Positions 1-64,000 of a DNA stretch of 64,000 bases are shown here, in pieces. How positions within the stretch are numbered: position 1 is the first letter of the stretch; each line of letters starts with the position of its first letter. The position numbers and the translations under genes are program-made. Under the pieces are notes generated by a model. The model saw only the letters and a program-made list of their open reading frames with translations. It made no database searches and was not told the origin of the DNA. Origin of the DNA: an uncultured delta proteobacterium (GTDB lineage Bacteria > Desulfobacterota > Zymogenia > Zymogenales > Zymogenaceae); assembly GCA_963735595.1 (NCBI GenBank), contig CAVTLK010000005.1, forward strand, positions 103,760 through 167,759, given 5' to 3'.

Positions 1-231
1 GTGGTATAGTACGTATGGTATTGAGCGCCCTGGTCTTATCTCCCGCGGGTCGTATCGCGGCCCCGATTCGTTCCATCCCGAACGGATAGTATCAAAAACG
101 GGGAAATTTGGCAATATATAAACACATTTTAGGAAGAAAAAAGGGAGATGTCAAGTAAAAAGTAGAAATAATTTATTATTACCTTTATTTTTGTGTCGCA
201 CAAAACGGTAAGGGTAGCAAACGGCCGCCGC

Positions 232-1002
232 TCAGTTGATATCGGTGGGCGGGGCGGTATGCATCAGGAATGCGCCGTCTGTGAGGAACGCGCGCGCGTT
301 TGTTATGGTGTCGTCATAGAAGCAGATGAGGTTATGGATGTGATCCAGGAGCAGAAAGTCGGATGCCTCGGGCAGATAGGCTGATCGGACGGCGACGATG
401 CCGTCATCGTCGCCGGGAATGAAGATCGAATACCCCTGCCCGTCTCCCTTTCCTCCAGTGATGACTCCGAATTCCACGGCGGGCGCCCCGCCGCAGAGCG
501 CGCATAAATAATCGGGGCCCTGGGCCATCTCCATCAGCGCCGGGCCAAGGACCCTGTCGGCCAGCGGGAAGCGCGCCGCCAACTCCGCCTTGGTAACGCC
601 GCGGTTTGGCGTGGCGATCATCACCAGGCGCCTCGCCTGGGGCGGGTGGTATTTAGCCAGGTAACAACGGGCGACCAGCCCCCCCATGCTATGGGTGATG
701 AAGTCAAGCTCGTATGGACCGGTAATGCCTTCCGTCCCCCGCTCAATGACCCCTGCCAGGTAATCGGCGCATTCTTCTATGCTCATGGTAACGCTCGGGT
801 AGGTCTTGTTGATCACCACGTATCCCTCGCTGATGAGCTGTTTCTCCATGAAATAGAGGTGGAAACGGGTGTCCATAAAGCCGTGAACGAGGACGACAAC
901 CCTGACCGGCTGTTCGGCGGCCCGTGCCGTCGATGGGGCCGGGAGTGCCGATAAAAGCAGCATAATCGGAATGATCGTAATGATGGATTTTATGTGTCTC
1001 AC
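232..1002 (-). CDS. secreted alpha/beta-hydrolase (lipase/esterase-like)
   Basis: 256-aa ORF with an N-terminal signal peptide ([28 protein letters not shown]), the nucleophile-elbow motif G-H-S-M-G-G ([13 protein letters not shown]), and an HGF oxyanion-like motif (VLVHGF). These are typical of lipase/PGAP1-like alpha/beta hydrolases. Confidence 0.7.
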
Positions 1003-1123
1003 CGTATGTCCTTCAATTGTATTTTTACATTCTACCGTCCTTTTGTCCGGCCGTCAAATAGTCTTGAAAACAATAGGCCGGTATGGTACGATTTTACAAT
1101 TACCACGGGGGAGGTGGCCGGTA

Positions 1124-2104
1124 ATGTTTCCGGTAACCAGGATGAGACGTCTCAGGACGAAAGAGCCGATCCGGCGCATGGTCGAGGAAACGACATTAAC
1201 TGCCGCCGATTTCATCTATCCGATGTTTGTCGTTTTCGGCGCGGGCAAGAAGGAGGAAATCTCCGCCATGCCCGGTGTCTTCCGCCTCTCGACCGACCGG
1301 CTGGTTCGGGAGGCAGAACGGGTGTGGCGCCTCGGGGTCAGGGCCGTGCTGCTCTTCGGTATCCCCGAGACAAAGGACGAGATGGGAAGCTCCGGGTATG
1401 ATGACGACGGGGTCGTGCAGAACGCGGTAAGGGCGCTCAAAGGCGCTCTCCCCGACCTCGTGGTCATCACGGACGTTTGCCTCTGCGAGTATATGAGCCA
1501 CGGCCACTGCGGTATCGTGGCCGACGGCACTATCGTCAACGACCCTACGGTGGAGCTGCTTGCCCGTATAGCCGTCACGCACGCCCGGGCCGGGGCCGAC
1601 ATCGTGGCGCCGTCGGACATGATGGACGGGAGGATCGGGTCAATCAGACGCGCCCTGGACGAGGAGGGGTATGCCGATACGGCGATTATGTCGTACGCGG
1701 CCAAATACGCGTCGGGATTCTACGGGCCCTTCCGGGAGGCCGCGGGGTCCGCTCCCTCCTTTGGGGACCGCCGCTCTCACCAGATGGACCCCCCCAACGT
1801 ACGAGAAGCACTGCGGGAGGTGGCGCTGGACGTCGAGGAAGGGGCGGATATTATCATGGTAAAACCCGCGCTGGCATACCTTGACGTAATCTCGCTGGTC
1901 AGGGATCGTTTTGACCTGCCGATCGCGGCCTACAGTGTGAGCGGTGAATATGCGATGGTCAAGGCGGCGGCAAACAACGGATGGATAGACGGCGAGCGCG
2001 TCATGATGGAAATCCTGGTATCCATCAAGCGGGCAGGGGCGGATCTGATCATTTCATATTTCGCGCCCGAGGCGGCCGAAATCCTGTCGCGGCCGGCATC
2101 GTAA
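1124..2104 (+). CDS. hemB: porphobilinogen synthase (delta-aminolevulinic acid dehydratase)
   Basis: 327 aa starting at ATG 1124 with GGAGG 12-16 nt upstream. Cys-rich zinc site [14 protein letters not shown] and active-site lysine regions ([25 protein letters not shown]), characteristic of the HemB family. The long ORF from 971 is an N-terminal over-extension. Confidence 0.9.
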
Positions 2105-3228
2105 TGCTTACAACGAAGACGGCACCATCAATCGGTTCGGTCCCGCCGTTGAGGCTCGTTGCCTGGGAGCTGACGCGGTCGTGCAACCTTGCCTGTGCCC
2201 ATTGCCGGGCGTCGGCCCAGCGGGGGCCGTACCCGGGGGAGCTGTCCACCCGGCGGTCGCTTGAGCTCCTCTCGGAAATCGCGTCCTTCTCGTCGCCCAT
2301 CATTATCCTTACCGGGGGCGAGCCGTTGTTAAGGGACGACCTCTTTGCCATCGCCCGCCGGGGAACGGACCTCGGCCTGAGGATGGTGCTGGCAACCAAC
2401 GGGACGCTTTTGGAACGCCAGACCGTCCGTCGGCTCATCGATGCCGGGGTAGCCCGTATCTCTATTTCCATCGACGGCAAGGACGAGCGCTCTCACGATA
2501 ACCTCCGGGGGGTGGCCGGGGCATTTTCCGGGGCGCTTTTCGGAATCGAGAACGCCAAGCGTGAGGGCCTCTCGTTTCAGGTCAACACGACCATCACCAA
2601 GCGCAACGTCGCCGAGCTTTCCGAGATCGAGGACCTTGTCGGGCGACTCGGGGCCGACGCCCACCACCTGTTCCTCCTGGTTCCCACGGGCCGCGGCGCC
2701 GATATGGCCGGGGCCGGCGACTCACTGGTCGCCAAGGAGTACGAGGAGGTGCTCGGCCGGATATACCGTTACGAGATGAGCGCTCCGTATCCCGTCAAGG
2801 TCACGTGTGCCCCCCAGTACATGAGGATACGGCGTGAGACGGCCGACAGGGAGGGTACGGTCATCCGGGACGGCGGGCACGGATTTACGGCCTCCACGCG
2901 GGGATGCCTGGGCGGCATATCGTTTCTCTTTATCTCGCACGACGGAACGACCCAGCCCTGCGGATACCTCGAAGTAACCGGCGGCAACGTCACCGAGACC
3001 CCCATCAGGGATATCTGGGAACGGGCCGACGTATTCCGCCGGCTCAGGGACTACTCACAGCTGAAGGGAAAATGCGGCGTCTGCGAGCACGTGGATATCT
3101 GCGGCGGGTGCAGGGCGCGGGCGCTCTTTGCCCACGGCGACTACCTCGCCCAGGAGCCGTTCTGCCCCTATGTTCCCGGCAAGAAAAAGAAAGGGACGCA
3201 TCCTCCCGCGGCCACGTCGGGTTCGTAG
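2104..3228 (+). CDS. radical SAM/SPASM-domain protein, AhbD/NirJ-like (putative heme synthase of the siroheme-dependent pathway)
   Basis: CxxxCxxC radical SAM motif (CNLACAHC) near the N-terminus and a C-terminal SPASM Cys cluster (CGVCEHVDICGGCRARA). Its ATG overlaps the hemB stop (TAATG), implying translational coupling with a heme gene. The ORF-track start at 1981 is an in-frame over-extension. Confidence 0.75.
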   Translation: MLTTKTAPSIGSVPPLRLVAWELTRSCNLACAHCRASAQRGPYPGELSTRRSLELLSEIASFSSPIIILTGGEPLLRDDLFAIARRGTDLGLRMVLATNGTLLERQTVRRLIDAGVARISISIDGKDERSHDNLRGVAGAFSGALFGIENAKREGLSFQVNTTITKRNVAELSEIEDLVGRLGADAHHLFLLVPTGRGADMAGAGDSLVAKEYEEVLGRIYRYEMSAPYPVKVTCAPQYMRIRRETADREGTVIRDGGHGFTASTRGCLGGISFLFISHDGTTQPCGYLEVTGGNVTETPIRDIWERADVFRRLRDYSQLKGKCGVCEHVDICGGCRARALFAHGDYLAQEPFCPYVPGKKKKGTHPPAATSGS

Positions 3229-3248
3229 GGCGGCCCTATCCTGTACGG

Positions 3249-3281
3249 GCCGCATCCGGGGTGCGGCTGCGGCTTGTTTTT
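3249..3281 (+). terminator. possible rho-independent terminator after the hemB-ahbD operon
   Basis: GCCGCA (3249-3254) pairs with TGCGGC (3262-3267) around loop TCCGGGG, followed by a T-rich tract (ttgttttta 3274-3282). Confidence 0.35.
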
Positions 3282-3434
3282 ACCGCGGCGCCCAGCCGGC
3301 GACAATGATGAGGTATCCGGGCGAGCCGTGTATATACAATATCTTGTGGTTAGATTGACGCCAAGGGGCTATATATAAGTTTTTCACTTTACAATCCGTT
3401 CGGGTTGTGTTAAAGATAGTAGCGACACGGAATT

Positions 3435-6400
3435 ATGAAACTGAAAAAATTAGACATCATCGGCTTCAAGTCATTCATCGATAAGGTCACGCTCGCCTTT
3501 CCCGACGGTGTTACCGCTATTGTCGGCCCAAACGGCTCCGGAAAATCGAACCTGATGGACGCAATCAAGTGGGCCCTCGGCGAGCAGAGCGCAAAGACGC
3601 TCAGGGGCAAGTCGATGGAGGACGTCATCTTCAACGGCTCCCGCGAAAAAAAACCTCTCGGGATGGCGGAGGTAACCCTTACCTTCGGCAATATCGACGG
3701 GAACCTGCCGCACAGCTTTTCGCATTACCACGAGATCACCATCCGCCGCCGTATCTACCGCTCGGGAGAAAGCGAATACTTCCTTAACAAGACACCCTGC
3801 CGCCTCAAGGATATCACCGACCTGTTTATGGGAACGGGTGTCGGTTCCAAGGCATACTCGATGATCGCACAGGGCCAGATCGGTGACCTGGTCACCGCCC
3901 GGCCGCTCGACCGGCGCAGCATTATCGAGGAGGTCGCCGGCATCACCAAGTATAAGGCCAAGAAGATTGAGTCCCAGCGGAAGATGGAGGCGACCCAGAC
4001 CAATCTGCTGCGCGTCGGAGACATCATCGGGGAGGTAAAACGGCAGATGGACTCCCTCTCCCAACAGGCCAGGAAGGCCGAGGAATACAAGGTCCTCAAG
4101 ACGGACGTGAAGCGTCTGGAACTGATCGCCGCCGCCCGGCACTTCATCCGGCTTGCCGAAACCATCAATCGGACGGGGCAGGCGCTGACCGAGAAAGAGC
4201 GTGAAGAGACACTCCTGTCCACCCGCCTGACGGTGCTGGAGGCGGCCATAGAACAGGAGAAGACGGCCTCGCTGGAAAAGGAAGAATCGTTCTCGGAGAT
4301 CCAGAAGAGCTTTTACATCAACGAAACCGAGATCAAGACCCTCGAACAGAAGATCGATCACCTCAAGGAGCGGATCGCGCTGACCAACAACCAGAACGGT
4401 ATCTTCGGGCGGGATATCGACGAGCTGACCCGCTTGATCGAGGAAAACACGCTCCGCCTTGAACAAACCGGTCAGCAAATTGCCGAATGCGACCGGGATT
4501 CTGTTTCCCATCAACAGAAGGTGGAGATTGTCGAGAATAAGATCGCGGCCCTGGCCGCGGTAATAGACGACCTGACCGCCCGATGGGAATCCATCCGGGA
4601 AAACCAGATGGCTGAGGCGTCCCATATCGCCCGGATCAACAACACGATCTCATCAGCGGAGAAATGGATCGAGCGATCAGAGCAGGATATCGAGAAAAAG
4701 AAAAATGAGCTTGAGACTATCTCCGAAGAACAGACGAGGCTTGCCGGCGCGCTGACGGGGATTCGTTCGGAGAAACAGCAGAAACAGCACGAACACGATC
4801 AAATGGCCGCCGACCTTTCCCGGATTCAGGGGGACGTCGGCCGGCATAAGGACCGGGAGGCCCAATTGACCGCTGATCACCGGCGGGCCGAGGAATCGCT
4901 GACCAAGGCAACCCTGAGAATTGATTCCCTTGCCGAGATGGAGAAGAGCTTCGAGGGCCTCACCGAAGGAACCAAGAGCGTTATGACCGGGGACCGGCAG
5001 GGCGTTCTCGGAATTTTCGCCGATTTCATCGAATCGGACGAGCGCCACGAAAAGGCCCTGGAAGGCTACCTCGGTGAGGCGGTCTCGGCGGTGGTCGTCA
5101 GGGGCCCGAAGGACGCCAGGGACCACATCGATCGGCTCAAGGGCTCCGGGTCTGGCCGGGCCGTGTTTATTCCCGTCGGGTCGATGAGACGAAGCTCCGG
5201 CGATGACGCCGCGTCGGCCGACGGCGCCATGGGAAGGCTCGCGGACTTTGTTACGGTAAAGGGGTCAGACGCGGATATCCTCAAGGCCCTGCTGGCCGGT
5301 GCGTTCCTTACCGCCGACCTGGGGCAGGCCATCGACATCTGGGAATCGCGGCGACCCAACGCCACCCTCGTAACCCTCGAAGGGGAAGTGCTGACCCGCG
5401 ACGGGCTCATTTTCGGGGGAAGCCGCCGGCAGCAGTTCTCGCTATTGAGAAACAAGCGGGAGAAAAAGACCCTTACCGAAGAACTGGAGGCGATCAAAAA
5501 AGAACTTGCCCATCACGATAACGAGCTGCAGAATGCCACATCGGCCCTGGCAGAAGGCCAGAAGCAGGAAAAGGCGCTCGAGGCCGAGCTAACCTCCCTC
5601 AAGATCCAAATCGAAAAGCTCGACGGGCAGATCGCTTCCGATGAGCGGGAAGAGCAGCGGCTTTCGAAGGCCCATCACATGCTTTCCTCGGAGATGGAGC
5701 GCGACCGGGCCGAGGTCGTGCGCCTGAAACAGGAACTGGAAGAATCAATGACCGCCCTGGTTGAGGCAGAGAAAAGGGAGCAGGAGCTAAAGGTGACCGC
5801 CGAAGGCGCCAAGTGGGACCTTACGCAGCAACAGCAGGAGATGAAGCGGCTTGAAGACGAGGAGACCGAGATCAGGCTGTCCGCCCAGACCGCCCAGGAC
5901 GCCAAGCGGCACCTCATGTCTTCGGTGGAGGAGTTCAACAGACAGGTCGCCCGGGCCCAAAGGGATCAGGAAAACAAGCGAAAGGCCGTTCAGGACGGCG
6001 TGGGAGAGATGGAGGAGTATACCCGGAGGATCGCCGAGACCGAGCAGTACCTGTACGGCGCCATAGAACAAGCCAAGCTCATCGAGGACAGGATGCGTGA
6101 CGCCCGGGCGCAGCTGGACGCCGCGGGCCTCAAACAGCACGACCTGGACGAGGAGAGGCGGCAGCTGGCCAAGACCCTCTCCTCCATCCGGGAGGAGGTC
6201 CAGCGCAACCGGGACGCGGTAAAGGAGCAGGCCTTCGAACAGGAGAACCTGACCACGCGTATTCGGGAGCGGCATCAGGAAGATTTGAGGGAGGTCCATT
6301 CGGAATACCTGACCGAAGAGATAACCGACGAAGAGCTCACTGCCAGACGTGAGGCGGCCCAGAGAAAGATCGAACGATTCGGCGAGGTAAACCTCATGGC

Positions 6401-6974
6401 GCTCTCGGAATACAATACGCTGGCAGAGCGGTTCGAATTTCTCAAGACGCAAGAAACCGACCTCGTGACGTCACTTGACTCGCTTGCGGATACCATCAAA
6501 CGAATCGATCGAAAATCACGGGAGCGGTTCACGGCGGCGTTTGAAGAGATCAATGAGAAATTCAAGGACGTCTTTGCGAGGCTCTTGCCGGGCGGCCGCG
6601 CGCGGCTCATCCTGACCGATGAATCCGATCCTCTCGAGAGCGGCGTTGATATCCTGGCCCAACCGGTGGGCAAGCGGCTGTCAAGCATTACGCTACTTTC
6701 CGGCGGTGAGAAGGCCCTGACCGCCATCGCGCTGATATTCGCCGTTTTCATGGTAAAACCCACCCCGTTTTGTATAATGGATGAAATGGACGCGCCGCTG
6801 GACGACATCAATACCGAGCGCATCATCGATCTCCTCAAGGAGATATCCCTGTCTTCGCAGGTTATCCTGATTACCCATAACAAAAAGACCATGGAGATGG
6901 CCGATACCCTGTACGGGCTTACCATGGAAGAGCCGGGGGTGTCCAAGACCGTTTCGGTGAAGCTGACCGCATAA
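3435..6974 (+). CDS. smc: chromosome segregation protein SMC
   Basis: 1179-aa ORF with an N-terminal Walker A (GPNGSGKSN), long coiled-coil regions, and a C-terminal ABC signature (LSGGEKALTAIALIFA) with Walker B (CIMDEMDAPLD). Confidence 0.95.
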   Translation: MKLKKLDIIGFKSFIDKVTLAFPDGVTAIVGPNGSGKSNLMDAIKWALGEQSAKTLRGKSMEDVIFNGSREKKPLGMAEVTLTFGNIDGNLPHSFSHYHEITIRRRIYRSGESEYFLNKTPCRLKDITDLFMGTGVGSKAYSMIAQGQIGDLVTARPLDRRSIIEEVAGITKYKAKKIESQRKMEATQTNLLRVGDIIGEVKRQMDSLSQQARKAEEYKVLKTDVKRLELIAAARHFIRLAETINRTGQALTEKEREETLLSTRLTVLEAAIEQEKTASLEKEESFSEIQKSFYINETEIKTLEQKIDHLKERIALTNNQNGIFGRDIDELTRLIEENTLRLEQTGQQIAECDRDSVSHQQKVEIVENKIAALAAVIDDLTARWESIRENQMAEASHIARINNTISSAEKWIERSEQDIEKKKNELETISEEQTRLAGALTGIRSEKQQKQHEHDQMAADLSRIQGDVGRHKDREAQLTADHRRAEESLTKATLRIDSLAEMEKSFEGLTEGTKSVMTGDRQGVLGIFADFIESDERHEKALEGYLGEAVSAVVVRGPKDARDHIDRLKGSGSGRAVFIPVGSMRRSSGDDAASADGAMGRLADFVTVKGSDADILKALLAGAFLTADLGQAIDIWESRRPNATLVTLEGEVLTRDGLIFGGSRRQQFSLLRNKREKKTLTEELEAIKKELAHHDNELQNATSALAEGQKQEKALEAELTSLKIQIEKLDGQIASDEREEQRLSKAHHMLSSEMERDRAEVVRLKQELEESMTALVEAEKREQELKVTAEGAKWDLTQQQQEMKRLEDEETEIRLSAQTAQDAKRHLMSSVEEFNRQVARAQRDQENKRKAVQDGVGEMEEYTRRIAETEQYLYGAIEQAKLIEDRMRDARAQLDAAGLKQHDLDEERRQLAKTLSSIREEVQRNRDAVKEQAFEQENLTTRIRERHQEDLREVHSEYLTEEITDEELTARREAAQRKIERFGEVNLMALSEYNTLAERFEFLKTQETDLVTSLDSLADTIKRIDRKSRERFTAAFEEINEKFKDVFARLLPGGRARLILTDESDPLESGVDILAQPVGKRLSSITLLSGGEKALTAIALIFAVFMVKPTPFCIMDEMDAPLDDINTERIIDLLKEISLSSQVILITHNKKTMEMADTLYGLTMEEPGVSKTVSVKLTA

Positions 6975-6986
6975 AAGGGGGAGCCG

Positions 6987-7346
6987 ATGCTGTTTTTCGA
7001 TACGATCAAACGGCTTGTTGATGAGATCCCGCAGGCGTCAGGTTGCATCATGGTGGACCGGCACGGAGATGAAATCATCACGTTTGCTCCCGAAAACGAC
7101 TTCCAGATGAAGCTGCTGGGGGCCCACATGGTTCTTATCCACCAGAAGCTTGCCGCGATAGAAAGGCGGATGGAAACGGGAAAGCATCGCGAGGTCTTTA
7201 TCAGGACGGACAATATCTACGTTATTACCACCCAGCTGCCGGACGGCAACTACCTCGTGTTGCGCCTGTCCCCGACCCCGTTGATCTCGCTTTCGCTCGA
7301 AAGGCTCCGAAAAGCGATCGTCGACATTATCGAAGAGGGCCAATGA
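6987..7346 (+). CDS. roadblock/LC7-like small protein (MglB-like fold)
   Basis: 119 aa with the roadblock-type hydrophobic pattern (GCIMVDRHGDEII...IYVITTQLPDGNYLVLRLS), similar in pattern to the roadblock protein at 23929. Its TGA stop overlaps the ftsY ATG (ATGA at 7343-7346). Confidence 0.5.
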   Translation: MLFFDTIKRLVDEIPQASGCIMVDRHGDEIITFAPENDFQMKLLGAHMVLIHQKLAAIERRMETGKHREVFIRTDNIYVITTQLPDGNYLVLRLSPTPLISLSLERLRKAIVDIIEEGQ

Positions 7347-8278
7347 GCGGCAAGGGGCTCATCTCGTCGCTATTCAAAGGGCTTTCAAAGACCCGCCAGG
7401 GCTTTACCGATCGGCTCGATACCCTGATCTCGGGGGCGCACGGCCTGGACGAGGGGCTTTATGATGAGATCGAAGAGCTCCTGGTAACCGCCGACATCGG
7501 CCTTCCACTGACCCAGAAGATTCTCGAGGAGCTCTCGGTGTGGGCTGGAAAGAATTCCATGAACAGGGCCGAGGGTACACTCCGGATAAAGGAATCGCTG
7601 TTGTCGGTCCTCGAGGGCAGCGAGGCAACCATACAGGCAAGCGACGAACCTCCCACGGTTGTCCTTGTCGTGGGGGTAAACGGCACCGGAAAAACCACCA
7701 CGATCGCCAAGGTTGCGCGCCATTTGATCGGCAACGGCAGGAGCGTACTGCTTGCGGCCGGGGATACGTTTCGTGACGCGGCCGTTGAGCAGCTCTCGGT
7801 ATGGGGCGACCGCCTCGGCGTCGAGGTCATTGCCCAAAAACAGGGGGCGGACCCCGCCGCTGTCGCCTTTGATGCGCTGGTCCGGGCCCAGACCCGGGGG
7901 ATTGACTACCTCTTCGTCGATACGGCGGGGAGGCTCCACACCAAGTACAATCTTGTCGAGGAACTCAAAAAGATAAAGCGGGTGCTGAAGGACCGGATGC
8001 CCTCGGCCCCCCATGAGACGCTCCTCGTGCTGGATGCCGGGATAGGCCAGAACAATATCGCCCAGGCCAGGAAATTTAACGAAGAGGTCGGGATTACGGG
8101 TATCGTCCTGACAAAACTGGACGGCAGCGCCAAGGGTGGCGCGATTTTTCCCCTCTTTGCGGATCTCAGAATCCCCATTAAGTACGTCGGTGTCGGAGAA
8201 GGCGCCGACGATCTTATGCCGTTTGACCGGCACAGTTTCGTGGAGGCGCTCTTTTCTACGGAAGCCGATGCCGCTTGA
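7343..8278 (+). CDS. ftsY: signal recognition particle receptor FtsY
   Basis: SRP-GTPase NG domain with G1 GVNGTGKTTT, DTAGR and TKLDGSAKGG motifs. The canonical position downstream of smc is consistent. Confidence 0.95.
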   Translation: MSGKGLISSLFKGLSKTRQGFTDRLDTLISGAHGLDEGLYDEIEELLVTADIGLPLTQKILEELSVWAGKNSMNRAEGTLRIKESLLSVLEGSEATIQASDEPPTVVLVVGVNGTGKTTTIAKVARHLIGNGRSVLLAAGDTFRDAAVEQLSVWGDRLGVEVIAQKQGADPAAVAFDALVRAQTRGIDYLFVDTAGRLHTKYNLVEELKKIKRVLKDRMPSAPHETLLVLDAGIGQNNIAQARKFNEEVGITGIVLTKLDGSAKGGAIFPLFADLRIPIKYVGVGEGADDLMPFDRHSFVEALFSTEADAA

Positions 8279-8316
8279 CTCTGACCCATAAAACCGCACA
8301 CCTAAACAAATAATTC

Positions 8317-8345
8317 TTGACTTTTCCCCCCCATAATTTCATAAT
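8317..8345 (+). promoter_or_regulatory. sigma70-type promoter (TTGACT-17-CATAAT)
   Basis: -35 TTGACT at 8317-8322, a 17-nt spacer, and -10 CATAAT at 8340-8345, inside an AT-rich patch in the 590-bp intergenic region. Confidence 0.4.
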
Positions 8346-8351
8346 AAGATT

Positions 8352-8510
8352 AAGGTGTGGGATAACGTTCCACGGTCAGCCCGCCATACGGGCTACCTCC
8401 TGGAACGGAAGCCCCCCGCAGTACGTTTTAACGCAATATGAATACATAATCAACGAGGTGTTATGGCTTTCATGCCCCCTGCCGTGTTCGTGATGGGGGG
8501 GATCTTTTTT
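8352..8510 (+). ncRNA. candidate small non-coding RNA (possible 6S RNA/ssrS by synteny with the 5-formyl-THF cyclo-ligase gene)
   Basis: The predicted TSS just after the promoter lies about 150 nt before a C5...G7 hairpin followed by T6 (8475-8510). No credible CDS is present (only a 64-aa ORF without an RBS). In E. coli and many proteobacteria ssrS sits immediately upstream of ygfA, which is the gene downstream here. Confidence 0.3.
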
Positions 8511-8872
8511 GAGCCAACAGAAACAAAACGGGGAGCCGTCTCTCGCCGCGGTGTGTATGCCTTGAAAGAGGAAACCTTAAGCGGCAACATGGCGCCCACC
8601 TGTAAAAAACAGGTTCAAATAAAACACCAACACACGGCACAGCCGCGGGGGGCATGAAGGCCCTTTAAACCGTTTTCGGCCGGTTGAACAGACAAGGGAA
8701 AGACCGTTACGATAGATGATTAAGAAGAGATACGAGGGTCGCCGGGCGACCTCCCTATTATAGACAGCACACACTCTTTCCATCTCGGTACGCTAAATCC
8801 CTATCTTTCAACCCCCCCAAAGTTTTTAACGGCCGATTGCTCACGGCGGTGCGGCGCGTGTGAGGGTCAACC

Positions 8873-9442
8873 GTGACCAAGGACGAGATCAGAAAAGAGA
8901 TCCTCACCCGGCGGCTCGGCCTGAGCGATTCCGACGTGTCTGTGAAAAGCGAGTCGATCTGCCGCCGCCTTATCTCGGACGAGGTTTTCACTGCGGCCTC
9001 CGTGATCGGCCTCTACTGGCCGTTTAGAAACGAGGTCCTGACCGAGCCCATTTTTCGGGCCGCCCGGTCCGGCCGCAAACGGGTAGGGTTTCCGCTGGCG
9101 CGCTCCGAGGATCGGGCGCTCATCTATATAGCGGTCGATGATCCTGCGGATATGGCGACGGGGAGCTACGGTATCAGGGAGCCCCGCTATATCCCCCGGC
9201 GGGTCATTCCCGCCGAGGAGTTTGACCTTATCCTCATGCCCGGCGTCGCCTTCGATACGAGGGGGTATCGCATCGGGTACGGAGGGGGATATTTCGATCG
9301 GTTTTTTGCCGATCGTTCGGTAACTGCAACGAGGGCGGCGCCGGCCTTTGATATCCAAATGGTCGATCGGGTCCCCCACAAGGAGCATGATAGGAAGGTT
9401 GACGTTATCTTTACTGAAAGCCGCGTTATCATGTGTTCGTAA
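8873..9442 (+). CDS. 5-formyltetrahydrofolate cyclo-ligase
   Basis: 189 aa with a GTG start. It carries the family motifs GYGGGYFDR and PGVAFDxxGxRIG (MTHFS/YgfA family). Confidence 0.85.
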   Translation: MTKDEIRKEILTRRLGLSDSDVSVKSESICRRLISDEVFTAASVIGLYWPFRNEVLTEPIFRAARSGRKRVGFPLARSEDRALIYIAVDDPADMATGSYGIREPRYIPRRVIPAEEFDLILMPGVAFDTRGYRIGYGGGYFDRFFADRSVTATRAAPAFDIQMVDRVPHKEHDRKVDVIFTESRVIMCS

Positions 9443-11037
9443 AAAGCAACCTGCCTTATAAGGAGGTAGTACCATTGTTAACGGTTCAAATAGTAGTATC
9501 GGTTGTTGTCGGCATCGCCGCGGGTCTGATTCTCGGGTACCTCTTGAAAATGATCTGGGCCAAGAAGAAGATCGAGGCCGCTAAAGAGACGGCCTCCAAG
9601 ATCATAAACGAGGCGCACCGTCAGGCCGACTCCATCAAGAAAGAGGCCGATCTCTCGGCAAAAGATACCCTCTACCAGATGAAGAGCGAGTTCGAGCGCG
9701 AGACCAAGGAGAAGAAAAACAGCTTCCTGGTCCAGGAAAAGCGCCTTCTCCAGAAGGAAGAGAATATCGAAAAGAAGGTGGAGCAGATCGACCAGAAAGA
9801 GGCCGATCTCTCCAAAAAAGACCGGGCGTTAACCGCCCAGGCGCGGGTGGTCGAGGAAAAGGAAAACAAGTATAACGAAATGGTCGAGGAACAGAAAAAG
9901 GTCCTCGAGAGGGTCAGTGGGATATCCCGGGACGCGGCCAAAGAAGAGCTGGTTAAGATCATCGAGGACGACGCGCGGCACGAAGCCGCCAAGTCGCTCA
10001 GGAGAATCGAAGACGAGCTACGCGAAAACGCCGACAAGAAGTCCAAAGAGATCATTTCTACCGCTATCCAGCGATACGCCGGCGAGTATGTGACCGAGCG
10101 GACTGTCTCTATCGTAAGCCTGCCCAACGAGGAAATGAAGGGAAGGATCATCGGGCGCGAGGGGCGTAACATTCGCGCCATCGAGGCGGCCACAGGCGTC
10201 GACCTTGTCATAGACGATACCCCGGAAGCGGTTATCCTTTCTTCGCATAATCCGGTCCGCCGCGAGATCGCCCGGATAGCATTGGAGCGTCTCATGTCCG
10301 ACGGAAGGATCCATCCCGCCCGGATCGAAGAGATCGTTACCAAGGTCGGCGAGGAGCTCGAAAACGCCATCAGGGACGCGGGAGAGCGGGCCTGCTTCGA
10401 CCTCGGCCTGCACGGCCTGCATCCGGAATTGGTCAAGCTCATCGGGCGTTTGAAATACCGCACCAGCTTTGCGCAGAACGTCTATCAGCACTCGCTGGAG
10501 GTGGCCTTCCTCATGGGAATTATGGCCGCGGAGCTCAAGCTCAATATAAAACAGGCAAAGCGGGCGGGACTTCTGCACGATATCGGCAAGGCCGTCGACC
10601 ACGAGGTGGAGGGCCCCCATGCGACAATCGGGGCCGACCTTGCGCGGCGCTACGGGGAATCCCCGCGGATCATCCACACAATCGCGGCGCATCACAACGA
10701 CGAGGCGCCCGATTCGGTCTTCGCGGTGCTGATCCAGGCGGCCGATACGCTGTCGGCGGCGCGCCCCGGCGCGCGCAAAGAGATGCTGGAGACCTACGTA
10801 AAGCGCCTGGACGAGCTGGAAAGGATCACCCGTTCGTTTACCGGCATCTCCAAGACCTACGCCATCCAGGCCGGGAGGGAGCTTCGCATCATCGTATCGA
10901 GCGAGCAGATAACCGACGATGAGTCTCTCATGCTTTCCAAGGATATCGCCAAAAAGATCGAGAGCGAACTCACCTATCCCGGTCAGATCAAGGTTACCGT
11001 CATCAGGGAGACGAGGTCGGTCGAATTCGCGAAATAG
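9433..11037 (+). CDS. rny: ribonuclease Y
   Basis: N-terminal TM helix (LLTVQIVVSVVVGIAAGLILGYLL), a coiled coil, a KH domain (GRIIGREGRNIRAIE), and an HD domain (LLHDIGKAVDHE...HTIAAHH). A TTG at 9475 with AGGAGG 8 nt upstream is a likelier true start than the ATG at 9433. Confidence 0.9.
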   Translation: MFVKSNLPYKEVVPLLTVQIVVSVVVGIAAGLILGYLLKMIWAKKKIEAAKETASKIINEAHRQADSIKKEADLSAKDTLYQMKSEFERETKEKKNSFLVQEKRLLQKEENIEKKVEQIDQKEADLSKKDRALTAQARVVEEKENKYNEMVEEQKKVLERVSGISRDAAKEELVKIIEDDARHEAAKSLRRIEDELRENADKKSKEIISTAIQRYAGEYVTERTVSIVSLPNEEMKGRIIGREGRNIRAIEAATGVDLVIDDTPEAVILSSHNPVRREIARIALERLMSDGRIHPARIEEIVTKVGEELENAIRDAGERACFDLGLHGLHPELVKLIGRLKYRTSFAQNVYQHSLEVAFLMGIMAAELKLNIKQAKRAGLLHDIGKAVDHEVEGPHATIGADLARRYGESPRIIHTIAAHHNDEAPDSVFAVLIQAADTLSAARPGARKEMLETYVKRLDELERITRSFTGISKTYAIQAGRELRIIVSSEQITDDESLMLSKDIAKKIESELTYPGQIKVTVIRETRSVEFAK

Positions 11038-11214
11038 CCAATAGCCGGCCGGTCTCGACCGCGTCTATTCCCGGGCGACGTGCAGCCGGGCCCTGCCGGG
11101 ACGGACGGCCCGCTTCTGCAGTAATCAACCCGTTCCAAGGATCGGGAATAGCCGCGCCGAAGGTACGGCACGCCGTAAAACGGGGCCGATGCACGGGGGG
11201 GCGATAGGATCGGT

Positions 11215-12039
11215 ATGTTTGCTAATGGCTCGTATAACGATATCGTCCGGGTGTTATTTTTCGGAGACATCGTCGGCAAGCCCGGCCGGAGGGCCATGAG
11301 GCACTTCCTGCCGCGGCTTTCCGATACATACCGTGCGGACCTCGTGATCGCCAACGGGGAGAACTCCGCCGGCGGTTTCGGGCTCACCGTGGATACGGCC
11401 CGGGAGATGTTTGACGGCGGTGTGGACGTTATTACCACCGGCAACCACGTCTGGGATAAGCGGGAGATAATGGAGTATATCGACCAGACTCCGCGGCTGC
11501 TGCGGCCGGGCAACTACCCGGACGGGGCGCCGGGGGAAGGGACGGTAACGGTAAGGACTCCCGGCGGCCACCTGATATCGGTCATCAACCTGATCGGCAG
11601 GGTCTTCATGGGGCTCTTTGACGACCCGTTTGCACGGGCCGGCCGGGACGTTTCGCGGCTCTCCAAGGAGAGCCGCATTATTATTGTCGATTTCCACGGC
11701 GAAGAGACGCGCGAAAAGCAGGCCCTTGGCCATTTCCTTGACGGCTCGGTGAGCGCCGTCATCGGCACCCACACGCACGTCCAGACCGCCGACGAGCGTA
11801 TCCTGGGGGGCGGAACCGCCTTCATAACGGACGCCGGCATGACCGGGCCCACCGACTCGGTCATCGGGGTTAAAAAGGAGCGGGCCATCTCCCGCTTTCT
11901 TACTTCCATGCCCCAGCGGTTCGAGACGGCCAAGCACGCGGTGGAGGCCCAGGGGGTGCTCGTTACCATCGACACCAGAACCGGAAAATCATTGGATATC
12001 CTCAGATTCAAAGAGAAATACGAAGAAGGGAAAGCATGA
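11215..12039 (+). CDS. ymdB: YmdB-like metallophosphoesterase (2',3'-cyclic-nucleotide phosphodiesterase family, TIGR00282)
   Basis: The motifs [26 protein letters not shown] and [10 protein letters not shown] are typical of the YmdB family. Placement immediately after rny matches the Bacillus rny-ymdB pair. Confidence 0.85.
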
Positions 12040-13259
12040 ACGATAAGCTCAACGAACAGATGGACCTCATTAATCGGGGCACGGTGGAGATTATCACAGC
12101 CGGAGAGCTGGAGAAAAAGATCAGCAAATCCATAGCGGAAAAGAAGCCGCTTACCGTCAAGACCGGATTTGACCCGACGGCCCCGGACCTCCACTTCGGG
12201 CATACGGTCCTGATCCAGAAGATGAAGCATTTTCAGGACCTCGGCCATCGGGTTGTCTTTCTTATCGGCGATTTTACCGGGATGATCGGCGATCCCTCGG
12301 GAAGGTCGTCCACACGCGAGCCGATGACGCGGCAGCAGCTGCTCATCAACGCGGAGACCTACAAAGAGCAGGTCTTCAAGATCCTCGATAAGGATAAGAC
12401 GGTCATCGCGTTCAACTCTACCTGGATGAATGAGCTGGGAATTGACGGCTTTGTCGAGATATCGGCCCAGATGACGGTAGCCAGGATGCTGGAGCGTGAG
12501 GATTTCAAGGCCCGATTCGTCAACAACCAGCCCATATCCATCCACGAGTTCCTCTACCCCCTCGTTCAGGGGTATGACTCGGTGGCACTCAAAGCCGACG
12601 TGGAGCTCGGGGGGACCGATCAAATATTCAACCTGCTGGTGGGGCGCGATCTTCAGAAGTATTTCGGCCAGCCCCCGCAGGTCGTCCTGACGGTACCGAT
12701 CCTGGTGGGTACCGACGGCGTAAAAAAGATGAGCAAGTCGGTCGGCAACTACATCGGAATCACGGAGCCGCCCGGCGAGATATTCGGCAAGGTCATGAGT
12801 ATCTCGGACGTGCTGATGATAAACTTCTACGAGCTGCTCTCAAATATCCCCACGGCGGAGTTCAACCGCCTGAAGGAAGATATCGCGCGGGGGACGAAAA
12901 ACCCGAAAGAGGCCAAGGAAGACCTGGCCGAGGAGCTGACCGCCCGGTTCTGGGGGAGTGAGAAGGCGCAGGAGGCGCGGCGGGAGTTCGGCAGGATATT
13001 TGCCGAGGGCAAGGTCCCCACAGACGTTCCCGAGATTATCTACCCGAAGAGCGGCGAGATCTGGCTGCCCCGGGTATTTACCGAAACGGGGACGACCGCT
13101 TCCACCTCCGAGGCCAAGCGGATGATCGCCTCCGGCGCAGTGTCGATCGACGGGCAGAAGATGACGGAAGAAAACGGCTTCTACAAGGCGGGAGAGAAGC
13201 ATATCTTCAAGGTCGGCAAGAAGAAGTTTGTCTCGATCGTTTTTAAGGAAGAAAAGTAG
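12036..13259 (+). CDS. tyrS: tyrosine--tRNA ligase
   Basis: Class I aaRS motifs HFGH (HIGH variant) and KMSKS, plus [13 protein letters not shown] and a C-terminal S4-like domain, in a 407-aa protein. Confidence 0.9.
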
Positions 13260-13429
13260 GGGGGCTCCCGGTTTGCTGGCCGGGGCGTCCCAGGCCGGTA
13301 ATCTCACCTTGTCCCTAACCAGCACTCGAACGTCTCGTCCATAGATTCCAGCGTTGCCTGGGCGTCAGCGACAACAGCAGCTTTCCTTTTGCCGGGTCAA
13401 TGATCGGCTGGGGATAAAAGAGTATGTTG

Positions 13430-14275
13430 TTATCGGTCCCGACCGGGTAGATGCCCGCCCGCCTCAATAACCCCACCAGCGTCGACGTTGCCTCCGGGAG
13501 CCGAACCAGCCGCCGACGCGCTCTCGTAAGCCTCGAAGAGAAAATCACCGATCTCCCGTTGACTTATGACGTCCTCCGCCGCGACGTTGAGGATCAGGCA
13601 GCGTTCGTCCCTCAGGAGGATCACCCGGGCCATCGCAGAGGCGAGGTCTTCCACGTCGATATACTGCACGAGATTGCCGCCCTTCCCGATAATGTAGACC
13701 GGCTTTCCGTTCACCGCGCTTCTCAGGGAGAAATAGAGGGATGGGAACAGGTCCCGGGGTGTCCCCCATCCGATGACCGGGGGTGCACGTAGGATGACCA
13801 CCAGGAGATCACGCTCGGCGGCGGCGCCGATGAGGTGGTTTTCGATGGTCAGGTGCTCTTTTCCCATCGGAGTAAGGGGACGGCGTCTTTCTCCTTCTTC
13901 GATAAAGGTCTCGTGGGGCCTGCCGTAGACCTCCGATCCCGAGAGATAGACGAACGAGGAGACGCCGAGGTTCTCGGCAAGCGTCAGGAGCTTGATGGTC
14001 ATGGCCAGGGCCGAGGATAGTCCCGCCGTGTCCCGAGGTCTTTTCCGGCGATACTCTGAGCAGATGAAAGATATGATCGACGCCCCGGACCATGTCGGAG
14101 AGCAGGCCGGCCCGCATGATATCGCCGGACAGGTACTCCGCGTCGGCAACCGGATTGTCGACCGGGTCGACATCAAAACCCCGGACCGAAAAGCCGAGGG
14201 CTACGAGCCGTTGGATAAGGCAGCGGGCGATATATGATCCGGCGCCGGTAACTAAGGCTTTTATCGTCTTCCTCC
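13430..14275 (-). pseudogene. NAD-dependent epimerase/dehydratase family gene with an internal +1/-1 frameshift and no canonical start (likely sequencing artefact)
   Basis: The Rossmann N-terminus (KTIKALVTGAGSYIARCLIQRL...VDHIFHL) is read in one frame at about 14060-14275. The catalytic and C-terminal part (FVYLSGSEVYG...YIDVEDLA...LNVAAEDV) continues in another frame at 13430-14050. The junction is near 14030-14060. Confidence 0.55.
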
Positions 14276-14478
14276 ACTCCCGAAATCAGGGCGAGCGCGA
14301 CATACGCAGCAGGGCCCGCGGGGGCCTGCGGCTATATCGCGGATTGCCCGTGCTGACGGAAACCGGCTAAGCGATACAGCGAATTATAACTGCGGCCTTT
14401 TCCCGACTCGTTACCCGGTTCTTCCCGACGGGGAGACGGCGGCCGCGGTATCGACAGTCCATAAGGGGTCCGCAGCGG

Positions 14479-15613
14479 CTATTTATAGCTCCCGTACAGG
14501 ACAAACGGCGCCCAGAAGGCGGGATGCGCGAACCGGAACCGTCCCTTGTCTTTTTCAAAATCGATGATTCTCTTCTGGGCGAGTCTCAACGCCTCGGCCT
14601 TGTCGTTATCGGGCAGGTACGTGTAAAAGAAGTTCATCAGGTTTGAGGTCATCCCCTTGTCGAGCGTATAGAGGGGCGCGACAACCGCCGCCGCACCTGC
14701 CGTCAGGAAGGCGCCGGGAAAGCCCTCGGACGGGCTCCAGGTCAGCCCCGCGCGGTCGGCGGAGATCGTTACGAGGTCAACGTCGATCGTCATGGCGCCG
14801 ACCTCGGCAACCGTCAGGTTTCCATCGTCACCGCCCCCGGCGGTGAACAGTAACTTCGAGTTCTCGTCGGAGCCTGATTTGAACGGAGCTGTAGGTGGTT
14901 ATATGGAGGATCGAGACGGGGCCCTCCGCGAGCCCGGCCTTCAGCGCGGTCTCGGATCGCCGCCTCTCCCTCGTACAGTACCGTGCCGGGAACAAAGAAG
15001 ACGACGTCCTCCATCTCGGCCTGGGCCATCCGGAGGTCACCGTAGCCCGCGGGGTACTTGGCGTTACCGATGACGATGCCGCCGGTAAGCATCGATTTAT
15101 CGGTGGAAAGACAGCGGCCCATCAGGGAGACCGACGGCGCGTAGAAGAGGGCAAAGTCGTCGACCAGGAAAGCGGGGCCGCTTGGGGTCCTTTTTCGAGA
15201 CAAGGGCGCCGAAGGTAAAGCCGGCAGAGCTTCTTGCCCGGGACGATGCCCAGCCGCTCGATGCCCGCGAGATCGCCGATTACGGGTTTGATCAGGACGG
15301 CCCAGAGGGTGGCCGCCTCGTCCTGATAGGGGGTCATGGCGTTGAGGGATCCCATGATGTCGGAAAAGAAACCGATCTTTACCTCCAGCGGTTCGGCGGT
15401 CTTGCCAAGCTCGCGAGTGGTCACGCCGCCGCTCCTGACTACGTCGACCGTTCCTCCGCCCGCGTCATAGACCAGGACGGCGGTCTTCTCATCGAGCAGC
15501 GGCCGTATTTCGGCGTAGGGATCGGTATCCTCGGCCGCGGCAATCGCGGCAAGGCACGGAAAGACGAACAGGATCAGGACGGCTGCTGCGGCTATTTCTC
15601 TCATGGTTCTCAT
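14479..15613 (-). pseudogene. CHAT-domain protein gene split into three frames (two or more frameshifts)
   Basis: The N-terminal piece has a signal peptide (MRTMREIAAAAVLILFVFPCLAAIAAAED) with an AAGGAG RBS. The middle piece reads LVDDFALFYAPSVSLMGRC...VFFVPG. The C-terminal piece ends in the CHAT-typical HPAFWAPFVLYG. The pieces lie in different frames, overlapping at about 15122-15203 and 14793-14814. Confidence 0.5.
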
Positions 15614-15785
15614 GGGATCTCCTTTGCGCGGCCCGCAGGCTTGGCGATCGGCTGCGGGTTTGGGTTTGATCGTCAGCGTGGCAACGCGAAAACGCGAAAA
15701 ACGGCGCGGTATGGCTTTTACGCTACTGTGCATCGATGGTATATCAGAACAGGCATTCGAACGATCCGCACCGGCACGATCTCGT

Positions 15786-16717
15786 TTAATCCGTCCGCTT
15801 GACGGCCAGCATTCGATCCAGCGATCCCTTGGCGGCCTTTCTGATATCCGGGGCGACCGTCACCACATTTTTCATCTCCAGAAGGCAGTCGTAGATGTCC
15901 TGGAGCGTGGTCAGTTTCATATTCGGACAGATCATGTGAGACGCCGCGGGTACGAATTCCTTGTCCGGGTTATCTCTCTTGAGGGGATGGAGGATCCCCC
16001 TCTCGGTGCCGATAATGAATTTCTTGTAGGGCGTTTTCTTGACAAAATCGAGCATCCCCGAGGTGCTGGCAACCCTGTCAGCCATGTCCACGACCGAGGG
16101 ACGGCACTCCGGGTGGGCGATGAAAAACGCAGCCGGGATGTTTTGATTTCACGGCCGCCACCTCATCGGGGGTCAGGCGTTCATGGACGGGGCAAAAGCC
16201 GTTGTGCCAGTAGATCATTTTTTTCGAAAAACGGGCGGTATAGTGGGCCAGGTTACGATCCGGCGCCATGAGGACGGTGTCGGCATCCAGCGAATTGACG
16301 ACCGAAACCGCATTGGCCGACGTGCAGCAGATATCGGTGACGGCCTTGACATCGGCCGTCGAGTTGACATAGGTGACCAGCGGCGCCTCGGGGTGCTGCC
16401 GCTTAAAGTCGAGCGCGGCCTCCCGCGTGATCATGTCGGCCATGGGGCAGCCGGCGTCTTGACGCGGGATGAGGACGGTCTTGGTGGGGGAGAGGATCGC
16501 CGCGCTCTCGGCCATGAAGTGGACGCCGGCAAAGACGATAACCTCGGCCTCGGTGGCCGCGGCCTCGATAGACAGCCCCAGGGAGTCGCCCGTCAGGTCG
16601 GCAACGTCCTGAACCTCGGGCCGCTGGTAGTTGTGGGCAAGCAGAATCGCGTTTCTTATGGGCCAAAAGGTCCCTGATCTTGCGCTCGAGATCGTTCGTT
16701 TCTACGGCGGTCTCCAC
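15786..16717 (-). CDS. nadA: quinolinate synthase NadA, interrupted by two 1-nt homopolymer indels
   Basis: The N-terminus [28 protein letters not shown]...[11 protein letters not shown], the middle CPMADMI...[19 protein letters not shown], and the C-terminus [24 protein letters not shown]...MICPNMK are all NadA signatures. Frame breaks fall at about 16650 (A-run aagaaacg) and about 16100 (ccggctg). Probable GTG start at about 16717 with an AAGGGG RBS. Confidence 0.8.
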
Positions 16718-16867
16718 TTTTGCCCCTTTTACCCTCACAGTAATCTTGACAATGATTGGTAAGATATTATAATTAAATGGCTTTTTTGTCAAACAATTTT
16801 GAAGCGCGGCCCTCAATAGAGTCCGTTTACGCGGCGGAGGGCCGGCGCCGTCCGTTTAGGACAAGAT

Positions 16868-17959
16868 ATGATCAGCACCGTTTCCCTTCGTGGGCCCGTA
16901 TAGGGAGACCGCTAGCCCTCGGCCTCCTTTTTACCGCCATTGCCGGCTGCGCACGCCGTGTCTTCCGTCACAGAAACGCTCCCGATCGAAGAAAAGGCCC
17001 AACGACAGAGTATCATCGTCTCGTTTTCCAATCCCCCGGCCGAGATCATTCCCATCGAAAACGAGGCCGTAACCGAGGAAATCGAGACGCTCAAGAAATC
17101 CCCCCATTCCGTTGCGCGGTGGCTGGCAACCGCGGCACGATTCTCTCCGCTGATGAAAGGGGTCCTGAGGGCCCACGGGGTGCCTGAAGAGCTCATGTAT
17201 GTGGCGATCCTCGAGAGCGGTTTTGACCCGAAGGCGGTCTCGGTCAAGGGGGCGGGGGGGCCATGGCAGTTTATCCCCGGCACGGCCAAGGGCTTCGGCA
17301 TGGAAATGGACGACTGGGTGGATGAGCGGCGGGACTTCGAAAAATCGACGGTCGCGGCAGCCAAGTACTTCTCGGGGCTCTATTCATCGTTTTCCAGCTG
17401 GGAGCTGGCGCTGGCCGGGTACAACTGCGGCGGGGGGTCGGTGAACGCTGCCATCAAGGCGTGCGGGTCGGTCAACCTGTGGGAGATGGATAAGATGGGA
17501 AGGCTCAGCTTCCAGGCCCGGGGCTACGTTCCGCGGGTGCTGGCCCTCATTCTGATCATGGAGGACCCCGAGAAATACGGGTTTACCCGGCCTAAGGGCA
17601 TGGTGCCCCTTACCTACGACAAGGTCTACGTGCCGGGAGGGCTGCCGCTCTGGTTTTTTGCGAAATTCCTGGGGACGACCGAGAAGACAATGGCGTCCCT
17701 CAACCCGGAGCTCCTCAGGGGGGTTACGCCGCCGGGCGCAACCGACTATGAGCTGAAGATCCCGGCCGGCAAGAAACGGCTCTTTGCCGAAAAGTTCTCC
17801 GAGGCCTATGACGTACTACGGGGACGACCTGATCCGGCGTGGGGAGATAAAGAAGAGACCGGCCAAATAGGCGGATGCCCGATTCTCCTCAGTCCCGGCC
17901 CCTCCCCGCGGGACGTGTGCGCCGGCCGCGAGACCGGCCCTATCCCACAATCGGTATAA
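16868..17959 (+). CDS. lipoprotein lytic transglycosylase (SLT domain, MltD-like), frame breaks in the signal-peptide region
   Basis: SLT motif (ESGFDPKAVSVKGAGGPWQFIPGTAKGFG, AGYNCGGGSV). A lipoprotein signal (RPLALGLLFTAIAGC) lies in an adjacent frame and the ATG at 16868 in a third, implying one or two 1-nt indels around 16890-16955. The body at 16940-17959 is in one frame. Confidence 0.6.
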
Positions 17960-17975
17960 CCCAAGGAGCCATGCG

Positions 17976-19700
17976 ATGAGTTATCCGCGGCCCGATATAG
18001 AGAGAGAACGCTGGACGGCGCTGGACGGTACGTGGGAGTTCCAGTTTGACCCCAACGATATCGGCAAGAAAGAGGGCTGGTACAAGAAACGGCTGTCCGG
18101 GACCGTCCGGGTGCCTTACTGCGTCGAAAGCGAGGCCGCGGGACTCCCTCCTGGGAAATTCTACCCGGTTTTCTGGTATGCCAGGGAGTTTTCCCGCGCC
18201 CGGCTGCCAAAGGGGAAGCGGTTTTTTCTCAATTTCGGGGCCGTCGATTACGAGGCGGACGTCTGGATCAACGGCGGCTATTTGGGCCGTCACCGGGGCG
18301 GCTACACGCCGTTTTCCTTCGAGATCACCGATTTTATCGGGGAGAATAACCGGATCGCGGTGAGGGTCGCCGATTATCCGACCCGGCGGACGTTGAGGGG
18401 GAAACAGTACATTTACCGGTGGCTCTCGGCGGTCTTCTACACGCCGGTCAGCGGGATATGGCAGCCGGTCTTCATCCACGCTACCGGCGACTCGTGCGTA
18501 AAAAAGCTCGTCCTGCTGCCGGACATGGATCGGCTGACGGTGAGGGCCGATATCGACGCGCGGGGCGCGGTGTCTGCCCGGGTGCGGATCACCGATGACG
18601 ACGGCGCTACGGTCGCCGAGGAAAAACCGCCGATCGACGGCGGTCGGCTCGAACGGACCTTCGTTATCAAGAATCCGCGGCACTGGTCGGGGGAATCGCC
18701 CCACCTCTACCGGGTCCGGGTCACGCTCTACGGCGGCAGGAACGCCGTCAGCGACCAGGTAACGGCCGCCACCGGCCTCAGGAGGATAGAGACCAAGGGG
18801 GGAAGGGTCCTTCTGAACGGGAAACCGATCTACCTGAAGATGCTGCTTGTGCAGGGATACTACCCCGGCGGCCACTATACGCCGATGGACGAAAACCAGT
18901 TCGAGCAGGAGATCATCCGGTACAAGTCGCTGGGGTTCAACGGCATCAGGATGCACGAGAAGATCGAGGACCCGCGCTACCTGTCCTGCTGCGACAGGCA
19001 CGGGCTGCTGCTATGGGAGGAGATGCCCTCGCCGTTTCTCTTCGGGGGGCTGGACCGGGCGCAGTACGAGCGGGAGCTCGGCGAGGTCCTCGATCGCGAC
19101 GCCTGCCACCCGTCGGTCATGGCGATGGTCCTCTTCAACGAGACGTGGGGGATCTACGACCTCTTGTGGAGCAAGAAAAGACGGAGATTCCTCGAATCGA
19201 TGTACCGGCGGGTAAAGGAGTTCAACCCCGGTATCGCCGTCGTCGATAATTCGGGCTACGACCACCTGGTCACCGATATCGTCGATATCCACCACTACCT
19301 GAACACCGACGAGAAGATCCACGCCCTTTACCGGTTACTCGGGGACAAAAAACGGATGTCGCGGCAGTTTCTGCGGCTCGTAAAGACGGCGGTCAATATC
19401 GTCAAGACGCACGTCGTGGCGAGGGTCCCGTACCTGAGACAGGGGACCTACCGGGGGCACGAGCCCTTTATCGTCAGCGAGTTCGGCGGCGCGGGATACT
19501 ACACGGGGGCCGGGGCGTTCATGGAGAATTTCAGGCATAACGTTGAGCTGATGCGGGAATACCCGATCATCACCGGCTACTGCCTGACACAGGCATACGA
19601 CGTAGAGAACGAGAAAAACGGGATACTGAACTTCGACCGGTCGGAAAAATACCCGGCCAAGGACGTTAGGGCGATAAACGGGATGGTGGGGAAGAAGTGA
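17976..19700 (+). CDS. glycoside hydrolase family 2 protein (beta-galactosidase/beta-glucuronidase-like)
   Basis: GH2 N-terminal sugar-binding signature (LNFGAVDYEADVWINGGYLGRHRGGYTPFSFEIT) and TIM-barrel region (GFNGIRMHEKIEDPRYLSCCDRHGLLLWEEMP). AAGGAG RBS precedes the ATG. Confidence 0.8.
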   Translation: MSYPRPDIERERWTALDGTWEFQFDPNDIGKKEGWYKKRLSGTVRVPYCVESEAAGLPPGKFYPVFWYAREFSRARLPKGKRFFLNFGAVDYEADVWINGGYLGRHRGGYTPFSFEITDFIGENNRIAVRVADYPTRRTLRGKQYIYRWLSAVFYTPVSGIWQPVFIHATGDSCVKKLVLLPDMDRLTVRADIDARGAVSARVRITDDDGATVAEEKPPIDGGRLERTFVIKNPRHWSGESPHLYRVRVTLYGGRNAVSDQVTAATGLRRIETKGGRVLLNGKPIYLKMLLVQGYYPGGHYTPMDENQFEQEIIRYKSLGFNGIRMHEKIEDPRYLSCCDRHGLLLWEEMPSPFLFGGLDRAQYERELGEVLDRDACHPSVMAMVLFNETWGIYDLLWSKKRRRFLESMYRRVKEFNPGIAVVDNSGYDHLVTDIVDIHHYLNTDEKIHALYRLLGDKKRMSRQFLRLVKTAVNIVKTHVVARVPYLRQGTYRGHEPFIVSEFGGAGYYTGAGAFMENFRHNVELMREYPIITGYCLTQAYDVENEKNGILNFDRSEKYPAKDVRAINGMVGKK

Positions 19701-19876
19701 TACCTTGGCCACACGGAAGCGCGTACGGGTGCGCCCCGTCTATTGCGGCCGGAGAACGGGAGCTTTGTAACGGAACTCGCGAAAACAACATAAGAGGAAT
19801 GCGCTACAACGCGTTTCGCCGGTAACGGGTGAGCGCGCGCCTGCGGACGGACTGTCGGGGCGAGATCGCCTGATCC

Positions 19877-21034
19877 CTACTTCACCACCGGGTACTGCCC
19901 GCTGCCAATCGGCCACCAGGTGCCCTTGGCCAGGTCGACGATCCTGATCACGTCGCCGTCTAAGAGCTTTCTCGTGCTCATGTTGTTGAGCTTCTCCCCG
20001 CCGATCGTATCTTCCTTATCCTTGCTACGCTTATAGAGCGCCTCGATATAGTCCGAGTTCATGTCTTCCGGAGAAAACACCAGGGGCGTCTCTTTGCCGT
20101 CCACCGTCTCCGTGAACTTGGGCAGGTTATCCTTGAATACATAGAAATAGGCGGCGAGGTCACCCTCCGGAGATACCGCGAGGGAGTAGATCGGGCCCGG
20201 CTCCTCGGCGACGCCGGTGACCGCGCCGGTGGCCGGATCGAGGCGGTAGAGCCTGCCCGTTTTCGTGTCGTTATAGATGAAGAGGGCGTTGCCGGTGGCG
20301 GTAAGCCATCTCGGGCAGGAAAAACCGAGGGGCGAGGCCGGCGTGGGCGTTTCGGTGAAGGAAGCGGACTTGATCTCGGTAACGGCCCTCGTGGCGACGG
20401 TCACGAGCGCCAGGCGGCTCTTGCCGTTGTTGAATTCGGACAGGAGGATCGATTTTCCGTCCGGGGAGACGGCGATATCGAGGGGGTTTCCCTCGTAGAG
20501 GGGATTCGAGCTCCAATCCCCGCCGGCCGCGTCATAGATCCCGGTGCCGCCGATATAGGCCAGGCGCTGTCCCTCGGCAAACCAGGAGGGGCGGCTGCCG
20601 GCGCCGAGGTCGGCGACTTCATCGCCGGACGCGGAGACTATCTTGAGATGGCCGGACTCTCCCTTTTCCACCACGGCGATTATATCGGCGGAAGGACAGA
20701 CCGCGAAATCGGCGACGTTGATGAAAACGTCTTTCGAATCGCCCGACGCGATATCGTAAGATTTCAATTTCGCGTAGTTATCGATGTAGTAGAGGCCGTC
20801 GCCCGAAGTGCTGAAGGCAATCCGGTAGGCGACGGCGATCTTCTTGGGTGTTTCGGCCTTGATGCCCGAAATATAGGCCGCGCCGTCGTTAATGTAGGCG
20901 GCCTCAAAGTCCACCGCCGCGGTATCGTCCTTCTTGTCCTTGTTTAAGATAAAGTAATAGAAGCCGAAAAAGAGTAACAGGAATACTGCCATCGTAATGA
21001 AGAACTGAAGCCCTTTGTTTTGGGGTGCCGCCAT
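19877..21034 (-). CDS. membrane-anchored beta-propeller protein (TolB/PD40-like repeats)
   Basis: N-terminal TM helix (FFITMAVFLLLFFGFYYFIL) followed by repeated SPDG/GxxLAY propeller-like units (AVSPDGKSILLSE, LAVSPEGDLAAYF). AAGGAG RBS precedes the ATG. Confidence 0.55.
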   Translation of the reverse strand: MAAPQNKGLQFFITMAVFLLLFFGFYYFILNKDKKDDTAAVDFEAAYINDGAAYISGIKAETPKKIAVAYRIAFSTSGDGLYYIDNYAKLKSYDIASGDSKDVFINVADFAVCPSADIIAVVEKGESGHLKIVSASGDEVADLGAGSRPSWFAEGQRLAYIGGTGIYDAAGGDWSSNPLYEGNPLDIAVSPDGKSILLSEFNNGKSRLALVTVATRAVTEIKSASFTETPTPASPLGFSCPRWLTATGNALFIYNDTKTGRLYRLDPATGAVTGVAEEPGPIYSLAVSPEGDLAAYFYVFKDNLPKFTETVDGKETPLVFSPEDMNSDYIEALYKRSKDKEDTIGGEKLNNMSTRKLLDGDVIRIVDLAKGTWWPIGSGQYPVVK

Positions 21035-21152
21035 CAGCGTCTCCTTTTAATCCACGTTTTTTTCGGGTATAATCACTCGTGCTCCGGGGCGCGCCGTTCG
21101 GATAACCGATTACCATGCGCGTCAGCAGGGAGCCACTTCTATATATCATCTC

Positions 21153-23126
21153 TTGGAGCATAAGTCAACGGTGGGAACACGCAACGATTACGAAACAGAG
21201 ATAGACGAGTTTTTCGGTAAGGACGGACGTCTCTCGACGGTGCTTGCCGGGTTCGAGTTTCGGGAAGGCCAGCTCATCATGGCCCGGGCCGTGGGGCGGG
21301 CGTTTGCCGAGCGGCGGCCCCTCATGGTCGAGGCGGGCACGGGGACGGGTAAGACCCTTGCCTACCTGGTGCCCGCCCTCTTCTCGGGCAAGAAGACCGT
21401 CGTCTCCACGGGGACTATCAACCTCCAAGAACAGATCGTCCAAAAGGACGTCCCCATCATCGAACGGGCGATGAACCGGTCCGTCAAGGCGGTGATACTC
21501 AAGGGGCGCGGCAACTACCTCTGCCTTCGCCGGTTCGAGCGGTTCGGGCGTCAGCACGGTCTTGTGCTTGGAGAAGGGGCAACGTTCGCGCGCGAAATCG
21601 AGCGGTGGGCGAGGACGACGAAGACCGGCGATCGGGCGGAGCTTGCCAATCTTCCCGCGGAGTTCGCCCTCTGGGGGGAGATATCCTCGTCACCGGAGAG
21701 GTGCTTCGGGCCGAAATGCCCCCGTTTCGACGACTGCTTCGTGAGCCGCGCCAGGAGAAGGGCGCAGGCCGCCGACATCGTGGTGGTCAATCACCACCTC
21801 TTTTTTGTCGACCTGATGGTTCGCGAGCGGGGGGTGACAGGCGTGATCCCCCGGTGGGAGGCGGTCGTGCTGGACGAGGCGCATAACATAGAAAAGGTCG
21901 CCCTCGACTATTTCTCCCTCTCGGTTTCTCCGTTCCGGATCGACGTTTTGACCAGGGACCTCCTCCACGAGATGACCGCCGAACGGGTTACCGACCGCCG
22001 GATCGAGCGGGCGGTACTAGCGGTCACGGAGGGCTCGGTCGGCTTTTTCAACGCCGTCGGGTTCCGAACCGCCGAGGGGAAGGCCAGGATCGGTCCCGAA
22101 TTCTTTTCCCCGGAGGACAGAGAGCGCGCCCTGGGGCTTGCGGCGCGGTTGTCGCTGTTGGCTGAGGCGGTTCGGTCGTCGGGAGTCCAGCACGAGCCGA
22201 TCCTGGCGGCCGCGTACCGCGCGCAGGAGATCGCCGATAATCTCCAGTTCATCGTGACGATGCCGGACCGCCAGTACGTCTATTGGTCACAGATGTCCCA
22301 GGCCAGGGGGGGCGACGTCTTCTTTTGCGCCACGCCGATCGATATCGCCAAAGAGCTGCAGCAGCGTTTCTTTAAGAAGGTCGAAACGGTTATTCTCACC
22401 TCGGCCACCCTCTCGGTCATGGGCAGCTTCGATTTCTTCACCGAGAGCGTGGGGATTGGCTCGGATGTCGAAGGGATCATTGCCCCGGGCGGATTCGATA
22501 CCAAGCGCAATGCGCTCCTGTTTATCCCCTCCGACCTCCCCGAGCCGGACCGGCGAACCCCGAACGGGGCAGTGATCGACATGATCGGCCGGTTGCTTTC
22601 GCTCAGCCGCGGGCGGGCGCTGGTGCTGTTTACCAGCGTCAGAAACATGGAGGCCGCCCACGCCGCCCTCAAGGACGCGATTCCAATGAGGGTCATGATC
22701 CAGGGCGACGCCCCCCGCGGGGCGCTGCTCGCCGAGTTTAAAGACGACATCTCCTCGGTTTTGTTTGCAACGGCGTCCTTCTGGGAAGGGATCGACGTGC
22801 CGGGGGAGGCGCTCTCCCTGGTGATCATCGATAAGCTCCCATTTGACCGGCCGACCGACCCGATCATCGAGGCGAAGCTCGAGTACATGAGAGACCGGGA
22901 TCAGAACCCTTTTTACCGATATCAGCTTCCCCGCGCCGTCATCATGCTGCGCCAGGGGTTGGGCAGGCTCATCCGCTCCCAGAGCGATCGGGGGGTCCTG
23001 GCGGTGTTGGATTCACGGATTCGGCAAAAGCAGTACGGCCGCGTTTTCTTACAAAGCCTGTCCCACTTCTCTTTCACCGATGACCTCGGGGACGTGGGGG
23101 CGTTTTTCATGGATCAGGGCTCTTGA
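21153..23126 (+). CDS. dinG: ATP-dependent DNA helicase, DinG/XPD (Rad3) family with an Fe-S cluster domain
   Basis: Walker A AGTGTGKTLAYLVPAL, DEAH-box VVLDEAHNIE, four-Cys Fe-S insertion (CLRRFERFG...CFGPKCPRFDDC), and C-terminal helicase motifs (VLFATASFWEGIDVPG, QGLGRLIRS). Confidence 0.85.
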   Translation: MEHKSTVGTRNDYETEIDEFFGKDGRLSTVLAGFEFREGQLIMARAVGRAFAERRPLMVEAGTGTGKTLAYLVPALFSGKKTVVSTGTINLQEQIVQKDVPIIERAMNRSVKAVILKGRGNYLCLRRFERFGRQHGLVLGEGATFAREIERWARTTKTGDRAELANLPAEFALWGEISSSPERCFGPKCPRFDDCFVSRARRRAQAADIVVVNHHLFFVDLMVRERGVTGVIPRWEAVVLDEAHNIEKVALDYFSLSVSPFRIDVLTRDLLHEMTAERVTDRRIERAVLAVTEGSVGFFNAVGFRTAEGKARIGPEFFSPEDRERALGLAARLSLLAEAVRSSGVQHEPILAAAYRAQEIADNLQFIVTMPDRQYVYWSQMSQARGGDVFFCATPIDIAKELQQRFFKKVETVILTSATLSVMGSFDFFTESVGIGSDVEGIIAPGGFDTKRNALLFIPSDLPEPDRRTPNGAVIDMIGRLLSLSRGRALVLFTSVRNMEAAHAALKDAIPMRVMIQGDAPRGALLAEFKDDISSVLFATASFWEGIDVPGEALSLVIIDKLPFDRPTDPIIEAKLEYMRDRDQNPFYRYQLPRAVIMLRQGLGRLIRSQSDRGVLAVLDSRIRQKQYGRVFLQSLSHFSFTDDLGDVGAFFMDQGS

Positions 23127-23133
23127 AAATACC

Positions 23134-23162
23134 TTGACTAACAACGATAAAGATACTATAAC
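23134..23162 (+). promoter_or_regulatory. sigma70-type promoter (TTGACT-17-TATAAC) for the GTPase-roadblock-che operon, followed by a leader of roughly 210 nt
   Basis: TTGACT at 23134-23139, a 17-nt spacer, and TATAAC at 23157-23162, in an AT-rich patch just after the dinG stop. Confidence 0.35.
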
Positions 23163-23376
23163 TATTACTATATTTCGACAAACCGGACTACTCCCCGCCC
23201 ACGTGGTTCCGGGAGAGGGTGAACGGTGCGGCGGGTCTTCCTATATAGATCCGTGACGCATCCGGCAAGGTGCCGTACAATCCACCGCGCCAAACGTGCG
23301 GCTTCTGGGGCGGTTGCGATATCCCGAGGGGTTCTTTCCCGGATAGAAGAGCCGTCAAGATAACAGGAGGACGAGT

Positions 23377-23889
23377 ATGCACCGTTTGAAAGTTGTCGTA
23401 ACCGGTCCCTTTAACAGCGGCAAGACTCAATTCATAAAATCGGTCAGCGAAATAGACGTGGTTTCCACCGAAAGAAAGGTGACCCTGCCCGAACACGCGG
23501 CGATCAAGGGAGAAACAACGGTGGCCATGGATTTTGGCCGTATCACCCTGGGTGACCAGAAAGTATACCTCTTCGGGACGCCGGGTCAGCAGCAGTTTGA
23601 CTTTATGTGGGAGGTGCTGACCGAGAATATGATCGGTTTTATCGTCGTCGTGGATTCGACGGACCCCAAGCGGTTTAAGGAGGCCCGGGAGATAATCCGG
23701 TTCTTCAAGGACATCCTCGAAGAACCGTTTGTCGTGGCTGCCAATAAACAGGAGCTTACCGGGGCGCTGCCGGTCACAGAGCTCAGAAAGGAATTAGGGC
23801 TGGACGACAGCTGTGAAATTATCGGCTGCAGCGCCGTCGACAAGAAAAGCTCGGTAAAAGTGCTCGATGCACTCATGAAGTATATGTAA
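23377..23889 (+). CDS. Ras-like small GTPase of the CvnD/MglA-like family (COG2229)
   Basis: P-loop GPFNSGKT, the TTVAMDFGRITL plus LFGTPGQ (G3) block matching Streptomyces conservon CvnD-type GTPases, an NKQE G4-like motif, and SAV (G5), in 170 aa. GGAGG RBS upstream. Confidence 0.8.
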   Translation: MHRLKVVVTGPFNSGKTQFIKSVSEIDVVSTERKVTLPEHAAIKGETTVAMDFGRITLGDQKVYLFGTPGQQQFDFMWEVLTENMIGFIVVVDSTDPKRFKEAREIIRFFKDILEEPFVVAANKQELTGALPVTELRKELGLDDSCEIIGCSAVDKKSSVKVLDALMKYM

Positions 23890-23928
23890 GGCCCGTATCT
23901 ATTATTATTTTATAAAAAGGGAATCATC

Positions 23929-24306
23929 GTGGCGACTTATAAAGCGTCTACGCTCAACAAGACCATAACCGATCTGTCGGAAGGGATTCCGGGCATCGAG
24001 GCTATCGTCCTTGAGACATACGAGGGGTTGGTGCTGGCATCTACTCTGCCCACCAGCGCGGAAGAGGAGATCATCGCGGCTATCTCCTCGGCCGCCCAGG
24101 GCATCATCAACCGCGCGGTCAAGGAACTCAAGCAGGGAGACGTTCAAAATACGCTTGTTTTGAGTTCTTCGGGCCAGATAGTCCTGACGGATATAGAGGG
24201 CAAGGCCCTGTTGACCGTTATCGCCAAGCGGGATTCGAATCTGGGCCTCATATCGGTCATGAGCCGGCGCATTGCCAAGGACATCAGAGGCCTCCTGCCG
24301 TTCTGA
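23929..24306 (+). CDS. roadblock/LC7 domain protein (MglB/CvnB-like)
   Basis: 125 aa with the classic roadblock pattern (IPGIEAIVLETYEGLVLAST...GQIVLTDIEGKALLTVIAKRDSNLGLI). Confidence 0.8.
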   Translation: MATYKASTLNKTITDLSEGIPGIEAIVLETYEGLVLASTLPTSAEEEIIAAISSAAQGIINRAVKELKQGDVQNTLVLSSSGQIVLTDIEGKALLTVIAKRDSNLGLISVMSRRIAKDIRGLLPF

Positions 24307-24314
24307 TTATCCAC

Positions 24315-25163
24315 ATGATCGAAAGCCGACAAGAAGAGAACATCGTGTTGACACCTGGAACATTCGCCAGGCTGAGGTCGATTCTCAAAGGTGGCGGCAG
24401 CGCCAATCTTAATCTCAATCTCTATAAAGATCCTTATATAGGGCGGCGGATTCAGGTGAGGATGCGCGCGACTCAGGCCGCCACTACCGAAGATTATCTC
24501 GATATAGCGGAAAGAAATCCCGTTGAGTACAAGAAGCTGGTATCTGTCCTGACCATCAACGTCACCCGGTTTTTCAGGAACCAAGAGACGTTCGACAAGA
24601 TCGACCGGCTTGTGATACCGAATATCATCAGGAATCACTATGAACGGGGTGGACGCAGGATAAACGTACTGAGCGTTGGATGTTCCACCGGTGAAGAGCC
24701 TTACAGCGTGGCGATTCTCTTTCTCGATCATCTTCAGAAGACAGGCCAATCGCGCGATCTGAGAGTCCTCGGAACCGATATTGATAAGCGGGCCCTCTTT
24801 CATGCCCTCAAAGGGATATACGATCAGGAGAAGGTGGAAGCAATTCCGAAAGATATCCTCAAACGATACTTCGTCGCGACGAAAAAGGGCTATCAAATAG
24901 CCCCTGACGTGCGAAACAAGGTAATCTTCATCAAAAAAGACGTATTTTCGTATAAAATGTATAACCGATTCGACCTGATACTGGCCAGGAATATACTCAT
25001 CTATTTTGTCAGAAGCTATCAGGAAAAGATCGTGGAAAGCTTCCATCGTCAATTGGTGCGGGGTGGTTTCCTCGTGCTGGGAAGGGCTGAATCGCTGGCC
25101 GGATGCACCAGACAGCTGTTCGAGCCGATAAGCGTTGCGGATCGGATTTATCGCAAAATCTGA
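24315..25163 (+). CDS. cheR: chemotaxis protein methyltransferase CheR
   Basis: The motifs TRFFRN, SVGCSTGEEPYSVAI, LGTDID..AL and ARNILIYF (SAM-dependent MCP methyltransferase). Confidence 0.9.
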   Translation: MIESRQEENIVLTPGTFARLRSILKGGGSANLNLNLYKDPYIGRRIQVRMRATQAATTEDYLDIAERNPVEYKKLVSVLTINVTRFFRNQETFDKIDRLVIPNIIRNHYERGGRRINVLSVGCSTGEEPYSVAILFLDHLQKTGQSRDLRVLGTDIDKRALFHALKGIYDQEKVEAIPKDILKRYFVATKKGYQIAPDVRNKVIFIKKDVFSYKMYNRFDLILARNILIYFVRSYQEKIVESFHRQLVRGGFLVLGRAESLAGCTRQLFEPISVADRIYRKI

Positions 25164-25223
25164 AAATACTATTCCTTTTTGGGAATAATTGGTGTAGTAT
25201 ATGGTGAAAATGGGAGGAGACAG

Positions 25224-26501
25224 ATGAGAATCGAAATCGGGTATAAATTCATCTTTGGATTTATTTTGGTTATCCTCACGTCCGTGATCCTGCCGTATCT
25301 GGTGCGAGCCACCCACCTGGTCGACAATGAGATGATCAGCAATATGATCGCGGCCCTTTCGGCGATACTGGTTGGTTTGATCATCGGGTGGGTTTTCACC
25401 AGGAACTTCACCAAGGACTTCCGGGAATTGACGGCGACTACCGAGATAATCAGCCAGGGTGACCTGAGCCAGTATATAGAAATCTCGCACAAGAAGGTCT
25501 TCCCCGATGAAACGGTCGACCTGGCCAATTCCGTCAATCGAATGCTCGGGAGCCTGCGGGATCTGGTGTCCCATGTTAAACGGACGGCTGCGCAGGTTTC
25601 TGAATCGGCCCAGGGGCTGTCGTCCTCCGCGGAAGAAATAAACGCCTCTACCGAGGAGATCGCCTCCACTATCGAACAGATATCACGAGGGGCCGAGCAC
25701 CAGGCGGAACTCGTCGACAAAACCGGCAACATCATCAAGGACATCGCCAAGAAGATCGAACGGGTTGCCGAGACCGCCAAAGATCTCTCCGCCTCCTCGG
25801 CTCAAAGCCAGGAAGAGGCCGGAACTGCCGGCAAGATGGTGGATAACGCCATGGAGCGGATGCTCACGGTGTTCAATAATATGGAACACATCGGCAAGAA
25901 CATGCTTGATTTCTCCGAAAAGGCCAAGGAGATCGGTAAAATCGTCGAAGTTATCAGAAACGTTGCCCATCAGACCAACCTCCTTGCCCTTAACGCCACG
26001 ATTGAGGCCGCCCGGGCCGGGGAATACGGCCGGGGATTTACCGTTGTTGCCGACGAGATCAGGAAGTTGTCCGAGACGACAACGAAGTTTGCCGAAGAGA
26101 TCACGGGCCTGGTGACCGATATCAGTAAGGGGAGCCAGGAGGCCAACATCGAGGTAAGGGAAGTCCTCAAGAACGTGGATGAAGGCAAGGACGTCATCAA
26201 TTCGGTCGTTCAATCGCTCGGCGGAATAATCAGGGTTGCGCTGGATTCTCTCCATGAACTCAACCGAATATCCCAGCTCGCGATCGAACAGGCAAAAGAA
26301 GCCGAGGAGATGGTCAAAGCGGTCGATGAAATAGCGCGGCTTGCCGAGGACAACGCGGCGGCCACCGAAGAAGTGAGCGCTGCTACTGAAGAACAGACTG
26401 CATCCATGGAAGAGATGGCCTCGTCGGCGCAGGAACTCTCAATGACGTCCGAACAGCTAAAGGCGGTAGTCGATAGCTTCAAGCTGGAACCGGAGGCATA
26501 A
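25224..26501 (+). CDS. methyl-accepting chemotaxis protein with a minimal periplasmic loop
   Basis: Start ATG 25224 preceded by GGGAGGAG. Two TM helices separated by about 14 residues, a HAMP region, and an MCP signalling domain ([33 protein letters not shown]). Confidence 0.9.
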
Positions 26502-26508
26502 GACAGAA

Positions 26509-26985
26509 ATGGGAGACCATGCCGACGGCGTAGGTGCTGAGCGCCAGATAATCGCCTTTGCCCTCTCCCACGAGGTTTTCGGGATAGATATCGCGCGGGT
26601 GCAGCGGATTGCCCCACCCGAGACGATAACACGTGTGCCGCGAGCGCCGGCATTCATATTGGGCATCATGAATATGGCCGGGCGGATCATCACACTGATC
26701 GACCTTGCCCATATCCTGCATCTTGAGAGAGGTGACGAGTTGGGGCAGCAAATCATCATCCTTAACCATGATGACATGAACATAGGCTTTGTTACCGGCC
26801 AGGTTGCCGATGTCATCATGACGGACGATGAATCCCTGAACAGGGAGATCGTACGTATCAGCGCTCAGGATGAGAACTTCGTTTCGGCAATACTGAATAC
26901 AGGCGACCGTATTATCAACGTACTGAACATCGAAAAGCTGTTTGATTTTATAAAAAAATCTTTTGTCGACTCGAGGGGGAAATGA
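26509..26985 (+). CDS. cheW: chemotaxis coupling protein CheW
   Basis: 158-aa CheW-like domain (IIAFALSHEVFGIDIARVQRI...ILGIMNMAGRIITLIDL). Confidence 0.9.
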   Translation: MGDHADGVGAERQIIAFALSHEVFGIDIARVQRIAPPETITRVPRAPAFILGIMNMAGRIITLIDLAHILHLERGDELGQQIIILNHDDMNIGFVTGQVADVIMTDDESLNREIVRISAQDENFVSAILNTGDRIINVLNIEKLFDFIKKSFVDSRGK

Positions 26986-27350
26986 GTCTCAAGGTATTAA
27001 TTGTCGATGATGCGAGTTTTATGAGGGCCATGCTGAAGGACATCCTTGTCTCAGGCGGCTTTGATCTCGCGGGCGAGGCGGTGGACGGTGTCGAAGCGGT
27101 ACAGAAATACAAAGAGCTTAGGCCGGATGTCGTTACTATGGATATAGTAATGCCCCTCAGAAGCGGTATCGACGCCGTCAAGGAGATTATCGCCTTCAAT
27201 AAGGACGCGCGAATCATTATGTGCAGTGCGCTCGGCCAGGAATCCCTCGTTCTGGAGGCCATCAATGCCGGCGCGAAGGACTATATTATAAAACCGTTTG
27301 ACCCGGATAAGGTCGTCGAGATGGTCAAGAAGGTCGCCGGGGTCAAGTAG
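26982..27350 (+). CDS. cheY: response regulator CheY
   Basis: Single REC domain (VLIVDDASFMR...VVTMDIVMP...GAKDYIIKPF). Its start overlaps the cheW stop. Confidence 0.9.
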   Translation: MSLKVLIVDDASFMRAMLKDILVSGGFDLAGEAVDGVEAVQKYKELRPDVVTMDIVMPLRSGIDAVKEIIAFNKDARIIMCSALGQESLVLEAINAGAKDYIIKPFDPDKVVEMVKKVAGVK

Positions 27351-27353
27351 TCA

Positions 27354-27938
27354 ATGGCCGACGCAGTAAAGCTCGTGATTATCGCCGCCTCCACCGGCGG
27401 ACCAAAGATACTGCTGGACGTACTTTCGGCAATTCCTCAGGGTATTCCATCTGCAATTATTGTCATACAACATATGCTCCCGCGCTTTATCGGTTCGTTT
27501 GCAAAGCGTTTGGAAAAAGGTTCACATCTGTCCGTGCAGGTCGGAAGCGACGGGATGAGGCTCGGTAAGGGGACGACTATTTTAGCTCCCGGGGGCAAAC
27601 ATCTCATTTTGGTGCCGGATACGGACGGCGTAATCGTTGGTTTTGACGAATCAGGCCCGAGGGCGGGCGTCATGCCGTCGGCCGACGTTACCATGATTTC
27701 GGCCGCTCCCCTGTTCCGTGGAAACCTCCTGGGCGTTATCCTTTCCGGGATGGGCAGAGACGGGGTCGAGGGATTTGCCGCGATAAAACGCGAGGGTGGT
27801 TCAACGGTCGTTGAAGATGAAGCATCAAGCGCGATTTATGGAATGCCGGGCCGGGCATTGACGCGGGGACTGGCCGACAAGGTCCTTACTCCGCACGAGG
27901 TTGCCCTGGAAATCATCGATTTTTCGTCGAGGATCTAG
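27354..27938 (+). CDS. cheB: protein-glutamate methylesterase, catalytic domain only (CheB without receiver domain)
   Basis: Catalytic triad contexts AASTGGP (Ser), IQHM (His) and GMGRDG (Asp) are present. There is no N-terminal REC domain (194 aa). Confidence 0.85.
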   Translation: MADAVKLVIIAASTGGPKILLDVLSAIPQGIPSAIIVIQHMLPRFIGSFAKRLEKGSHLSVQVGSDGMRLGKGTTILAPGGKHLILVPDTDGVIVGFDESGPRAGVMPSADVTMISAAPLFRGNLLGVILSGMGRDGVEGFAAIKREGGSTVVEDEASSAIYGMPGRALTRGLADKVLTPHEVALEIIDFSSRI

Positions 27939-27941
27939 ACC

Positions 27942-30103
27942 ATGGATATGTCCCGATATAAAAAGATATTCATGGAAGAGGCCCGGGAACACCTCGAGAA
28001 GATCAGCAGCCTCTCCCTGGAGATGGAAAAAAATCCCGAAGATATGGAGGTCATCAACGCCATTTTCCGGGAGGCCCACTCGATCAAGGGGATGGCGGCC
28101 TCGATGGGCTACACCCCGATATCCGAGCTGACCCATAAGGTCGAAGACCTCATGGACCTTATCCGAAAGGGGGAGATCGGCGCCAGTTCCCATCTCGTTG
28201 ACGTGATGCTCAGGGCCATAGACGTCCTGGAGAATCAACTCAACGCGATTGATACCGGCGGTGATACCGAGGCGGGACTTACCGAAGTCCTTGAAATGAT
28301 CGAGCGATCCCGAAAGGGCGACATACCCGAAAAGCAGCCGAAACCCGCACAAAAGCAGCCCCCTGCCGAAGAGAAGGCGCCCCCGGAGGGAAAGAGGATC
28401 AGGCCGCCTATATCGTAACCCTGGTCATACGGGAAGACGAGCCCAAGCCGAACGTCAAGGGCCTGCTGGGGGTTAAGAAGCTTTCAGAACTCGGCAAGGT
28501 CATGGGATTGGTCCCGGGCCTTGAGGAGATCAGGAAAGGATTGAAAGGCCGGGAACTGAAGGCGACACTGGTAACCGGGGTTGGGGAAGACGACGTAATG
28601 CGGGCGTTGAGGGGCTTGGCGTACCTTGCGTCATTTGACGTTATCAAGACAAGCGTCAAAACCGGTGGAGAGAGGGGAAAAGGGGAGCCTGCCAAATCCC
28701 CTATCGGGCCGGAAACCGTTGAATTTCGGCCTCCCCCCGATTCAGGTCCCGTTAATCGGCACGATACGGATATATCCCAGGCGGAGACGGCCGTAGACGA
28801 GCCGCCCGTCGAATGGGTCTCGGAAGAGCTGGCCATCCAGCAAGAGACTGCAGGGGTCAATCCTCCCGCGCAGTCTGTCTCCCCCGGCCGGGAATCATCC
28901 TCCAGTGAAGGACCGCGTGTGGAAGAGATGCTCCCGTCAGGAGAGGCGGGGGCGGGGCTGCCGCGATCGGTCCGTATCGGAACCGACCTCCTGGAGAGCT
29001 TCATTAATATTGTTGGTGAGCTGCTCATCACCAAATCCCGTATCCAACAGCAAACCCGGGGCCTCGCCATCACTCCTCTGGATGAGTCGGTAAACCGGCT
29101 CGAGAGCCTGATTAGAGAGCTCCATACGCGGGTAATCACCGTCAGGATGATGCCGCTGGAAAGCATCCTTTCACGGATGCCCCGCCTCGTGCGAGATCTT
29201 GCCCGGGAGAAAGGTAAGGACATAGAATTTACCATCACCGGCGGTGATATCGAGCTTGACCGCGCGATCCTCGAGGAGCTCACTGACCCGCTGGTTCATA
29301 TCCTGAGAAACGCCGTGGACCACGGGATAGAGCCGCCGAATCAGCGCCAGATGTCCGCGAAATCCCCGACGGGGAAAATCATGTTGTCGGCATACCGCGA
29401 GCGGGACCTCGTAATCCTCGAGGTCACCGACGACGGCCGCGGCATCGACCCGGCGAAGATCAGGGAGGCCGCCGTCCAGCGCGGGATCATGAAAAAGCAG
29501 CAGATCGATCTTCTTGACGACCGGGACGTGTTACTGCTTGCGTTCATGCCGAATCTCTCAACGAATAAGGAGGTCTCGGACATATCGGGACGGGGTGTTG
29601 GGATGGACGTGGTTAAGACCAAGGTAGAGTCCTTGGGCGGCTCGGTACGGCTGGAATCCCGAAAGGACGAGGGTACGAAGATCGTCCTGTCTCTTCCGCT
29701 TACGGTTGCTATCATACAGGCCCTCTTGATCAAGTCGGACGGAGAGACATTTGCCCTGCCCCTTTCAAAGACGATAAAGTCGGCGGAAGTGGCCGCGGCG
29801 TCGGTTCAGATGAGCCAGAATCAGAGGGTAGTCTTCATAGACGGCGATATGATCCCTCTGTTCAAAGTGGGGGATCTTCTGGGGTTTTCCGACGGCAGGA
29901 TTGACGACAGGGATATCTCGCTGATCGTCTCCGAAGTGCGTGGAAAACACATCGGTCTCCAGGTTGACGAAATTGTCGGGAGCCAGGAGATATTTATTAA
30001 GTCTCTCGGCTACCCCCTTGAGAAGATCCAGGGCTTTTCGGGCGTTACGATCCTGGGTGACGGGAAGCCCGTACTAATAATCGATATCGGGAACCTCTTT
30101 TAG
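27942..30103 (+). CDS. cheA: chemotaxis histidine kinase CheA (single gene; apparent split at 28416 caused by a 1-nt deletion in an A-run)
   Basis: HPt/P1 (REAHSIKGMAASMGY), then dimerisation, HATPase (ILRNAVDHGIE, DDGRGID, GRGVGMDVV) and C-terminal CheW-like domains. The P1 frame stops at 28416-28418, but the downstream frame is open from at least 28325 through to the ATG at 28502. Restoring one 'a' in ggaaag (28389-28394) fuses APPEG to KEDQAAYIVTL. Confidence 0.85.
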
Positions 30104-30106
30104 CAA

Positions 30107-30703
30107 ATGGATATAGACTCAATTCTCATCGATAAGAGCAGACTTATAGAAAAGCGTTCTCAGGACGCCCTGATCAGCTCGGCGTTGGCGCTTTCCCAGA
30201 TGACGGGGGAAACGGTCGATGTTGTCAGAACGATCGTCGACCTGATCAAGGTTCAAGAGATAGCGACATACATCGGTGATCGTGACGACAAGGTCACCCT
30301 TATCGCGCTGGACGTTCACGGAAAAATATCGGGAGACATCTACATCCTGCTCTCATCGTCGGACACGATGCTGATCACCAAGAAGGTCGCCGATAGATGG
30401 ATGAAAGAGGAGGAGATAGAGAAATTCAAAAACTCGGTGCTTGCCGAGGTAGGCAACATCGTGGCGTCGGCGTATATTAACGTATTGGGCGATTCGTTCA
30501 ATGTCGCCTTAATACCTTCCGTTCCCCGCCTCGAATTCGTTAGCGGGGAAGCGCTCATCCCCAAGATCCTTTCGAAGGGCGATTCCGATTTCGCACTCAT
30601 GTTCTTCTCGGAATTTGTCGTCGGGGAACGCGGGATTAAGGTCTTCTTCTTTTTCCTTCTGTCCAATGCATCGATGCAGTACCTCGGAGGCCATGCCCCA
30701 TGA
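30107..30703 (+). CDS. CheC/CheX-family CheY-P phosphatase
   Basis: A single E-x2-N...P active-site motif (LAEVGNIVASAYINVLGDSFNVALIPSVP), about 198 aa, positioned after cheA. Confidence 0.65.
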   Translation: MDIDSILIDKSRLIEKRSQDALISSALALSQMTGETVDVVRTIVDLIKVQEIATYIGDRDDKVTLIALDVHGKISGDIYILLSSSDTMLITKKVADRWMKEEEIEKFKNSVLAEVGNIVASAYINVLGDSFNVALIPSVPRLEFVSGEALIPKILSKGDSDFALMFFSEFVVGERGIKVFFFFLLSNASMQYLGGHAP

Positions 30704-31446
30704 ATCAGGAGGCAGTCAAAAATCTCCTGATTGGGGTCAAGAGCGGAGAAGTACCTGTCGAAGAGGCGATCGACAGGCTCAAGTCGTTGCCGTATCTTGA
30801 CCTCGGATTCGCCGTTGTCGATACCCATCGGGCGCTCAGGCAGGGATTCCCCGAGGTTATCATGGGCGAGGGGAAAGAGCCGCGAGATATCCTCGGTATT
30901 ATCGAAAGCCTCAGAAAAACCGGCAATACTATCCTCGTGACCCGCGTAGATACCGAAAAGGCTCGGGTGGTCCGGGAGCAGCTTCCCGAGATGACGTATA
31001 ACGAGCGTGCGCGGTCTCTCGTCCTTATCGAAGGGGAGATCACGATACGGGGAAAGGGGGCGATCATGGTAGTTTCGGCCGGAACCTCCGACATCCCGGT
31101 GGCCGAAGAAGCGGCCGTTGTTTGCGAGCTTATGGGAAACCGCACCGAGCGCCTCTGGGACGTGGGAGTGGCGGGGATACACCGGCTTATGAACCACGTC
31201 GACCGATTACGGGGCGCCAACGTGCTGGTAGTGGCGGCGGGGATGGAGGGGGCGCTGCCGTCGGTTATCGGGGGGATCGTAGAACGCCCGGTGGTGGCTG
31301 TACCCACCAGTGTCGGGTATGGCGCAGGTTTCGGCGGGCTCTCGGCGCTGCTGGGGATGCTCAATTCCTGTGCTGCGGGAGTATGCGTCGTTAATATCGA
31401 TAACGGCTTCGGTGCGGGATACGTTGCTTCCCTGATTAACCGATAA
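30700..31446 (+). CDS. larB: PurE-like AIR-carboxylase-related protein, LarB family (nickel-pincer cofactor biosynthesis)
   Basis: 248 aa with the PurE-like core (MVVSAGTSDIPVAEEAA...VAAGMEGALPSVIGG...AVPTSVGYGAGFGG) typical of the COG1691/LarB family. Its start overlaps the cheC/X stop. Confidence 0.75.
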   Translation: MNQEAVKNLLIGVKSGEVPVEEAIDRLKSLPYLDLGFAVVDTHRALRQGFPEVIMGEGKEPRDILGIIESLRKTGNTILVTRVDTEKARVVREQLPEMTYNERARSLVLIEGEITIRGKGAIMVVSAGTSDIPVAEEAAVVCELMGNRTERLWDVGVAGIHRLMNHVDRLRGANVLVVAAGMEGALPSVIGGIVERPVVAVPTSVGYGAGFGGLSALLGMLNSCAAGVCVVNIDNGFGAGYVASLINR

Positions 31447-31650
31447 TGATACCGTTGTGCCTCGTCGACCATCGGGATTATTATCGCCGGGCTTTGGGAA
31501 GCCCTTGGACTGCCCAATGTTTTGGGAGTGCTGTTTTCATAACTCGCCGGTACCCCGTGAGGGCCGTATCACAAACGGTACATAGGCCCTGTTAGAGAAG
31601 GTCGACCGTTCTCATCCGTTTTGTAGACAAACCGTAGCGCTTCAGGCTGT

Positions 31651-32844
31651 ATGGATACAATTCTCTATATCGATGCCTTCTCGGGCATATCCGGGGACAT
31701 GTTTCTCGGCGCGCTGATCGCCGCAGGACTTGATGCGGCAATCGTCCAGGACGAAATTCGCCGACTGGATATCGGAGCCGAGCTTTCCGTAGGCTTGGTA
31801 AAACGAAACGGGATCGAGGCGGTCAGCGTCTCGGTGATATCCGGTCGAAAAGATGAGGTAGAGCGTCATTACGGAGCGATAAAGAAGCTTATCGAGTCAC
31901 GCATAAACCCGGGTTACGCCCGGGAGACGGCCCTGAAGATATTCGAGTTGCTGGCGCGCGCGGAGGGCCGGGTGCACGGCCGGGATGCCGATCACGTCCA
32001 CTTCCACGAGGTGGGCGCCGTGGATTCGATCGTTGATATCGTCGGCGCCGCGGTGGGCCTGGCGGCGCTCGCGCCGGTTCGGGTGGTTTCCAGCCCGCTT
32101 CCCATGGGAAGGGGCTTTGTTACAACGCGGCACGGCGTGCTCCCGCTGCCGGCCCCGGCGACGGCCGAGCTCCTTGCGGGCATACCCGTAGTCGACGCCG
32201 GGATAGATGAAGAGCTCGTAACTCCGACGGGCGCGGCCATCGTTAAGACGGTCGCATCATCGTTTTCTGGGATACCGCCGATGATCGTCGAGAGATCGGG
32301 TTACGGCGCGGGAGACCGGGAGCTGCCCGACAGGCCCAATCTTCTCAGGCTTATAATCGGAAGGCCCTCAGACCAGACCGTCGGTGACGAGGTGGAAGTC
32401 ATCACAACCCACATAGACGATATGAACCCCCAGTTCTACGAGTATATAATGGATCGGCTTTTTGCCTTAGGGGCCCTTGACGTGGTGTTGGCTCCCGTAA
32501 TCATGAAAAAGGGCAGGCCCGCTACCGCGCTCGTTACCGTTGCCCCCATATCGGGGAGTGGGGAGATTATCGACGCGATCCTTTCCGAGACTACCAGCAT
32601 CGGCCTCCGGATTCACCGGGAGCGCCGGGTTAAGCTCGACCGTCAGCTGGAGACGGTTCAAACGCAATTGGGGGAGATCCGGGTCAAGCTTACGTTCGAC
32701 CGATCGGGAAAGGTTGCCGATGCGTACCCCGAATATGAGGATGTGCGAGCGGCCGCAGAGAGCCACCGCATTCCCATCGATCGGGCATACCGCTTGATTA
32801 TCGGCGAAATCGGCGAGATGTTGGCAAAAAGGGTGAGGAGATGA
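31651..32844 (+). CDS. larC: LarC-family nickel insertion protein (DUF111)
   Basis: N-terminal MDTILYIDAFSGISGDMFLGALI and HFHEVGAVDSIVDIVG motifs diagnostic of DUF111/LarC, in 397 aa. Confidence 0.85.
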   Translation: MDTILYIDAFSGISGDMFLGALIAAGLDAAIVQDEIRRLDIGAELSVGLVKRNGIEAVSVSVISGRKDEVERHYGAIKKLIESRINPGYARETALKIFELLARAEGRVHGRDADHVHFHEVGAVDSIVDIVGAAVGLAALAPVRVVSSPLPMGRGFVTTRHGVLPLPAPATAELLAGIPVVDAGIDEELVTPTGAAIVKTVASSFSGIPPMIVERSGYGAGDRELPDRPNLLRLIIGRPSDQTVGDEVEVITTHIDDMNPQFYEYIMDRLFALGALDVVLAPVIMKKGRPATALVTVAPISGSGEIIDAILSETTSIGLRIHRERRVKLDRQLETVQTQLGEIRVKLTFDRSGKVADAYPEYEDVRAAAESHRIPIDRAYRLIIGEIGEMLAKRVRR

Positions 32845-34334
32845 GCTCGACTATGTTACCACAACAACGGGAAAAGAATAAGGGAGTCATCCTCGTGGTG
32901 GATGACGAGTTTTCCATACGCGAGATATTAAGCGACGTGTTGAGCAACGAAGGATTTACTATATACACGGCGGAAAACGGAATTGAAGCGCTCAAGATAA
33001 TCCAGGAATTGGCCCCCGACCTGGTGATCACCGACATGAAGATGCCGAAGATGGGCGGGATGGAACTCCTGTACCAGATCAATTCCATGAGGAACAGGGT
33101 CATTACGATTATGATGACCGGCTTTGCCACCGTCGAAACGGCGGTGGAGGCCATCAAAAAGGGCGCCTATGACTATATCATGAAGCCCTTCCAGTTCTCC
33201 GATCTTCTCCGGGTGATAGAACATGCCCTCGAAAAGCAGCACCTCATCACAGAAAACCTGGAGCTTAGAGAAACGGTTGCGCTCTATGATATCAGCAAGG
33301 CCATCAGTTCCCACCTTGATATGGAGATCGTGCTCTCGATGCTGCTTTCCACACTCCTGAAGGAGGGAGATGCCGACGCCGTCTCAATGTATATAAAAGA
33401 CATGATCCTTAAGATATCGATCATGAGCAAGACCGTCGCCAAAGAACCCCGATTTGAAAAGGCCGCCGTTACCCTCGTTTCTCCACACGATATGCTGGCA
33501 AAGCTTTCCGGTACCGATTCGCTCATGCTTTCCGGTAGTCAGGCGGCTCAGTTATTTCCTGCGAATGCAGGCTTTGACGATCTGGAGTCGCTCCTGGCGC
33601 TGCCGATTCGAATTAAGGGCGAGACGACGGGCTTTGTATCTCTATTCTCATTCACCCGGGGATATCGGTTCACCGAGGGCCGGAGGAAGGCGCTGTCCAT
33701 CCTGGTGAGCAACGTTTCGGTGGCGGTGGAAAATGCCCGGCTCTATCAGGATATCGTTTCGATTCTTGATGATACCGTAAAGAGCTTCGCCAGAACCCTG
33801 GACGCAAAGGATAAATATGCCTCCGGTCATTCGGAGCGCGTCACCCGCTACGCACTGATTATCGCACGTTCATTAAAGCTTGACAGCGAAGACGTCGACC
33901 GGCTGGCCCAGGCGGGGCTCTTACACGATATTGGGAAGATCGGGGTCAGTGAGCGTTTGCTCAACAAGAAAGATAAGCTCGAGATCGATGAGTACGAGGA
34001 AACCAAACTGCACCCGGTTATCGGCAGAGACATCCTTTCCACGATCGAGAGATTCCAGGATATTGCCGAGATTGTCTATCATCACCACGAATGGTTCGAC
34101 GGTAACGGTTACCCGGAAGGGATTTCCGGAAACGCGATCCCTCTCTTGAGCCGGATCATCGCTGTGGCCGATGCCTTCGATGCGATGACCTCCAGGCGAA
34201 CCTATCGTGAGCAAATCGGAAAGGAACGGGCGCTGGAGGAGCTACGCCGCAATGCCGGCACGCAATTTGATCCGGCGGTCGTGGAGGCGTTGCTCGCAGA
34301 TATACAACAGCTTGACATTGAAGAGGCTCCCTAA
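32841..34334 (+). CDS. response regulator with REC, GAF-like and HD-GYP (c-di-GMP phosphodiesterase) domains
   Basis: REC (ILVVDDEFSIRE...VITDMKMPKMGG...KPF), a central GAF-like region, and HD-GYP (HSERVTRYA...LLHDIGK...HHEWFDGNGYP). Its start overlaps the larC stop. Confidence 0.85.
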   Translation: MSSTMLPQQREKNKGVILVVDDEFSIREILSDVLSNEGFTIYTAENGIEALKIIQELAPDLVITDMKMPKMGGMELLYQINSMRNRVITIMMTGFATVETAVEAIKKGAYDYIMKPFQFSDLLRVIEHALEKQHLITENLELRETVALYDISKAISSHLDMEIVLSMLLSTLLKEGDADAVSMYIKDMILKISIMSKTVAKEPRFEKAAVTLVSPHDMLAKLSGTDSLMLSGSQAAQLFPANAGFDDLESLLALPIRIKGETTGFVSLFSFTRGYRFTEGRRKALSILVSNVSVAVENARLYQDIVSILDDTVKSFARTLDAKDKYASGHSERVTRYALIIARSLKLDSEDVDRLAQAGLLHDIGKIGVSERLLNKKDKLEIDEYEETKLHPVIGRDILSTIERFQDIAEIVYHHHEWFDGNGYPEGISGNAIPLLSRIIAVADAFDAMTSRRTYREQIGKERALEELRRNAGTQFDPAVVEALLADIQQLDIEEAP

Positions 34335-34338
34335 TATA

Positions 34339-34836
34339 ATGACCGGGCAATGGCAAGCTGTTAAAGATCGTCTCATCACGGTTTTCGCAACCGGGTTTGG
34401 TTTAGGGTATCTGCCGCTCGTCCCGGGAACGTTCGGGACGCTCGTCGGTATTCCGATTTGCCTGTTGTTGAGCCTCGGTGGATGGGTTATTTACGTTTCA
34501 GGGACGCTTGCGCTGATTGCGGCGGGTGTCTGGGTGGCGGGCCGGACCGATCGGATCTTTGGGACGCATGATTCCCGGAAGATCGTCATCGACGAAATAT
34601 GCGGTTTCCTGGTCACTATGGCCTTGGTGATCCCGGGACCTCTCACGATCGGGATCGGTTTTGTCGCATTCAGGCTCTTTGACATCCTGAAGCCTTTTCC
34701 GGCGAGCTATTTCGATCGAAGCCTGTCGGGAGGATGGGGGGTGATGCTGGACGATATCGCCGCCGGCGTTTATGCCAACGTGACGCTTCACCTGTCTTTG
34801 GCAATCATCGGCCTCGTGTGGCCGGGGGTTTTGTGA
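34339..34836 (+). CDS. pgpA: phosphatidylglycerophosphatase A
   Basis: 165-aa PgpA family (FGLGYLPLVPGTFGTLVGIP...IVIDEICGF). The ATG lies 4 nt after the preceding stop. Confidence 0.85.
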   Translation: MTGQWQAVKDRLITVFATGFGLGYLPLVPGTFGTLVGIPICLLLSLGGWVIYVSGTLALIAAGVWVAGRTDRIFGTHDSRKIVIDEICGFLVTMALVIPGPLTIGIGFVAFRLFDILKPFPASYFDRSLSGGWGVMLDDIAAGVYANVTLHLSLAIIGLVWPGVL

Positions 34837-36110
34837 AGGGCGAGATCATAACCATAGGAAACGAGCTGTTGTCGGGGCTTGTGGTCGATACCAATCGCTC
34901 CTATATCGCCGGACGTCTGATGACGGCCGGGGTTATGTCTTCCTTTATGACTACCGTCGGCGATGACGAGGACGCGATAGGCGATGCGGTCGGCCGGGCG
35001 GTTTCCCGCGCCGGCGTGGTCGTCATTACCGGCGGGTTGGGCCCCACGCCCGACGATATTACCTCCAAGTGTGTCGCAAAGGCGTTGGAACGGCGGCTCG
35101 TGCTTTCCCCCGAGGCCGAGCAGCAGATACGAGACCGGTACAAGAAGCGCGGGATACCATTGCCGGCGGACGCCGGCCGGCAGGCCCTGATTCCGCAAGG
35201 CGCCCGGGTTATCGTAAACCCGGTCGGGACGGCCCCCGGATACTATCTGGTTATCGGGGAGCGGATCATCGTCGTCCTGCCCGGCGTCCCCGAAGAAATG
35301 CGGGTGATGGTCGATCAGGGTGTGTTGCCGATCCTCGAGACCCAGCGGAATGCCGACTCCTTTATCGTCAGGAGGATTCTCAGGATATTCGGGCTGACCG
35401 AATCGCAGGTCAACGAACGCGTCAGGGAGGTGCCGTACGACAGCCGGCGGATAGCCATCGGTTTCCTGCCGGTATTTCCTGAAAACCACCTGACCATCAC
35501 GGCATGCTCGTCGGTCTCGCGGCAAGAGGCCGAAGAGATCGGCGACAAGACGGCGCGGGCCATGCGGGCGGTTCTTGGCGACCGGGTCTTCGGCCAGGAC
35601 GACCAGACTCTTGAGGCGGTGGTCGGGGGAATGCTCATTAACCGGGGATGCACCGTGGCCGCAGCGGAATCGTGCACCGGCGGGCTACTTTCCCAGCGGC
35701 TTACCGCTATACCGGGCAGCTCTTCGTATTTCCTGCGCGGCGTGGTGACATATAGCAACGATTCAAAGGCGGATCTCCTGGGAGTCGACCCCGCGCTGAT
35801 CAGCGAATTCGGCGCGGTAAGCGATACCGTAGCCTCGGCCATGGCCCGGGGAATTAAGGAGTCTTCGTCGGCCGACCTGGGCATCTCGATTACCGGGATC
35901 GCGGGGCCGTCGGGGGGCACGCGGGAAAAACCGGTCGGAACGGTTTTTATCGGGATGGCCTTTGATGACGAGGGGGCGCTCTCGGTCCGCTCGCACGGCT
36001 ACCGCTTTAACGGGGACCGCGCCAGGATCAGGCTCATTGCCTCGGAAATGGCGCTCGAGTGGATCAGAAGATATCTCATCCGGGGACCGTCCACGAACGG
36101 AGAAATGTAG
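34833..36110 (+). CDS. cinA: competence/damage-inducible protein CinA (MocF/CinA N-terminal plus CinA C-terminal domain)
   Basis: GTG start overlapping the pgpA stop. N-terminal KGEIITIGNELLSGLVVDTN and C-terminal CinA deamidase-type domain (AAESCTGGLLSQRLT...GISITGIAGPSGG). Confidence 0.85.
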   Translation: MKGEIITIGNELLSGLVVDTNRSYIAGRLMTAGVMSSFMTTVGDDEDAIGDAVGRAVSRAGVVVITGGLGPTPDDITSKCVAKALERRLVLSPEAEQQIRDRYKKRGIPLPADAGRQALIPQGARVIVNPVGTAPGYYLVIGERIIVVLPGVPEEMRVMVDQGVLPILETQRNADSFIVRRILRIFGLTESQVNERVREVPYDSRRIAIGFLPVFPENHLTITACSSVSRQEAEEIGDKTARAMRAVLGDRVFGQDDQTLEAVVGGMLINRGCTVAAAESCTGGLLSQRLTAIPGSSSYFLRGVVTYSNDSKADLLGVDPALISEFGAVSDTVASAMARGIKESSSADLGISITGIAGPSGGTREKPVGTVFIGMAFDDEGALSVRSHGYRFNGDRARIRLIASEMALEWIRRYLIRGPSTNGEM

Positions 36111-36117
36111 GATTACC

Positions 36118-36681
36118 GTGTCTGATCTCAGGCTTTTTATTGCCGCCCGCCCCCCCGTTGCGGTGCTTCGGGGGATTATCGACCTCTCGGGGTCGCTCGG
36201 TTTCAGGGGCGACGGGGTCAGGTGGCTCAAGGGCGACGGGATTCACCTGACGCTCAAGTTTCTCGGGAATGCGGACGAGGAGAAAGTGGGGGCAATCGGC
36301 CAGGCCGTTTCGAAGTGCGCCCGTGGTGTGGGAGAGATCAGGCTTGCCGTCGGGGGCGTCGGCGTGTTTCCCGATATGAAACGGGCGCGGGTCATCTGGG
36401 TGGGGCTGACGGGCGATATCGCCCGGCTCGAGTCGGTAAGAAACGCCCTCGAGGAGGGGTGTTTTGCCCTCGGGTTCGATAAGGAGGGGCGCGCCTTTCG
36501 CCCGCACCTGACGATTGCCCGGGTAAAGGACCGGCTCTCGTTTGATACGATTAAGAGAATAGAACAGTCCAGGGATATTATGTTGGGGGATATGGTCGTG
36601 GATGCGATCGAGCTCATCAAAAGCGATCTCTCACCGTCGGGGGCCGCCTATACTACCCTTTCCCACTTTCCGTTAACTTAG
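36118..36681 (+). CDS. thpR: RNA 2',3'-cyclic phosphodiesterase (2'-5' RNA ligase, LigT/ThpR)
   Basis: Two H-x-T-x motifs (HLTLKFLG and HLTIARV) with a GTG start. Confidence 0.8.
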
Positions 36682-36695
36682 CGCCGCGGGGGTAT

Positions 36696-37721
36696 TTGAT
36701 GACTGGTGATGAGAATAAAGAGAAATCATTGAGCCTTGCCCTTTCGCAAATAGAGAAGCAGTTCGGCAAGGGTTCGATCATGAAACTCGGCGACGATGTG
36801 GCCATCCCCGAAATTGCCGTGATCCCCACCGGTTCGTTGGGCCTGGATCTGGCCCTCGGTGTGGGGGGGATCCCCCGCGGCAGGGTCATTGAGATCTACG
36901 GTCCCGAGGCATCGGGGAAGACTACCCTGGCGCTGCACATTATCGCGGAGGCCCAGCGCCTGGGCGGAGTGGCGGCGTTTATCGACGCCGAGCACGCGCT
37001 GGACATCAACTATGCCGGCAACCTCGGCATAAAGACGCAGGAGCTCCTGATCTCCCAGCCCGATACCGGAGAGCAGGCGCTCGAGATCACCGATATCCTG
37101 GTGCGCAGCGGCGCCGTGGATGTCCTGGTTGTCGACTCGGTGGCGGCGCTCGTCCCCCGGGCGGAGATCGAGGGGGAAATGGGGGACTCTCACATGGGCC
37201 TTCAGGCCCGCCTGATGTCTCAGGCGATGCGTAAACTCACCGGGTCAATCTCCAAGTCCAAGACGGCCGTGATTTTCATCAACCAGATCAGGATGAAAAT
37301 AGGGGTGATTTTCGGCAATCCCGAGACGACGACCGGCGGCAATGCCCTGAAGTTCTATTCGAGCGTCAGGCTCGATATCCGCAGGACTGCCGCGCTCAAG
37401 GAAGGCCAGGACGTCGTCGGAAACCGCACAAAGGTAAAGGTCGTGAAAAACAAGATCGCCCCTCCCTTCAAGGAAGTGGAGTTTGATATCATATACGGCC
37501 TGGGGATCTCCAAGGAAGGGGAGCTTGTAGACATGGCCTCCGACGACGGGATAATTGAGAAGAGCGGCACCTGGTACTCGTACGGCGAAGAGCGAATCGG
37601 CCAGGGAAGGGAGAACGCCAAGAGGTTCCTCCTTGAGAATCCGGATACCTGCGCCCAGATCAGAACCAAGGTCATGGAAAAGCACGGATTTATCAGGAAT
37701 CCACAGAAGGATCCGTCATAA
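36696..37721 (+). CDS. recA: recombinase RecA
   Basis: Walker [10 protein letters not shown] and the canonical RecA core ([23 protein letters not shown]). Confidence 0.95.
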
Positions 37722-37731
37722 GAGGTACGCG

Positions 37732-38898
37732 ATGGACATCAACGAAGTATTGAAGATTGCGGTCAAGCAGGGGGCGTCCGATATCCACCTCAAGGTGGGG
37801 CTCCCTCCGGTCTTTCGGATCGATGGATCGCTATATCCCCTCAAGAACGCGCCGCGGCTTACTCCCGACGAAATCGCGAAAATCGCCGAGGGGATCATGA
37901 ATAAGAAGCAGAATGAGCGGTTTCGCGAAATCAACGAGGTCGACCTTGCCTACGGCGTTCCCGGTCTGGGCAGGTTTCGCGTGAACGTATTTCAGCAGCG
38001 GGGGACGATGGGGGTGGTGCTGCGCTCGATCCCGGTCAAGATAAAATCGATTCCGGAGCTCAACCTGCCGACGGTCCTCGAAAAGGTCGCCTCGGAGCCG
38101 CGGGGTCTTATTCTCGTGACCGGGACGACCGGTTCCGGTAAGTCGACCACCCTGGCCTCCATGATCGACCACGTCAACTCGAACCGGACCTGCCACATCA
38201 TCACGATCGAGGACCCGATCGAGTTTCTCCACCGGGACAAAAAAAGCATCATCAACCAGCGGGAGATCGGGTTTGACACCGGGAGCTTTGCCGTGGCGCT
38301 CAAGAGCGCCCTGCGGCAGGACCCGGACGTTATCCTCGTGGGCGAGATGCGGGATTTCGAGACCATCGAGACGGCGCTCACCGCCGCCGAGACCGGCCAC
38401 CTGGTCCTGAGCACCCTGCACACCGTTGACGCCACCGAGACGATCACCCGGATTATCTCCGTGTTTCCCCCCTATCAGCAGCAGCAGATCCGGTTCCAGC
38501 TGGCCGGTATCCTCAAGGGCGTCATCTCCCAGCGGCTTGTCCCCCGGGCGGACGGCAAGGGCCGGGTGCCCGCGGTAGAGGTGCTGATCTCGACCGCCAT
38601 GATCCGGGAGTGCATCTCCGACAAGGACAAGACCAAGGAGATCCACGACGCCATTGCCAAGGGCTTTACCGTCCACGGGATGCAGACCTTTGACCAGTCG
38701 CTCATGTTTCTGTATCGGCGCGCCCTCATCACCTACGACGAAGCGCTCAGGCAGAGCAGCAACCCCGACGACTTCGCGCTCAGGGTCAAGGGGATATCCT
38801 CCACGAGCGACAGTACCTGGGACGCCTTTGACAAGGGGCCGGAGGCAGAGCCCGACGAAGCCGCTCCGGATGAAGAGCTTAATATCGAGAGGTTCTAA
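37732..38898 (+). CDS. pilT: type IV pilus retraction ATPase PilT
   Basis: Start ATG 37732 preceded by AAGAGG. PilT N-terminus (ASDIHLKVGLPPVFRIDGSL), Walker A GTTGSGKST, and PilT signature regions (TIEDPIEF...ILVGEMRD). The 37555 ORF is an upstream over-extension overlapping recA. Confidence 0.9.
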   Translation: MDINEVLKIAVKQGASDIHLKVGLPPVFRIDGSLYPLKNAPRLTPDEIAKIAEGIMNKKQNERFREINEVDLAYGVPGLGRFRVNVFQQRGTMGVVLRSIPVKIKSIPELNLPTVLEKVASEPRGLILVTGTTGSGKSTTLASMIDHVNSNRTCHIITIEDPIEFLHRDKKSIINQREIGFDTGSFAVALKSALRQDPDVILVGEMRDFETIETALTAAETGHLVLSTLHTVDATETITRIISVFPPYQQQQIRFQLAGILKGVISQRLVPRADGKGRVPAVEVLISTAMIRECISDKDKTKEIHDAIAKGFTVHGMQTFDQSLMFLYRRALITYDEALRQSSNPDDFALRVKGISSTSDSTWDAFDKGPEAEPDEAAPDEELNIERF

Positions 38899-39375
38899 GT
38901 GGCCGCCAGGAGCGAGGAGGCAACTCACGCCTCGGCGATGAGAATTATCTCGATTCGCCCCCACAGCGCTTTTGAGCTAAGGCGAAAGCTCCTTGCAAAG
39001 GGGGCGGATAGAGCGACGGCCGACCGGGTCGTCGACCGCCTTGCCGGCGTTGACCTGATAAACGACGGCAGGTTCGCCCGCGACTATATCGAATTCGCTT
39101 TTCTGAGGAAATCGTGGGGCGTGCGCAAAGTCCGGGCCGGCCTGATGGAGCGGGGGATAGACCGGGCGGTCATCGAGGATACACTCGGCTCTCCGGACGC
39201 GGCCGAGATGGAACGGGAGGGGGCGCGCCGGTTTGTGGACAAACAGGTCAGGGGTGGCGACCTCTCCGCGGAGCATATACGAAAGATATCCGGCAAGCTT
39301 GTCGCCCGCGGGTTTGGATGGGACGTCGTCTCGCGGGTGATCAAGGATATCGGGCAATCCATCGAGGAGCCGTGA
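38899..39375 (+). CDS. recX: regulatory protein RecX
   Basis: RecX-like three-helical repeats (ELRRKLLAKGADRATADRVVDRLAGVDLINDGRFARDYIE), about 158 aa, downstream of recA. Confidence 0.75.
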   Translation: MAARSEEATHASAMRIISIRPHSAFELRRKLLAKGADRATADRVVDRLAGVDLINDGRFARDYIEFAFLRKSWGVRKVRAGLMERGIDRAVIEDTLGSPDAAEMEREGARRFVDKQVRGGDLSAEHIRKISGKLVARGFGWDVVSRVIKDIGQSIEEP

Positions 39376-39500
39376 GTCAGCCGATGGGGAGCCTTCGCGG
39401 ATACCGCGGGCACATAGTGCGTATTTACCGGGGTCTTGTGACCCCGCTGTCATACTGATTGTTCCGTTGAGCCGTTAATTGGGTTAAATAGGAATCTGCC

Positions 39501-42131
39501 ATGAAAGGGAGCGAAATTCGCGAAAAGTTCCTCAGCTACTTCGAATCGAAGGGCCACCGCCGGGTGCGCTCGTCTTCCCTCGTGCCCCAGTCGGACCCCA
39601 CGCTGCTGTTTACCAACGCCGGCATGGTCCAGTTCAAGAACGTCTTTACCGGCGACGAAAAACGCGAATACAAGCGCGCCGCCACGTCCCAGAAATGCCT
39701 CCGGGTCAGCGGCAAGCACAACGACCTGGAAAACGTCGGGGTTACGGCGCGCCACCATACCTTCTTCGAGATGCTCGGCAATTTCTCGTTCGGGGACTAT
39801 TTCAAGAAGGACGCGATCATCTTCGGGTGGGAATTCCTCACCAAAGACATGGGACTGCCCAAAGATAAGCTCTGGGCGACGATCTATACCGATGACGATG
39901 AGGCGCACGGCCTCTGGAAGGACGTGATCCATGTGCCGGCAGACCGGATCGTCCGCCTGGGCGAGAAGGACAACTTCTGGGCGATGGGCGAGACCGGGCC
40001 CTGCGGGCCCTGCTCGGAGATCATCATCGACCAGGGCAAAGACATGGCCTGCGGGCCGAACTGCGGAATCGGGACGTGCGATTGCGACCGGTTCCTGGAG
40101 CTCTGGAACCTCGTTTTCATGCAGTTCGTCCGGGACGCATCGGGGCAGATGTCGCCTCTCCCCCGCCCCTCCATCGATACGGGGATGGGTCTGGAGAGGA
40201 TCGCGGCCGTCGTCCAGGGGAAACGCAGCAACTACGATTCCGACCTGTTTCGCCCCATCATCGAGGCAATCGGGCAGATCGCGTCAAACGGGTACGGCAC
40301 CGACCATAAGAAGGATACCTCCATGCGGGCGGTGGCCGACCATGCCCGATCGGCGGCGTTCCTGATTGCCGACGGGGTAATGCCGGCAAACGACGGCAGG
40401 GGCTACGTCCTGCGCCGGATCATGCGCCGGGCGCTGAGGCACGGTAAGCTTCCTGGGCGTGACGGACCCGTTCCTGTTTAAGGTCGCAGACGTCGTCGTG
40501 GACGAGATGGCTCCCGTCTACCCGGAGCTCTCGGAGCACCGGATGTTTATCGCCTCGGTGGTCAAGGCCGAGGAAGAAAAATTCATCGAGACCCTCGACA
40601 AGGGGCTGGTGCTCCTTTCCGAGGAGGTTGCATCAACAAAGAAGCGGGCGGCGGCGTCCTCTCCGGCGAGGTGGCCTTCAAGCTCTATGATACCTTCGGG
40701 TTCCCGCTTGATTTGACGCAGGACATCATCAAGGACGAGGGAATCGGGGTGGATATCGCAGGCTTCGAGGCGGCGATGGGCGTGCAGCGGGAAAAAAGCA
40801 AGGCCGCGTGGAAGGGATCGGGCGATGAACAGGTGGCCGGGGTCTACCTGAAGCTGGCCGCCGACGGGATATCGTCCGAATTTATCGGCTACGAGTCGAC
40901 GAGCGCACAGTCGAAGGTTACGGCCGTCGTCTCGGCGGCGCGGCGGTGAAAGCCGGTTCGCCCGGCGATGAGGTCGAGATCGTGACCGAGAAGACCCCGT
41001 TTTACGGAGAGATGGGGGGCCAGGTGGGAGACACCGGCACGATAACGGCCGACGGCCTGCTCGTCGAGGTTACCGACTCCGCACGGCCGTCCGACCACAT
41101 CATCGCCCACCGGGGGGTGATAAAAAAGGGCAAGATCGCCGTCGGTGATTCCGTGACACTTACCGTCAACGACGGGCCGCGCCGGATGACCGAGGCAAAC
41201 CACAGCGCCACCCACCTGCTTCACGCGGCGCTCAAGGCGGTCCTGGGCGAGCACGTCAAGCAGGCCGGGTCTCTCGTCAGCCCGGAGCGGCTGCGGTTTG
41301 ACTACAGCCATTTCGGGCAGGTCAAGAAGGGCGAGCTGGAGCGGGTCGAGGATATCGTCAACGAGCGTATCCGGGAGGACCACGAGGTCGTGGCGCGGGA
41401 ACTGGCCGTACGACGCGGCCATCGCCGAGGGCGCCACGGCGCTCTTCGGCGAAAAATACGGCGACGTGGTCAGGATGGTCAAGGTACCGGGCGTTTCGAT
41501 GGAGCTCTGCGGAGGGACGCATACCGACAGGACCGGCAAGATCGGCGTCTTCAAAATCGTCCACGAGGGCTCGATCGCCTCGGGCGTCCGCCGTATCGAG
41601 GCGGTGACCGGGGTCGGCGCGCTGGCGCATCTCAGGCGCGAGGAACAGATCCTTTCCGACATCGCGGAGGTGCTCAAGAGCACGCCGGAGGAGGCGCCGG
41701 CCAGGGTCGAGAAGCTCGCCGCTCAGGTCAAGGCGCTGACCAGGGAGATCGAGCGGATCAAGAGCGGGGGGGGGGTCGTCTCGGTGGAGAGCGTCGTCAA
41801 GGGCGCAAAAGAGAAGGCGGGGATTTTTGTCGTCTCCGAGGTCATCCCGGACATGGACCCCAAGTCGCTGAGGGACTTTTCGGACAAGGTCAGGGACCGG
41901 ATGAACAAGGCCGTCATCGCCCTGGGGTCGGTCTCCGAAGACAAGGCGGTGCTCCTGGTGACCGTCACCAAAGATATCGCCGATAAATACCACGCCGGCA
42001 ACATCATCCGGGGTATGGCCGAGGTCGTGGGCGGCAAGGGCGGCGGCAGGCCCGACTTTGCCCAGGCGGGGGGGCCGGACGCGGGGAAGATCGACGCGGC
42101 GGTCCAGAAGGTATTTGAGTACGTGAAGTAG
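39501..42131 (+). CDS. alaS: alanine--tRNA ligase, interrupted by four 1-nt homopolymer indels (reads through as one ~875-aa protein once corrected)
   Basis: N-terminus [19 protein letters not shown]...FTNAGM, editing domain ([11 protein letters not shown]), and C-terminal DHHA1 ([15 protein letters not shown]). Frame breaks fall at about 40455 (cttcctggg), 40645 (gaagcgggcgg), 40949 and 41400 (ctggccg). Confidence 0.9.
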
Positions 42132-42172
42132 GACGGGTGCCTCTTTAGCGGCACCTGCAGAAGGATACGGGC

Positions 42173-42634
42173 GTGAAAAAGGTCAATCTCGCGGAAAAAT
42201 TCGCCCTCTTTTCCGATCTCTGGAGCCCCAGGGTGGTCGGCGAGATCGGGGACTACCACCTGAAGCTTGCCAAGCTCAAGGGCGAGTTTCTGTGGCACAG
42301 GCACGATGCCGAGGACGAGATGTTCCTGGTCGTTACGGGGAGGCTCGTCATAAAACTCCGCGATTCCGATATCGAGCTCTTGCCCGGGGAGTTTTTGATT
42401 ATCCCGCGCGGCGTGGAGCATATGCCGGTCGCCGACGAAGAGGCGCACGTGGTACTGTTCGAGCCGAAGACGACGGTCAATACGGGCGACGTGGCAAGCG
42501 AGCGGACGAAGACAGAAGTGGAGTGGATTCTCGCCACAATCCTCCTGATATTCACTAACTCCTCAAAACCACGATATCTAACTCCTCAACACCTATCATC
42601 CCAAAAAGCCATAGATCAAAGCGGCAAAAGATAA
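42173..42634 (+). CDS. cupin-domain protein
   Basis: Small beta-barrel cupin motifs (HRHDAEDEMFLVVTG...PRGVEHMPVA), 153 aa. Confidence 0.65.
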   Translation: MKKVNLAEKFALFSDLWSPRVVGEIGDYHLKLAKLKGEFLWHRHDAEDEMFLVVTGRLVIKLRDSDIELLPGEFLIIPRGVEHMPVADEEAHVVLFEPKTTVNTGDVASERTKTEVEWILATILLIFTNSSKPRYLTPQHLSSQKAIDQSGKR

Positions 42635-42651
42635 TGAAACAAGTACTACCA

Positions 42652-43251
42652 TCACCCCCAAACACCCCTTCTTCGGCTCGATGACGGTTCGGCCCGATGA
42701 GCCGGGCGAAATGAGTATCGGCCCGTCGGTATCGGGCACCGACGGTTTGCCGATTCCATCTCGATATTCTTGTTCACGTTGAAGCTGAACGTCTTGGTCT
42801 TGACGACGACCGGGGCTTCGGGCGTATCGAGCGTCCCGTTCCCGGTCACGTCTCCCAGCCGCTCCACGACACTCTGAGCCCGGTGAATCTTGTCCCTGTC
42901 AATAGGGATCTCCTTTCCGCAGTTCTGGCAGAAGACCTTGTCCCCCTCACCAAGTTGTGCAAGGCTCCGTGAAACGGTCGAGAGCGTGTTACAGTGGGGA
43001 CATTGCAGGGCGACAGTGCTTCGGGTTACGGTCGTTATCCCCGTCGGCATGTCGGGCGCGCCGGGGACCCCGAGCCGCTGGAGGATCTCTTCTACGTTCT
43101 TGAAAGCCTCGCTGTCGACGGGGATATCGCTGCCGCACTTTTCGCAGGTCAGCCTACGCCCTTGGGCCAGGTCCTTGATGGCCAGATGGGGTTTGGTGGT
43201 GTGCCCGCAGGAGGGGCAGGTAAAGGATATCGTTTCCCTGGTGATATTCAT
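42652..43251 (-). CDS. tandem zinc-ribbon (double C4) protein
   Basis: Two repeats of CPxCGHT/CPHCNT...(x~27)...CEKCG/CQNCG..IP.D, each followed by a region ending in LQRLG or VERLG. No enzymatic motifs. Confidence 0.55.
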   Translation of the reverse strand: MNITRETISFTCPSCGHTTKPHLAIKDLAQGRRLTCEKCGSDIPVDSEAFKNVEEILQRLGVPGAPDMPTGITTVTRSTVALQCPHCNTLSTVSRSLAQLGEGDKVFCQNCGKEIPIDRDKIHRAQSVVERLGDVTGNGTLDTPEAPVVVKTKTFSFNVNKNIEMESANRRCPIPTGRYSFRPAHRAEPSSSRRRGVWG

Positions 43252-43289
43252 TTATTTTTCCTTCCTCGGTGTATAACCTAAACGGGGGC

Positions 43290-44192
43290 TCAAAACGTCA
43301 CGAACTCCCCGATTCGTTCAGCCTTCTTCTTTCCTATTCCCTTGACCTGTTCCAAGTCGGCGACAGTCTTGAACGGCCCTCTTTTTGTGCGGGTGTCAAT
43401 GATGCGGCCTGCCGTCACCTCCCCCACGCCGGGTATCCGCATGAGGTCGAAGGCCGCCGCCCGGTTGATGTCAACCGGCGGGTCGTCCTTCGTCAGCTTA
43501 TCGGAGGGGTGGGAAGGTTCCTCCTCGTCGGCCCGTTCCACGGTTCCCAGGCTCCCCCCAAGCTTCGGGCCGAAGGAGACGTAGCGGGCGATCGTTTTGG
43601 CCTTGTCTTTGCCCAGCCCCGGCACCTCATAGAGGTCGGTCTCGGCCAGAAAATCCCCGTGGGCCTTCCGGTAGGCGACGATCCGCGCGGCCGAGGCCTC
43701 CCCGATGCCGGGGATGAGCGTGATATCGGGTGCGGACGCCCTGTTGATGTCAAAGTCGAGGCCCAGGGCGTAGCGTTCCGTGGGCGGCAGCTCCTCGATG
43801 ATCACGCGGCGGCCGTGGCGGGTTTCAATGACGTTGATCCGGCTGCCGTCGGGCACCTTGCGCTTGAGGGTCTTGTTGTCTATGCCGGCCTTTCCGACCT
43901 CCCAGCGATCAAGCGCGGACCCGACGGCCGTGCCCTTCGGAAGGATTTCGATGGCGCCGCCGGGCGCGCGGCAGACGACCCGCGATTGGACCGGATCGGG
44001 AAAGAAGCGACCATCGACCCAGCGAACGATATATGAGGCCGTGCAGACAAGGAGGATGACGGCGGCGAGAAACACGATCCCCGGACGGTAGCGCCGGATA
44101 TCGGGGAGAGGGGGTGGAATTTCGACGGAGCGGTTGTCAGAAACCGTATCCGAACAGGAGGTTGTCTTATCGGGGCGAGCTATCTCTTCCAC
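43290..44192 (-). CDS. comEA: competence protein ComEA (DNA-binding, SLBB plus tandem helix-hairpin-helix)
   Basis: GTG start. N-terminal TM helix, an SLBB-like region, and two HhH motifs (IPGIGEASAARIVAYRKAHGDF; IPGVGEVTAGRIIDTRTKRGPF). Confidence 0.8.
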   Translation of the reverse strand: MEEIARPDKTTSCSDTVSDNRSVEIPPPLPDIRRYRPGIVFLAAVILLVCTASYIVRWVDGRFFPDPVQSRVVCRAPGGAIEILPKGTAVGSALDRWEVGKAGIDNKTLKRKVPDGSRINVIETRHGRRVIIEELPPTERYALGLDFDINRASAPDITLIPGIGEASAARIVAYRKAHGDFLAETDLYEVPGLGKDKAKTIARYVSFGPKLGGSLGTVERADEEEPSHPSDKLTKDDPPVDINRAAAFDLMRIPGVGEVTAGRIIDTRTKRGPFKTVADLEQVKGIGKKKAERIGEFVTF

Positions 44193-44235
44193 AGATCGAC
44201 CGATAATGATGATTCAATGGTAACGAAATATTATG

Positions 44236-44387
44236 TCATTGCGAGGAAGCGAAGCAGCTTGCTTCGCTTTGCTCGCAACAGGCTCCGCAATACCCTGATT
44301 CGCGCGAGGTAATTATCTTCTGTCCCGGGTTCCTCGATGTAGTCAGGGGATTGCCGCGCACCCTTCGGGTGCTCGCAATGACGGTTT
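44236..44387 (-). other. structured leader/inverted-repeat element between cimA and comEA (candidate cis-regulatory RNA)
   Basis: The 10-nt outer segments tcattgcgag (44236-44245) and ctcgcaatga (44372-44381) are reverse complements. An internal near-perfect palindrome lies at 44239-44278 (gcgaggaagcgaagcagc/ttgcttcgctttgctcgc). There is a 6-bp hairpin with a TTCG loop (gcacccttcgggtgc, 44357-44371). No T-run follows, so this is not a simple terminator. Confidence 0.35.
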
Positions 44388-44410
44388 AAGACGACGGCGA
44401 TAGAGTATTC

Positions 44411-46003
44411 TTAGCTCCCTTCCCTGGCCCGGCGCTTCTTCTCGTCCTTCAGGAGTTTATACTCGATGCTGTCCACCAGCGCGTTCCAGCTGGCCTGGAT
44501 GATGTTGGGGTGCACGCCGACGGTTTCCCACGTGTCTTCCTTGTCTCCCGATTCAATGAGGACGCGGACGGTTGCCGCGGTGCCGTCCTCGGTGGTGATC
44601 ACGCGCACCTTGTAGTCCAGGAGACGCATGTCGGCAAGCTCCGGGTAGAACTTTTCCAGCGCCTTGCGTATGGCGTTGTCCAGCGCGTTGACCGGCCCGT
44701 TGCCGGTGGCGGCGGTGTGCTCGACGCGGCCGTCCACGTCGATCATGACGGTGGCCTCGGACAGCGGCTCCTTGTCACCCGTGCGCCGTTCCACGATGAT
44801 CCGAAAACCCCGCAGACGGAACGAAGGCTTGTAGCGGCCAAGGCCGCGGTTGACCAGGAGCTCGAACGAGGCGTCGGCCCCCTCGAACTGGTAGCCCCTG
44901 CTTTCCATTTCCTTGATGCTCTTGACCAGCAGCTTGGTCTTCTCGTCCTCTGTCGAAAGGTTGATGCCCAGCTGCTTTGCCTTGAACCGGATGCTGGAGT
45001 GCCCCGACTGGTCGGAGATGAGGATCCGCTGTTCGTTTCCGACCAGCGCCGGGTCGATGTGTTCGTAGGTGAGGGGGTTCTTGGTGACGGCGCTGGCGTG
45101 GATGCCCCCCTTATGAGCAAACGCGCTCTCCCCGACGTACGGCCCGTGTTTATCCGGTACCCGGTTTGCCATATCGTCCACGAACCGGGAGACCTCCTTG
45201 AGCCGGGCCAGCTGCTTGTCGGAGATGCACTCGATGTCCATCTTTATCTTCAGGTTAGGGATAATCGTGCAGAGGTTGGCGTTGCCGCACCGCTCCCCGT
45301 AGCCGTTGAGCGTTCCCTGGACCTGATCGATCCCCATCTCAACCGCGAAGAGGGAATTTGCCACGGCAAGGCCGTTGTCGTTGTGGCAGTGGATGCCCAG
45401 CGGCAGGCTGACCGTTTCCCTGACGCGGCCGATGATCTCCCTGATCTGCCAGGGCATCATCCCGCCGTTCGTATCGCACAGCACGATGCAGTCGGCGCCC
45501 GCGACCGCTGCCGCCGAAAGCGTCGCCAGGGCGTAGTCGGTATCGGCGACGAAGCCGTCAAAGAAGTGCTCGGCGTCGTAGAAGAGCTCGCGCGTCCTGG
45601 GCCTCAGATAACGCAGCGTATCGGCGATCATGCCCAGGTTCTCCTCGGGGGAGCACCCAAGCGCCTCCCGCACGTGGATATCCCACGATTTCCCGAAGAT
45701 GGTGATCACCTCGGTCTCGACGGCCGCCAGCGTCTTGAGAAGCTCGTCGTTTTCGGCGGCGATTCCCTTTTTCCGGGTGCTGCCGAACGCGGCAACCTTG
45801 GCGATGGAAAAGCGCATCGTCTTTACCGCCTTGAAAAACGCGTCGTCCTTGGGATTGGTGCCCGGCCATCCGCCCTCGATGTAGTGAACGCCCAGGTCGT
45901 CCAGTCGCTTGGCGATCCTGAGCTTATCGTCGAGGATAAACGAGATATCCTCGGCCTGGGCCCCGTCTCTCAAGGTAGTGTCATAGATCTTGACAAACCG
46001 CAT
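44411..46003 (-). CDS. cimA: (R)-citramalate synthase / 2-isopropylmalate synthase family (CimA-type)
   Basis: N-terminus IYDTTLRDGAQAEDISF...YIEGGWPGTNPKD (CimA-type HMGL-like TIM barrel) plus a C-terminal LeuA-dimer regulatory domain, 530 aa. Confidence 0.75.
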   Translation of the reverse strand: MRFVKIYDTTLRDGAQAEDISFILDDKLRIAKRLDDLGVHYIEGGWPGTNPKDDAFFKAVKTMRFSIAKVAAFGSTRKKGIAAENDELLKTLAAVETEVITIFGKSWDIHVREALGCSPEENLGMIADTLRYLRPRTRELFYDAEHFFDGFVADTDYALATLSAAAVAGADCIVLCDTNGGMMPWQIREIIGRVRETVSLPLGIHCHNDNGLAVANSLFAVEMGIDQVQGTLNGYGERCGNANLCTIIPNLKIKMDIECISDKQLARLKEVSRFVDDMANRVPDKHGPYVGESAFAHKGGIHASAVTKNPLTYEHIDPALVGNEQRILISDQSGHSSIRFKAKQLGINLSTEDEKTKLLVKSIKEMESRGYQFEGADASFELLVNRGLGRYKPSFRLRGFRIIVERRTGDKEPLSEATVMIDVDGRVEHTAATGNGPVNALDNAIRKALEKFYPELADMRLLDYKVRVITTEDGTAATVRVLIESGDKEDTWETVGVHPNIIQASWNALVDSIEYKLLKDEKKRRAREGS

Positions 46004-46012
46004 CGGCTCTCC

Positions 46013-47257
46013 TTATAGCTCCTCCTGGGTAACCGGGGGAGAATCGCCGCCGAGGTCAAACTCCTCGTGCAGCACCCGGACGGCCAGCTCCGTGTATTTA
46101 CGCTCGATCGCGCAGGAGACCTTGATCTCCGACGTGCTGATCATCAGTATGTTGATCCCTTCCTTGGCAAGCGCCTGGAACATCTTCGAGGCAACTCCGG
46201 CGTGGCTGCGCATGCCGACCCCGACGATGGAGACCTTGGCGATGTTCTCGTCGGCGATGACCTCTGCGGCCGCAAGCTCTCCCCTGAGCCCTTCGAGGAT
46301 CTGGGTGGCCTTCTTGAGATCGGTCCGGGGAACGGTAAAGGTGATGTCGGCGCTGTTATCGGCCCCGACGTTCTGGATGATCATATCCACGATGATGCCC
46401 GCGCCCGCGATCGTCCCGAAGATCCGGGAGGCGATCCCCGGTTTGTCGGGTACCCCGCGTATAGTTACCTTTGCCTCGTTGACGTTATAGGCGATTCCCG
46501 ATACCACAACCTGTTCCATATCCTTATCCTCTCCGGTTACGATCGTCCCGGACCCGTCGGTGAAGCTCGACTTCACCACGAGGGGGACGTTGTATTTCTT
46601 TGCGAATTCCACCGAGCGCGTATGGAGAACCTTTGCCCCGAGGCTTGCCATTTCCAGCATTTCGTCGTACGAGATCTTTTCGAGCTTCCTCGCGTTTGGG
46701 CAGATGTTGGGATCGGTGGTATAGACCCCGTCGACATCCGTATATATCTCACAGAGGTCGGCCGAAAGGGCCGCGGCAAGCGCCACCGCCGTCGTGTCCG
46801 ATCCGCCGCGCCCCAGCGTGGTGATGTTTCCCTCACCGTCCACACCCTGGAAACCAGCCACCACTACGATCGTTCCCCGGTCGAGCTCGTCTTTGATCTG
46901 CTGTTTTTCGATTTCGGTGATCCGGGCCCTGGTAAAAGCGCTGTCGGTAATGATCTTTACCTGATAGCCGAGAAACGACCGGGCGGGGACCGACAGGTGG
47001 TTGAGCATCATCGCCAGGAGCGCAACCGTCACCTGCTCGCCGGTGGATACCAGTACGTCCATTTCCCGCTCGTGGGGGGCCGGGTTGATCTTTTTTGCCA
47101 GCTCGATGAGCCGGTCGGTCTCGCCGGACATCGCCGAGAGCACGACTACCAGGTCGTTGCCTGCCCGCCGTGAGGCGATAACACGGTTTGCGACGTTGGC
47201 GATGCGGTCGATATTGGCCACAGAGGTGCCGCCGTATTTTTGAACAATCAGTGCCAC
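46013..47257 (-). CDS. lysC: aspartate kinase
   Basis: GTG start at 47257 with a [18 protein letters not shown] amino-acid-kinase N-terminus and two C-terminal ACT domains. The ORF-track extension to 47362 has no support. Confidence 0.9.
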
Positions 47258-47513
47258 AGGATTCTTATAACCTCCCTGATCGGCGTCTTGCGGTGTTACC
47301 GTGAGAGACGCCGCGTGATACCCGGACAATAGAGAGCCGATTGCCGGAAGTGTCGTATACATACATCGATACGGGGAAAACCGCCGGGACCCGGCGCGAG
47401 GGGCCGAGCCGGGCGGGGCCCTGCCCCGTGATCCGCCGGTTGCTTTCTCCCGTCCGTTAGGGAGGCTTATCGACGCCGCATTTTGTTTCAGAGTCCATTG
47501 TCTCTCGTCCGTC

Positions 47514-48062
47514 CTACCGCCCGCGCGCCCGAGAAGTCAGCGCCTCGTACACCACCGGGTAATCGCCGAAAACGGTGACATCGAATCTCCGTTTATCGGC
47601 GCCCGTGATTGTAATGTAGATTTCGATCCTTTCATCGGGAAGCCAACGGTCCGCCCGCTCGGCCCACTCGATTACCACGATGCCGTCGGTCTCGAGGTAT
47701 TCCTCCCACCCGAGGTCGGAAAGCTCATCAACCGATGAGATGCGGTAGAGGTCGATGTGGTAGAGAGGAAGCCTTCCCGGGTACTCATTGACGTAGGTGA
47801 AGGTGGGGCTCGTCACTACGTAAGTATCGGGCACCGAAAGCCCCGCCGCGATTCCCTGGGTCAGCTTCGTCTTGCCCGAGCCAAGGTCTCCGAAAAGGCA
47901 GACGACGATTCCCGGAGGCGCCGCCTTCCCGACAGCCTTCCCGACGGCGAAGGTCTCCTCTGGAGACCGGGTAACCAGCGAGCACCCGGTCCTCCTGCCG
48001 CCGTCCCCCTGCTGATCGCTGTGACCCTGTCCGACCGACGTCGACAACGGAAATCCCCCCAA
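47514..48062 (-). CDS. tsaE: tRNA threonylcarbamoyladenosine biosynthesis protein TsaE
   Basis: P-loop [15 protein letters not shown] and the TsaE/YjeE core. The true start may be internal, because the N-terminal roughly 30 aa are low-complexity. Confidence 0.75.
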
Positions 48063-48107
48063 AAGTTTATCGCCGCTTCTCCCCGGGGACCTTCCGGGGA
48101 TCTCCGA

Positions 48108-49706
48108 CTAAAAGTAATAGGGCAGCGCGCCCGCGAACTCCCGGCCGCCGCAACAAAGATCGGTAATCACCCCCGGTATTTCGGAGAGCACGTCCCCGGC
48201 GATCAGGGATATTTCGCCGACCCGCTCGATTGCGCGGTCCGCCGCGGCCGCGTGGATGAAGACGGCGGCGGCCGTCGATTGAGCCGGGTCCCCGGATGCG
48301 GCCAGGAACCCGCCGATGAGCCCCGTGAGGACGTCTCCCATGCCGCCGGAGGCCATGCCGGGGTTTCCGCCCGTGGCGATGAAGATATCGCCCGAGGGGG
48401 AGGCGACGATCGTCCGCGCGCCCTTGAGCACGAGCCACACCCCGAACTTTTCGGCAAAGGCGCGCGAGACGCCGATCCGGTCCTCTTCCACGTCGGCGGC
48501 CGCTTTGCCGATAAGGCGGCCCATCTCACCCGGGTGGGGCGTCAGGATGATGTCGCCCTTTTTTTTCTTGAGGATATCGGGCTCAAGCGAGATGACGTTG
48601 ATCCCGTCGGCGTCGATCACTTTGGGGAGATCGACCTCGGTTATCAGGCGCCTGGTCACTTCCCATGCCCCCGCGCCCGTCCCGAGGCCGGGCCCCAGCG
48701 CCACGGCGGTCTTGCCCTCGAGAATCTTGATAACCCGCCCGAAGGCGGTCTGGTCCAGCGCCCCGCCCGTGTCCGGCAGCGGCTCGGTCATCGCCTCGGT
48801 CAGCTTTGCGGCCAGCACCCCAACCTGCGATTCCGGGGTGCCCACCGTCACGAGGCCGGCCCCCGCGACCAGCGCGCCCATCCCGCAGAGGGCCGCGGCA
48901 CCGGCCTTTCCCATCGAGCCGGCCAGTATCAGGACATGCCCGAAGTCCCCCTTATGGGCGGTCGGCCGGCGCCTCGTCATCAGCGGATCGAACAGCTCCG
49001 GCGTCAGCACGTGATCGCGGATCGCCATTCGTCCGGCGAGCTTATCGGGGACGCCGATGTCAAGGAGGATGAGCCGTCCGCAGTGCTCTGCGCCCGGATG
49101 GATGAGGTTTCCCCGCTTCGGGAGGGCAAACGTGACCGTCACGTCGGCCATCACGGCCGAGCCCATCACCTTTCCGGTGTCAGACGAGATGCCGGAGGGG
49201 ATATCGATCGAGAGAATCGCGTACCCGTCGTTTATCAGTGTGATGATGCGGGAAAATATCCCGGAGACCTCCCGTTCGAGCCCGGTGCCCAGCAGGGCGT
49301 CGACCACGATCCCCCTGGCCGAGATCGAATCGGCCAGCGCCGCGATGTCCTCGTCTCCGGCAATCGGCACGACCGGAATCCCCATCTTTTTAATGGTCGA
49401 GAGGTTGCCGGCGGATTCTCCCTCGCGTACCGATTCGATGGTCCCGGCGATAAAGACGTCGACTTCAATGCCCTGGTTGGCGAGGTGACGGGCGATAACG
49501 AAACCGTCGCCGCCGTTGTTGCCGGTACCGGCCACGATCGTTACGCCGGTTTGTTGCGCCTCCGGGAAGTGCTCCAGGAGGATCTTTGCCGATCCCCTGC
49601 CGGCGTTTTCCATCAACACCGCGCCCGGTATCCCGTATTCCTCGATCGCCAGCCGGTCAAGCTCCCGGATGATGGGTGTGGTCGCCGCTTTCATACTACT
49701 ATCCAA
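48108..49706 (-). CDS. nnr: bifunctional NAD(P)H-hydrate repair enzyme Nnr (YjeF-N epimerase plus YjeF-C dehydratase)
   Basis: 532 aa. The N-terminal YjeF-N domain (LMENAGRGSA, GNNGGDGFV) and the C-terminal carbohydrate-kinase-like domain (GPGLGTGAGA...GGNPGMASGGMGDVLTG). Confidence 0.85.
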   Translation of the reverse strand: MDSSMKAATTPIIRELDRLAIEEYGIPGAVLMENAGRGSAKILLEHFPEAQQTGVTIVAGTGNNGGDGFVIARHLANQGIEVDVFIAGTIESVREGESAGNLSTIKKMGIPVVPIAGDEDIAALADSISARGIVVDALLGTGLEREVSGIFSRIITLINDGYAILSIDIPSGISSDTGKVMGSAVMADVTVTFALPKRGNLIHPGAEHCGRLILLDIGVPDKLAGRMAIRDHVLTPELFDPLMTRRRPTAHKGDFGHVLILAGSMGKAGAAALCGMGALVAGAGLVTVGTPESQVGVLAAKLTEAMTEPLPDTGGALDQTAFGRVIKILEGKTAVALGPGLGTGAGAWEVTRRLITEVDLPKVIDADGINVISLEPDILKKKKGDIILTPHPGEMGRLIGKAAADVEEDRIGVSRAFAEKFGVWLVLKGARTIVASPSGDIFIATGGNPGMASGGMGDVLTGLIGGFLAASGDPAQSTAAAVFIHAAAADRAIERVGEISLIAGDVLSEIPGVITDLCCGGREFAGALPYYF

Positions 49707-49773
49707 TAAGGGCGCTATGGAGTAGCGTCCGTTATAGTCAAATCCACCGCCGCGTCCGGTTTTCCCCGGGCGC

Positions 49774-50151
49774 CTATCCCTCGAAGATCACCACGGCAAA
49801 GGCAATGTCCCTCGAATGGGTCAGGGAGAGGTGAATCGTCCGTGCCCCCAGTTCCTCAAATAACCTGAGCGCCCCCCCGTGGAGCTTGATCGAGGGCTTC
49901 CCCCGGGCGCCCTTGACCACTTCGATCTCGTTCATCGCCGCCCCCTGGAATAGCCCCCGGCCGAGCGCCTTGAGGGTAGCCTCCTTGGCGGCGAACCGGG
50001 CCGCATACGAGGAGGCCGCGTTCTTCTTCCTTTTGCAGTAGGCGTTTTCCCACTCGGTGAAGATACGCCGCTCGAAACCGTGACCCTGACGCTTGAGCGC
50101 CAACGCCATCCGGTCGATCTCGAGGGCGTCGGTGCCGACTGAAAGGATCAT
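49774..50151 (-). CDS. acpS: holo-[acyl-carrier-protein] synthase
   Basis: 125-aa 4'-phosphopantetheinyl transferase ([21 protein letters not shown]). Confidence 0.85.
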
Positions 50152-51497
50152 ACGAGCTCCTTTTCGATCGTCTCGGCGATCCCGGCCGCAAGGCCGGTAA
50201 TCAGCGCCTGGTCCTCACCCTCGATCATCACCCTGACCTTGTTTTCCGTGCCGGAATAGCGTACGAGGACGCGACCCTTGTCGCCGAGGCGCCGCTCGGC
50301 GTCGCCTATCGCCGAGGCGATCTTCGGTATTTCCGAGAGGACGACACGGCGGCCGACCCGGACGTTCTTGAGCACCTGGGGGAAATCGGTGACGATGCCG
50401 GCAAGGTCCGACAGCCTCCTGCCTTTGCGCGCCATCGCCGCAAGGAGCATGAGGGCCGAGAGGATTCCGTCGCCGGTGGTGTTGTAGTCCAGGAAGATGA
50501 TGTGGCCCGATTGCTCCCCGCCAAGGTTGTAACCGCCCTTAACCATCTTCTCCACGACGTAGCGGTCGCCCACCTGCGTGCGGATGAGCCGCCCGCCCAT
50601 TTGCTTCATGAACAACTCGAGCCCCATGTTGCTCATGACCGTAGCGACGAGCACGCCGTCTTTGAGCTCACGGTTTTCCATCATCTGGGCTGCGCACACC
50701 GCCATGATCTTGTCCCCGTTGAACTCGGTCCCGTTTTCATCGACCACGATGATACGGTCAGCGTCCCCGTCCAGCGCGATCCCGATATCGGCCTTTGCCT
50801 CCTTGACGAGCGTGCTGACGACCTGGGGGTAGAGCGAGCCGCAGCCGGCGTTGATATTCTCCCCGTTGGGCTCGTGCCCGCAGGTGACTACCTCGGCGCC
50901 GAGCTCCTCGAAGACCGCGGGCGCCACCCGGTAGGCCGCGCCGTGGGCGCAGTCCACCGCTATCTTCATTCCCGAGAGGTCGAGGTCCTTCGGAAAGGCG
51001 CTCTTGAGAAATACGATATAACGCCCGACGGCATCTTCGACCCTGAATGCCTTGCCGACCTCGGAGGCAATGGGACGCAGCCGGGCCAGCTCGTCGGACG
51101 AGATGAGCTTTTCGATCTCGAGCTCTTTCTCGTCCGGGAGTTTGAAGCCGTCGCCGGAGAATATCTTGATCCCGTTGTCCTGAAAGGGATTGTGGGATGC
51201 GGAGATCACGACGCCGGCGTCGGCCCTCATACTTGCCGTGATAAACGCGATGCCCGGTGTCGGCAGCGGGCCGACGAGAAGCACGTCGACGCCCATCGAG
51301 CAGATCCCGGATGCCAGCGCCGTTTCGAGCATATAACCGGAAAGCCGCGTATCCTTACCGATGACGATCCGGTGGCGCTTGGCGCCCCCCTTGAAGATGT
51401 AGGCGGTGGCCCTGCCAACCTTCATGGCGGTCTCGGTGGTCATCGGCTCCTCGTTGGCCACGCCGCGGATTCCATCGGTTCCGAAGAGTTTCTTCAT
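50148..51497 (-). CDS. glmM: phosphoglucosamine mutase
   Basis: [10 protein letters not shown]-terminus and the active-site ISASHNP motif, 449 aa. Confidence 0.9.
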
Positions 51498-51578
51498 GAT
51501 CCTTGTGTCCTTTCGAGCAGAGCCCGGTACGACGATCGCCCGTACCCCTCCCGATCGCGGGTTATCGCCGGGGAGGCG

Positions 51579-52502
51579 CTACGTCCTTGCCCGCTTGATC
51601 GCGTCCACAACGGCAAGCGCGTCCCTGGTCTCGGCGACATCATGGACGCGGACGATGTGGGCGCCCTGGAGGACCGCGGCCGACGCGGCCCCGACGCTCG
51701 CCCAGAGGCGGTCGTTAACGGGTTTGCCGGTGAGCGAACCGATGAACGACTTCCGAGACGCGCCGACCAGCACCGGACGCCCGAGTTCGAAGAAATCCCG
51801 GATATGCCCGATGAGCGTGAGGTTATCCTCGGCGGTCTTGCCGAAACCAATGCCGGGGTCTATGATGATCCGCTCGGGGTCAATCCCCGCGGCCACCGCG
51901 CGCTCGATCGTCCGCCCGAGGGCGCCCCGGACCTCACCTATCAGGTCCGTGTAGTGCGGATCTTTCTGCATGTCCCGCGGCGTCCCCTTGATATGCATGA
52001 GGATGACCGGCACCGAAAGGGCCGCGGCCAGCGGCGCCATGTCGGGGTCAAAGGCGAGCGCGCTGATGTCGTTAATCATCGCGGCGCCGGCCTCGACCGC
52101 CCGCCGCGCCACCCCGGCCTTGTAGGTATCGATGCTCAGGGGCGTGTCGATCCGCCTATGAATCTCTTCGATAACGCCGACGACCCGGCGCGTCTCCTCC
52201 TGTTCCGAGACGGGATCCGCTCCCGGGCGCGACGATTCCCCGCCGATATCGATGATATCGGCGCCGTCCCCGGCCATCGCCAGCGCCCGGGCGACTGCCT
52301 GATCCGTCGTGCAATACCTTCCGCCGTCGGAAAAGGAGTCCGGCGTGACGTTGAGTATCCCCATGATGAGGGTCCGCCGGGAAAGATCGAAAGACCCGCC
52401 GCCCATCGTGAGGACGAACCGGCCAGCCTCGCCACGAGCCCGGTTTTCGTCAAGACGCCGGTCGCTGTCGGGCCGGCTATCGTCGGTGGTGGATCGGGTC
52501 AT
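51579..52502 (-). CDS. folP: dihydropteroate synthase
   Basis: GILNVTPDSFSDGG, DIGGESSRPG and pterin-binding barrel motifs. Confidence 0.9.
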   Translation of the reverse strand: MTRSTTDDSRPDSDRRLDENRARGEAGRFVLTMGGGSFDLSRRTLIMGILNVTPDSFSDGGRYCTTDQAVARALAMAGDGADIIDIGGESSRPGADPVSEQEETRRVVGVIEEIHRRIDTPLSIDTYKAGVARRAVEAGAAMINDISALAFDPDMAPLAAALSVPVILMHIKGTPRDMQKDPHYTDLIGEVRGALGRTIERAVAAGIDPERIIIDPGIGFGKTAEDNLTLIGHIRDFFELGRPVLVGASRKSFIGSLTGKPVNDRLWASVGAASAAVLQGAHIVRVHDVAETRDALAVVDAIKRART

Positions 52503-52578
52503 GTCGCATCACGTCCTGCCGGAAAATTCCCGGGGAAGCCCGGGAAAGCCCGTTTCTTAAAGATACCATCGGGCCGGG

Positions 52579-54420
<1,842 letters not shown>

Positions 54421-54573
54421 CCCGATCCTTTGTATCGCAACAGGCCCTGTAAAAAGGCCCCGATACGGCGCGAATAAAATAATCTTGTAATGTTACCATC
54501 TTTCATATATATTGTCAATTATCGTTTTGCTCCGGCTGGTCAGCTTTATTCATAACGCGGGAGGCGATACACT

Positions 54574-55389
54574 ATGTTTTCCGCTCAACGGCTCGGTTTC
54601 GTCGGTTCGGGGAATATGGCAGAGGCCCTGATGCGGGGGGTCGTGGAAAAAGGCCTCTGGCCGAAGGAGCAGGTTATCGCCTCCGACGCCTCTCTCGAGC
54701 GGCTTTCGGCAATCGGCCGAAAGCTCGGCATTAAAACGGCCGCTGATAACCGCGAGGTTGTCACGTCCTCGGACATGGTCATCATCGCGGTCAAACCCGC
54801 CCAGGTGCCCGAGGTTCTTTCGGAAGTCGCCGACGTCGTAACTGCCGATACGCTCGTCGTCTCGATTGCCGCGGGCGTCACGCTTGCGACGATCCAATCC
54901 CGGCTCAAGAAAAACATCCCGGTTATCCGGGTGATGCCCAATGCCCCGGCAATGGCGCTTGCCGGTATGTCGTGCCTTTCGGCGGGCAGCAGCGCCGGTC
55001 CCGACCACCTCGCCGAGGCGATGAAGCTCTTCTCGGGAGTGGGCGAGGCGCTGGTCGTCCCCGAGGCGCATCTGGACGCCGTTACGGCGCTCTCGGGCAG
55101 CGGCCCGGCCTACGTTTTTCTGGTGATCGAGGCGCTGTCGGACGCGGGCGTCCGGGCGGGGCTGCCGCGAAAGACCGCCGAAAAGCTATCCGCCCAGACG
55201 GTGCTCGGCGCCGCGAAGATGGTCATCGAGACCGGCAAACACCCGGGTGAGCTGAAAGATATGGTGGCCTCTCCCGCGGGAACGACCATCGAGGGGCTGG
55301 CCGTGCTGGAGGAAAACGGTGTGCGGGGGGCGTTTATCGAGGCGGTAGACGCGGCCTACCGGAGGGCCAGGGAGCTGGGAGGGAAATAA
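54574..55389 (+). CDS. proC: pyrroline-5-carboxylate reductase
   Basis: Rossmann GFVGSGNMAEAL and ProC C-terminal dimerisation motifs (AVTALSGSGPAYVF, SPAGTTIEGL). Confidence 0.85.
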   Translation: MFSAQRLGFVGSGNMAEALMRGVVEKGLWPKEQVIASDASLERLSAIGRKLGIKTAADNREVVTSSDMVIIAVKPAQVPEVLSEVADVVTADTLVVSIAAGVTLATIQSRLKKNIPVIRVMPNAPAMALAGMSCLSAGSSAGPDHLAEAMKLFSGVGEALVVPEAHLDAVTALSGSGPAYVFLVIEALSDAGVRAGLPRKTAEKLSAQTVLGAAKMVIETGKHPGELKDMVASPAGTTIEGLAVLEENGVRGAFIEAVDAAYRRARELGGK

Positions 55390-55581
55390 GTAGGCGATAG
55401 GCGTTATCGGACGCTATCGGCATAAGGTAACCGCTTCCGGATGCCCGAGTAACGAGACGATACCGTGGGACGACGGGATTAGTGTACACCGCCGAGTCAT
55501 CCTTTGTTCGGGCGGTTTCTATTACCTCCCGTTTGAATATGTTCTTATAACCTTTTTCATTCCATTAGTCGGAGCAGTGTC

Positions 55582-56844
55582 ATGCCAGAAAAAACGATCA
55601 AGGTCTACGGTTATCGCTGGGTGGTGCTCGGGCTCTTTTTCGTCATCAACCTTATCATGCAGGCAAACTGGATTACGTTTGCCCCCATCACCGGCGATGC
55701 AGCGGCGTTTTACGGGGTCTCGGAGCTTTCCATTGCCGTTCTCTCGATGATCTTCATGATCGTCTACCTTGCCGTGTCCATCCCCGCCTCATACGTCATC
55801 GATACCTACGGTATCCGCATCGGTATCGGTATCGGGGCGGCGCTCACCGGTATCTTCGGCCTGATGAGGGGCTTTTCCGGCGGCAGCTACGCGATGGTCT
55901 TTGCCGCTCAGTTTGGGCTTGCGATCGCCCAGCCCTTCATACTCAATGCCGTTACGGCGGTCTCGGCCCGGTGGTTTCCGCTCAAGGAGCGGGCGACGGC
56001 CGCCGGGATCTCGGTGCTGGCCCAGTTTATCGGGATTATCCTGGCCATGGCGCTTACCCCCATGCTCTTTCTGGGTATGGGGATGGCCAAGATGCTGATG
56101 GGCTACGGTATCGTCTCGGCCGCCGGGGCCGTGCTTTTCCTCGTCTTCATGCGGGAAAAACCGCCGACGCTCCCGGGGCTTGCCGGCAGCGACGAGCGGC
56201 ATACGGTCTTCGAGGGGCTCAAGCATATCTTTAAGCAGCGCGACATGATTATCCTCATCGTCATCTTCTTCATCGGACTGGGGATGTTCAATGCCGTGAC
56301 TACCTGGATCGAGCAGATCCTTGCCCCCCGGGGCTTTTCCATAGAGCAGGCGGGCTACGCCGGGGCTATCATGCTGTTCGGGGGTATCGCGGGGGCGGTC
56401 GTCTTTCCGATCCTCTCGGACGTCTTTCAGAAGCGCAAGTTCTTCATAGTCCTTACGGTGATCCTGACTATCCCGGGGCTTGTGGGCCTCACGTTTGCCA
56501 CCTCGTTCGTTCTGTTGATGCTATCGAGCTTTGCGCTGGGCTTCTTCTTTATGGCAGGCGGACCCATCGGCTACCAGTACAGCGCCGAGCTGACGCACCC
56601 CGCGCCGGAAGCCACCTCCCAGGGGCTGCTGGTGCTGGCGGGCCAGGTTTCGGGGATCATTTTCATCTTCGGGATGGACGCGCTTCGGACCGAGAACCGC
56701 GCCATGACGCCGTTCATGCTGGTCTTCGTTGGGATGCTTATTATCAACGTGATCCTCTCCGTCATGCTCAACGAATCCAAGATGATGAAGGTCCACGAAA
56801 AGGAGGAAGCCCTGATTCACGGCAAGACCGCGAAGAAGAAGTGA
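55582..56844 (+). CDS. MFS transporter
   Basis: Twelve predicted TM segments and a 420-aa MFS-like topology. No substrate-specific signature recognised. Confidence 0.75.
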   Translation: MPEKTIKVYGYRWVVLGLFFVINLIMQANWITFAPITGDAAAFYGVSELSIAVLSMIFMIVYLAVSIPASYVIDTYGIRIGIGIGAALTGIFGLMRGFSGGSYAMVFAAQFGLAIAQPFILNAVTAVSARWFPLKERATAAGISVLAQFIGIILAMALTPMLFLGMGMAKMLMGYGIVSAAGAVLFLVFMREKPPTLPGLAGSDERHTVFEGLKHIFKQRDMIILIVIFFIGLGMFNAVTTWIEQILAPRGFSIEQAGYAGAIMLFGGIAGAVVFPILSDVFQKRKFFIVLTVILTIPGLVGLTFATSFVLLMLSSFALGFFFMAGGPIGYQYSAELTHPAPEATSQGLLVLAGQVSGIIFIFGMDALRTENRAMTPFMLVFVGMLIINVILSVMLNESKMMKVHEKEEALIHGKTAKKK

Positions 56845-56890
56845 GGGCCTTTCTCGTGTCCCGGACGACCGGGGTGAGTATGAAACCAAT

Positions 56891-56963
56891 GCGCCCGTAG
56901 CTCAGGGGATAGAGCAACGGACTTCGGATCCGTTGGCCGCACGTTCGAATCGTGCCGGGCGCG
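56891..56963 (+). tRNA. tRNA-Arg (anticodon TCG)
   Basis: Manual cloverleaf. Acceptor stem GCGCCCG/CGGGCGC, D-arm GCTC-AGGGGATA-GAGC, anticodon stem ACGGA/TCCGT with loop CTTCGGA (anticodon TCG), variable loop TGGCC, T-arm GCACG-TTCGAAT-CGTGC, and discriminator G. The 3' CCA is not encoded. Confidence 0.85.
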
Positions 56964-56976
56964 CTCTTGCTCCAGA

Positions 56977-57017
56977 AATAAAAAACGGGGGAAGTAGTTT
57001 CCCCCGTTTATTATTTT
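56977..57017. terminator. bidirectional rho-independent terminator
   Basis: Perfect hairpin AACGGGGGA/TCCCCCGTT (56985-57008) flanked by an A-run upstream and a T-run downstream. It can terminate the tRNA/MFS transcript (+) and the convergent oxidoreductase gene (-). Confidence 0.6.
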
Positions 57018-57032
57018 ACGGCCCTATTACGT

Positions 57033-58616
57033 CTATCTGGGATTAAAGAGGGAGTTGCCGCCGTTAAACGCCCGGTCCAGGATCAGGTCAACCACCTGGA
57101 TGCCGTTGGTCATCGCGCCGTAGATGCTGTGGGAGAACTTGGGCTGGTACAGACCGCCGATGGGGGTTTTCATCGGCAGGCGCTTGGGTCCGAACTGCGT
57201 CACGAGGGCGGCCATGTCGTAGTTGCTTCCGGTTGGCGAACCCGACCAGCGGGCATAGGTGGCCGGGGTCGAAATATCCTTAACGACGATATGTTTCCTG
57301 AGGCCGGGCACGAAGTATTTTTCGGCTATCCCGATGAAGAAATCCGCCCAACGTTCTTTTTCCGCCCGGTATCGGGCGGGGTCTTTTGCACGCCAGTGAG
57401 GCCACGTGCCTATCGCAAAGGGGACACCGCGAACGATGATGGTGTTCTTGCCCCGGGTGGTCAGCGACGGGCAGATGACGGCCGCATGGAAACAGTCCTC
57501 GGAAAAGGCGTTTTCCCCGGCCAGGAACGCGTTAAAAAGCTTCTCCGAAGTCCCCCTGCCCGTGGAGACGAGATTATAGGGATAGTCAAGGTCCAACTTC
57601 GAGAGGTCGATTCCACTATCAAGGCCGAGACTCACATTGAAGGAGGAGGGGGACATAACGGTCTTCTCGAGCCTTTGGACGTAGCTCTTCGGCAGGTTTT
57701 CATCCCCCACGAGGCGCCGCATCGCCACGTTCGGGTCTATGGTGGTGACGACCCGGTCCGCCCGGATTATCCGGTCATCCCCCTCGATCCGGATGCCTTT
57801 TACGGTTCCGTTTTCGACGACGATCTGTTCGACCGAGGTGCCGAGCTTGATCTCACCGCCGAGTTGTTGGAAGAGGGCCGCGAGCTTAGCCGGAAACTCG
57901 TCGTAGTACCCGTACGGGCGAAACGACCGCGTCATGGAGGACAGCATCGCCCCGACGGCAAGGATCGACGAGGCTCGATCGGACGGAACGCCGGAAAACG
58001 CCCCGAAGGTCTCGAGCACCTCCCGGAGGCGCGGGTCCCTGATCCCCATCTTATCCAGCAAACCGGCGTAGGTCAGGTTCAGGCAGGCTACCACCTTGGG
58101 CGCCCGGAAGGGGGTGAGCAGGGTGTCCAGCGGTGTACGGATCGCCTTGAGGAGCCTCACCTGAGCGAACAGTTCCACGGCGTACGCTATGAACCGCTCG
58201 ATGTTCTTGGCCTCGTCGGGGAAGATCCCGGAGAGGTAAGCGACGAAGTTGTCGGTGCCGGTGGGGATTTTGTAGCTGTCGATCTTGTCGCCATGGACGA
58301 CAAGCCGCCGCATCAGGGCCCCCTCGTGGGCCTTGAGCTTGAGATCGATCTTGAGGTATTCAAGGATCGGGGTGACGTCCGGGAAAATCTGGGTCGTCTC
58401 GAAGACGTAGCCGTTGCGTTCGTAGGCGGTGACGTATCCCCCCGGATACCCGTTTTTCTCAACCAGGAGGGTCTTTTTCCCCCTGGTGTTCTTAAGCCAC
58501 ATCACGCCGGTTGCAAGGCCGCTGATCCCTGCCCCGACAATGATCAGGTCATATGCATCGGAGCCGGAATAATTGGAAGTAATCTTGTCTTTTTCGAGAA
58601 TGATCTTATTGGCCAT
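57033..58616 (-). CDS. FAD-dependent oxidoreductase, phytoene desaturase (CrtI)/amine-oxidase-like family
   Basis: N-terminal dinucleotide-binding motif DLIIVGAGISGLATG, followed by EKNGYPGG and a large amine-oxidase-type fold, 527 aa. Confidence 0.75.
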   Translation of the reverse strand: MANKIILEKDKITSNYSGSDAYDLIIVGAGISGLATGVMWLKNTRGKKTLLVEKNGYPGGYVTAYERNGYVFETTQIFPDVTPILEYLKIDLKLKAHEGALMRRLVVHGDKIDSYKIPTGTDNFVAYLSGIFPDEAKNIERFIAYAVELFAQVRLLKAIRTPLDTLLTPFRAPKVVACLNLTYAGLLDKMGIRDPRLREVLETFGAFSGVPSDRASSILAVGAMLSSMTRSFRPYGYYDEFPAKLAALFQQLGGEIKLGTSVEQIVVENGTVKGIRIEGDDRIIRADRVVTTIDPNVAMRRLVGDENLPKSYVQRLEKTVMSPSSFNVSLGLDSGIDLSKLDLDYPYNLVSTGRGTSEKLFNAFLAGENAFSEDCFHAAVICPSLTTRGKNTIIVRGVPFAIGTWPHWRAKDPARYRAEKERWADFFIGIAEKYFVPGLRKHIVVKDISTPATYARWSGSPTGSNYDMAALVTQFGPKRLPMKTPIGGLYQPKFSHSIYGAMTNGIQVVDLILDRAFNGGNSLFNPR

Positions 58617-59035
58617 GATTCCCTCATTGAATGGGTGGATGGATAACGGAGCGAAGGCTCACTCTATCAGCAACCGATACAGGGTCGTCCGGTTCAATGG
58701 TTTCGGAAGGGCTCTTTATGCTTGCCCCGGTTATGGTCAATTCATCGCTTCGATTGCGGATTCTACCCCGGTCTTCGGCAGAAATCAAGCATGGATACCA
58801 TGATCATTCTCCAAACAGCCCGGCCAGCAGGGCCCCGGCGCTATTTTCGTATCGGTTTTCTCACAGAAACAGGGCGGGAATCGGCGTAGTCGGGTATTAC
58901 TAAATTACGTCAGCGTGTCCGATGTGAGTGGAGAAGTTCAGCGACTAACGGGCACTACCAGGCATGAGTTAACCGGCCTCGAATCCGTCGGCCGGAGGAT
59001 TCGAAACCTCCGGGGCGTGCGTAACGAAATGCCAG

Positions 59036-59066
59036 AAAAAAAGGAGCCGGTATACGTACCGACTCC
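59036..59066 (-). terminator. rho-independent terminator of the 59096-59503 gene
   Basis: On the minus strand, hairpin GGAGTCGGTA-CGTA-TACCGGCTCC (one mismatch) followed by T7. Confidence 0.5.
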
Positions 59067-59095
59067 TTTCCTGACTCAAGACCACCAACGGCCGA

Positions 59096-59503
59096 TTATT
59101 GGAGACCCACCGTGCCGTCATCCTTTTGCACGAACGCGCGACCCCCGACGAAGACAATTCGATACCCGAGGTTCTCGGCAAACGGTCCGAACGTCGCCAC
59201 GATGTCGTTCTTGAGAGCGGCGTTTTCCTCCTCCGAGGCCTCGAGCCGCGTTTCGAGGACCCGGTTGACCATCTTCATCTGTTCGAGATACTCGGCCTGG
59301 GTCTTGATGAGATCTCCCTGCTTCTCTATGATGACGCGCGTGACCGTTATACCCCCGTATGCCCCATTCACGAGCTCGTAGTTGTTGCAGGTAAAGAAAT
59401 AGAGCTCCGCGAAAAAAACCAGGGTTACCAAAGAAAGCACTGCCCAAACACCCCATTCGGGCAGGCGGACCTTCAGAAAGTTTTGAACCACGTTCTTTTT
59501 CAT
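59096..59503 (-). CDS. small membrane-anchored hypothetical protein
   Basis: Probable start MKKNVV at 59503. One TM helix (WAVLSLVTLVFFAELYFF), then a coiled-coil-like region. No recognisable family. Confidence 0.45.
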   Translation of the reverse strand: MKKNVVQNFLKVRLPEWGVWAVLSLVTLVFFAELYFFTCNNYELVNGAYGGITVTRVIIEKQGDLIKTQAEYLEQMKMVNRVLETRLEASEEENAALKNDIVATFGPFAENLGYRIVFVGGRAFVQKDDGTVGLQ

Positions 59504-60077
59504 GATGACCTCCCTGTCTCTGCCACTTACCCCACTCACAAACAACGAGACCATAAAAAGGGATCACCGGCGGGTAAGCCTTTTGTTCTGGTAAATAGCG
59601 GTACCCCTTACTTATGGTCATTGACTATCGGTATGCGGGCGGATCGGGCAATTCCAAGTTCCGGCTATAACCCGTTTTCGCCCGCATTGTCGTCTGATCT
59701 CATCACTTGGCGGATCGTATCTCCCTTTATCGGGGAGATTCTGTGGAGACTAAGGGGAATATTTTTAACCAATTATACACCAGAATTCCCATAGTGAAGA
59801 TAAAAAGCCTATTTTTATTACTTAAATTTGCCTTTTTTAATCTTTTTTCCCTTCGTGAGTGCCTAAACTCCCCAGAATGTATGCTGAATGCCTGTTTGTG
59901 TCCATTTGTGATAGTTTTCCACTACAGCCCCGGCAAGGGGCATTGCGGCGAAACGTAGAGGAACCCGGACTCCCGCGCATAGCTGGGATGCAGCCTCACG
60001 GGAGATCGGTTGTCCCACTACACGGAGACTCGCGCGCGAAGCCGTTTTGGCCGCAGGTATCGGGGAAAACACCGCGC

Positions 60078-60107
60078 TTGACTATAGGGACTACCACGTG
60101 CTAAAAT
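60078..60107 (+). promoter_or_regulatory. sigma70-type promoter (TTGACT-18-TAAAAT) upstream of the hybrid sensor kinase
   Basis: TTGACT at 60078-60083, an 18-nt spacer, and TAAAAT at 60102-60107, about 95 nt upstream of the ORF. Confidence 0.35.
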
Positions 60108-60202
60108 TACCACATATATTTTAGATACTTGGGAGGCACGTAGCGAGAAGATCGAATCTGTGACTGCACTCCTTCACGAGAATTTCCTAACCCCCTGCCT
60201 CT

Positions 60203-63200
60203 ATGGAAGAGGGTACGGTTATGCGCACCGAGAATAAGCGAATCCTCTCCCGTTTGATGATCGTCTTTATGACGGCGATTCCGGCCTTTCTGCTCTGCGG
60301 CGTCCCGCCGGATAAAGCTCAGGGAACCCAACTCCGAGATACGAATCTCATTAGCATTCTCCCAATTGACCGAAGCGCGCCGGACGCGTATCTTTTACGT
60401 CTCGACTCGGGTACCGGGAATGCCGAAACAGCGGGAGAAGATGGTTGGGGCGATGCCGCGGAGGGCCGGGGCGACGATTCTTCCGTCCGTACGGTGCGCG
60501 TCGGTTTATACCAGAACCCTCCCAAGGTTTTTATAGACGAGAATGGTAACCCCTCAGGTATCTTCATTGATCTTCTTGACAAGATTGCCAGGCAGGAGAA
60601 GTGGAACCTGGAATACGTTCCGTGCGAATGGTCCGAGTGTCTTGAATTGCTCGAAGAGCACCGGATAGATCTGATGCCCGACGTTGCCTATTCACGGGAG
60701 CGAGACGAAACATATGATTTCAATAAAACGCCGGTCGTAGACAGCTGGTCCCAGGTGTATGCCAACTCATCGATTCGAGTATCAACACTGTCGGACCTGA
60801 ACGGACGGCGGGTCGCCGTGCTTAGAGGCGGGATTCAAGAGAGACTCTTCGAAGAGATGATGAACGGGTTCGGCTTCGAGGTGACAACCATCCAGGCCGA
60901 GACATACGAGGAAGCGTTCAGACTGGCCAGTCACGGCTACGTTGACGCGGCGGTCTCCAACCATCTTATTGGAGATTATCTATTCCGAAGCTATGGACTG
61001 ACCAAGACCCCTATCGTTTTTAACCCGACGTCACTATACTTCGCGACCGCCCAGGGGCGTAACCATGGGCTGCTTGACGCGATCGACCGCCATTTGGGCA
61101 CCTGGCGAAGCGAACCCGATTCCTTCTATTATAAGACACTGGCCCGCTGGATGGAAAAGCCACCCGAGCAGGTTGTGCCGCGCTACCTGATCTGGGTTAT
61201 CGTCATCACCGGGGGATGCCTCCTTCTGTCGTTCGGGATTATCCAGCTTCTTCGCGCTCAGGTCAGGGTGAAGACGAGGTACCTCGTTACGGCGAACGAA
61301 TCGCTTCGCGAAAGCGAGGAAAAATACCGTTTGCTCGTGGAAAACCTCAACGATGTTATTTTCTGCCTCGATGCGAAGGGGAATATCATCTATTTGAGCC
61401 CCGTCGCCGAGCGCCTGTTCGTCTACCGACCCAAAGAAATCATCGGGAAACCCTTTTCCGAATTCGTTCATGCCGATGACCTTCCGGGCCTTATAAAGAG
61501 CCGCGAAGGAACGTTAGGCGGTACGCTGGAGCCGTACGAATACAGATTGGTAGACAAGAACGGCGAAATTCACTATGTCAGGACCTCGAGCCGCCCCGTT
61601 AAGAAAGACGGCCGGTCTGTCGGAATAACCGGCGTATTGACCGACATCACCCGGGAAAGACTTGCCGAGGAGGAGCTACGGGAAAGCGAAGTTAGCCTAT
61701 TAATGGCGCAGCGGATTGCCCACGTAGGGAGCTGGGACTGGGATTTGGAGACAGGCCGGCTCGTGTGGTCCACGGAGACCTATCATATCTTCAACCGTGA
61801 TCCCGGTGATTATACTCCGAGCGTCGAAGATGCCCTGACTTCCATTCACCCGGACGACCGAAAAGGCCTCGAAAAGATGGTCCGCGCTTGCATCGAGCAT
61901 AACAAACCATACGAATACGAATACCGCATTGTCAATCCGGACGGTTCGGTCAAACACATTCACGCACTCGGCGAGATGATCCATGATCAGAAAGGAAGGC
62001 CGGTGCGCATCCGGGGAACCGTCCAGGACGTCACGGAGCACAAGCGGGTGGAGAGCGCGCTCAGAGAAAGCGAGGAAAAGCATCGAACGATTCTCCAGAC
62101 CATCGAGGACGGTTATTTTGAGGTCGATCTCAAGGGGAGCTTCACGTCCTTCAACGAGTCTCTGAAAAATATGATTGGCTATGACCACGGAGAGTTGTTG
62201 GGGCTCAACTACCGACAGTATATGGCCAAAGAGGTCTCCGACAAGGTCTTCCTAATATTTAATAAAGTCTTCGAGACGGGTATCCCCGCCAAGGCGCTGG
62301 ACTGGAGGGTTACCAGAAAAGACGGGACGATGATAGATATAGAGACCTCGTTATCCCTCAAGCGGGACAACTCGGGCGCGCCAGTCGGCTTTTTCGGCAT
62401 CGCCCGTGACCTCACCGAGAAGAAGAAGATGGAGCTGCAGCTCCTGCAGACGGAAAAGCTCTCCGCCGTAGGGACGATGATCTCCGGTGTGGCCCACGAG
62501 CTCAACAACCCGCTTACCGCAATTATCGGCAATGCCCAGCTGCTTGCACGGCAGGGCGTGCCCGAGGATGTTAAAAGCAAGCTGGACGTTATCTTACAGG
62601 AATCGATACGATCCTCAAAAATCGTCGGCGGCCTGCTGGCGTTCGCCCGTGAGCATAAGCCTGAACGAAGCATGGTCAATCTCAATACTACTATCCTGGA
62701 GTCCGTAAAGCTCAAGGAATACGACCTGAAAGTAAACAATATCGACATGAAGCTCTCTCTTGCCGATAACCTCCCCGAAACATCCGCCGATCCGTACCAG
62801 ATACAGCAGGTCTTCATCAACCTTATCAATAACGCCCGGGACGCCCTGGTTACCAACCAGGGCGGAGGCGCGCTGTCCATCCGAACATATGATGCGGACA
62901 GCAATATCATAATAGAGTTCGAGGATACCGGACCGGGTATTCCCGATGAGATCATCAATAGGATCTTCGAGCCATTCTTTACCACAAAGGAAACGGGAAA
63001 GGGGACGGGCCTTGGTCTCAGCATGGCCTATGGTATTATCAGGGAACACGGCGGGACTATTTCGGCGGAGAGCAAACCGGGGAAGGGGGCGAGGTTTACT
63101 GTTTCGATACCGATCGCGTCGGTAGAAGAGGCAGCGGTGGCGGAAAAGGAGTATCCGCTTGGTGAGCAAAGACCTCGGGGTACCACGTCGATTCTTGTCG

Positions 63201-63541
63201 TAGAAGATGAAGACAATCTGGCCCAGTTCATTTCAGAAGCGCTATCCGAGGAAGGATATTACGTAACCTGCTGTAGTAACGGCAAGACGGCGATAGAGAA
63301 CCTGGAGAAGAATAGATACGATCTTATCATCTCGGATATGAAAATGCCGGGAATGAGCGGAGTGGAACTTTATCAGTATATCCAAAAGCACCACCCTGAG
63401 ATGACACAGAAGGTGCTTTTTATGACCGGCGATGTGTTAGGCAAAGATACGCAGAATTTCCTCAAGATCGCCGGGCACAACTATATCGAAAAGCCCTTCG
63501 AGATTGTCAAATTGCTTCAGATCATCCACAAAATCGTATAA
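60203..63541 (+). CDS. hybrid sensor histidine kinase with a periplasmic solute-binding (SBP_bac_3-like) domain, PAS domains, HisKA/HATPase and a C-terminal receiver
   Basis: Signal/TM segment, periplasmic SBP-like region ([28 protein letters not shown]), a second TM, at least three PAS/PAC modules, H-box ([20 protein letters not shown]), HATPase ([20 protein letters not shown]), and REC (ILVVEDEDN...[14 protein letters not shown]), 1112 aa. Confidence 0.85.
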
Positions 63542-63810
63542 AGATAATAAACCCGTTGGGAATAAAAAACCGCTCGATTATGCTCGGGACCGTTTTCATG
63601 TCAAGGCGCGATCATGGGTAACGGGAGTCAGGGACATCTATCGTATGGTCCTAACGGTGCGGACGGCGCCCATGGCCGGGTCGGGGACAGAAAAGAATAG
63701 TTGTCTAACCGGCTTATAATCTGGTACAGTAGACGCTCAATCCGACGTCGGGGGTACGTGAAATCCCCCGATACTATCCCGTTTCACAGGTTATATGGAG
63801 AGGGTAGACA

Positions 63811-64000
63811 ATGAATGATACCACCGGAAAAAAGACCGTGACACGAACGCCGCCGAAAGGGACTCATAAGCTCCCCCTGGGGATCAAGCTCTCCTTCGGC
63901 ATCGGGGATATCGCCAGTAACTTCTTCATCGTTACGACGGGGATGTATCTCCTCTACTTTCTGATCAAAGTCGTCGGCGTGGACCCCAAGCTTGCCGGCG
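63811..64000 (+). CDS. GPH/MFS-family sugar:cation symporter, N-terminal fragment (runs off window end)
   Basis: ATG at 63811 with GGAGAGGG upstream. SFGIGDIASNF and a first TM segment are typical of glycoside-pentoside-hexuronide transporters. No stop occurs within the window. Confidence 0.55.
   Translation, partial: MNDTTGKKTVTRTPPKGTHKLPLGIKLSFGIGDIASNFFIVTTGMYLLYFLIKVVGVDPKLAG

Follow-up and report, generated by a model that had tools for sequence, protein, structure and literature searches.

Roadblock and longin modules are recurrent GTPase-binding platforms, as in MglB with MglA, Ragulator with Rag, and the SRX domain of the alpha subunit of the eukaryotic SRP receptor (SR-alpha) with SR-beta. 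Members of the roadblock superfamily form homo- or heterodimers through a b-sheet edge and helix a2. SRX, an a/b domain of the longin type, has the small GTPase SR-beta as its binding partner. To our knowledge, a longin/roadblock-type module of this kind together with a second GTPase is known only in eukaryotes. The bacterial receptor, FtsY, is regarded as a single-subunit receptor which finds the membrane via its own amphipathic helices and SecYEG. Its activation depends on heterodimerisation with Ffh and on SRP RNA rather than on an external GAP. We know of no roadblock regulator of FtsY-type (SIMIBI) GTPases.

MglC (MXAN_5770; PDB 7ct3/7cy1) is a homodimeric connector: RomR binds MglC and MglC binds MglB (PMC10329633). 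It is not a GAP itself and has no effect on the GAP activity of MglB (PMC10329633). Its interface with MglB involves F25/D26/I28 on the two-helix face, and that with RomR K104/R106/R110. McLoon et al. named the MglC-like branch 'MglB_orphan1', a set of 59 members in which an invariant G27 is preceded by a conserved D26 and whose genes occur only in genomes with a group-1 MglA (PMC4719450). MglB, the GAP of MglA (PDB 6hjm, 3t12, 1j3w), is encoded within four genes of mglA and co-evolves with it (PMC4316618). SRX and longin domains are mentioned in PMC4686813.

We analysed a stretch of 64,000 nucleotides from an uncultured delta proteobacterium (GCA_963735595.1, CAVTLK010000005.1:103760-167759), referred to here as the window. 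A sequence-only reading had drawn attention to a 119-aa ORF with a roadblock-like pattern, described as inserted between smc and ftsY and translationally coupled to ftsY, and had raised a GAP/GEF-type role towards FtsY. The ORF lies at the place claimed, with an ATG start, and the peptide quoted for it (GCIMVDRHGDEII ... IYVITTQLPDGNYLVLRL) is an exact match to the translation. The features of this locus are:

3435 to 6974, + strand: smc, 1179 aa (Pfam SMC_N 233.7 bits, SMC_hinge 64.4 bits)
6975 to 6983, + strand: Shine-Dalgarno-like AAGGGGGAG, read from the sequence, within the 12-nt spacer between smc and the roadblock gene
6987 to 7346, + strand: gene for a 119-aa protein with a predicted roadblock/LC7 fold, assigned to an MglC-like branch (PF03259, AF2, Foldseek, profiles, dN/dS)
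7056 to 7073, + strand: codons of the b1-b2 loop D24-R-H-G27-D-E29, at the site of the MglB-binding FDI patch of MglC
7343 to 7346, + strand: ATGA stop/start overlap (roadblock TGA, ftsY ATG), read from the sequence
7343 to 8278, + strand: ftsY, 311 aa (TIGR00064 335.2 bits with a cutoff of 260.7 bits, SRP54 248.7, SRP54_N 34.7)

The TAA stop of smc occupies 6972-6974 and the roadblock ORF begins 12 nt downstream. G-rich counterparts of the Shine-Dalgarno-like site are present in five relatives (L002-L006). No promoter- or terminator-like site was found on the + strand at the interior boundaries of smc, the roadblock ORF and ftsY, and the three genes are presumably co-transcribed in the window. 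The ftsY product is an SRP receptor of the NG-only kind, without an A domain, whose single amphipathic motif is at the N-terminus; the N-terminal sequence (MSGKGLISSLFKGLSKTRQ) can be aligned with those of relatives.

The roadblock ORF is a genuine gene and not a chance open frame, since it has 13 full-length homologues (56-95% identity), the dN/dS among members of the window clade is 0.04-0.24 (Nei-Gojobori) and the junction with ftsY is identical across all close relatives. The nearest relatives of the window are sequences labelled 'uncultured delta proteobacterium' and Candidatus Zymogenaceae MAGs. An antisense ORF (7038 to 7343) is open in most close relatives because of the high GC content. 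It was rejected: it is broken in a 56%-identical relative (L001), and the dN/dS of the sense frame favours the gene on the + strand.

The roadblock-like pattern is upheld by PF03259 (Robl_LC7), which matches over the full domain (5-89 of 91), and by the predicted fold. The window protein falls short of the gathering score of this model (19.1 bits, E=1.1e-3, where 23 is required). Among the aligned relatives, 30 of 42 reach E<=0.01 (best 5e-9), and many relatives carry a precomputed PF03259 match. NCBIfam has no model matching the roadblock protein. Used as a single sequence, it matches best, within the PDB, a Thorarchaeota roadblock protein (E=0.064), followed by MglC (E=0.26). Sequence evidence alone for roadblock identity is marginal, and it is the predicted structure that settles the fold. 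The AF2 model, obtained with a 14-sequence alignment (pLDDT 74.8, pTM 0.65), has the topology a1-b1-b2-a2-b3-b4-b5-a3, which contains the roadblock sandwich a-b-b-a-b-b-b (helices 2-13, 38-63 and 100-118; strands 17-23, 29-33, 69-73, 78-83 and 89-94). The best 50 Foldseek matches of this model in the PDB all belong to the roadblock superfamily (TM 0.5-0.76, E down to 1.1e-6). They include Asgard Roadblock, Streptomyces Robl/LC7, MglC, MglB, LAMTOR and dynein LC7, and the highest TM (0.76) is that of MglC. The window protein is a single-domain roadblock protein and probably a homodimer.

An exhaustive profile search provided about 70 further cluster representatives of 117-122 aa which match from end to end. 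Two profiles were used, one of the close (window) clade (A1) and one of the wider family (A2). Against the PDB, A2 identifies MglC (7ct3) with E=7.3e-18 (profile 1-118 against MglC 1-120) and the next-best roadblock structure with E=9.6e-8; it does not reach the MglB chains at E<=1. Direct alignment of A2 with Myxococcaceae MglC using hhalign gives 99.1% (E=1.2e-18, 118 columns). With A1 the match to MglC is weak (E=0.057; hhalign 67.8%), so that the link between the window clade and MglC rests on intermediate sequences. HMM cross-scores place the groups in the order window clade, Geomonas type, Myxococcaceae MglC. Because of the A2 match, the hhalign result and this order, we assign the window protein to the MglC-like 'orphan MglB' branch, and the profiles point to MglC as its closest characterised relative over the full length. 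The earlier description of a generic roadblock protein is therefore correct for the fold and too broad for the family, which is specifically MglC-like.

The likeness to MglC extends to length (120 against 119 aa), an end-to-end alignment with a single 2-residue gap, the predicted a-b-b-a-b-b-b-a roadblock topology, the invariant G27 and the absence of an adjacent mglA. The differences are an identity of only about 19% to the window protein and a gene that, in Myxococcaceae, follows pilMNOPQ whereas that of the window abuts the ftsY start. The window protein and MglB have the roadblock fold in common (Foldseek E about 1e-5, TM up to 0.74), as well as a conserved pair of acidic residue and glycine in the b1-b2 loop region (PMC4316618), but the neighbours of the window gene are smc and ftsY, with no mglA. 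No MglA-like gene was found in the 64-kb window by tblastn (approximate MglA query; best E=0.09, not significant) and there is no small-GTPase Pfam match among the window ORFs scanned. CvnB of the actinobacterial conservons (3leq, 3kye) and Asgard Roadblock (7f8m, 9jue) are also single-domain proteins of similar length. They are far more distant than MglC (profile E=1e-7 to 1e-2, fold E about 1e-6), and the conservon partners CvnA, CvnC and CvnD are absent here.

The family is already known and is annotated as 'roadblock/LC7 domain-containing protein', sometimes wrongly as 'GTPase'. For example, P0103, P0107, P0111 and several Myxococcaceae records are roadblock proteins of 119-120 aa named 'GTPase'. 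This label is a mis-annotation: these proteins have no P-loop and are of the regulator/adaptor type. One metagenomic record of 278 aa (P0028) has a roadblock domain (3-118) followed by a ferritin-like domain (148-277), which is either a real fusion or an artefact of gene calling.

We compared the residues corresponding to the MglC interfaces in a joint alignment of 207 family members. The b1-b2 loop is GFDGIS in all 119 Myxococcaceae proteins, DWEGEA in all 74 proteins of the Geomonas type and DRHGDE in 13 of the 14 members of the window clade, with a family-wide consensus of D-x-[E/D]-G-E-x. All groups have an invariant G27. At position 24, MglC has G where the window clade and the Geomonas type both have D. 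The D26 of the MglC subfamily is not kept: position 26 is H in the window clade (14/14) and E in the Geomonas type (74/74). The MglB patch of MglC (F25/D26/I28) thus becomes R25/H26/D28 in the window and W/E/E in the Geomonas type, where two of the three changes are conservative (F to W, D to E). In place of the RomR patch (K104/R106/R110), the window has L102/L104/R108; the residues found at these positions in the Geomonas type are L (45/74), L (71/74) and R (66/74). Judged from these alignments, the specific MglC contacts are lost and each clade holds its own acidic b1-b2 loop at this place. A loop that is clade-specific and invariant at the site where MglC binds its partner would imply a partner that is conserved but different.

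We then considered gene order. A metagenome scan with the pattern [AVL]DWEGEAV, ranked by similarity to the Geomonas protein, added 80 loci, and clustering of the loci at 95% protein identity gave 82 clusters, of which we count those outside Myxococcaceae. The ftsY gene directly abuts the roadblock gene in 64 of 67 evaluable non-redundant lineages, a count from a sample which the DWEGEA-seeded scan biases to one broad clade, whose loci are not independent events, and which is inflated because of shared ancestry and the general synteny of this housekeeping block. Within these 64 lineages, the distance between the two genes is -4 nt (n=4), -1 (n=29), 0 (n=21), +1 (n=9) or +2 (n=1), with a standard deviation of 1.2 nt. 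The upstream gene is smc in 68 of 75 evaluable lineages, at a spacing that ranges, in the same loci, from 0 to 269 nt (median 65).

L001 and Geomonas sp. RF6 (complete genome, CP087999.1; L007) have the order smc-roadblock-ftsY with an overlapping stop and start, and the same arrangement occurs in other lineages at about 25% protein identity, so the pairing is kept over a divergence at which the roadblock protein retains only this much identity. It also persists in other surroundings. In one locus (L013), ompH is inserted behind smc and the roadblock gene still abuts ftsY. Two Nitrospirota MAGs (L015, L016) have DAGK/PAP2 upstream in place of smc, with ftsY 1 nt past the roadblock stop; the downstream genes differ too, and these loci share only the roadblock-ftsY pair of the Desulfobacterota synteny. 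The pair lies behind an ammonium transporter in L055 and behind a divergent ftsK in L082. Separations also occur: L076 has a toxin-antitoxin pair upstream and an AFOR gene inserted ahead of ftsY; on the P0040 contig a two-gene insert parts the roadblock gene, which stays beside smc, from ftsY; and L014 has the order smc-roadblock-PilZ, with 5 nt between smc and the roadblock gene and without ftsY.

The conserved unit is roadblock-ftsY, since the ftsY junction is tight and the pair persists without smc, which is a usual but dispensable neighbour. The notion of an insertion between smc and ftsY must therefore be replaced by that of this two-gene unit. In contrast, the translational coupling to ftsY finds support in the ATGA overlap (7343-7346), and the arrangement strongly passes the check proposed with that reading, conservation in relatives: it is kept at -4 to +2 nt in 64/67 and also where smc is absent. 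Since the whole smc...tyrS block is syntenic across relatives, adjacency alone is weak evidence.

Two other branches of the MglC-like family are located elsewhere:

L010-L012, 8001 to 8363: Myxococcaceae mglC, in the order pilM-N-O-P-Q, a 201-227-aa gene, mglC, efp, accB, accC
L009, 7001 to 7366, and L097, 1408 to 1770: a third MglC-like clade with the loop AADGEA, about 120 aa

In Myxococcaceae (Pyxidicoccus, Stigmatella), mglC is in a pilus cluster and not beside ftsY. The gene of 201-227 aa between pilQ and mglC has no Pfam match in L010-L012, and the pil-cluster context of mglC is not mentioned in the MglC literature examined. The AADGEA clade (L009, L097) always lies between a divergent ECF sigma-70/anti-sigma pair and TonB_C genes. 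Among MglC-like proteins, coupling to ftsY is therefore confined to one branch.

Other features of the window are:

971 to 3228, + strand: hemB (ALAD) and a radical-SAM/SPASM gene, directly upstream of smc, as in L001 (1543 to 3613)
8473 to 8655, + strand: 6S/SsrS RNA gene (RF00013, 105.9 bits, full-length model)
8873 to 9442: 5-formyltetrahydrofolate cyclo-ligase gene; the 6S RNA lies between ftsY and this gene
25179 to 31446, + strand: chemotaxis cluster, including an MCP (25179 to 26501), CheW (26509 to 26985) and a CheB methylesterase (27354 to 27938)
34734 to 36110, + strand: cinA
36696 to 37721, + strand: recA
37555 to 38898, + strand: PilT/T2SSE-type ATPase ORF
39492 to 42128, + strand: alaS, broken over at least 3 reading frames (Pfam fragments)

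Only 194 nt separate ftsY from the 6S RNA gene, and the only + strand sigma-70-like site of the region (8317-8345) is upstream of the latter. The pairing of 6S RNA and cyclo-ligase is that of ssrS-ygfA in E. coli. In L001 (8676 to 9690) and in Geomonas (L007, 8655 to 9103), zapB and zapA lie 3' of ftsY; they are absent from the corresponding interval of the window (8279 to 8472), from the whole 64 kb and from the L002-L006 flanks. NirD/L-like siroheme-decarboxylase-type genes occur near hemB in L001, which suggests the alternative haem pathway. The chemotaxis cluster also includes a separate Hpt ORF (27942 to 28418), a CheA core (28502 to 30103) and a CheC-like gene (30107 to 30703); Hpt may truly be separate from the CheA core, or a further frameshift may divide the two. 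As listed, the ATPase ORF begins before recA ends, so translation probably starts at a site further downstream. Pieces of alaS are distributed over three ORFs (tRNA-synt_2c 1-314 in 39501 to 40481, 481-549 in 40946 to 41986, and tRNA_SAD with DHHA1 in 41298 to 42131), which points to assembly indel errors or a pseudogene. In a related MAG contig (L002/L005) smc and ftsY are fragmented too.

The explanation that we prefer, with the balance for and against it about level, is that the protein is a non-catalytic roadblock adaptor which is co-produced with FtsY and works with it. It is the most economical model because the nearest characterised relative, MglC, is a non-catalytic connector. The two genes would form a conserved unit in which the roadblock stop overlaps or touches the ftsY start. 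Ribosomes finishing the roadblock ORF could then re-initiate on ftsY, which would couple the synthesis of the two proteins at a constant ratio. The adaptor would serve the SRP receptor or a targeting step under its control. It might dock via the acidic b1-b2 loop, which is invariant within the clade and lies on the two-helix face of the dimer, and thereby place FtsY, or act as its scaffold, at a defined site of the membrane, for example the pole, with no GAP or GEF action. We infer that the protein is linked physically or functionally to FtsY, that it is a dimer and that the loop has this role. In favour of the model are the known use of roadblock and longin modules as GTPase-binding platforms, the lack of promoter- or terminator-like sites between the three genes of the window, and the following observations: the ftsY junction is held at -4 to +2 nt while smc spacing varies; the pair persists behind unrelated upstream genes and across phyla; and, as far as the alignments indicate, the interface residues differ from those of MglC while the protein keeps an invariant loop of its own.

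Other observations count against the adaptor. The gene survives away from ftsY in L014, on the P0040 contig and in L076, and neither Myxococcaceae mglC nor the ECF-sigma/TonB clade is ever beside ftsY. Stop/start overlaps are common in compact operons. No roadblock-FtsY fusion was found among about 190 family members: the long hits have no SRP54 domain and are the roadblock plus ferritin-like protein, proteins with N-terminal extensions or an unrelated repeat protein. No special docking motif was found in the N-termini of the paired FtsY proteins, which consist of one or two standard amphipathic membrane-targeting motifs and a variable acidic/proline linker. FtsY of the window clade and of the Nitrospirota is NG-only, and that of the Geomonas type has two amphipathic motifs and a variable linker. 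A mirror-tree comparison of roadblock and FtsY-NG identities (Spearman 0.79) was rejected as evidence because co-inherited neighbouring genes would correlate in any case.

A role in a polarity module unrelated to FtsY is a serious alternative, as the Geobacterales which have this arrangement also have MglA, MglB and RomR. The protein would then be a plain MglC orthologue, connecting MglA, MglB and RomR for type-IV-pilus polarity, and the adjacency to ftsY would be inherited gene order with no meaning for the SRP pathway. We consider this the main rival, somewhat less probable than the adaptor. No other characterised protein comes near MglC in similarity (E=7.3e-18 compared with 1e-7 for the next roadblock structure), and 'orphan MglB' genes are found in genomes with a group-1 MglA (PMC4719450). 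Geobacter has an MglA that is 80-82% identical to the M. xanthus protein and an MglB (PMC3000849), together with RomR (PMC3441718). The F to W and D to E changes of the Geomonas type are conservative, the window itself includes the chemotaxis cluster and the PilT-like ATPase, and in a wholly syntenic smc...tyrS block adjacency carries little weight. However, neither clade keeps the RomR patch (K104 to L, R106 to L), and the window clade has R/H/D as its FDI equivalent, with H26 replacing the D26 of the subfamily. The junction with ftsY is also far stricter than that with smc, and the pair is retained behind four different sets of upstream genes and across two phyla. Nitrospirae are absent from the group-1 MglA lineages of a 2014 survey (PMC4316618), which is weak evidence since few genomes were sampled. 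If this alternative is true, the gain is one of annotation only, 'MglC-like' instead of 'hypothetical' or 'GTPase'.

It is very unlikely that the protein is instead a partner of SMC or of the division and segregation genes (smc, zapB, zapA), positioning for example condensin or the division site. This would account for the presence of smc upstream in most lineages (68/75), for its spacer of only 0-12 nt in the window clade, for the retention of smc on the P0040 contig and, 5 nt away and without ftsY, in L014, and for zapB and zapA downstream of ftsY in many relatives. However, smc is absent upstream in at least four lineages with ftsY at or near the gene, its spacing is variable (0-269 nt), and the window and its closest relatives are without zapA and zapB yet retain the roadblock gene. 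We know of no roadblock partner of bacterial condensin.

The GAP or GEF role towards the FtsY GTPase, proposed by analogy with MglB, is the least credible reading and finds no support: it could draw on the fold in common with a GAP (TM 0.74) and on the tight coupling to a GTPase gene, but MglC, the only characterised member, is a connector that lacks GAP activity and leaves that of MglB unchanged (PMC10329633), the family profile has no match to MglB by sequence at E<=1, and FtsY owes its activation to Ffh and SRP RNA and not to an external GAP.

What is new here is a group of MglC-like proteins whose interface residues differ and whose gene is coupled to that of the SRP receptor in a strictly conserved manner. 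No description linking roadblock, MglB or MglC to FtsY was found in the open-access literature, and the MglC literature examined does not mention ftsY or smc. That the pairing is kept in dozens of lineages and in two phyla suggests an unrecognised partner of the SRP receptor. A roadblock protein obligatorily co-produced with FtsY across a broad set of environmental bacteria would, if the adaptor model is true, add a new accessory factor to the SRP pathway. A bolder version, which we regard as unlikely, is that the SRP receptor of Desulfobacterota and Nitrospirota has two components: a roadblock dimer of the MglB/MglC lineage would bind FtsY and localise it to a site such as the pole, and MglC would be a derived paralogue re-wired to MglB and RomR. 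The parallel with SRX is conceptual only. Both would place a small a/b sandwich ahead of the NG domain, but SRX is fused to the NG protein whereas the window-type ORF is separate in all 64 adjacent cases.

A two-component receptor, if it exists, would parallel in bacteria the SRX/SR-beta arrangement of eukaryotes and would tie co-translational insertion of membrane proteins to the cell-polarity machinery. Since cultured and genetically tractable hosts (Geomonas, Geobacter) carry the pair, the hypothesis is directly testable. Most relatives of MglC are welded to ftsY and do not have the residues that contact MglB and RomR, which raises the question of the ancestral function of the family. An FtsY-coupled roadblock protein, if confirmed, could provide a concrete link between polarity modules and protein targeting.

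What the first reader, a model, noticed from the sequence alone, without database searches (positions are those of the whole stretch)
23134..34334. A Ras-like GTPase plus roadblock (MglA/MglB- or CvnD/CvnB-like) pair forms the first two cistrons of a complete chemosensory operon
The genes at 23377 (small GTPase with TTVAMDFGRITL and LFGTPGQ, as in conservon CvnD and MglA-like GTPases) and 23929 (roadblock/LC7) lie 8 bp upstream of cheR. They are co-directional with MCP, cheW, cheY, cheB, cheA, cheC/X, larB, larC and the RR-HD-GYP gene. Gaps are 40 bp or less, or overlaps, apart from one 204-bp gap between larB and larC. In Myxococcus the Frz chemosensory pathway and the MglA/MglB polarity switch are encoded at separate loci. 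In Streptomyces, CvnB/CvnD come with CvnA/CvnC instead. A fused GTPase-roadblock-Che operon suggests a chemosensory pathway wired directly to a small-GTPase polarity or secretion switch. I do not recognise this arrangement as described.
Basis: partly seen in the sequence, partly recalled or inferred. Interest (0 to 1): 0.8.

Follow-up and report, generated by a model that had tools for sequence, protein, structure and literature searches.

The report
Small GTPase–roadblock pair heading chemosensory operon
In one uncultured group of sediment bacteria (Candidatus Zymogenaceae), a Ras-like GTPase and its roadblock-type partner sit behind a conserved promoter as the first two genes of a chemotaxis-type operon. 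This gene order was not found in any other lineage sampled or in the papers searched, and it suggests, without proving, that a chemosensory pathway is wired directly to a G-protein switch.

Summary
Window 23377-23889 encodes a small Ras/Arf-like GTPase. Window 23929-24306 encodes a Roadblock/LC7 protein 8 bp upstream of cheR. These are followed by MCP, cheW, cheY, cheB, cheA, cheC, larB, larC and a REC-HD-GYP gene.

A sigma-70-like promoter (TTGACT-17-TATAAC, 23134-23162) is conserved in all 8 related loci aligned. No terminator-like site separates the GTPase, roadblock and cheR genes.

The GTPase has the MglA-family motifs of Groups 2-5 (GTPGQ, a Thr-Thr G2, NKQD/E). It is neither MglA proper nor CvnD. 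Its nearest relatives outside the clade are mostly PATAN-coupled GTPases from Chloroflexi and carry no che genes.

All 9 loci with a GTPase at least 64% identical share the arrangement. They form one clade whose synteny extends upstream of the operon, so they count as a single evolutionary event. No che gene was found in about 160 loci of other lineages. None of 7 related che clusters has the GTPase-roadblock pair.

Functional wiring is therefore plausible but inferred.

Two corrections apply. cheA is split by a 1-nt deletion in a C-run, probably an assembly error. The lar genes recur next to this type of che cluster in three groups of loci, so they are probably not incidental.

Verdict: new variant of a known kind, moderate interest.

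The parts
23134..23162 (+). Sigma-70-like promoter, TTGACT-17 nt-TATAAC. It starts 8 nt after the stop of the upstream yoaA-like helicase gene and lies about 215 nt upstream of the GTPase start codon.
   Evidence: Read from the sequence. The -35 TTGACT and most of the -10 are invariant in 8 related loci, while the rest of the leader is not conserved. The automatic scan missed it because the -10 ends in C.
23377..23889 (+). Small Ras-superfamily GTPase of the MglA family, Groups 2-5 type. Motifs: G1 GPFNSGKT, G2 ETTV, G3 GTPGQ, G4 NKQE (NKQD in most orthologues), G5 CSA.
   Evidence: Pfam and NCBIfam. Translation. Alignment A1. AlphaFold model with pLDDT 83.5, matching Arf/Arl and MglA structures at TM about 0.7. 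Group motif definitions from PMC4316618.
23929..24306 (+). Roadblock/LC7 (MglB-like) protein of 125 aa. It is the most conserved protein of the block among close relatives.
   Evidence: Pfam Robl_LC7 2.9e-14. PDB sequence hit to the Thorarchaeota roadblock 7f8m at 2.9e-17, and to CvnB5 3leq at 2e-4. The model matches 7f8m, a Streptomyces roadblock and M. xanthus MglB at TM about 0.77. Identity to L001, L002 and L095 is 95%, 80% and 64%.
24315..25163 (+). cheR methyltransferase. It starts 8 nt after the roadblock stop codon.
   Evidence: Pfam CheR 1e-52. The junction was read.
25179..26501 (+). Methyl-accepting chemotaxis protein. It has two closely spaced TM helices with no periplasmic ligand-binding domain, a HAMP domain, and a signalling domain of the 44-heptad type. 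The true start is probably the ATG at 25224.
   Evidence: Pfam. Translation. A near-gapless 301-residue alignment to T. maritima TM1143, PDB 2ch7.
26509..26985 (+). cheW
   Evidence: Pfam CheW 5e-28.
26982..27350 (+). cheY, a single-domain response regulator. The acceptor Asp lies in the motif VTMDIVMP.
   Evidence: Pfam. NCBIfam CheY_Halo 1.5e-38, 131.7 bits, below the 200-bit cutoff. Translation.
27354..27938 (+). cheB methylesterase domain only, with no receiver domain.
   Evidence: Pfam CheB_methylest 1e-51 on a 194-aa protein.
27942..30103 (+). cheA (Hpt, P2-like region, dimerisation, ATPase, CheW-like domains). In this assembly it is interrupted by a 1-nt deletion in the C-run at about 28380-28385.
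   Evidence: Pfam and NCBIfam on both halves. Frame analysis and alignment to L001. Intact 720-aa CheA homologue P0171, 98% identical.
30107..30703 (+). cheC-like CheY-P phosphatase.
   Evidence: Pfam CheC 8e-6. NCBIfam CheC_Thtogales 8e-15, 55.2 bits, below the 250-bit cutoff.
30700..31446 (+). larB, nickel-pincer cofactor biosynthesis. Its start overlaps the cheC stop by 4 nt.
   Evidence: NCBIfam LarB 4.8e-88, above the cutoff.
31651..32844 (+). larC, the nickel insertion enzyme. It follows a 204-nt gap that is not conserved in sequence.
   Evidence: Pfam Ni_insertion 4e-132. NCBIfam LarC1 and LarC2. Alignment of the gap.
32841..34334 (+). Response regulator with a REC domain, a weak GAF-like region and an HD-GYP c-di-GMP phosphodiesterase domain. 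The HD and HHExxDGxGYP motifs are intact. Its start overlaps the larC stop by 4 nt.
   Evidence: Pfam HD_5 5e-44 and Response_reg 5e-30. Translation.
34312..34340 (+). Perfect consensus sigma-70 promoter (TTGACA-17-TATAAT) at the 3' end of the last gene. It probably starts the next transcription unit (pgpA, cinA, thpR, recA).
   Evidence: Promoter scan, 12 of 12 matches.

Best explanation
Window 23134-34334 is probably one sigma-70-driven transcription unit of an uncultured Candidatus Zymogenaceae-like bacterium (Desulfobacterota). In it, a G-protein switch module sits at the head of an F1-like chemosensory operon (44-heptad-type MCP, CheC). The module is an MglA-family GTPase of the GTPGQ/Thr-Thr type plus its MglB-like roadblock partner.

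Shown:
- the gene families;
- the order and spacing of the genes;
- a conserved promoter in front of the GTPase gene;
- no terminator-like site before cheR;
- restriction of the arrangement to one clade;
- origin of the GTPase among PATAN-coupled GTPases.

Inferred:
- The roadblock protein regulates the GTPase cycle, as MglB does for MglA.
- The che pathway controls that cycle. A membrane-anchored MCP without a periplasmic domain would signal through CheW and CheA to CheY-P and/or the REC-HD-GYP regulator.
- The GTPase would then serve as an output or polarity device alongside a c-di-GMP output. The most likely target is type IV pili. This would be a one-operon analogue of the Frz-to-MglA/MglB circuit of Myxococcus.
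For: Families.

Operon structure:
- The gap from the GTPase to the roadblock gene is 39 nt, and from the roadblock gene to cheR 8 nt.
- No terminator-like site lies between 23889 and 24315.
- The -35 TTGACT and most of the -10 are invariant in 8 loci, immediately upstream of the GTPase gene and immediately after the helicase stop.
- A perfect consensus promoter marks the next unit at 34312.

Conservation:
- All 9 loci with a GTPase at least 64% identical carry the order as far as each contig reaches. L094 ends after the roadblock gene.
- The GTPase (90/68/65% identity in L001/L002/L095), roadblock (95/80/64), MCP (95/76/72) and CheY (90/69/75) are more conserved than the flanking helicase (81/54/53) or the upstream 385-aa ORF (74/39/41).

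Link to pilus and polarity biology:
- Among relatives at 50-63% identity, 90 of 94 have a PATAN gene within 3 kb.
- Three related che clusters (L170, L171, L175) carry a REC-PATAN regulator.
- A PilT/PilU-family ATPase is encoded 3.4 kb downstream of the operon.

Precedent: Frz acts on MglA/MglB genetically through response regulators (PMC4316618).
Against: - All occurrences form one monophyletic clade. In L001, L002 and L095, synteny extends about 8-10 kb upstream of the operon. The adjacency may simply be inherited.
- No independent recurrence was found. No che gene lay within the sequence held (up to 10 kb per side) in about 160 GTPase loci from other lineages. None of 7 related che clusters has the pair.
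- There is no transcript, interaction or phenotype evidence.
- No RomR-, PATAN- or GEF-like partner lies in the operon, and no PATAN hit was found anywhere in the window.
- F1-class systems classically control flagella or archaella (own knowledge). Only 64 kb of this genome was visible, so flagella cannot be excluded.
- The G4 Asp is Glu in this window and Asn in one orthologue, so nucleotide specificity is uncertain.
Confidence: 0.5

Rival explanations
1. The GTPase-roadblock pair acts on the chemosensory array itself rather than downstream of it. It could position or assemble the array at a pole, as the ParA-like ATPases PpfA and ParC encoded in other che operons do. Alternatively it could form a conservon-like complex in which the MCP-CheA kinase replaces the CvnA histidine kinase, so that the G protein modulates kinase activity.
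For: The pair is transcribed first, ahead of cheR and the MCP. The MCP has no periplasmic sensor domain, so its input may be cytoplasmic or a protein. In conservons a roadblock protein and a GTPase interact with a histidine kinase (PMC4316618). NTPases that position arrays are known in che operons (own knowledge).
Against: No CvnC/DUF742-type gene was detected in the operon. The conservon-type G4/G5 motifs (NxFD, DAR) are absent. The pull towards PATAN and pilus biology from the nearest relatives fits an output role better. There is no direct evidence either way.
Confidence: 0.2
2. The GTPase-roadblock pair is a passenger. A self-contained two-gene G-protein module was inserted between the helicase gene and cheR in the ancestor of this clade. 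It is co-transcribed with the che genes but is not linked to them functionally.
For: The arrangement reflects a single evolutionary event with extended synteny. In related che clusters the same site between a yoaA-like helicase gene and cheR holds unrelated genes (hsp20, lon, an AIRS-family gene), so it behaves as a variable insertion point. Some of the Chloroflexi-type relatives also carry GTPase-then-roadblock pairs without che genes.
Against: The gap to cheR is 8 nt, and the only promoter found to be conserved across the clade lies upstream of the GTPase gene. The arrangement is retained down to 65% GTPase and 45-53% helicase identity without rearrangement. The pair is under stronger constraint than its neighbours.
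Confidence: 0.22
3. The pair works with the upstream YoaA/DinG-like helicase in DNA metabolism. The model would be the mycobacterial conservon GTPase MfpB, which regulates MfpA and DNA gyrase.
For: The helicase gene lies immediately upstream in all 9 clade loci and scores as YoaA (682.8 bits, cutoff 680). The MfpB precedent is described in PMC4316618.
Against: The two are separated by a 250-nt gap that contains the conserved promoter. A terminator-like hairpin lies at 23084-23099, at the helicase 3' end. The same helicase gene sits upstream of related che clusters that lack the GTPase, so it is a synteny neighbour of the che operon rather than of the GTPase.
Confidence: 0.03

Closest known systems
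Myxococcus xanthus Frz chemosensory system acting on the MglA/MglB(/RomR) polarity switch
   Same: A CheA-type pathway with single-domain response regulators, plus a Ras-like GTPase with Thr in place of Asp in G3 (TxxGQ), plus a roadblock-fold regulator. The predicted roadblock structure matches M. xanthus MglB at TM about 0.77. The GTPase model matches MglA at TM about 0.7.
   Different: In Myxococcus the two modules are encoded at separate loci (PMC4316618). Here they share one operon. The GTPase lacks the Group-1 intrinsic Arg finger, having Thr-Thr instead of Arg-Thr in G2. It matches T. thermophilus MglA only at E = 4.5e-6 by sequence. The roadblock protein is about 12% identical to MglB. 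No RomR/RomX is visible. The che system is F1-like rather than Frz-like.
Actinobacterial conservon (CvnA histidine kinase, CvnB roadblock, CvnC DUF742, CvnD GTPase)
   Same: A roadblock protein plus a GTPGQ-type GTPase encoded with a histidine-kinase signalling system. The GTPase is 37-42% identical to the actinobacterial GTPases recovered, which are presumed to be conservon CvnD homologues. The roadblock protein hits CvnB5 (3leq, E = 2e-4).
   Different: There is no CvnA-type membrane kinase and no CvnC gene. G4 is NKQD/E rather than NxFD, and there is no DAR G5 motif. The gene order is GTPase then roadblock. The kinase partner would be CheA within a receptor array.
PATAN-coupled Group-5 MglA-family GTPases (Chloroflexi and others) and PATAN-REC (PatA-type) regulators of cyanobacterial chemotaxis-like systems
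   Same: These are the nearest large group of sequence relatives (50-60% identity). Of 94 such loci with enough upstream sequence, 90 have a PATAN gene within 3 kb. A few also have GTPase-then-roadblock order. PATAN-REC regulators are outputs of che-like systems and bind the pilus motor. Related che clusters L170, L171 and L175 carry a REC-PATAN gene.
   Different: No PATAN gene was found in the window or in the 9 clade loci. Here the GTPase sits directly with the che genes instead.
F1-class chemosensory systems (Bacillus, Thermotoga, archaea)
   Same: An MCP of the 44-heptad type (near-gapless alignment to TM1143), CheC, and a CheA with a P2 region. The nearest non-clade CheAs by sequence include archaeal and NC10 (Methylomirabilota) proteins. 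The class attributes are from own knowledge.
   Different: CheD and CheV are absent, and CheB lacks its receiver domain. The operon also carries a GTPase, a roadblock protein, LarB, LarC and a REC-HD-GYP regulator.
Wsp-type chemosensory systems with a c-di-GMP output (own knowledge)
   Same: A che-like operon that ends in a response regulator controlling c-di-GMP.
   Different: The output enzyme here is an HD-GYP phosphodiesterase, not a GGDEF cyclase. The che class also differs.

Membership tests
MglA family of prokaryotic Ras-superfamily GTPases (Wuichet & Sogaard-Andersen 2014) | Single-domain small GTPase of 150-240 aa with an intact P-loop, a G2 Thr and a catalytic Gln in G3 | tested here: met
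   170 aa, with GPFNSGKT, ETTV and GTPGQ. Pfam Arf and Ras hits.
MglA family of prokaryotic Ras-superfamily GTPases (Wuichet & Sogaard-Andersen 2014) | G3 begins with Thr instead of the canonical Asp (TxxGQ; GTPGQ in Groups 2-5) | tested here: met
   LFGTPGQ is invariant in alignment A1. Motif definition.
MglA family of prokaryotic Ras-superfamily GTPases (Wuichet & Sogaard-Andersen 2014) | Encoded within four genes of an MglB/roadblock homologue (a 'coupled' pair) | tested here: met
   The roadblock gene lies 39 nt downstream. It is present in 8 of 8 clade loci with enough downstream sequence.
MglA Group 1 (MglA proper, SofG) | Intrinsic arginine finger next to the G2 Thr, and TVPGQ in G3 | tested here: not met
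   G2 is Thr-Thr and G3 is GTPGQ. The T. thermophilus MglA PDB sequence matches only at E = 4.5e-6.
MglA Group 2 / conservon CvnD | G4 NxFD and G5 DAR motifs, with CvnA kinase, CvnB and CvnC genes adjacent | tested here: not met
   G4 is NKQE/NKQD and G5 is CSA. The neighbours are che genes. Identity to the actinobacterial homologues is 37-42%.
MglA Group 5 (taxonomically mixed; occasional PATAN neighbourhood) | GTPGQ, a canonical [NT]KxD G4, and relatives linked to PATAN genes | tested here: inconclusive
   The motifs fit, with NKQD in most orthologues. The nearest large group of relatives is PATAN-linked. No reference Group-5 sequences from the paper were available for a joint tree. The immediate NJ sister sequences (L141, L155, L126) are orphan GTPases with neither PATAN nor che genes.
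MglB / Roadblock-LC7 GTPase regulators | Roadblock alpha-beta-alpha fold | tested here: met
   Pfam PF03259, 2.9e-14. The predicted topology is H-E-E-H-E-E-E-H. Foldseek matches roadblock proteins and MglB at TM 0.74-0.79. The model confidence is only moderate (pLDDT 72.8).
MglB / Roadblock-LC7 GTPase regulators | Conserved acidic-Gly pair reported for MglB proteins coupled to Groups 2-5 GTPases | tested here: met
   YEGL in 17 of 19 orthologues and YDGL in the other 2. Feature description.
MglB / Roadblock-LC7 GTPase regulators | GAP (or GEF) activity on the cognate GTPase | not testable with these tools
   This needs a biochemical assay.
F1-class chemosensory system | 44-heptad MCP signalling domain | tested here: met
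   A 301-residue, near-gapless alignment to TM1143, PDB 2ch7. That TM1143 belongs to the 44H class is from own knowledge.
F1-class chemosensory system | CheC and CheD accessory proteins | tested here: inconclusive
   A CheC-like gene is present. CheD is absent here but present in the related clusters L171, L173, L174 and L175.
Complete chemosensory core (MCP, CheW, CheA, CheY, CheR, CheB) | All six components encoded and intact | tested here: met
   All six are present. cheA carries a 1-nt frameshift in this assembly, but the 98%-identical homologue P0171 is intact. alaS shows three comparable frameshifts, which points to assembly error.

The most novel reading that the evidence does not exclude
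The operon could be a minimal, self-contained G-protein-coupled chemoreceptor circuit that evolved independently of Myxococcus. In it, a transmembrane chemoreceptor array would gate the nucleotide state or location of a Ras-like GTPase directly, through CheY-P and/or the roadblock protein. The array's output would be split between that GTPase (polarity of type IV pili or another polar machine) and c-di-GMP hydrolysis by the REC-HD-GYP regulator. The recurrent lar genes may supply a nickel-pincer cofactor to a still unidentified component of this class of che systems.
Probability: 0.25. Interest if true: 0.75.

Novelty: new variant of a known kind. Interest (0 to 1): 0.5.

Why it matters
How chemosensory pathways talk to Ras-like polarity GTPases has been worked out mainly in Myxococcus. 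There the modules are encoded at separate loci and the connection runs through several response regulators.

An operon that packs a GTPase, its roadblock partner, a full che set and a c-di-GMP phosphodiesterase into about 11 kb offers a compact set of candidate partners. The 12 proteins could be synthesised and tested in vitro for direct coupling, without needing to culture the organism.

It would also extend the known gene contexts of MglA-family GTPases (conservon, PATAN, orphan) to chemosensory operons. It adds a genomic link between che systems, PATAN-type pilus regulators and small GTPases.

The side observation that nickel-pincer cofactor genes repeatedly follow this class of che cluster did not turn up in the papers searched. 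It may point to an unrecognised cofactor requirement or signal.

Tried and rejected
1. Genome-collection scan with a GTPase alignment. It served as a negative control but not for mapping the clade.
2. Homologue search with the roadblock protein. Only 31 hits came back, all at least 62% identical, so it gave no route to independent lineages.
3. Small unknown ORFs next to related che clusters (L172 5296-5730, L171 2917-3366). They were tested as hidden roadblock proteins by Pfam and hhalign, with negative results.
4. Rfam scan for a riboswitch or leader RNA in the 215-nt leader or the larB-larC gap. Nothing was found in the operon. The larB-larC gap is not conserved.
5. Structure searches. They confirm the folds but cannot separate MglA-like from Arf-like GTPases, since both match at TM about 0.7.
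6. Literature searches for a described GTPase or roadblock gene in a che operon, or a lar-che link. Nothing was found. The searched library does not cover most subscription-journal papers.
7. Supplementary tables of the Zymogenia paper, to check for flagellar or pilus genes. They are not held.
8. Reading the cheA split as a real pseudogene or a programmed frameshift. This was rejected because the lesion is a 1-nt loss in a homopolymer, a 98%-identical homologue is intact, and alaS and a CHAT-domain gene are fragmented in the same way.

Full report
**1. What is in the sequence**

- 23377-23889 encodes a 170-aa small GTPase (Arf 3e-14, Ras 2e-7, ATP_bind_1 1e-14).
- 23929-24306 encodes a 125-aa Roadblock/LC7 protein (2.9e-14).
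- The following genes are cheR (24315), a HAMP-MCP (25179), cheW (26509), cheY (26982), a cheB methylesterase without a receiver domain (27354), cheA (27942-30103), a cheC-like gene (30107), larB (30700), larC (31651) and a REC-HD-GYP response regulator (32841-34334).
- The HD-GYP gene has intact HD and HHExxDGxGYP motifs.
- Spacings are 39, 8, 15, 7, -4, 3, 3, 3, -4, 204 and -4 nt.
- The upstream gene (21153-23126) is a YoaA/DinG-type helicase.
- Downstream lie pgpA, cinA, a LigT/ThpR-like phosphoesterase gene, recA, a PilT/PilU-family ATPase gene, recX and alaS.

**2. One correction to 'complete operon'**

cheA is split into an Hpt ORF and a kinase ORF in different frames.

- Alignment with the 90%-related locus L001 places a 1-nt deletion in a run of C at about 28380-28385.
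- A 98%-identical CheA homologue (P0171) is an intact 720 aa.
- In the same window the essential alaS gene is cut into four consecutive ORFs, and a CHAT-domain gene is fragmented.

The split is therefore most probably an assembly indel error, not biology.

**3. Transcription-unit evidence**

- Eight nucleotides after the helicase stop lies TTGACT-17 nt-TATAAC (23134-23162).
- In an alignment of eight related loci, the -35 hexamer and most of the -10 are invariant. These loci span GTPase identities from 100% to 65%. The remaining 100-215 nt of leader is not conserved.
- The consensus scan finds no terminator-like hairpin between the GTPase, roadblock and cheR genes. It finds a perfect TTGACA-17-TATAAT at 34312-34340, at the end of the HD-GYP gene, which probably starts the next unit.
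- cheC/larB and larC/REC-HD-GYP overlap by 4 nt. Only the larB-larC gap (204 nt, not conserved) could hold an internal boundary.
- Rfam finds no known RNA element in the operon.

Co-transcription of the GTPase, roadblock and che genes is thus well supported by sequence but not demonstrated.

**4. What kind of GTPase and roadblock protein**

The GTPase:
- G1 is GPFNSGKT, G2 is ETTV, G3 is GTPGQ, and G5 is CSA.
- G4 is NKQE in the window, NKQD in most orthologues and NKQN in one.
- In the classification of Wuichet & Sogaard-Andersen (PMC4316618), Thr-Thr in G2 plus GTPGQ defines MglA-family Groups 2-5.
- Group 1 (MglA, SofG) has an intrinsic Arg finger and TVPGQ. Group 2 (CvnD) has NxFD and DAR. 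Neither applies here.
- By sequence the protein matches Arf-like GTPases (3.6e-8) slightly better than T. thermophilus MglA (4.5e-6).
- The AlphaFold model (pLDDT 83.5) matches Arf/Arl and MglA structures equally, at TM about 0.7.

The roadblock protein:
- By sequence it is closest to an Asgard (Thorarchaeota) roadblock, 7f8m, at 2.9e-17. It also hits CvnB5.
- Its model matches roadblock proteins and M. xanthus MglB at TM about 0.77, with about 12% identity to MglB.
- It keeps the acidic-Gly pair noted for MglB proteins coupled to Groups 2-5 GTPases.

**5. Distribution**

Source organism:
- The GTPase is 99% identical to a protein cluster found on metagenome and MAG contigs.
- It is 90% identical to a protein that NCBI names as from a Candidatus Zymogenaceae bacterium.
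- Zymogenia are uncultured fermentative Desulfobacterota (bioRxiv 10.1101/2021.03.22.436540).

The arrangement within the clade:
- Two MAG loci (L001, L002) and seven metagenome loci (L089-L095) have GTPases 64-90% identical to the window's.
- All nine carry the order helicase, GTPase, roadblock, cheR and onwards, as far as each contig reaches.
- They form one monophyletic group in a neighbour-joining tree.
- In L001, L002 and L095, synteny extends about 8-10 kb upstream of the operon.
- They therefore represent one evolutionary event.

Outside the clade:
- About 160 loci with GTPases at most 60% identical come from Chloroflexi, Aquificales, Actinomycetota and metagenomes. None has a CheA, CheW, CheR, CheB or MCP gene within the sequence held, up to 10 kb on either side (tblastn E < 1e-5).
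- In the 50-63% identity bin, 90 of 94 loci have a PATAN (PatA_N) gene within 3 kb. Only 7 of 91 have a detectable roadblock gene, although that detection is insensitive for distant roadblocks.
- This PATAN neighbourhood matches the published description of Group 5.

**6. The che cluster from the other side**

- The MCP has two closely spaced TM helices and no periplasmic domain.
- It aligns almost without gaps over 301 residues with the 44-heptad receptor TM1143.
- Together with CheC, this indicates an F1-like class (class attributes are from own knowledge).
- Non-clade CheA homologues (39-50% identity) come from clusters with the same core order: cheR, MCP, cheW, cheY, (cheB), cheA, cheC, (cheD).

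Four flank types were seen:

| Loci | Upstream of cheR | Downstream of cheC/cheD |
|---|---|---|
| L172 | AIRS-family gene, unknown ORF | larE-like PP-loop gene |
| L169 | contig starts at cheR | larE |
| L173, L174 | yoaA-like helicase, hsp20, lon, AIRS-family gene | no lar gene seen |
| L170, L171, L175 | REC-PATAN, unknown ORF, GAF kinase, TrkH | folD (in L171 and L175), larB, larC |

- None of these clusters has a GTPase or roadblock gene.
- Two small unknown ORFs were tested against the roadblock profile and rejected.
- The pair therefore looks like a clade-specific insertion at the head of an older, widely inherited che operon. In other lineages the same site holds other genes.

**7. Mechanism: shown versus inferred**

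Shown:
- the gene families;
- the order and spacing of the genes;
- the conserved promoter;
- restriction of the arrangement to one clade;
- stronger sequence constraint on the GTPase, roadblock, MCP and CheY proteins than on flanking genes.

Inferred, in three steps:
1. The roadblock protein regulates the GTPase, by analogy with MglB and CvnB.
2. The che pathway and the G-protein module are coupled.
3. The direction of coupling.

I favour an output or polarity role acting on type IV pili, for four reasons.
- The GTPase's nearest large group of relatives pairs with PATAN proteins.
- PATAN is the domain through which che-like systems bind the pilus motor proteins PilB1 and PilC. MglA/MglB homologues are regularly encoded near PATAN genes.
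- Three related che clusters carry REC-PATAN regulators.
- A PilT/PilU ATPase is encoded nearby.

The REC-HD-GYP regulator suggests a parallel c-di-GMP output.

Rivals:
- The pair positions or modulates the array, in a ParC/PpfA-like or conservon-like manner.
- The pair is a co-transcribed passenger.
- The pair works with the helicase. This is unlikely, because the helicase is a synteny neighbour of che clusters that lack the GTPase.

**8. Comparison with known systems, and novelty**

- The system works most like the Frz-MglA/MglB circuit, but it fails membership of MglA Group 1.
- It resembles a conservon, but it fails the CvnA/CvnC and G4/G5 tests.
- By motifs and relatives it fits Group 5, but that membership could not be tested against reference sequences.
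- The key survey of prokaryotic small GTPases looked at gene neighbourhoods and did not report che linkage.
- Six further full-text searches found nothing (and 7).
- I rate it a new variant of a known kind.
- Its interest is moderate. The functional idea has precedent, the occurrence is a single lineage of uncultured bacteria, and coupling is unproven. On the other hand, the operon offers a compact, synthesisable test system.

**9. Side finding**

- lar genes follow cheC or cheD in three of the four cluster types.
- Zymogenia and the L170/L171/L175 type have larB and larC.
- In L169, larE follows cheC (LarE E = 1.4e-100), with a 4-nt overlap of the cheC stop.
- L172 has a syntenic 276-aa PP-loop gene in the same position, also overlapping the cheC stop by 4 nt. 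It is presumed to be larE.
- In the window, larB likewise overlaps the cheC stop by 4 nt.
- This recurrence, across CheAs only 39-50% identical to the window's, suggests the lar genes are not incidental. I found no paper on it.

Noticed in passing
window 30700-32844; L169 6922-7752; L172 12566-13396; L171 14291-16368; L175 12415-14758: Nickel-pincer cofactor genes follow the cheC/cheD end of this type of che cluster in three groups of loci whose CheAs are 39-50% identical to the window's. They are larB and larC in the window and in L170/L171/L175, larE in L169 (E = 1.4e-100), and a syntenic larE-like PP-loop gene in L172. In the window (larB) and in L169/L172 (larE or larE-like) the lar gene overlaps the cheC stop by 4 nt. 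No LarA gene was seen nearby. No paper on a lar-che link was found.
   Followed up: partly
window ~28380-28385 (cheA); 39501-41986 (alaS); 14479-15733 (CHAT-domain gene): cheA has a 1-nt deletion in a C-run. alaS is cut into four consecutive ORFs that cover Pfam profile positions 1-314, 318-380, 387-471 and 481-549. A CHAT-domain gene is also fragmented. The assembly evidently carries homopolymer-type indel errors, so apparent pseudogenes in this window should not be trusted.
   Followed up: yes
window ~37738-38898 (+): A PilT/PilU-family type IVa pilus ATPase gene (TIGR01420, 488 bits, cutoff 319) sits between recA (36696-37721) and recX (38899-39375). This is an unusual position, and it shows that the organism encodes a type IVa pilus-type (PilT/PilU) ATPase.
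   Followed up: partly
window 23743-23757 (GTPase G4 motif): The guanine-specificity motif is NKQE in the window and in its 99% relative. It is NKQD in most orthologues and NKQN in P0003. In other GTPases, a change of D to N shifts specificity towards xanthine nucleotides (own knowledge). Nucleotide preference in this clade may therefore vary.
   Followed up: no
window 27354-27938: CheB is a bare methylesterase domain (194 aa) with no receiver domain. The same holds in the related clusters L169 and L172 (224-226 aa). Three other related cluster types lack cheB altogether.
   Followed up: partly
L170 1961-2923; L171 1958-2920; L175 157-1134: A REC-PATAN (PatA-type) response regulator gene lies about 3.8 kb upstream of cheR in a related che-cluster type. 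It is followed by a small ORF of 139-149 aa with no family hit, a GAF histidine kinase gene and TrkH.
   Followed up: partly
window 21153-23126; L173 771-2720; L174 895-2895: A YoaA/DinG-like helicase gene lies upstream of this type of che cluster both in Zymogenia and in a distant lineage. The segment between the helicase gene and cheR varies: GTPase-roadblock in one, hsp20-lon-AIRS in the other.
   Followed up: partly
window 34312-34340: A perfect consensus sigma-70 promoter (TTGACA-17-TATAAT) is embedded in the last codons of the REC-HD-GYP gene, upstream of pgpA.
   Followed up: no
window 8473-8655 (+); 56891-56964 (+): A 6S RNA gene (Rfam RF00013, 105.9 bits) and a tRNA-Arg(TCG) gene.
   Followed up: no
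window 60203-63541 (+): A large hybrid sensor kinase of 1112 aa, with a periplasmic solute-binding domain (SBP_bac_3), several PAS domains, HisKA, HATPase and a C-terminal receiver domain.
   Followed up: no
L141 7360-7863; L155 3256-3759; L126 1290-1826: In the neighbour-joining tree, the immediate sister sequences of the che-linked GTPases are orphan GTPases. They sit next to a glycosyltransferase gene or a metallophosphoesterase gene, with no PATAN, roadblock or che gene nearby. Two come from the same sample series (Ga01804xx) as several clade loci, so they may be paralogues from related organisms.
   Followed up: partly

Follow-up and report, generated by a model that had tools for sequence, protein, structure and literature searches.

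In the Wsp system of Pseudomonas, a che-like pathway sets c-di-GMP levels by way of WspR, a REC-GGDEF protein, and the kinase is a CheA-REC hybrid. In Myxococcus xanthus the Frz pathway works with an MglA/MglB polarity module and has a FrzCD-type cytoplasmic receptor and a FrzZ-type dual-REC protein. Another M. xanthus system, Che7, includes the desaturase Des7. Genes for the nickel-pincer (NPN) cofactor are known from a different setting, the lar operons of Lactiplantibacillus plantarum, where larA for lactate racemase occurs with larB, larC and larE. About 15 % of genomes carry larB, larC and larE without larA, which implies that there are unknown NPN users (PMC11796402). New NPN enzymes, for example the AKR-fold NphT, have been found by mining lar gene neighbourhoods; the pipeline kept only loci with larB and larE no more than 20 ORFs from larC, and its emphasis was on oxidoreductases (PMC13524815).

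The locus described here lies in a 64,000-nucleotide stretch of DNA from an uncultured delta proteobacterium, hereafter the window. Its LarB and LarC are clear orthologues of the L. plantarum proteins, but larA and larE are missing from the 64 kb, and the lar genes form the 3' end of a chemosensory array and not part of a metabolic cluster. By the reasoning of the NphT study, a gene that tends to lie near larB, larC or larE may encode an NPN user; here, however, the neighbours are signalling proteins, and che-larBC loci would drop out of that pipeline because larE is absent nearby. Literature searches turned up neither lar genes in che clusters nor NPN synthesis coupled to signalling.

Gene content of the window and identity of LarB and LarC

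The genes are tightly packed on one strand in the order mglA-mglB-cheR-mcp-cheW-cheY-cheB-cheA-cheC/X-larB-larC-RR-pgpA-cinA-thpR-recA, where RR is a response regulator with an HD-GYP domain (Table 1). This order bears out the initial annotation, which had described larB and larC as embedded in a che gene array and whose coordinates from larB to the RR were exact on re-reading. The MglA-like gene is the first after a 250-nt gap and holds an equivalent position in two related loci, L001 and L162. From mglA to alaS the genes form a single dense co-directional array that includes clearly unrelated housekeeping genes, and for that reason overlaps and short gaps alone are no proof of functional coupling. 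The pgpA-cinA-thpR-recA block, contiguous with the RR, is context and is not counted into the signalling unit.

Table 1. Features of the chemosensory array and its flanks, in window coordinates.
Feature	Position	Strand	Supporting matches
Small Ras/Arf-like GTPase (MglA-like)	23377..23889	+	Pfam Arf, Ras, ATP_bind_1
Roadblock/LC7 protein (MglB-like)	23929..24306	+	Pfam Robl_LC7, 53 bits
CheR methyltransferase	24315..25163	+	Pfam CheR 178.7 bits and CheR_N
MCP	25179..26501	+	Pfam MCPsignal, HAMP
CheW	26509..26985	+	Pfam CheW, 98 bits
CheY, single-domain response regulator	26982..27350	+	Pfam Response_reg
CheB, methylesterase domain alone, without REC	27354..27938	+	Pfam CheB_methylest 175 bits, residues 8-187 of 194
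CheA, two ORFs: Hpt 27942-28418; P3-P5 28502-30103	27942..30103	+	Pfam Hpt; H-kinase_dim, HATPase_c, CheW
CheC/CheX-family protein	30107..30703	+	Pfam CheC 26.1 bits (cutoff 22)
LarB	30700..31446	+	NF033503, PDB 7MJ0
larB-larC spacer	31447..31650	+	no recognisable element
LarC, full length	31651..32844	+	LarC1, LarC2, Pfam Ni_insertion, PDB 12bi
RR: REC, putative degenerate GAF, HD-GYP	32841..34334	+	Pfam Response_reg, HD_5, HD
Housekeeping block pgpA-cinA-thpR(LigT)-recA	34339..37721	+	Pfam and NCBIfam matches

The MCP is of the membrane type, with a pair of hydrophobic segments at its N-terminus plus HAMP and signalling domains, but with neither a separate sensor domain nor a recognisable ligand-binding domain; alignment with five orthologues places its true start probably about 57 nt downstream of the annotated ORF start. 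The CheC/X-family protein scored 55 bits against the NCBIfam CheC model, under that model's cutoff, and its orthologues in L059 and L077 match both CheC and CheX models. CheA carries Hpt, dimerisation, HATPase and CheW domains only and no REC. The initial annotation was silent on the division of cheA into two ORFs, as it was on the larB-larC spacer. In a near-identical contig and in L162 cheA is uninterrupted (720-aa or 693-aa CheA), and the split in the window is probably an indel or frameshift artefact.

The larB start overlaps the cheC/X stop, as initially described, in an ATGA at 30700-30703. The 248-aa product scored 294.3 bits against the LarB model NF033503 (cutoff 175; NCBIfam profile search), and its residues 9-248 align end to end with residues 7-245 of L. 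plantarum LarB 7MJ0 (E 4.8e-71). The motif MLNSCAAG is aligned to MLNSCASG in 7MJ0, so that the NSC-motif cysteine is conserved at the equivalent of Cys221, which we take from the 7MJ0 work to be the catalytic cysteine of the L. plantarum enzyme. LarC, at 397 aa, is genuine and full length: both of its domains occur in one polypeptide above the curated cutoffs (LarC1 TIGR00299, 206.1 bits, cutoff 90; LarC2 NF052512, 127.1 bits, cutoff 50), Pfam Ni_insertion matches at 441 bits, and residues 4-383 align with residues 21-404 of the full-length LarC structure 12bi (E 3.8e-89). From these matches LarB is predicted to be a pyridinium-3,5-biscarboxylic acid mononucleotide synthase, an enzyme that carboxylates and hydrolyses NaAD, and LarC a CTP-dependent nickel insertase/cyclometallase. 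Every other che-linked LarB and LarC tested also passes the NCBIfam equivalog cutoffs. A PurE identity for 30700-31446, raised at the outset as an alternative, was ruled out, the purE model TIGR01162 giving 30.9 bits (cutoff 149.6).

The spacer between larB and larC is 205 nt in the window versus 34 nt in L162. It has no Rfam match, is unconserved relative to L001 and gave a fold z-score of -0.18, its sole structure being a weak 5-bp hairpin at 31513-31526. A sequence scan of the interval from cheC/X to the RR found no convincing terminator or promoter.

The absence of larE and larA from the window, noted at first reading, was upheld: tblastn of the 64 kb with six LarE sequences gave a best E of 0.4, and a Pfam scan of candidate ORFs detected neither LarE nor any type of LarA, the other window ORFs being read by eye. 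Insofar as the NPN pathway comprises LarB, LarE and LarC, it is incomplete within the window, and LarE may act in trans. Nearly all lar-linked che clusters likewise miss larE. No gene recurs after larC across the related loci examined, and the lar-linked clusters contain no candidate for an NPN-binding protein.

Conservation of the junction between che and lar genes

Linkage was assessed in both directions. Of the 80 closest LarB loci, all from different species, six show che genes (cheA as a minimum) immediately before larB, and a seventh has cheY alone in that place; several flank contexts are represented. In the reverse direction, 80 metagenome contigs were picked by CheY similarity alone, and 33 had enough downstream DNA to be assessable. 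A lar gene directly follows the che genes in 14 of the 33, as cheA-(cheX)-(cheD)-larB(-larC) in 13 and as cheX-larE in one; these contigs carry no taxonomy, and the locus counts are not counts of independent lineages.

In 14 of 19 loci, -20 to +26 nt separate larB from the che gene before it. Host GC content in lar-linked loci spans 31-75 %, their CheAs are about 35-45 % identical to the window CheA, and the window CheY shares 55-75 % identity with its counterparts in other lar-linked clusters. Both flanks vary. Upstream of the che module stands thiL in about half of the loci and otherwise mglB, an HK-RR pair or CNNM, and what follows larC differs in nearly every locus (RR, grpE-dnaK, glgB, an MBL-fold protein, HK or a histone-fold protein). 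In L105 the lar slot is filled by larE (cheX-larE-REC-GAF-GAF-HD-GYP; TIGR00268 352.7 bits, cutoff 150), an arrangement kept in L168 and L169 at 75 % LarE identity. Proteins with REC domains also adjoin larBC where cheA is missing, as in L056 (thiL-cheY-larB-larC) and L008 (larB-larC-RR).

In neighbour-joining trees, built without support values, all loci with TPR/PATAN/MglAB genes downstream fall into one CheA clade, sister to the lar-linked CheAs. Outside that sister clade 14 of the 16 CheAs from the CheY scan are lar-linked (25 of 27 counting all sources); the two members without lar genes are L087 and L088. As read from these trees, the pairing is kept throughout a deep branch of che operons from very different bacteria, and so is probably functional. 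The possibility of chance adjacency, allowed for at the outset, fails because che-larB(-larC) recurs in many divergent loci, and the junction is judged not to be fortuitous. By strand, spacing and conserved adjacency across divergent genomes, larB and larC are assigned to the chemosensory operon.

The HD-GYP regulator and the kind of pathway

The RR has a REC domain with an acidic pocket (D21, D22), phospho-acceptor D65, T93 and K115, followed by HDIGK at 362 and HHEWFDGNGYP at 415 (HD_5, 150.5 bits), and is predicted to belong to the REC-HD-GYP class of c-di-GMP phosphodiesterase type (class II). Between these regions GAF_2 matched residues 238-297 only, at 22.5 bits under a cutoff of 28.6; homologues with significant GAF matches align across 95 % of the protein. 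Homologues are labelled 'RpfG family c-di-GMP phosphodiesterase' by JGI. The RR resembles RpfG-type regulators in its REC phospho-acceptor Asp and its HD and HHExxDGxGYP motifs, but differs in having a putative degenerate GAF in between and in its neighbours, which are larC and pgpA with no adjacent RpfC-like hybrid kinase.

The overlap of larC with the RR that had been described holds, as an ATGA at 32841-32844, only if the first ATG is used, and the Shine-Dalgarno sequence GGTGAGGAG lies just upstream of that ATG; in near-identical contigs, however, the gene was called from an ATG 12 nt downstream, 8 nt past the larC stop. Whether the RR serves as the final output of the che genes, as proposed, is uncertain. 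It does stand directly after larC, and lar genes followed by an HD-GYP regulator occur in three arrangement types (the window with L001 and L162; L008; L105 with L168-L171). Most che-larBC loci, however, have no such regulator, and in Deferrisoma camini and a relative the RR orthologues, 44-47 % identical, adjoin a PAS histidine kinase within an RR-pgpA-cinA-thpR-recA block that has neither che nor lar genes. In the window the pgpA ATG at 34339 comes 4 nt past the RR stop, with no visible end of the array at the RR. Judged from these arrangements, the che-to-HD-GYP link is weaker than the che-lar link, and by descent the regulator belongs to the pgpA-recA block.

The initial annotation suggested a Wsp-like pathway, a comparison that did not survive. 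As in Wsp, a che-like cluster adjoins a c-di-GMP enzyme that has a REC domain, and flagellar genes are missing from the surroundings. That enzyme, however, is an HD-GYP phosphodiesterase where Wsp has a GGDEF cyclase, CheA lacks the REC part of a hybrid kinase, the cluster includes CheC/X and MglA/MglB-like genes, and RR orthologues elsewhere pair with a classical kinase. The cluster shares with Frz/MglAB an adjoining Ras-like GTPase and Roadblock protein (in the window, L001 and L162), and in the sister CheA clade the genes that follow encode TPR, PATAN(DUF4388), Roadblock and Ras-like GTPase proteins, a likeness to the PATAN regulators of type IV pilus motility. Because MglA/MglB-type GTPase modules adjoin the pathway genes, its probable target is cell polarity or surface motility, and not flagella. 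Unlike Frz, the window shows no FrzCD-type receptor or FrzZ-type dual-REC protein, and no lar genes are known in Frz. Che7 with Des7 offers a precedent for an enzyme without an obvious signalling role as an integral member of a che operon, although the enzymes in the window belong to a metallocofactor pathway.

Possible reasons for the che-lar pairing

We think it probable that larB and larC encode NPN biosynthesis enzymes that became fixed as the distal genes of an ancient che operon family, mcp-cheW-cheY-(cheB)-cheA-cheC/X-(cheD)-larB-larC, and that they are tied to an NPN-dependent protein other than LarA. LarB and LarC would be ordinary, catalytically intact enzymes; their genes most likely share a transcript with the che genes and, in many members, are also coupled to them in translation. 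Through co-transcription, NPN production would be tied to expression of the signalling pathway, with LarE supplied from elsewhere. Selection would have kept the che-lar junction while its surroundings were reshuffled, and from the kept junction we infer that the function of the pathway depends on, or is coordinated with, the non-LarA NPN-dependent protein. In the window lineage, CheA may in addition phosphorylate the REC-GAF-HD-GYP regulator and so lower c-di-GMP.

The pairing could instead be inherited synteny without functional coupling, in which a che module once landed next to larB, in a housekeeping region that rearranges slowly (dinG ... grpE-dnaK-dnaJ-lon-thiL-larB-larC ... pgpA-cinA-recA), with larBC riding passing transcripts and NPN serving an unrelated enzyme. 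A single ancient insertion followed by vertical inheritance could explain much, because thiL-larB occurs without che in about 10 related genomes, within a grpE-dnaK-dnaJ-lon-thiL-larB block; dinG...CNNM-larB-larC is likewise found in Deferrimicrobiaceae, and in at least eight lar-linked loci thiL is directly upstream of the che module, as if the module lay between thiL and larB. The window itself is a long co-directional array of mixed, unrelated functions, and the lar-linked CheAs could all descend from one ancestor. We nevertheless find this account doubtful: the junction persists in 14 of 16 unbiased clade members across the full ranges of GC content and CheA divergence given above, while both outer junctions were broken repeatedly; in another sub-lineage the place after the che genes is taken by larE; and a CheY or HD-GYP regulator remains beside larBC where other che genes are missing.

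Quite unlikely, in our estimate, is a direct signalling role in which NPN or a Lar intermediate (P2CMN, P2TMN) is a cofactor or ligand of a pathway component, the candidates being the sensor-less MCP, the CheC/X-like protein and the GAF of the HD-GYP regulator. The same conservation data would fit it as fit a tie to a separate NPN-dependent protein. REC-domain proteins flank the lar genes in every variant, including the cheA-less L056 and L008, GAF-HD-GYP regulators follow the lar genes in all three arrangements, the MCP offers no recognisable ligand-binding domain, and NPN users besides LarA exist (PMC11796402, PMC13524815). Yet no sequence or structural sign of an NPN site was found in any che protein, the HD-GYP regulator is missing from most lar-linked clusters, in Deferrisoma its orthologues are paired with an ordinary histidine kinase, away from any lar genes, the GAF is degenerate in the window lineage, and larE is usually outside the cluster. 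The 'nickel- or NAD-derived signal' initially proposed for LarB and LarC is pure speculation.

The che-lar pairing may point to a further user of the NPN cofactor. That this is a first NPN-dependent signal transduction pathway, with NPN or a Lar intermediate bound by the MCP, the CheC/X-like protein or the GAF-HD-GYP regulator, seems unlikely; if true, it would tie motility or polarity, together with c-di-GMP, to nickel, NaAD or redox status, and would identify one of the missing non-LarA NPN proteins.

Gene content of the che-lar locus

LarB and LarC of the window are genuine. They are encoded, together with a complete che core whose MCP has no sensor domain and a complete REC-HD-GYP protein, within a single co-directional, tightly packed gene array that occupies the plus strand from 23.4 to 42 kb. 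The initial annotation had placed larB and larC inside a che operon with an HD-GYP regulator as its terminal output, and all of the elements it named were found in place, with the coordinates it gave. The 248-amino-acid larB product was established as LarB by profile scores (NCBIfam LarB, 294 bits against a cutoff of 175; purE, 31 bits against a cutoff of 150) and by a full-length alignment to Lactiplantibacillus plantarum LarB (7MJ0, E 5e-71) in which the Cys of the NSC motif is kept; PurE was thereby ruled out. LarC scored above cutoff on both the LarC1 and LarC2 models and matched the full-length LarC structure 12bi with an E of 4e-89. Neither LarE nor LarA is encoded within the 64 kb, as had been reported, and a hidden copy of either gene was rejected.

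Features of the gene array around larB and larC
Feature	Coordinates	Strand	Basis or remark
dinG-like helicase	21153-23126	+	250-nt gap after
MglA-like small GTPase	23377-23889	+	
Roadblock/MglB-like protein	23929-24306	+	
cheR, then MCP		+	MCP: two N-terminal hydrophobic segments, HAMP, signalling domain; without sensor domain
cheW, cheY, REC-less cheB, cheA		+	in this order after MCP
CheC/X-family gene	30107-30703	+	after cheA
larB	30700-31446	+	NCBIfam LarB equivalog, 7MJ0 alignment
larB-larC spacer	(205 nt)	+	between larB and larC
larC	31651-32844	+	LarC1 and LarC2 models, 12bi match
REC-(GAF)-HD-GYP response regulator	32841-34334	+	motifs, profile matches
pgpA, cinA, thpR/ligT, recA, PilT-like ATPase, recX, alaS	from 34339 (pgpA)	+	after the response regulator

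The larB start overlaps the CheC/X stop (ATGA), as annotated. The overlap claimed for larC and the regulator stands if translation begins at the first ATG, preceded by a good Shine-Dalgarno sequence, and is lost with an alternative ATG 12 nt downstream, 8 nt past the larC stop, which is the start in gene calls on near-identical contigs. ATGA overlaps alone are weak evidence, because unrelated housekeeping genes in the array also overlap or abut: pgpA begins 4 nt after the regulator stop and cinA overlaps pgpA. The idea that the larB-larC spacer holds an RNA element, for example a NiCo riboswitch, was rejected, since the spacer gave no Rfam match at gathering thresholds, no conservation with its closest counterpart (L001) and no stable fold (z -0.18), and measures only 34 nt in L162, a syntenic locus of the same lineage (GCA_016931225.1). 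A sigma-54 promoter in the cluster was likewise discarded, matches being no commoner than in shuffled sequence. Scans for sigma-70 promoters and terminators found nothing convincing inside the che-lar-regulator stretch. The sole perfect sigma-70 consensus (34312-34340; TTGACA-17 nt-TATAAT, 12/12; roughly 0.005 matches expected in the scanned 14 kb) spans the regulator stop. Its function is doubtful, since the pgpA start codon (ATG 34339) falls within the -10 box and the transcript would start inside pgpA.

In the window, cheA is split between two frames and so yields two ORFs (Hpt, 27942-28418; P3-P5, 28502-30103). An unsplit CheA is encoded by a near-identical Logan contig (720 amino acids) and by L162 (693 amino acids), and another near-identical contig has the same split, which is probably an indel error or population variant and not a genuine two-gene CheA. 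The essential gene alaS is fragmented into three or more ORFs (39501-40481, 40671-40949 and 40946-41986) with a garbled C-terminal translation; in L162 and Deferrisoma it is one gene of 876-883 amino acids, which suggests indel errors in the assembly behind the window. The recA neighborhood has an unusual constant member, the PilT/T2SSE-type ATPase gene between recA and recX/alaS (window 37555-38898; homologous loci L161 14367-15509 and L162 15015-16196), kept in the window, L162 and Deferrisoma camini. The window ORF overlaps recA, and its listed start is probably too far upstream.

Elsewhere in the window, a 385-amino-acid minus-strand ORF (19877-21034) directly precedes the dinG-like helicase gene and points away from it; its product has a hydrophobic segment at the N terminus and matched nothing in Pfam. 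A full-length 6S RNA (SsrS) gene (8473-8655, plus strand; Rfam RF00013, 105.9 bits) lies between ftsY and the RNase Y gene, and the only tRNA is tRNA-Arg (anticodon TCG) at 56891-56964. The longest plus-strand ORFs, at 47757-49709 and 50502-52646, are spurious antisense frames in a stretch of 63-65 % GC; the real genes there, on the minus strand, are tsaE, the NAD(P)H-hydrate repair enzyme gene (YjeF), acpS, a glmM-like phosphoglucosamine mutase gene, folP and ftsH.

Conservation of the che-lar junction

What stands out, beyond the single locus, is the deep and widespread family of lar-linked chemosensory operons that it represents. One genome per species was scanned with LarB, and the best 80 loci, 54-70 % identical to the window protein, were taken. 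The closest LarB (70 %), from an uncultured member of the Thermodesulfobacteriota (L001), lies in a locus that keeps the entire dinG-to-recA synteny. Five more of the 80 loci (L002, L012, L059, L063 and L077) carry che genes, at least cheA, immediately upstream of larB. L056 has the order lon-thiL-cheY-larB-larC (1-3904) with cheY as its only che gene, 41 % identical at the CheY level to the window, and resembles a reduced version of the lar-linked cluster. In L008, which is without che genes, larB-larC is followed by the orthologous HD-GYP regulator. Linkage of larBC to che or HD-GYP genes, which the initial annotation asked to be checked in relatives, recurs in many divergent loci and is also present in L001 and L162; this speaks against chance adjacency. 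These forward-scan loci range from 42 to 72 % GC and their outer flanks differ: lon-thiL lies upstream in several, L063 is bordered by a PocR histidine kinase and response regulator upstream and glgB downstream, and L008 has CNNM transporters upstream. No isolate is among the sources of the che-lar loci, and at this locus only the regulator-pgpA-recA block is present in Deferrisoma camini.

A reverse survey, unconditioned on lar, scanned metagenome contigs with the CheY alignment of the cluster and took the best 80 (58-99 % identity). Sufficient DNA downstream of cheA or cheX was available on 33 contigs, which carry no taxonomy. The genes next after the che genes were larB(-larC), with or without a preceding cheD, on 13 of the 33; a large TPR protein, PATAN(DUF4388)-TPR, two Roadblock proteins and a Ras-like GTPase on about 13; and something else on six. 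On the remaining contig (L105) the next gene is a genuine larE, at 353 bits on TIGR00268 (cutoff 150), and after it comes a REC-GAF-GAF-HD-GYP regulator. The larE arrangement was seen again in another sample at 75 % LarE identity (L168 and L169), and also in L170 and L171.

In a neighbor-joining tree of the CheA P3-P5 region, computed without support values, all of the TPR/PATAN/MglAB-type clusters fell in one clade. Outside that clade, 25 of 27 loci from all sources were lar-linked, as were 14 of the 16 in the unbiased subset found via CheY (exceptions, L087 and L088). The gap from the last che gene to larB was -20 to +26 nt in 14 of 19 lar-linked loci, in hosts of 31-75 % GC, and all of the divergent LarB and LarC proteins tested were above equivalog cutoffs. 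The che-lar junction is deeply conserved, and much better so than the flanking junctions, since thiL is the upstream neighbor in only about half of the lar-linked loci and the same gene almost never recurs after larC. A recurrent post-larC gene as NPN user was ruled out, neighbors differing in nearly every locus.

Several accessory genes were observed around these clusters. Genes for divalent-cation transporters of the CNNM/CorC type (CBS-domain), singly or in pairs, repeatedly adjoin the lar genes or the lar-linked che cluster (L008 7307-9939; L168 619-3182; L170 872-3435; L022, L026 and L029 about 8716-9987) and may have a connection with metal supply or homeostasis. In two loci of low GC, L090 (31 %) and L152 (40 %), a rhomboid-like membrane protein of about 225 amino acids is encoded between larB and larC (11907-12584 and 12208-12891, respectively), and cheD lies between cheX and larB. 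In the sister clade (L111, L113, L115, L129, L145, L150 and L156-L159), cheX is followed by genes for a TPR protein of about 900 amino acids, PATAN(DUF4388)-TPR, TPR-Roadblock, Roadblock and a Ras-like GTPase, with no MCP gene detectable nearby; this cluster resembles a chemosensory module connected to a switch of the MglA/MglB type.

The HD-GYP response regulator

The receiver domain of the regulator is complete (DD, D65, T93 and K115), and the HDIGK and HHEWFDGNGYP motifs are present; the GAF match of the protein is below threshold, in a region homologous to clear GAF domains of relatives. Close homologs (60-90 %) all belong to the lineage of the window, including that of L162 (63 %), whose synteny is identical. 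The next-closest orthologs, at 44-47 %, are those of L008 and of Deferrisoma camini and one relative. In the latter two the gene lies between a PAS histidine kinase gene and pgpA-cinA-thpR-recA-pilT-alaS, without che or lar genes, which marks the regulator as a member of the recA block by descent with an ordinary kinase partner elsewhere. Three further homologs (41-46 %) occupy unrelated contexts. The family was rejected as generally lar-linked: among the contexts sampled at 41-47 % identity, lar genes occur only in L008.

In the lineage of the window the PAS histidine kinase is missing, and CheA would be the obvious candidate phosphodonor. The independent che-larE-REC-GAF-GAF-HD-GYP arrangement shows that GAF-HD-GYP regulators can be coupled to che systems of this family. 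The suggestion of a Wsp-like pathway did not hold, since a GGDEF and a hybrid CheA are both lacking; the MglA/MglB-type neighbors in the window and the sister clade point instead to possible roles in polarity or surface motility.

Proposed role of the lar genes in the pathway

Overall, the initial observation was confirmed and its interpretation supported in part. The lar genes would be co-transcribed with the che genes. We favor, with moderate confidence, a pathway whose function is coordinated with or needs NPN, with LarE encoded elsewhere and a protein other than LarA as the user. That NPN or a Lar intermediate is a direct ligand or cofactor of a signaling component seems improbable. Neutral inherited synteny, in which a che module was inserted once, long ago, beside larB and then descended vertically, is a serious rival, because in about ten relatives that lack che genes larB directly follows thiL within the order grpE-dnaK-dnaJ-lon-thiL-larB, and in at least eight lar-linked loci the che module is immediately preceded by thiL; the dinG...CNNM-larB-larC order of Deferrimicrobiaceae also fits. 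We nevertheless consider neutral descent rather unlikely, given that the lar-linked CheA clade is deep (35-45 % CheA identity to the window, GC 31-75 %), that the outer flanks of the che-lar unit have been broken repeatedly, that larE occupies the same slot in one sub-lineage, and that a REC protein stays beside larBC where cheA is gone (L056 and L008).

In about 15 % of the genomes surveyed, larB, larC and larE occur without larA (PMC11796402), and the mining of lar neighborhoods has yielded new NPN enzymes (PMC13524815). The latter study does not mention chemotaxis or response regulators, and its filter, which needs larE near larC, would exclude che-lar loci. A full-text literature search turned up no description of che clusters that contain lar genes; the parts are all of known families, and their conserved combination appears undescribed. 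With many cofactor makers lacking LarA and new users being found beside lar genes (PMC11796402, PMC13524815), a deep conserved che family ending in larB-larC or larE is a concrete, testable lead to non-enzymatic or regulatory use of NPN. For chemotaxis, it defines a che subfamily with a fixed metabolic accessory module and a sensor-less receptor. If the coupling is co-expression only, it would still show which physiological program the cofactor serves in these uncultured bacteria.
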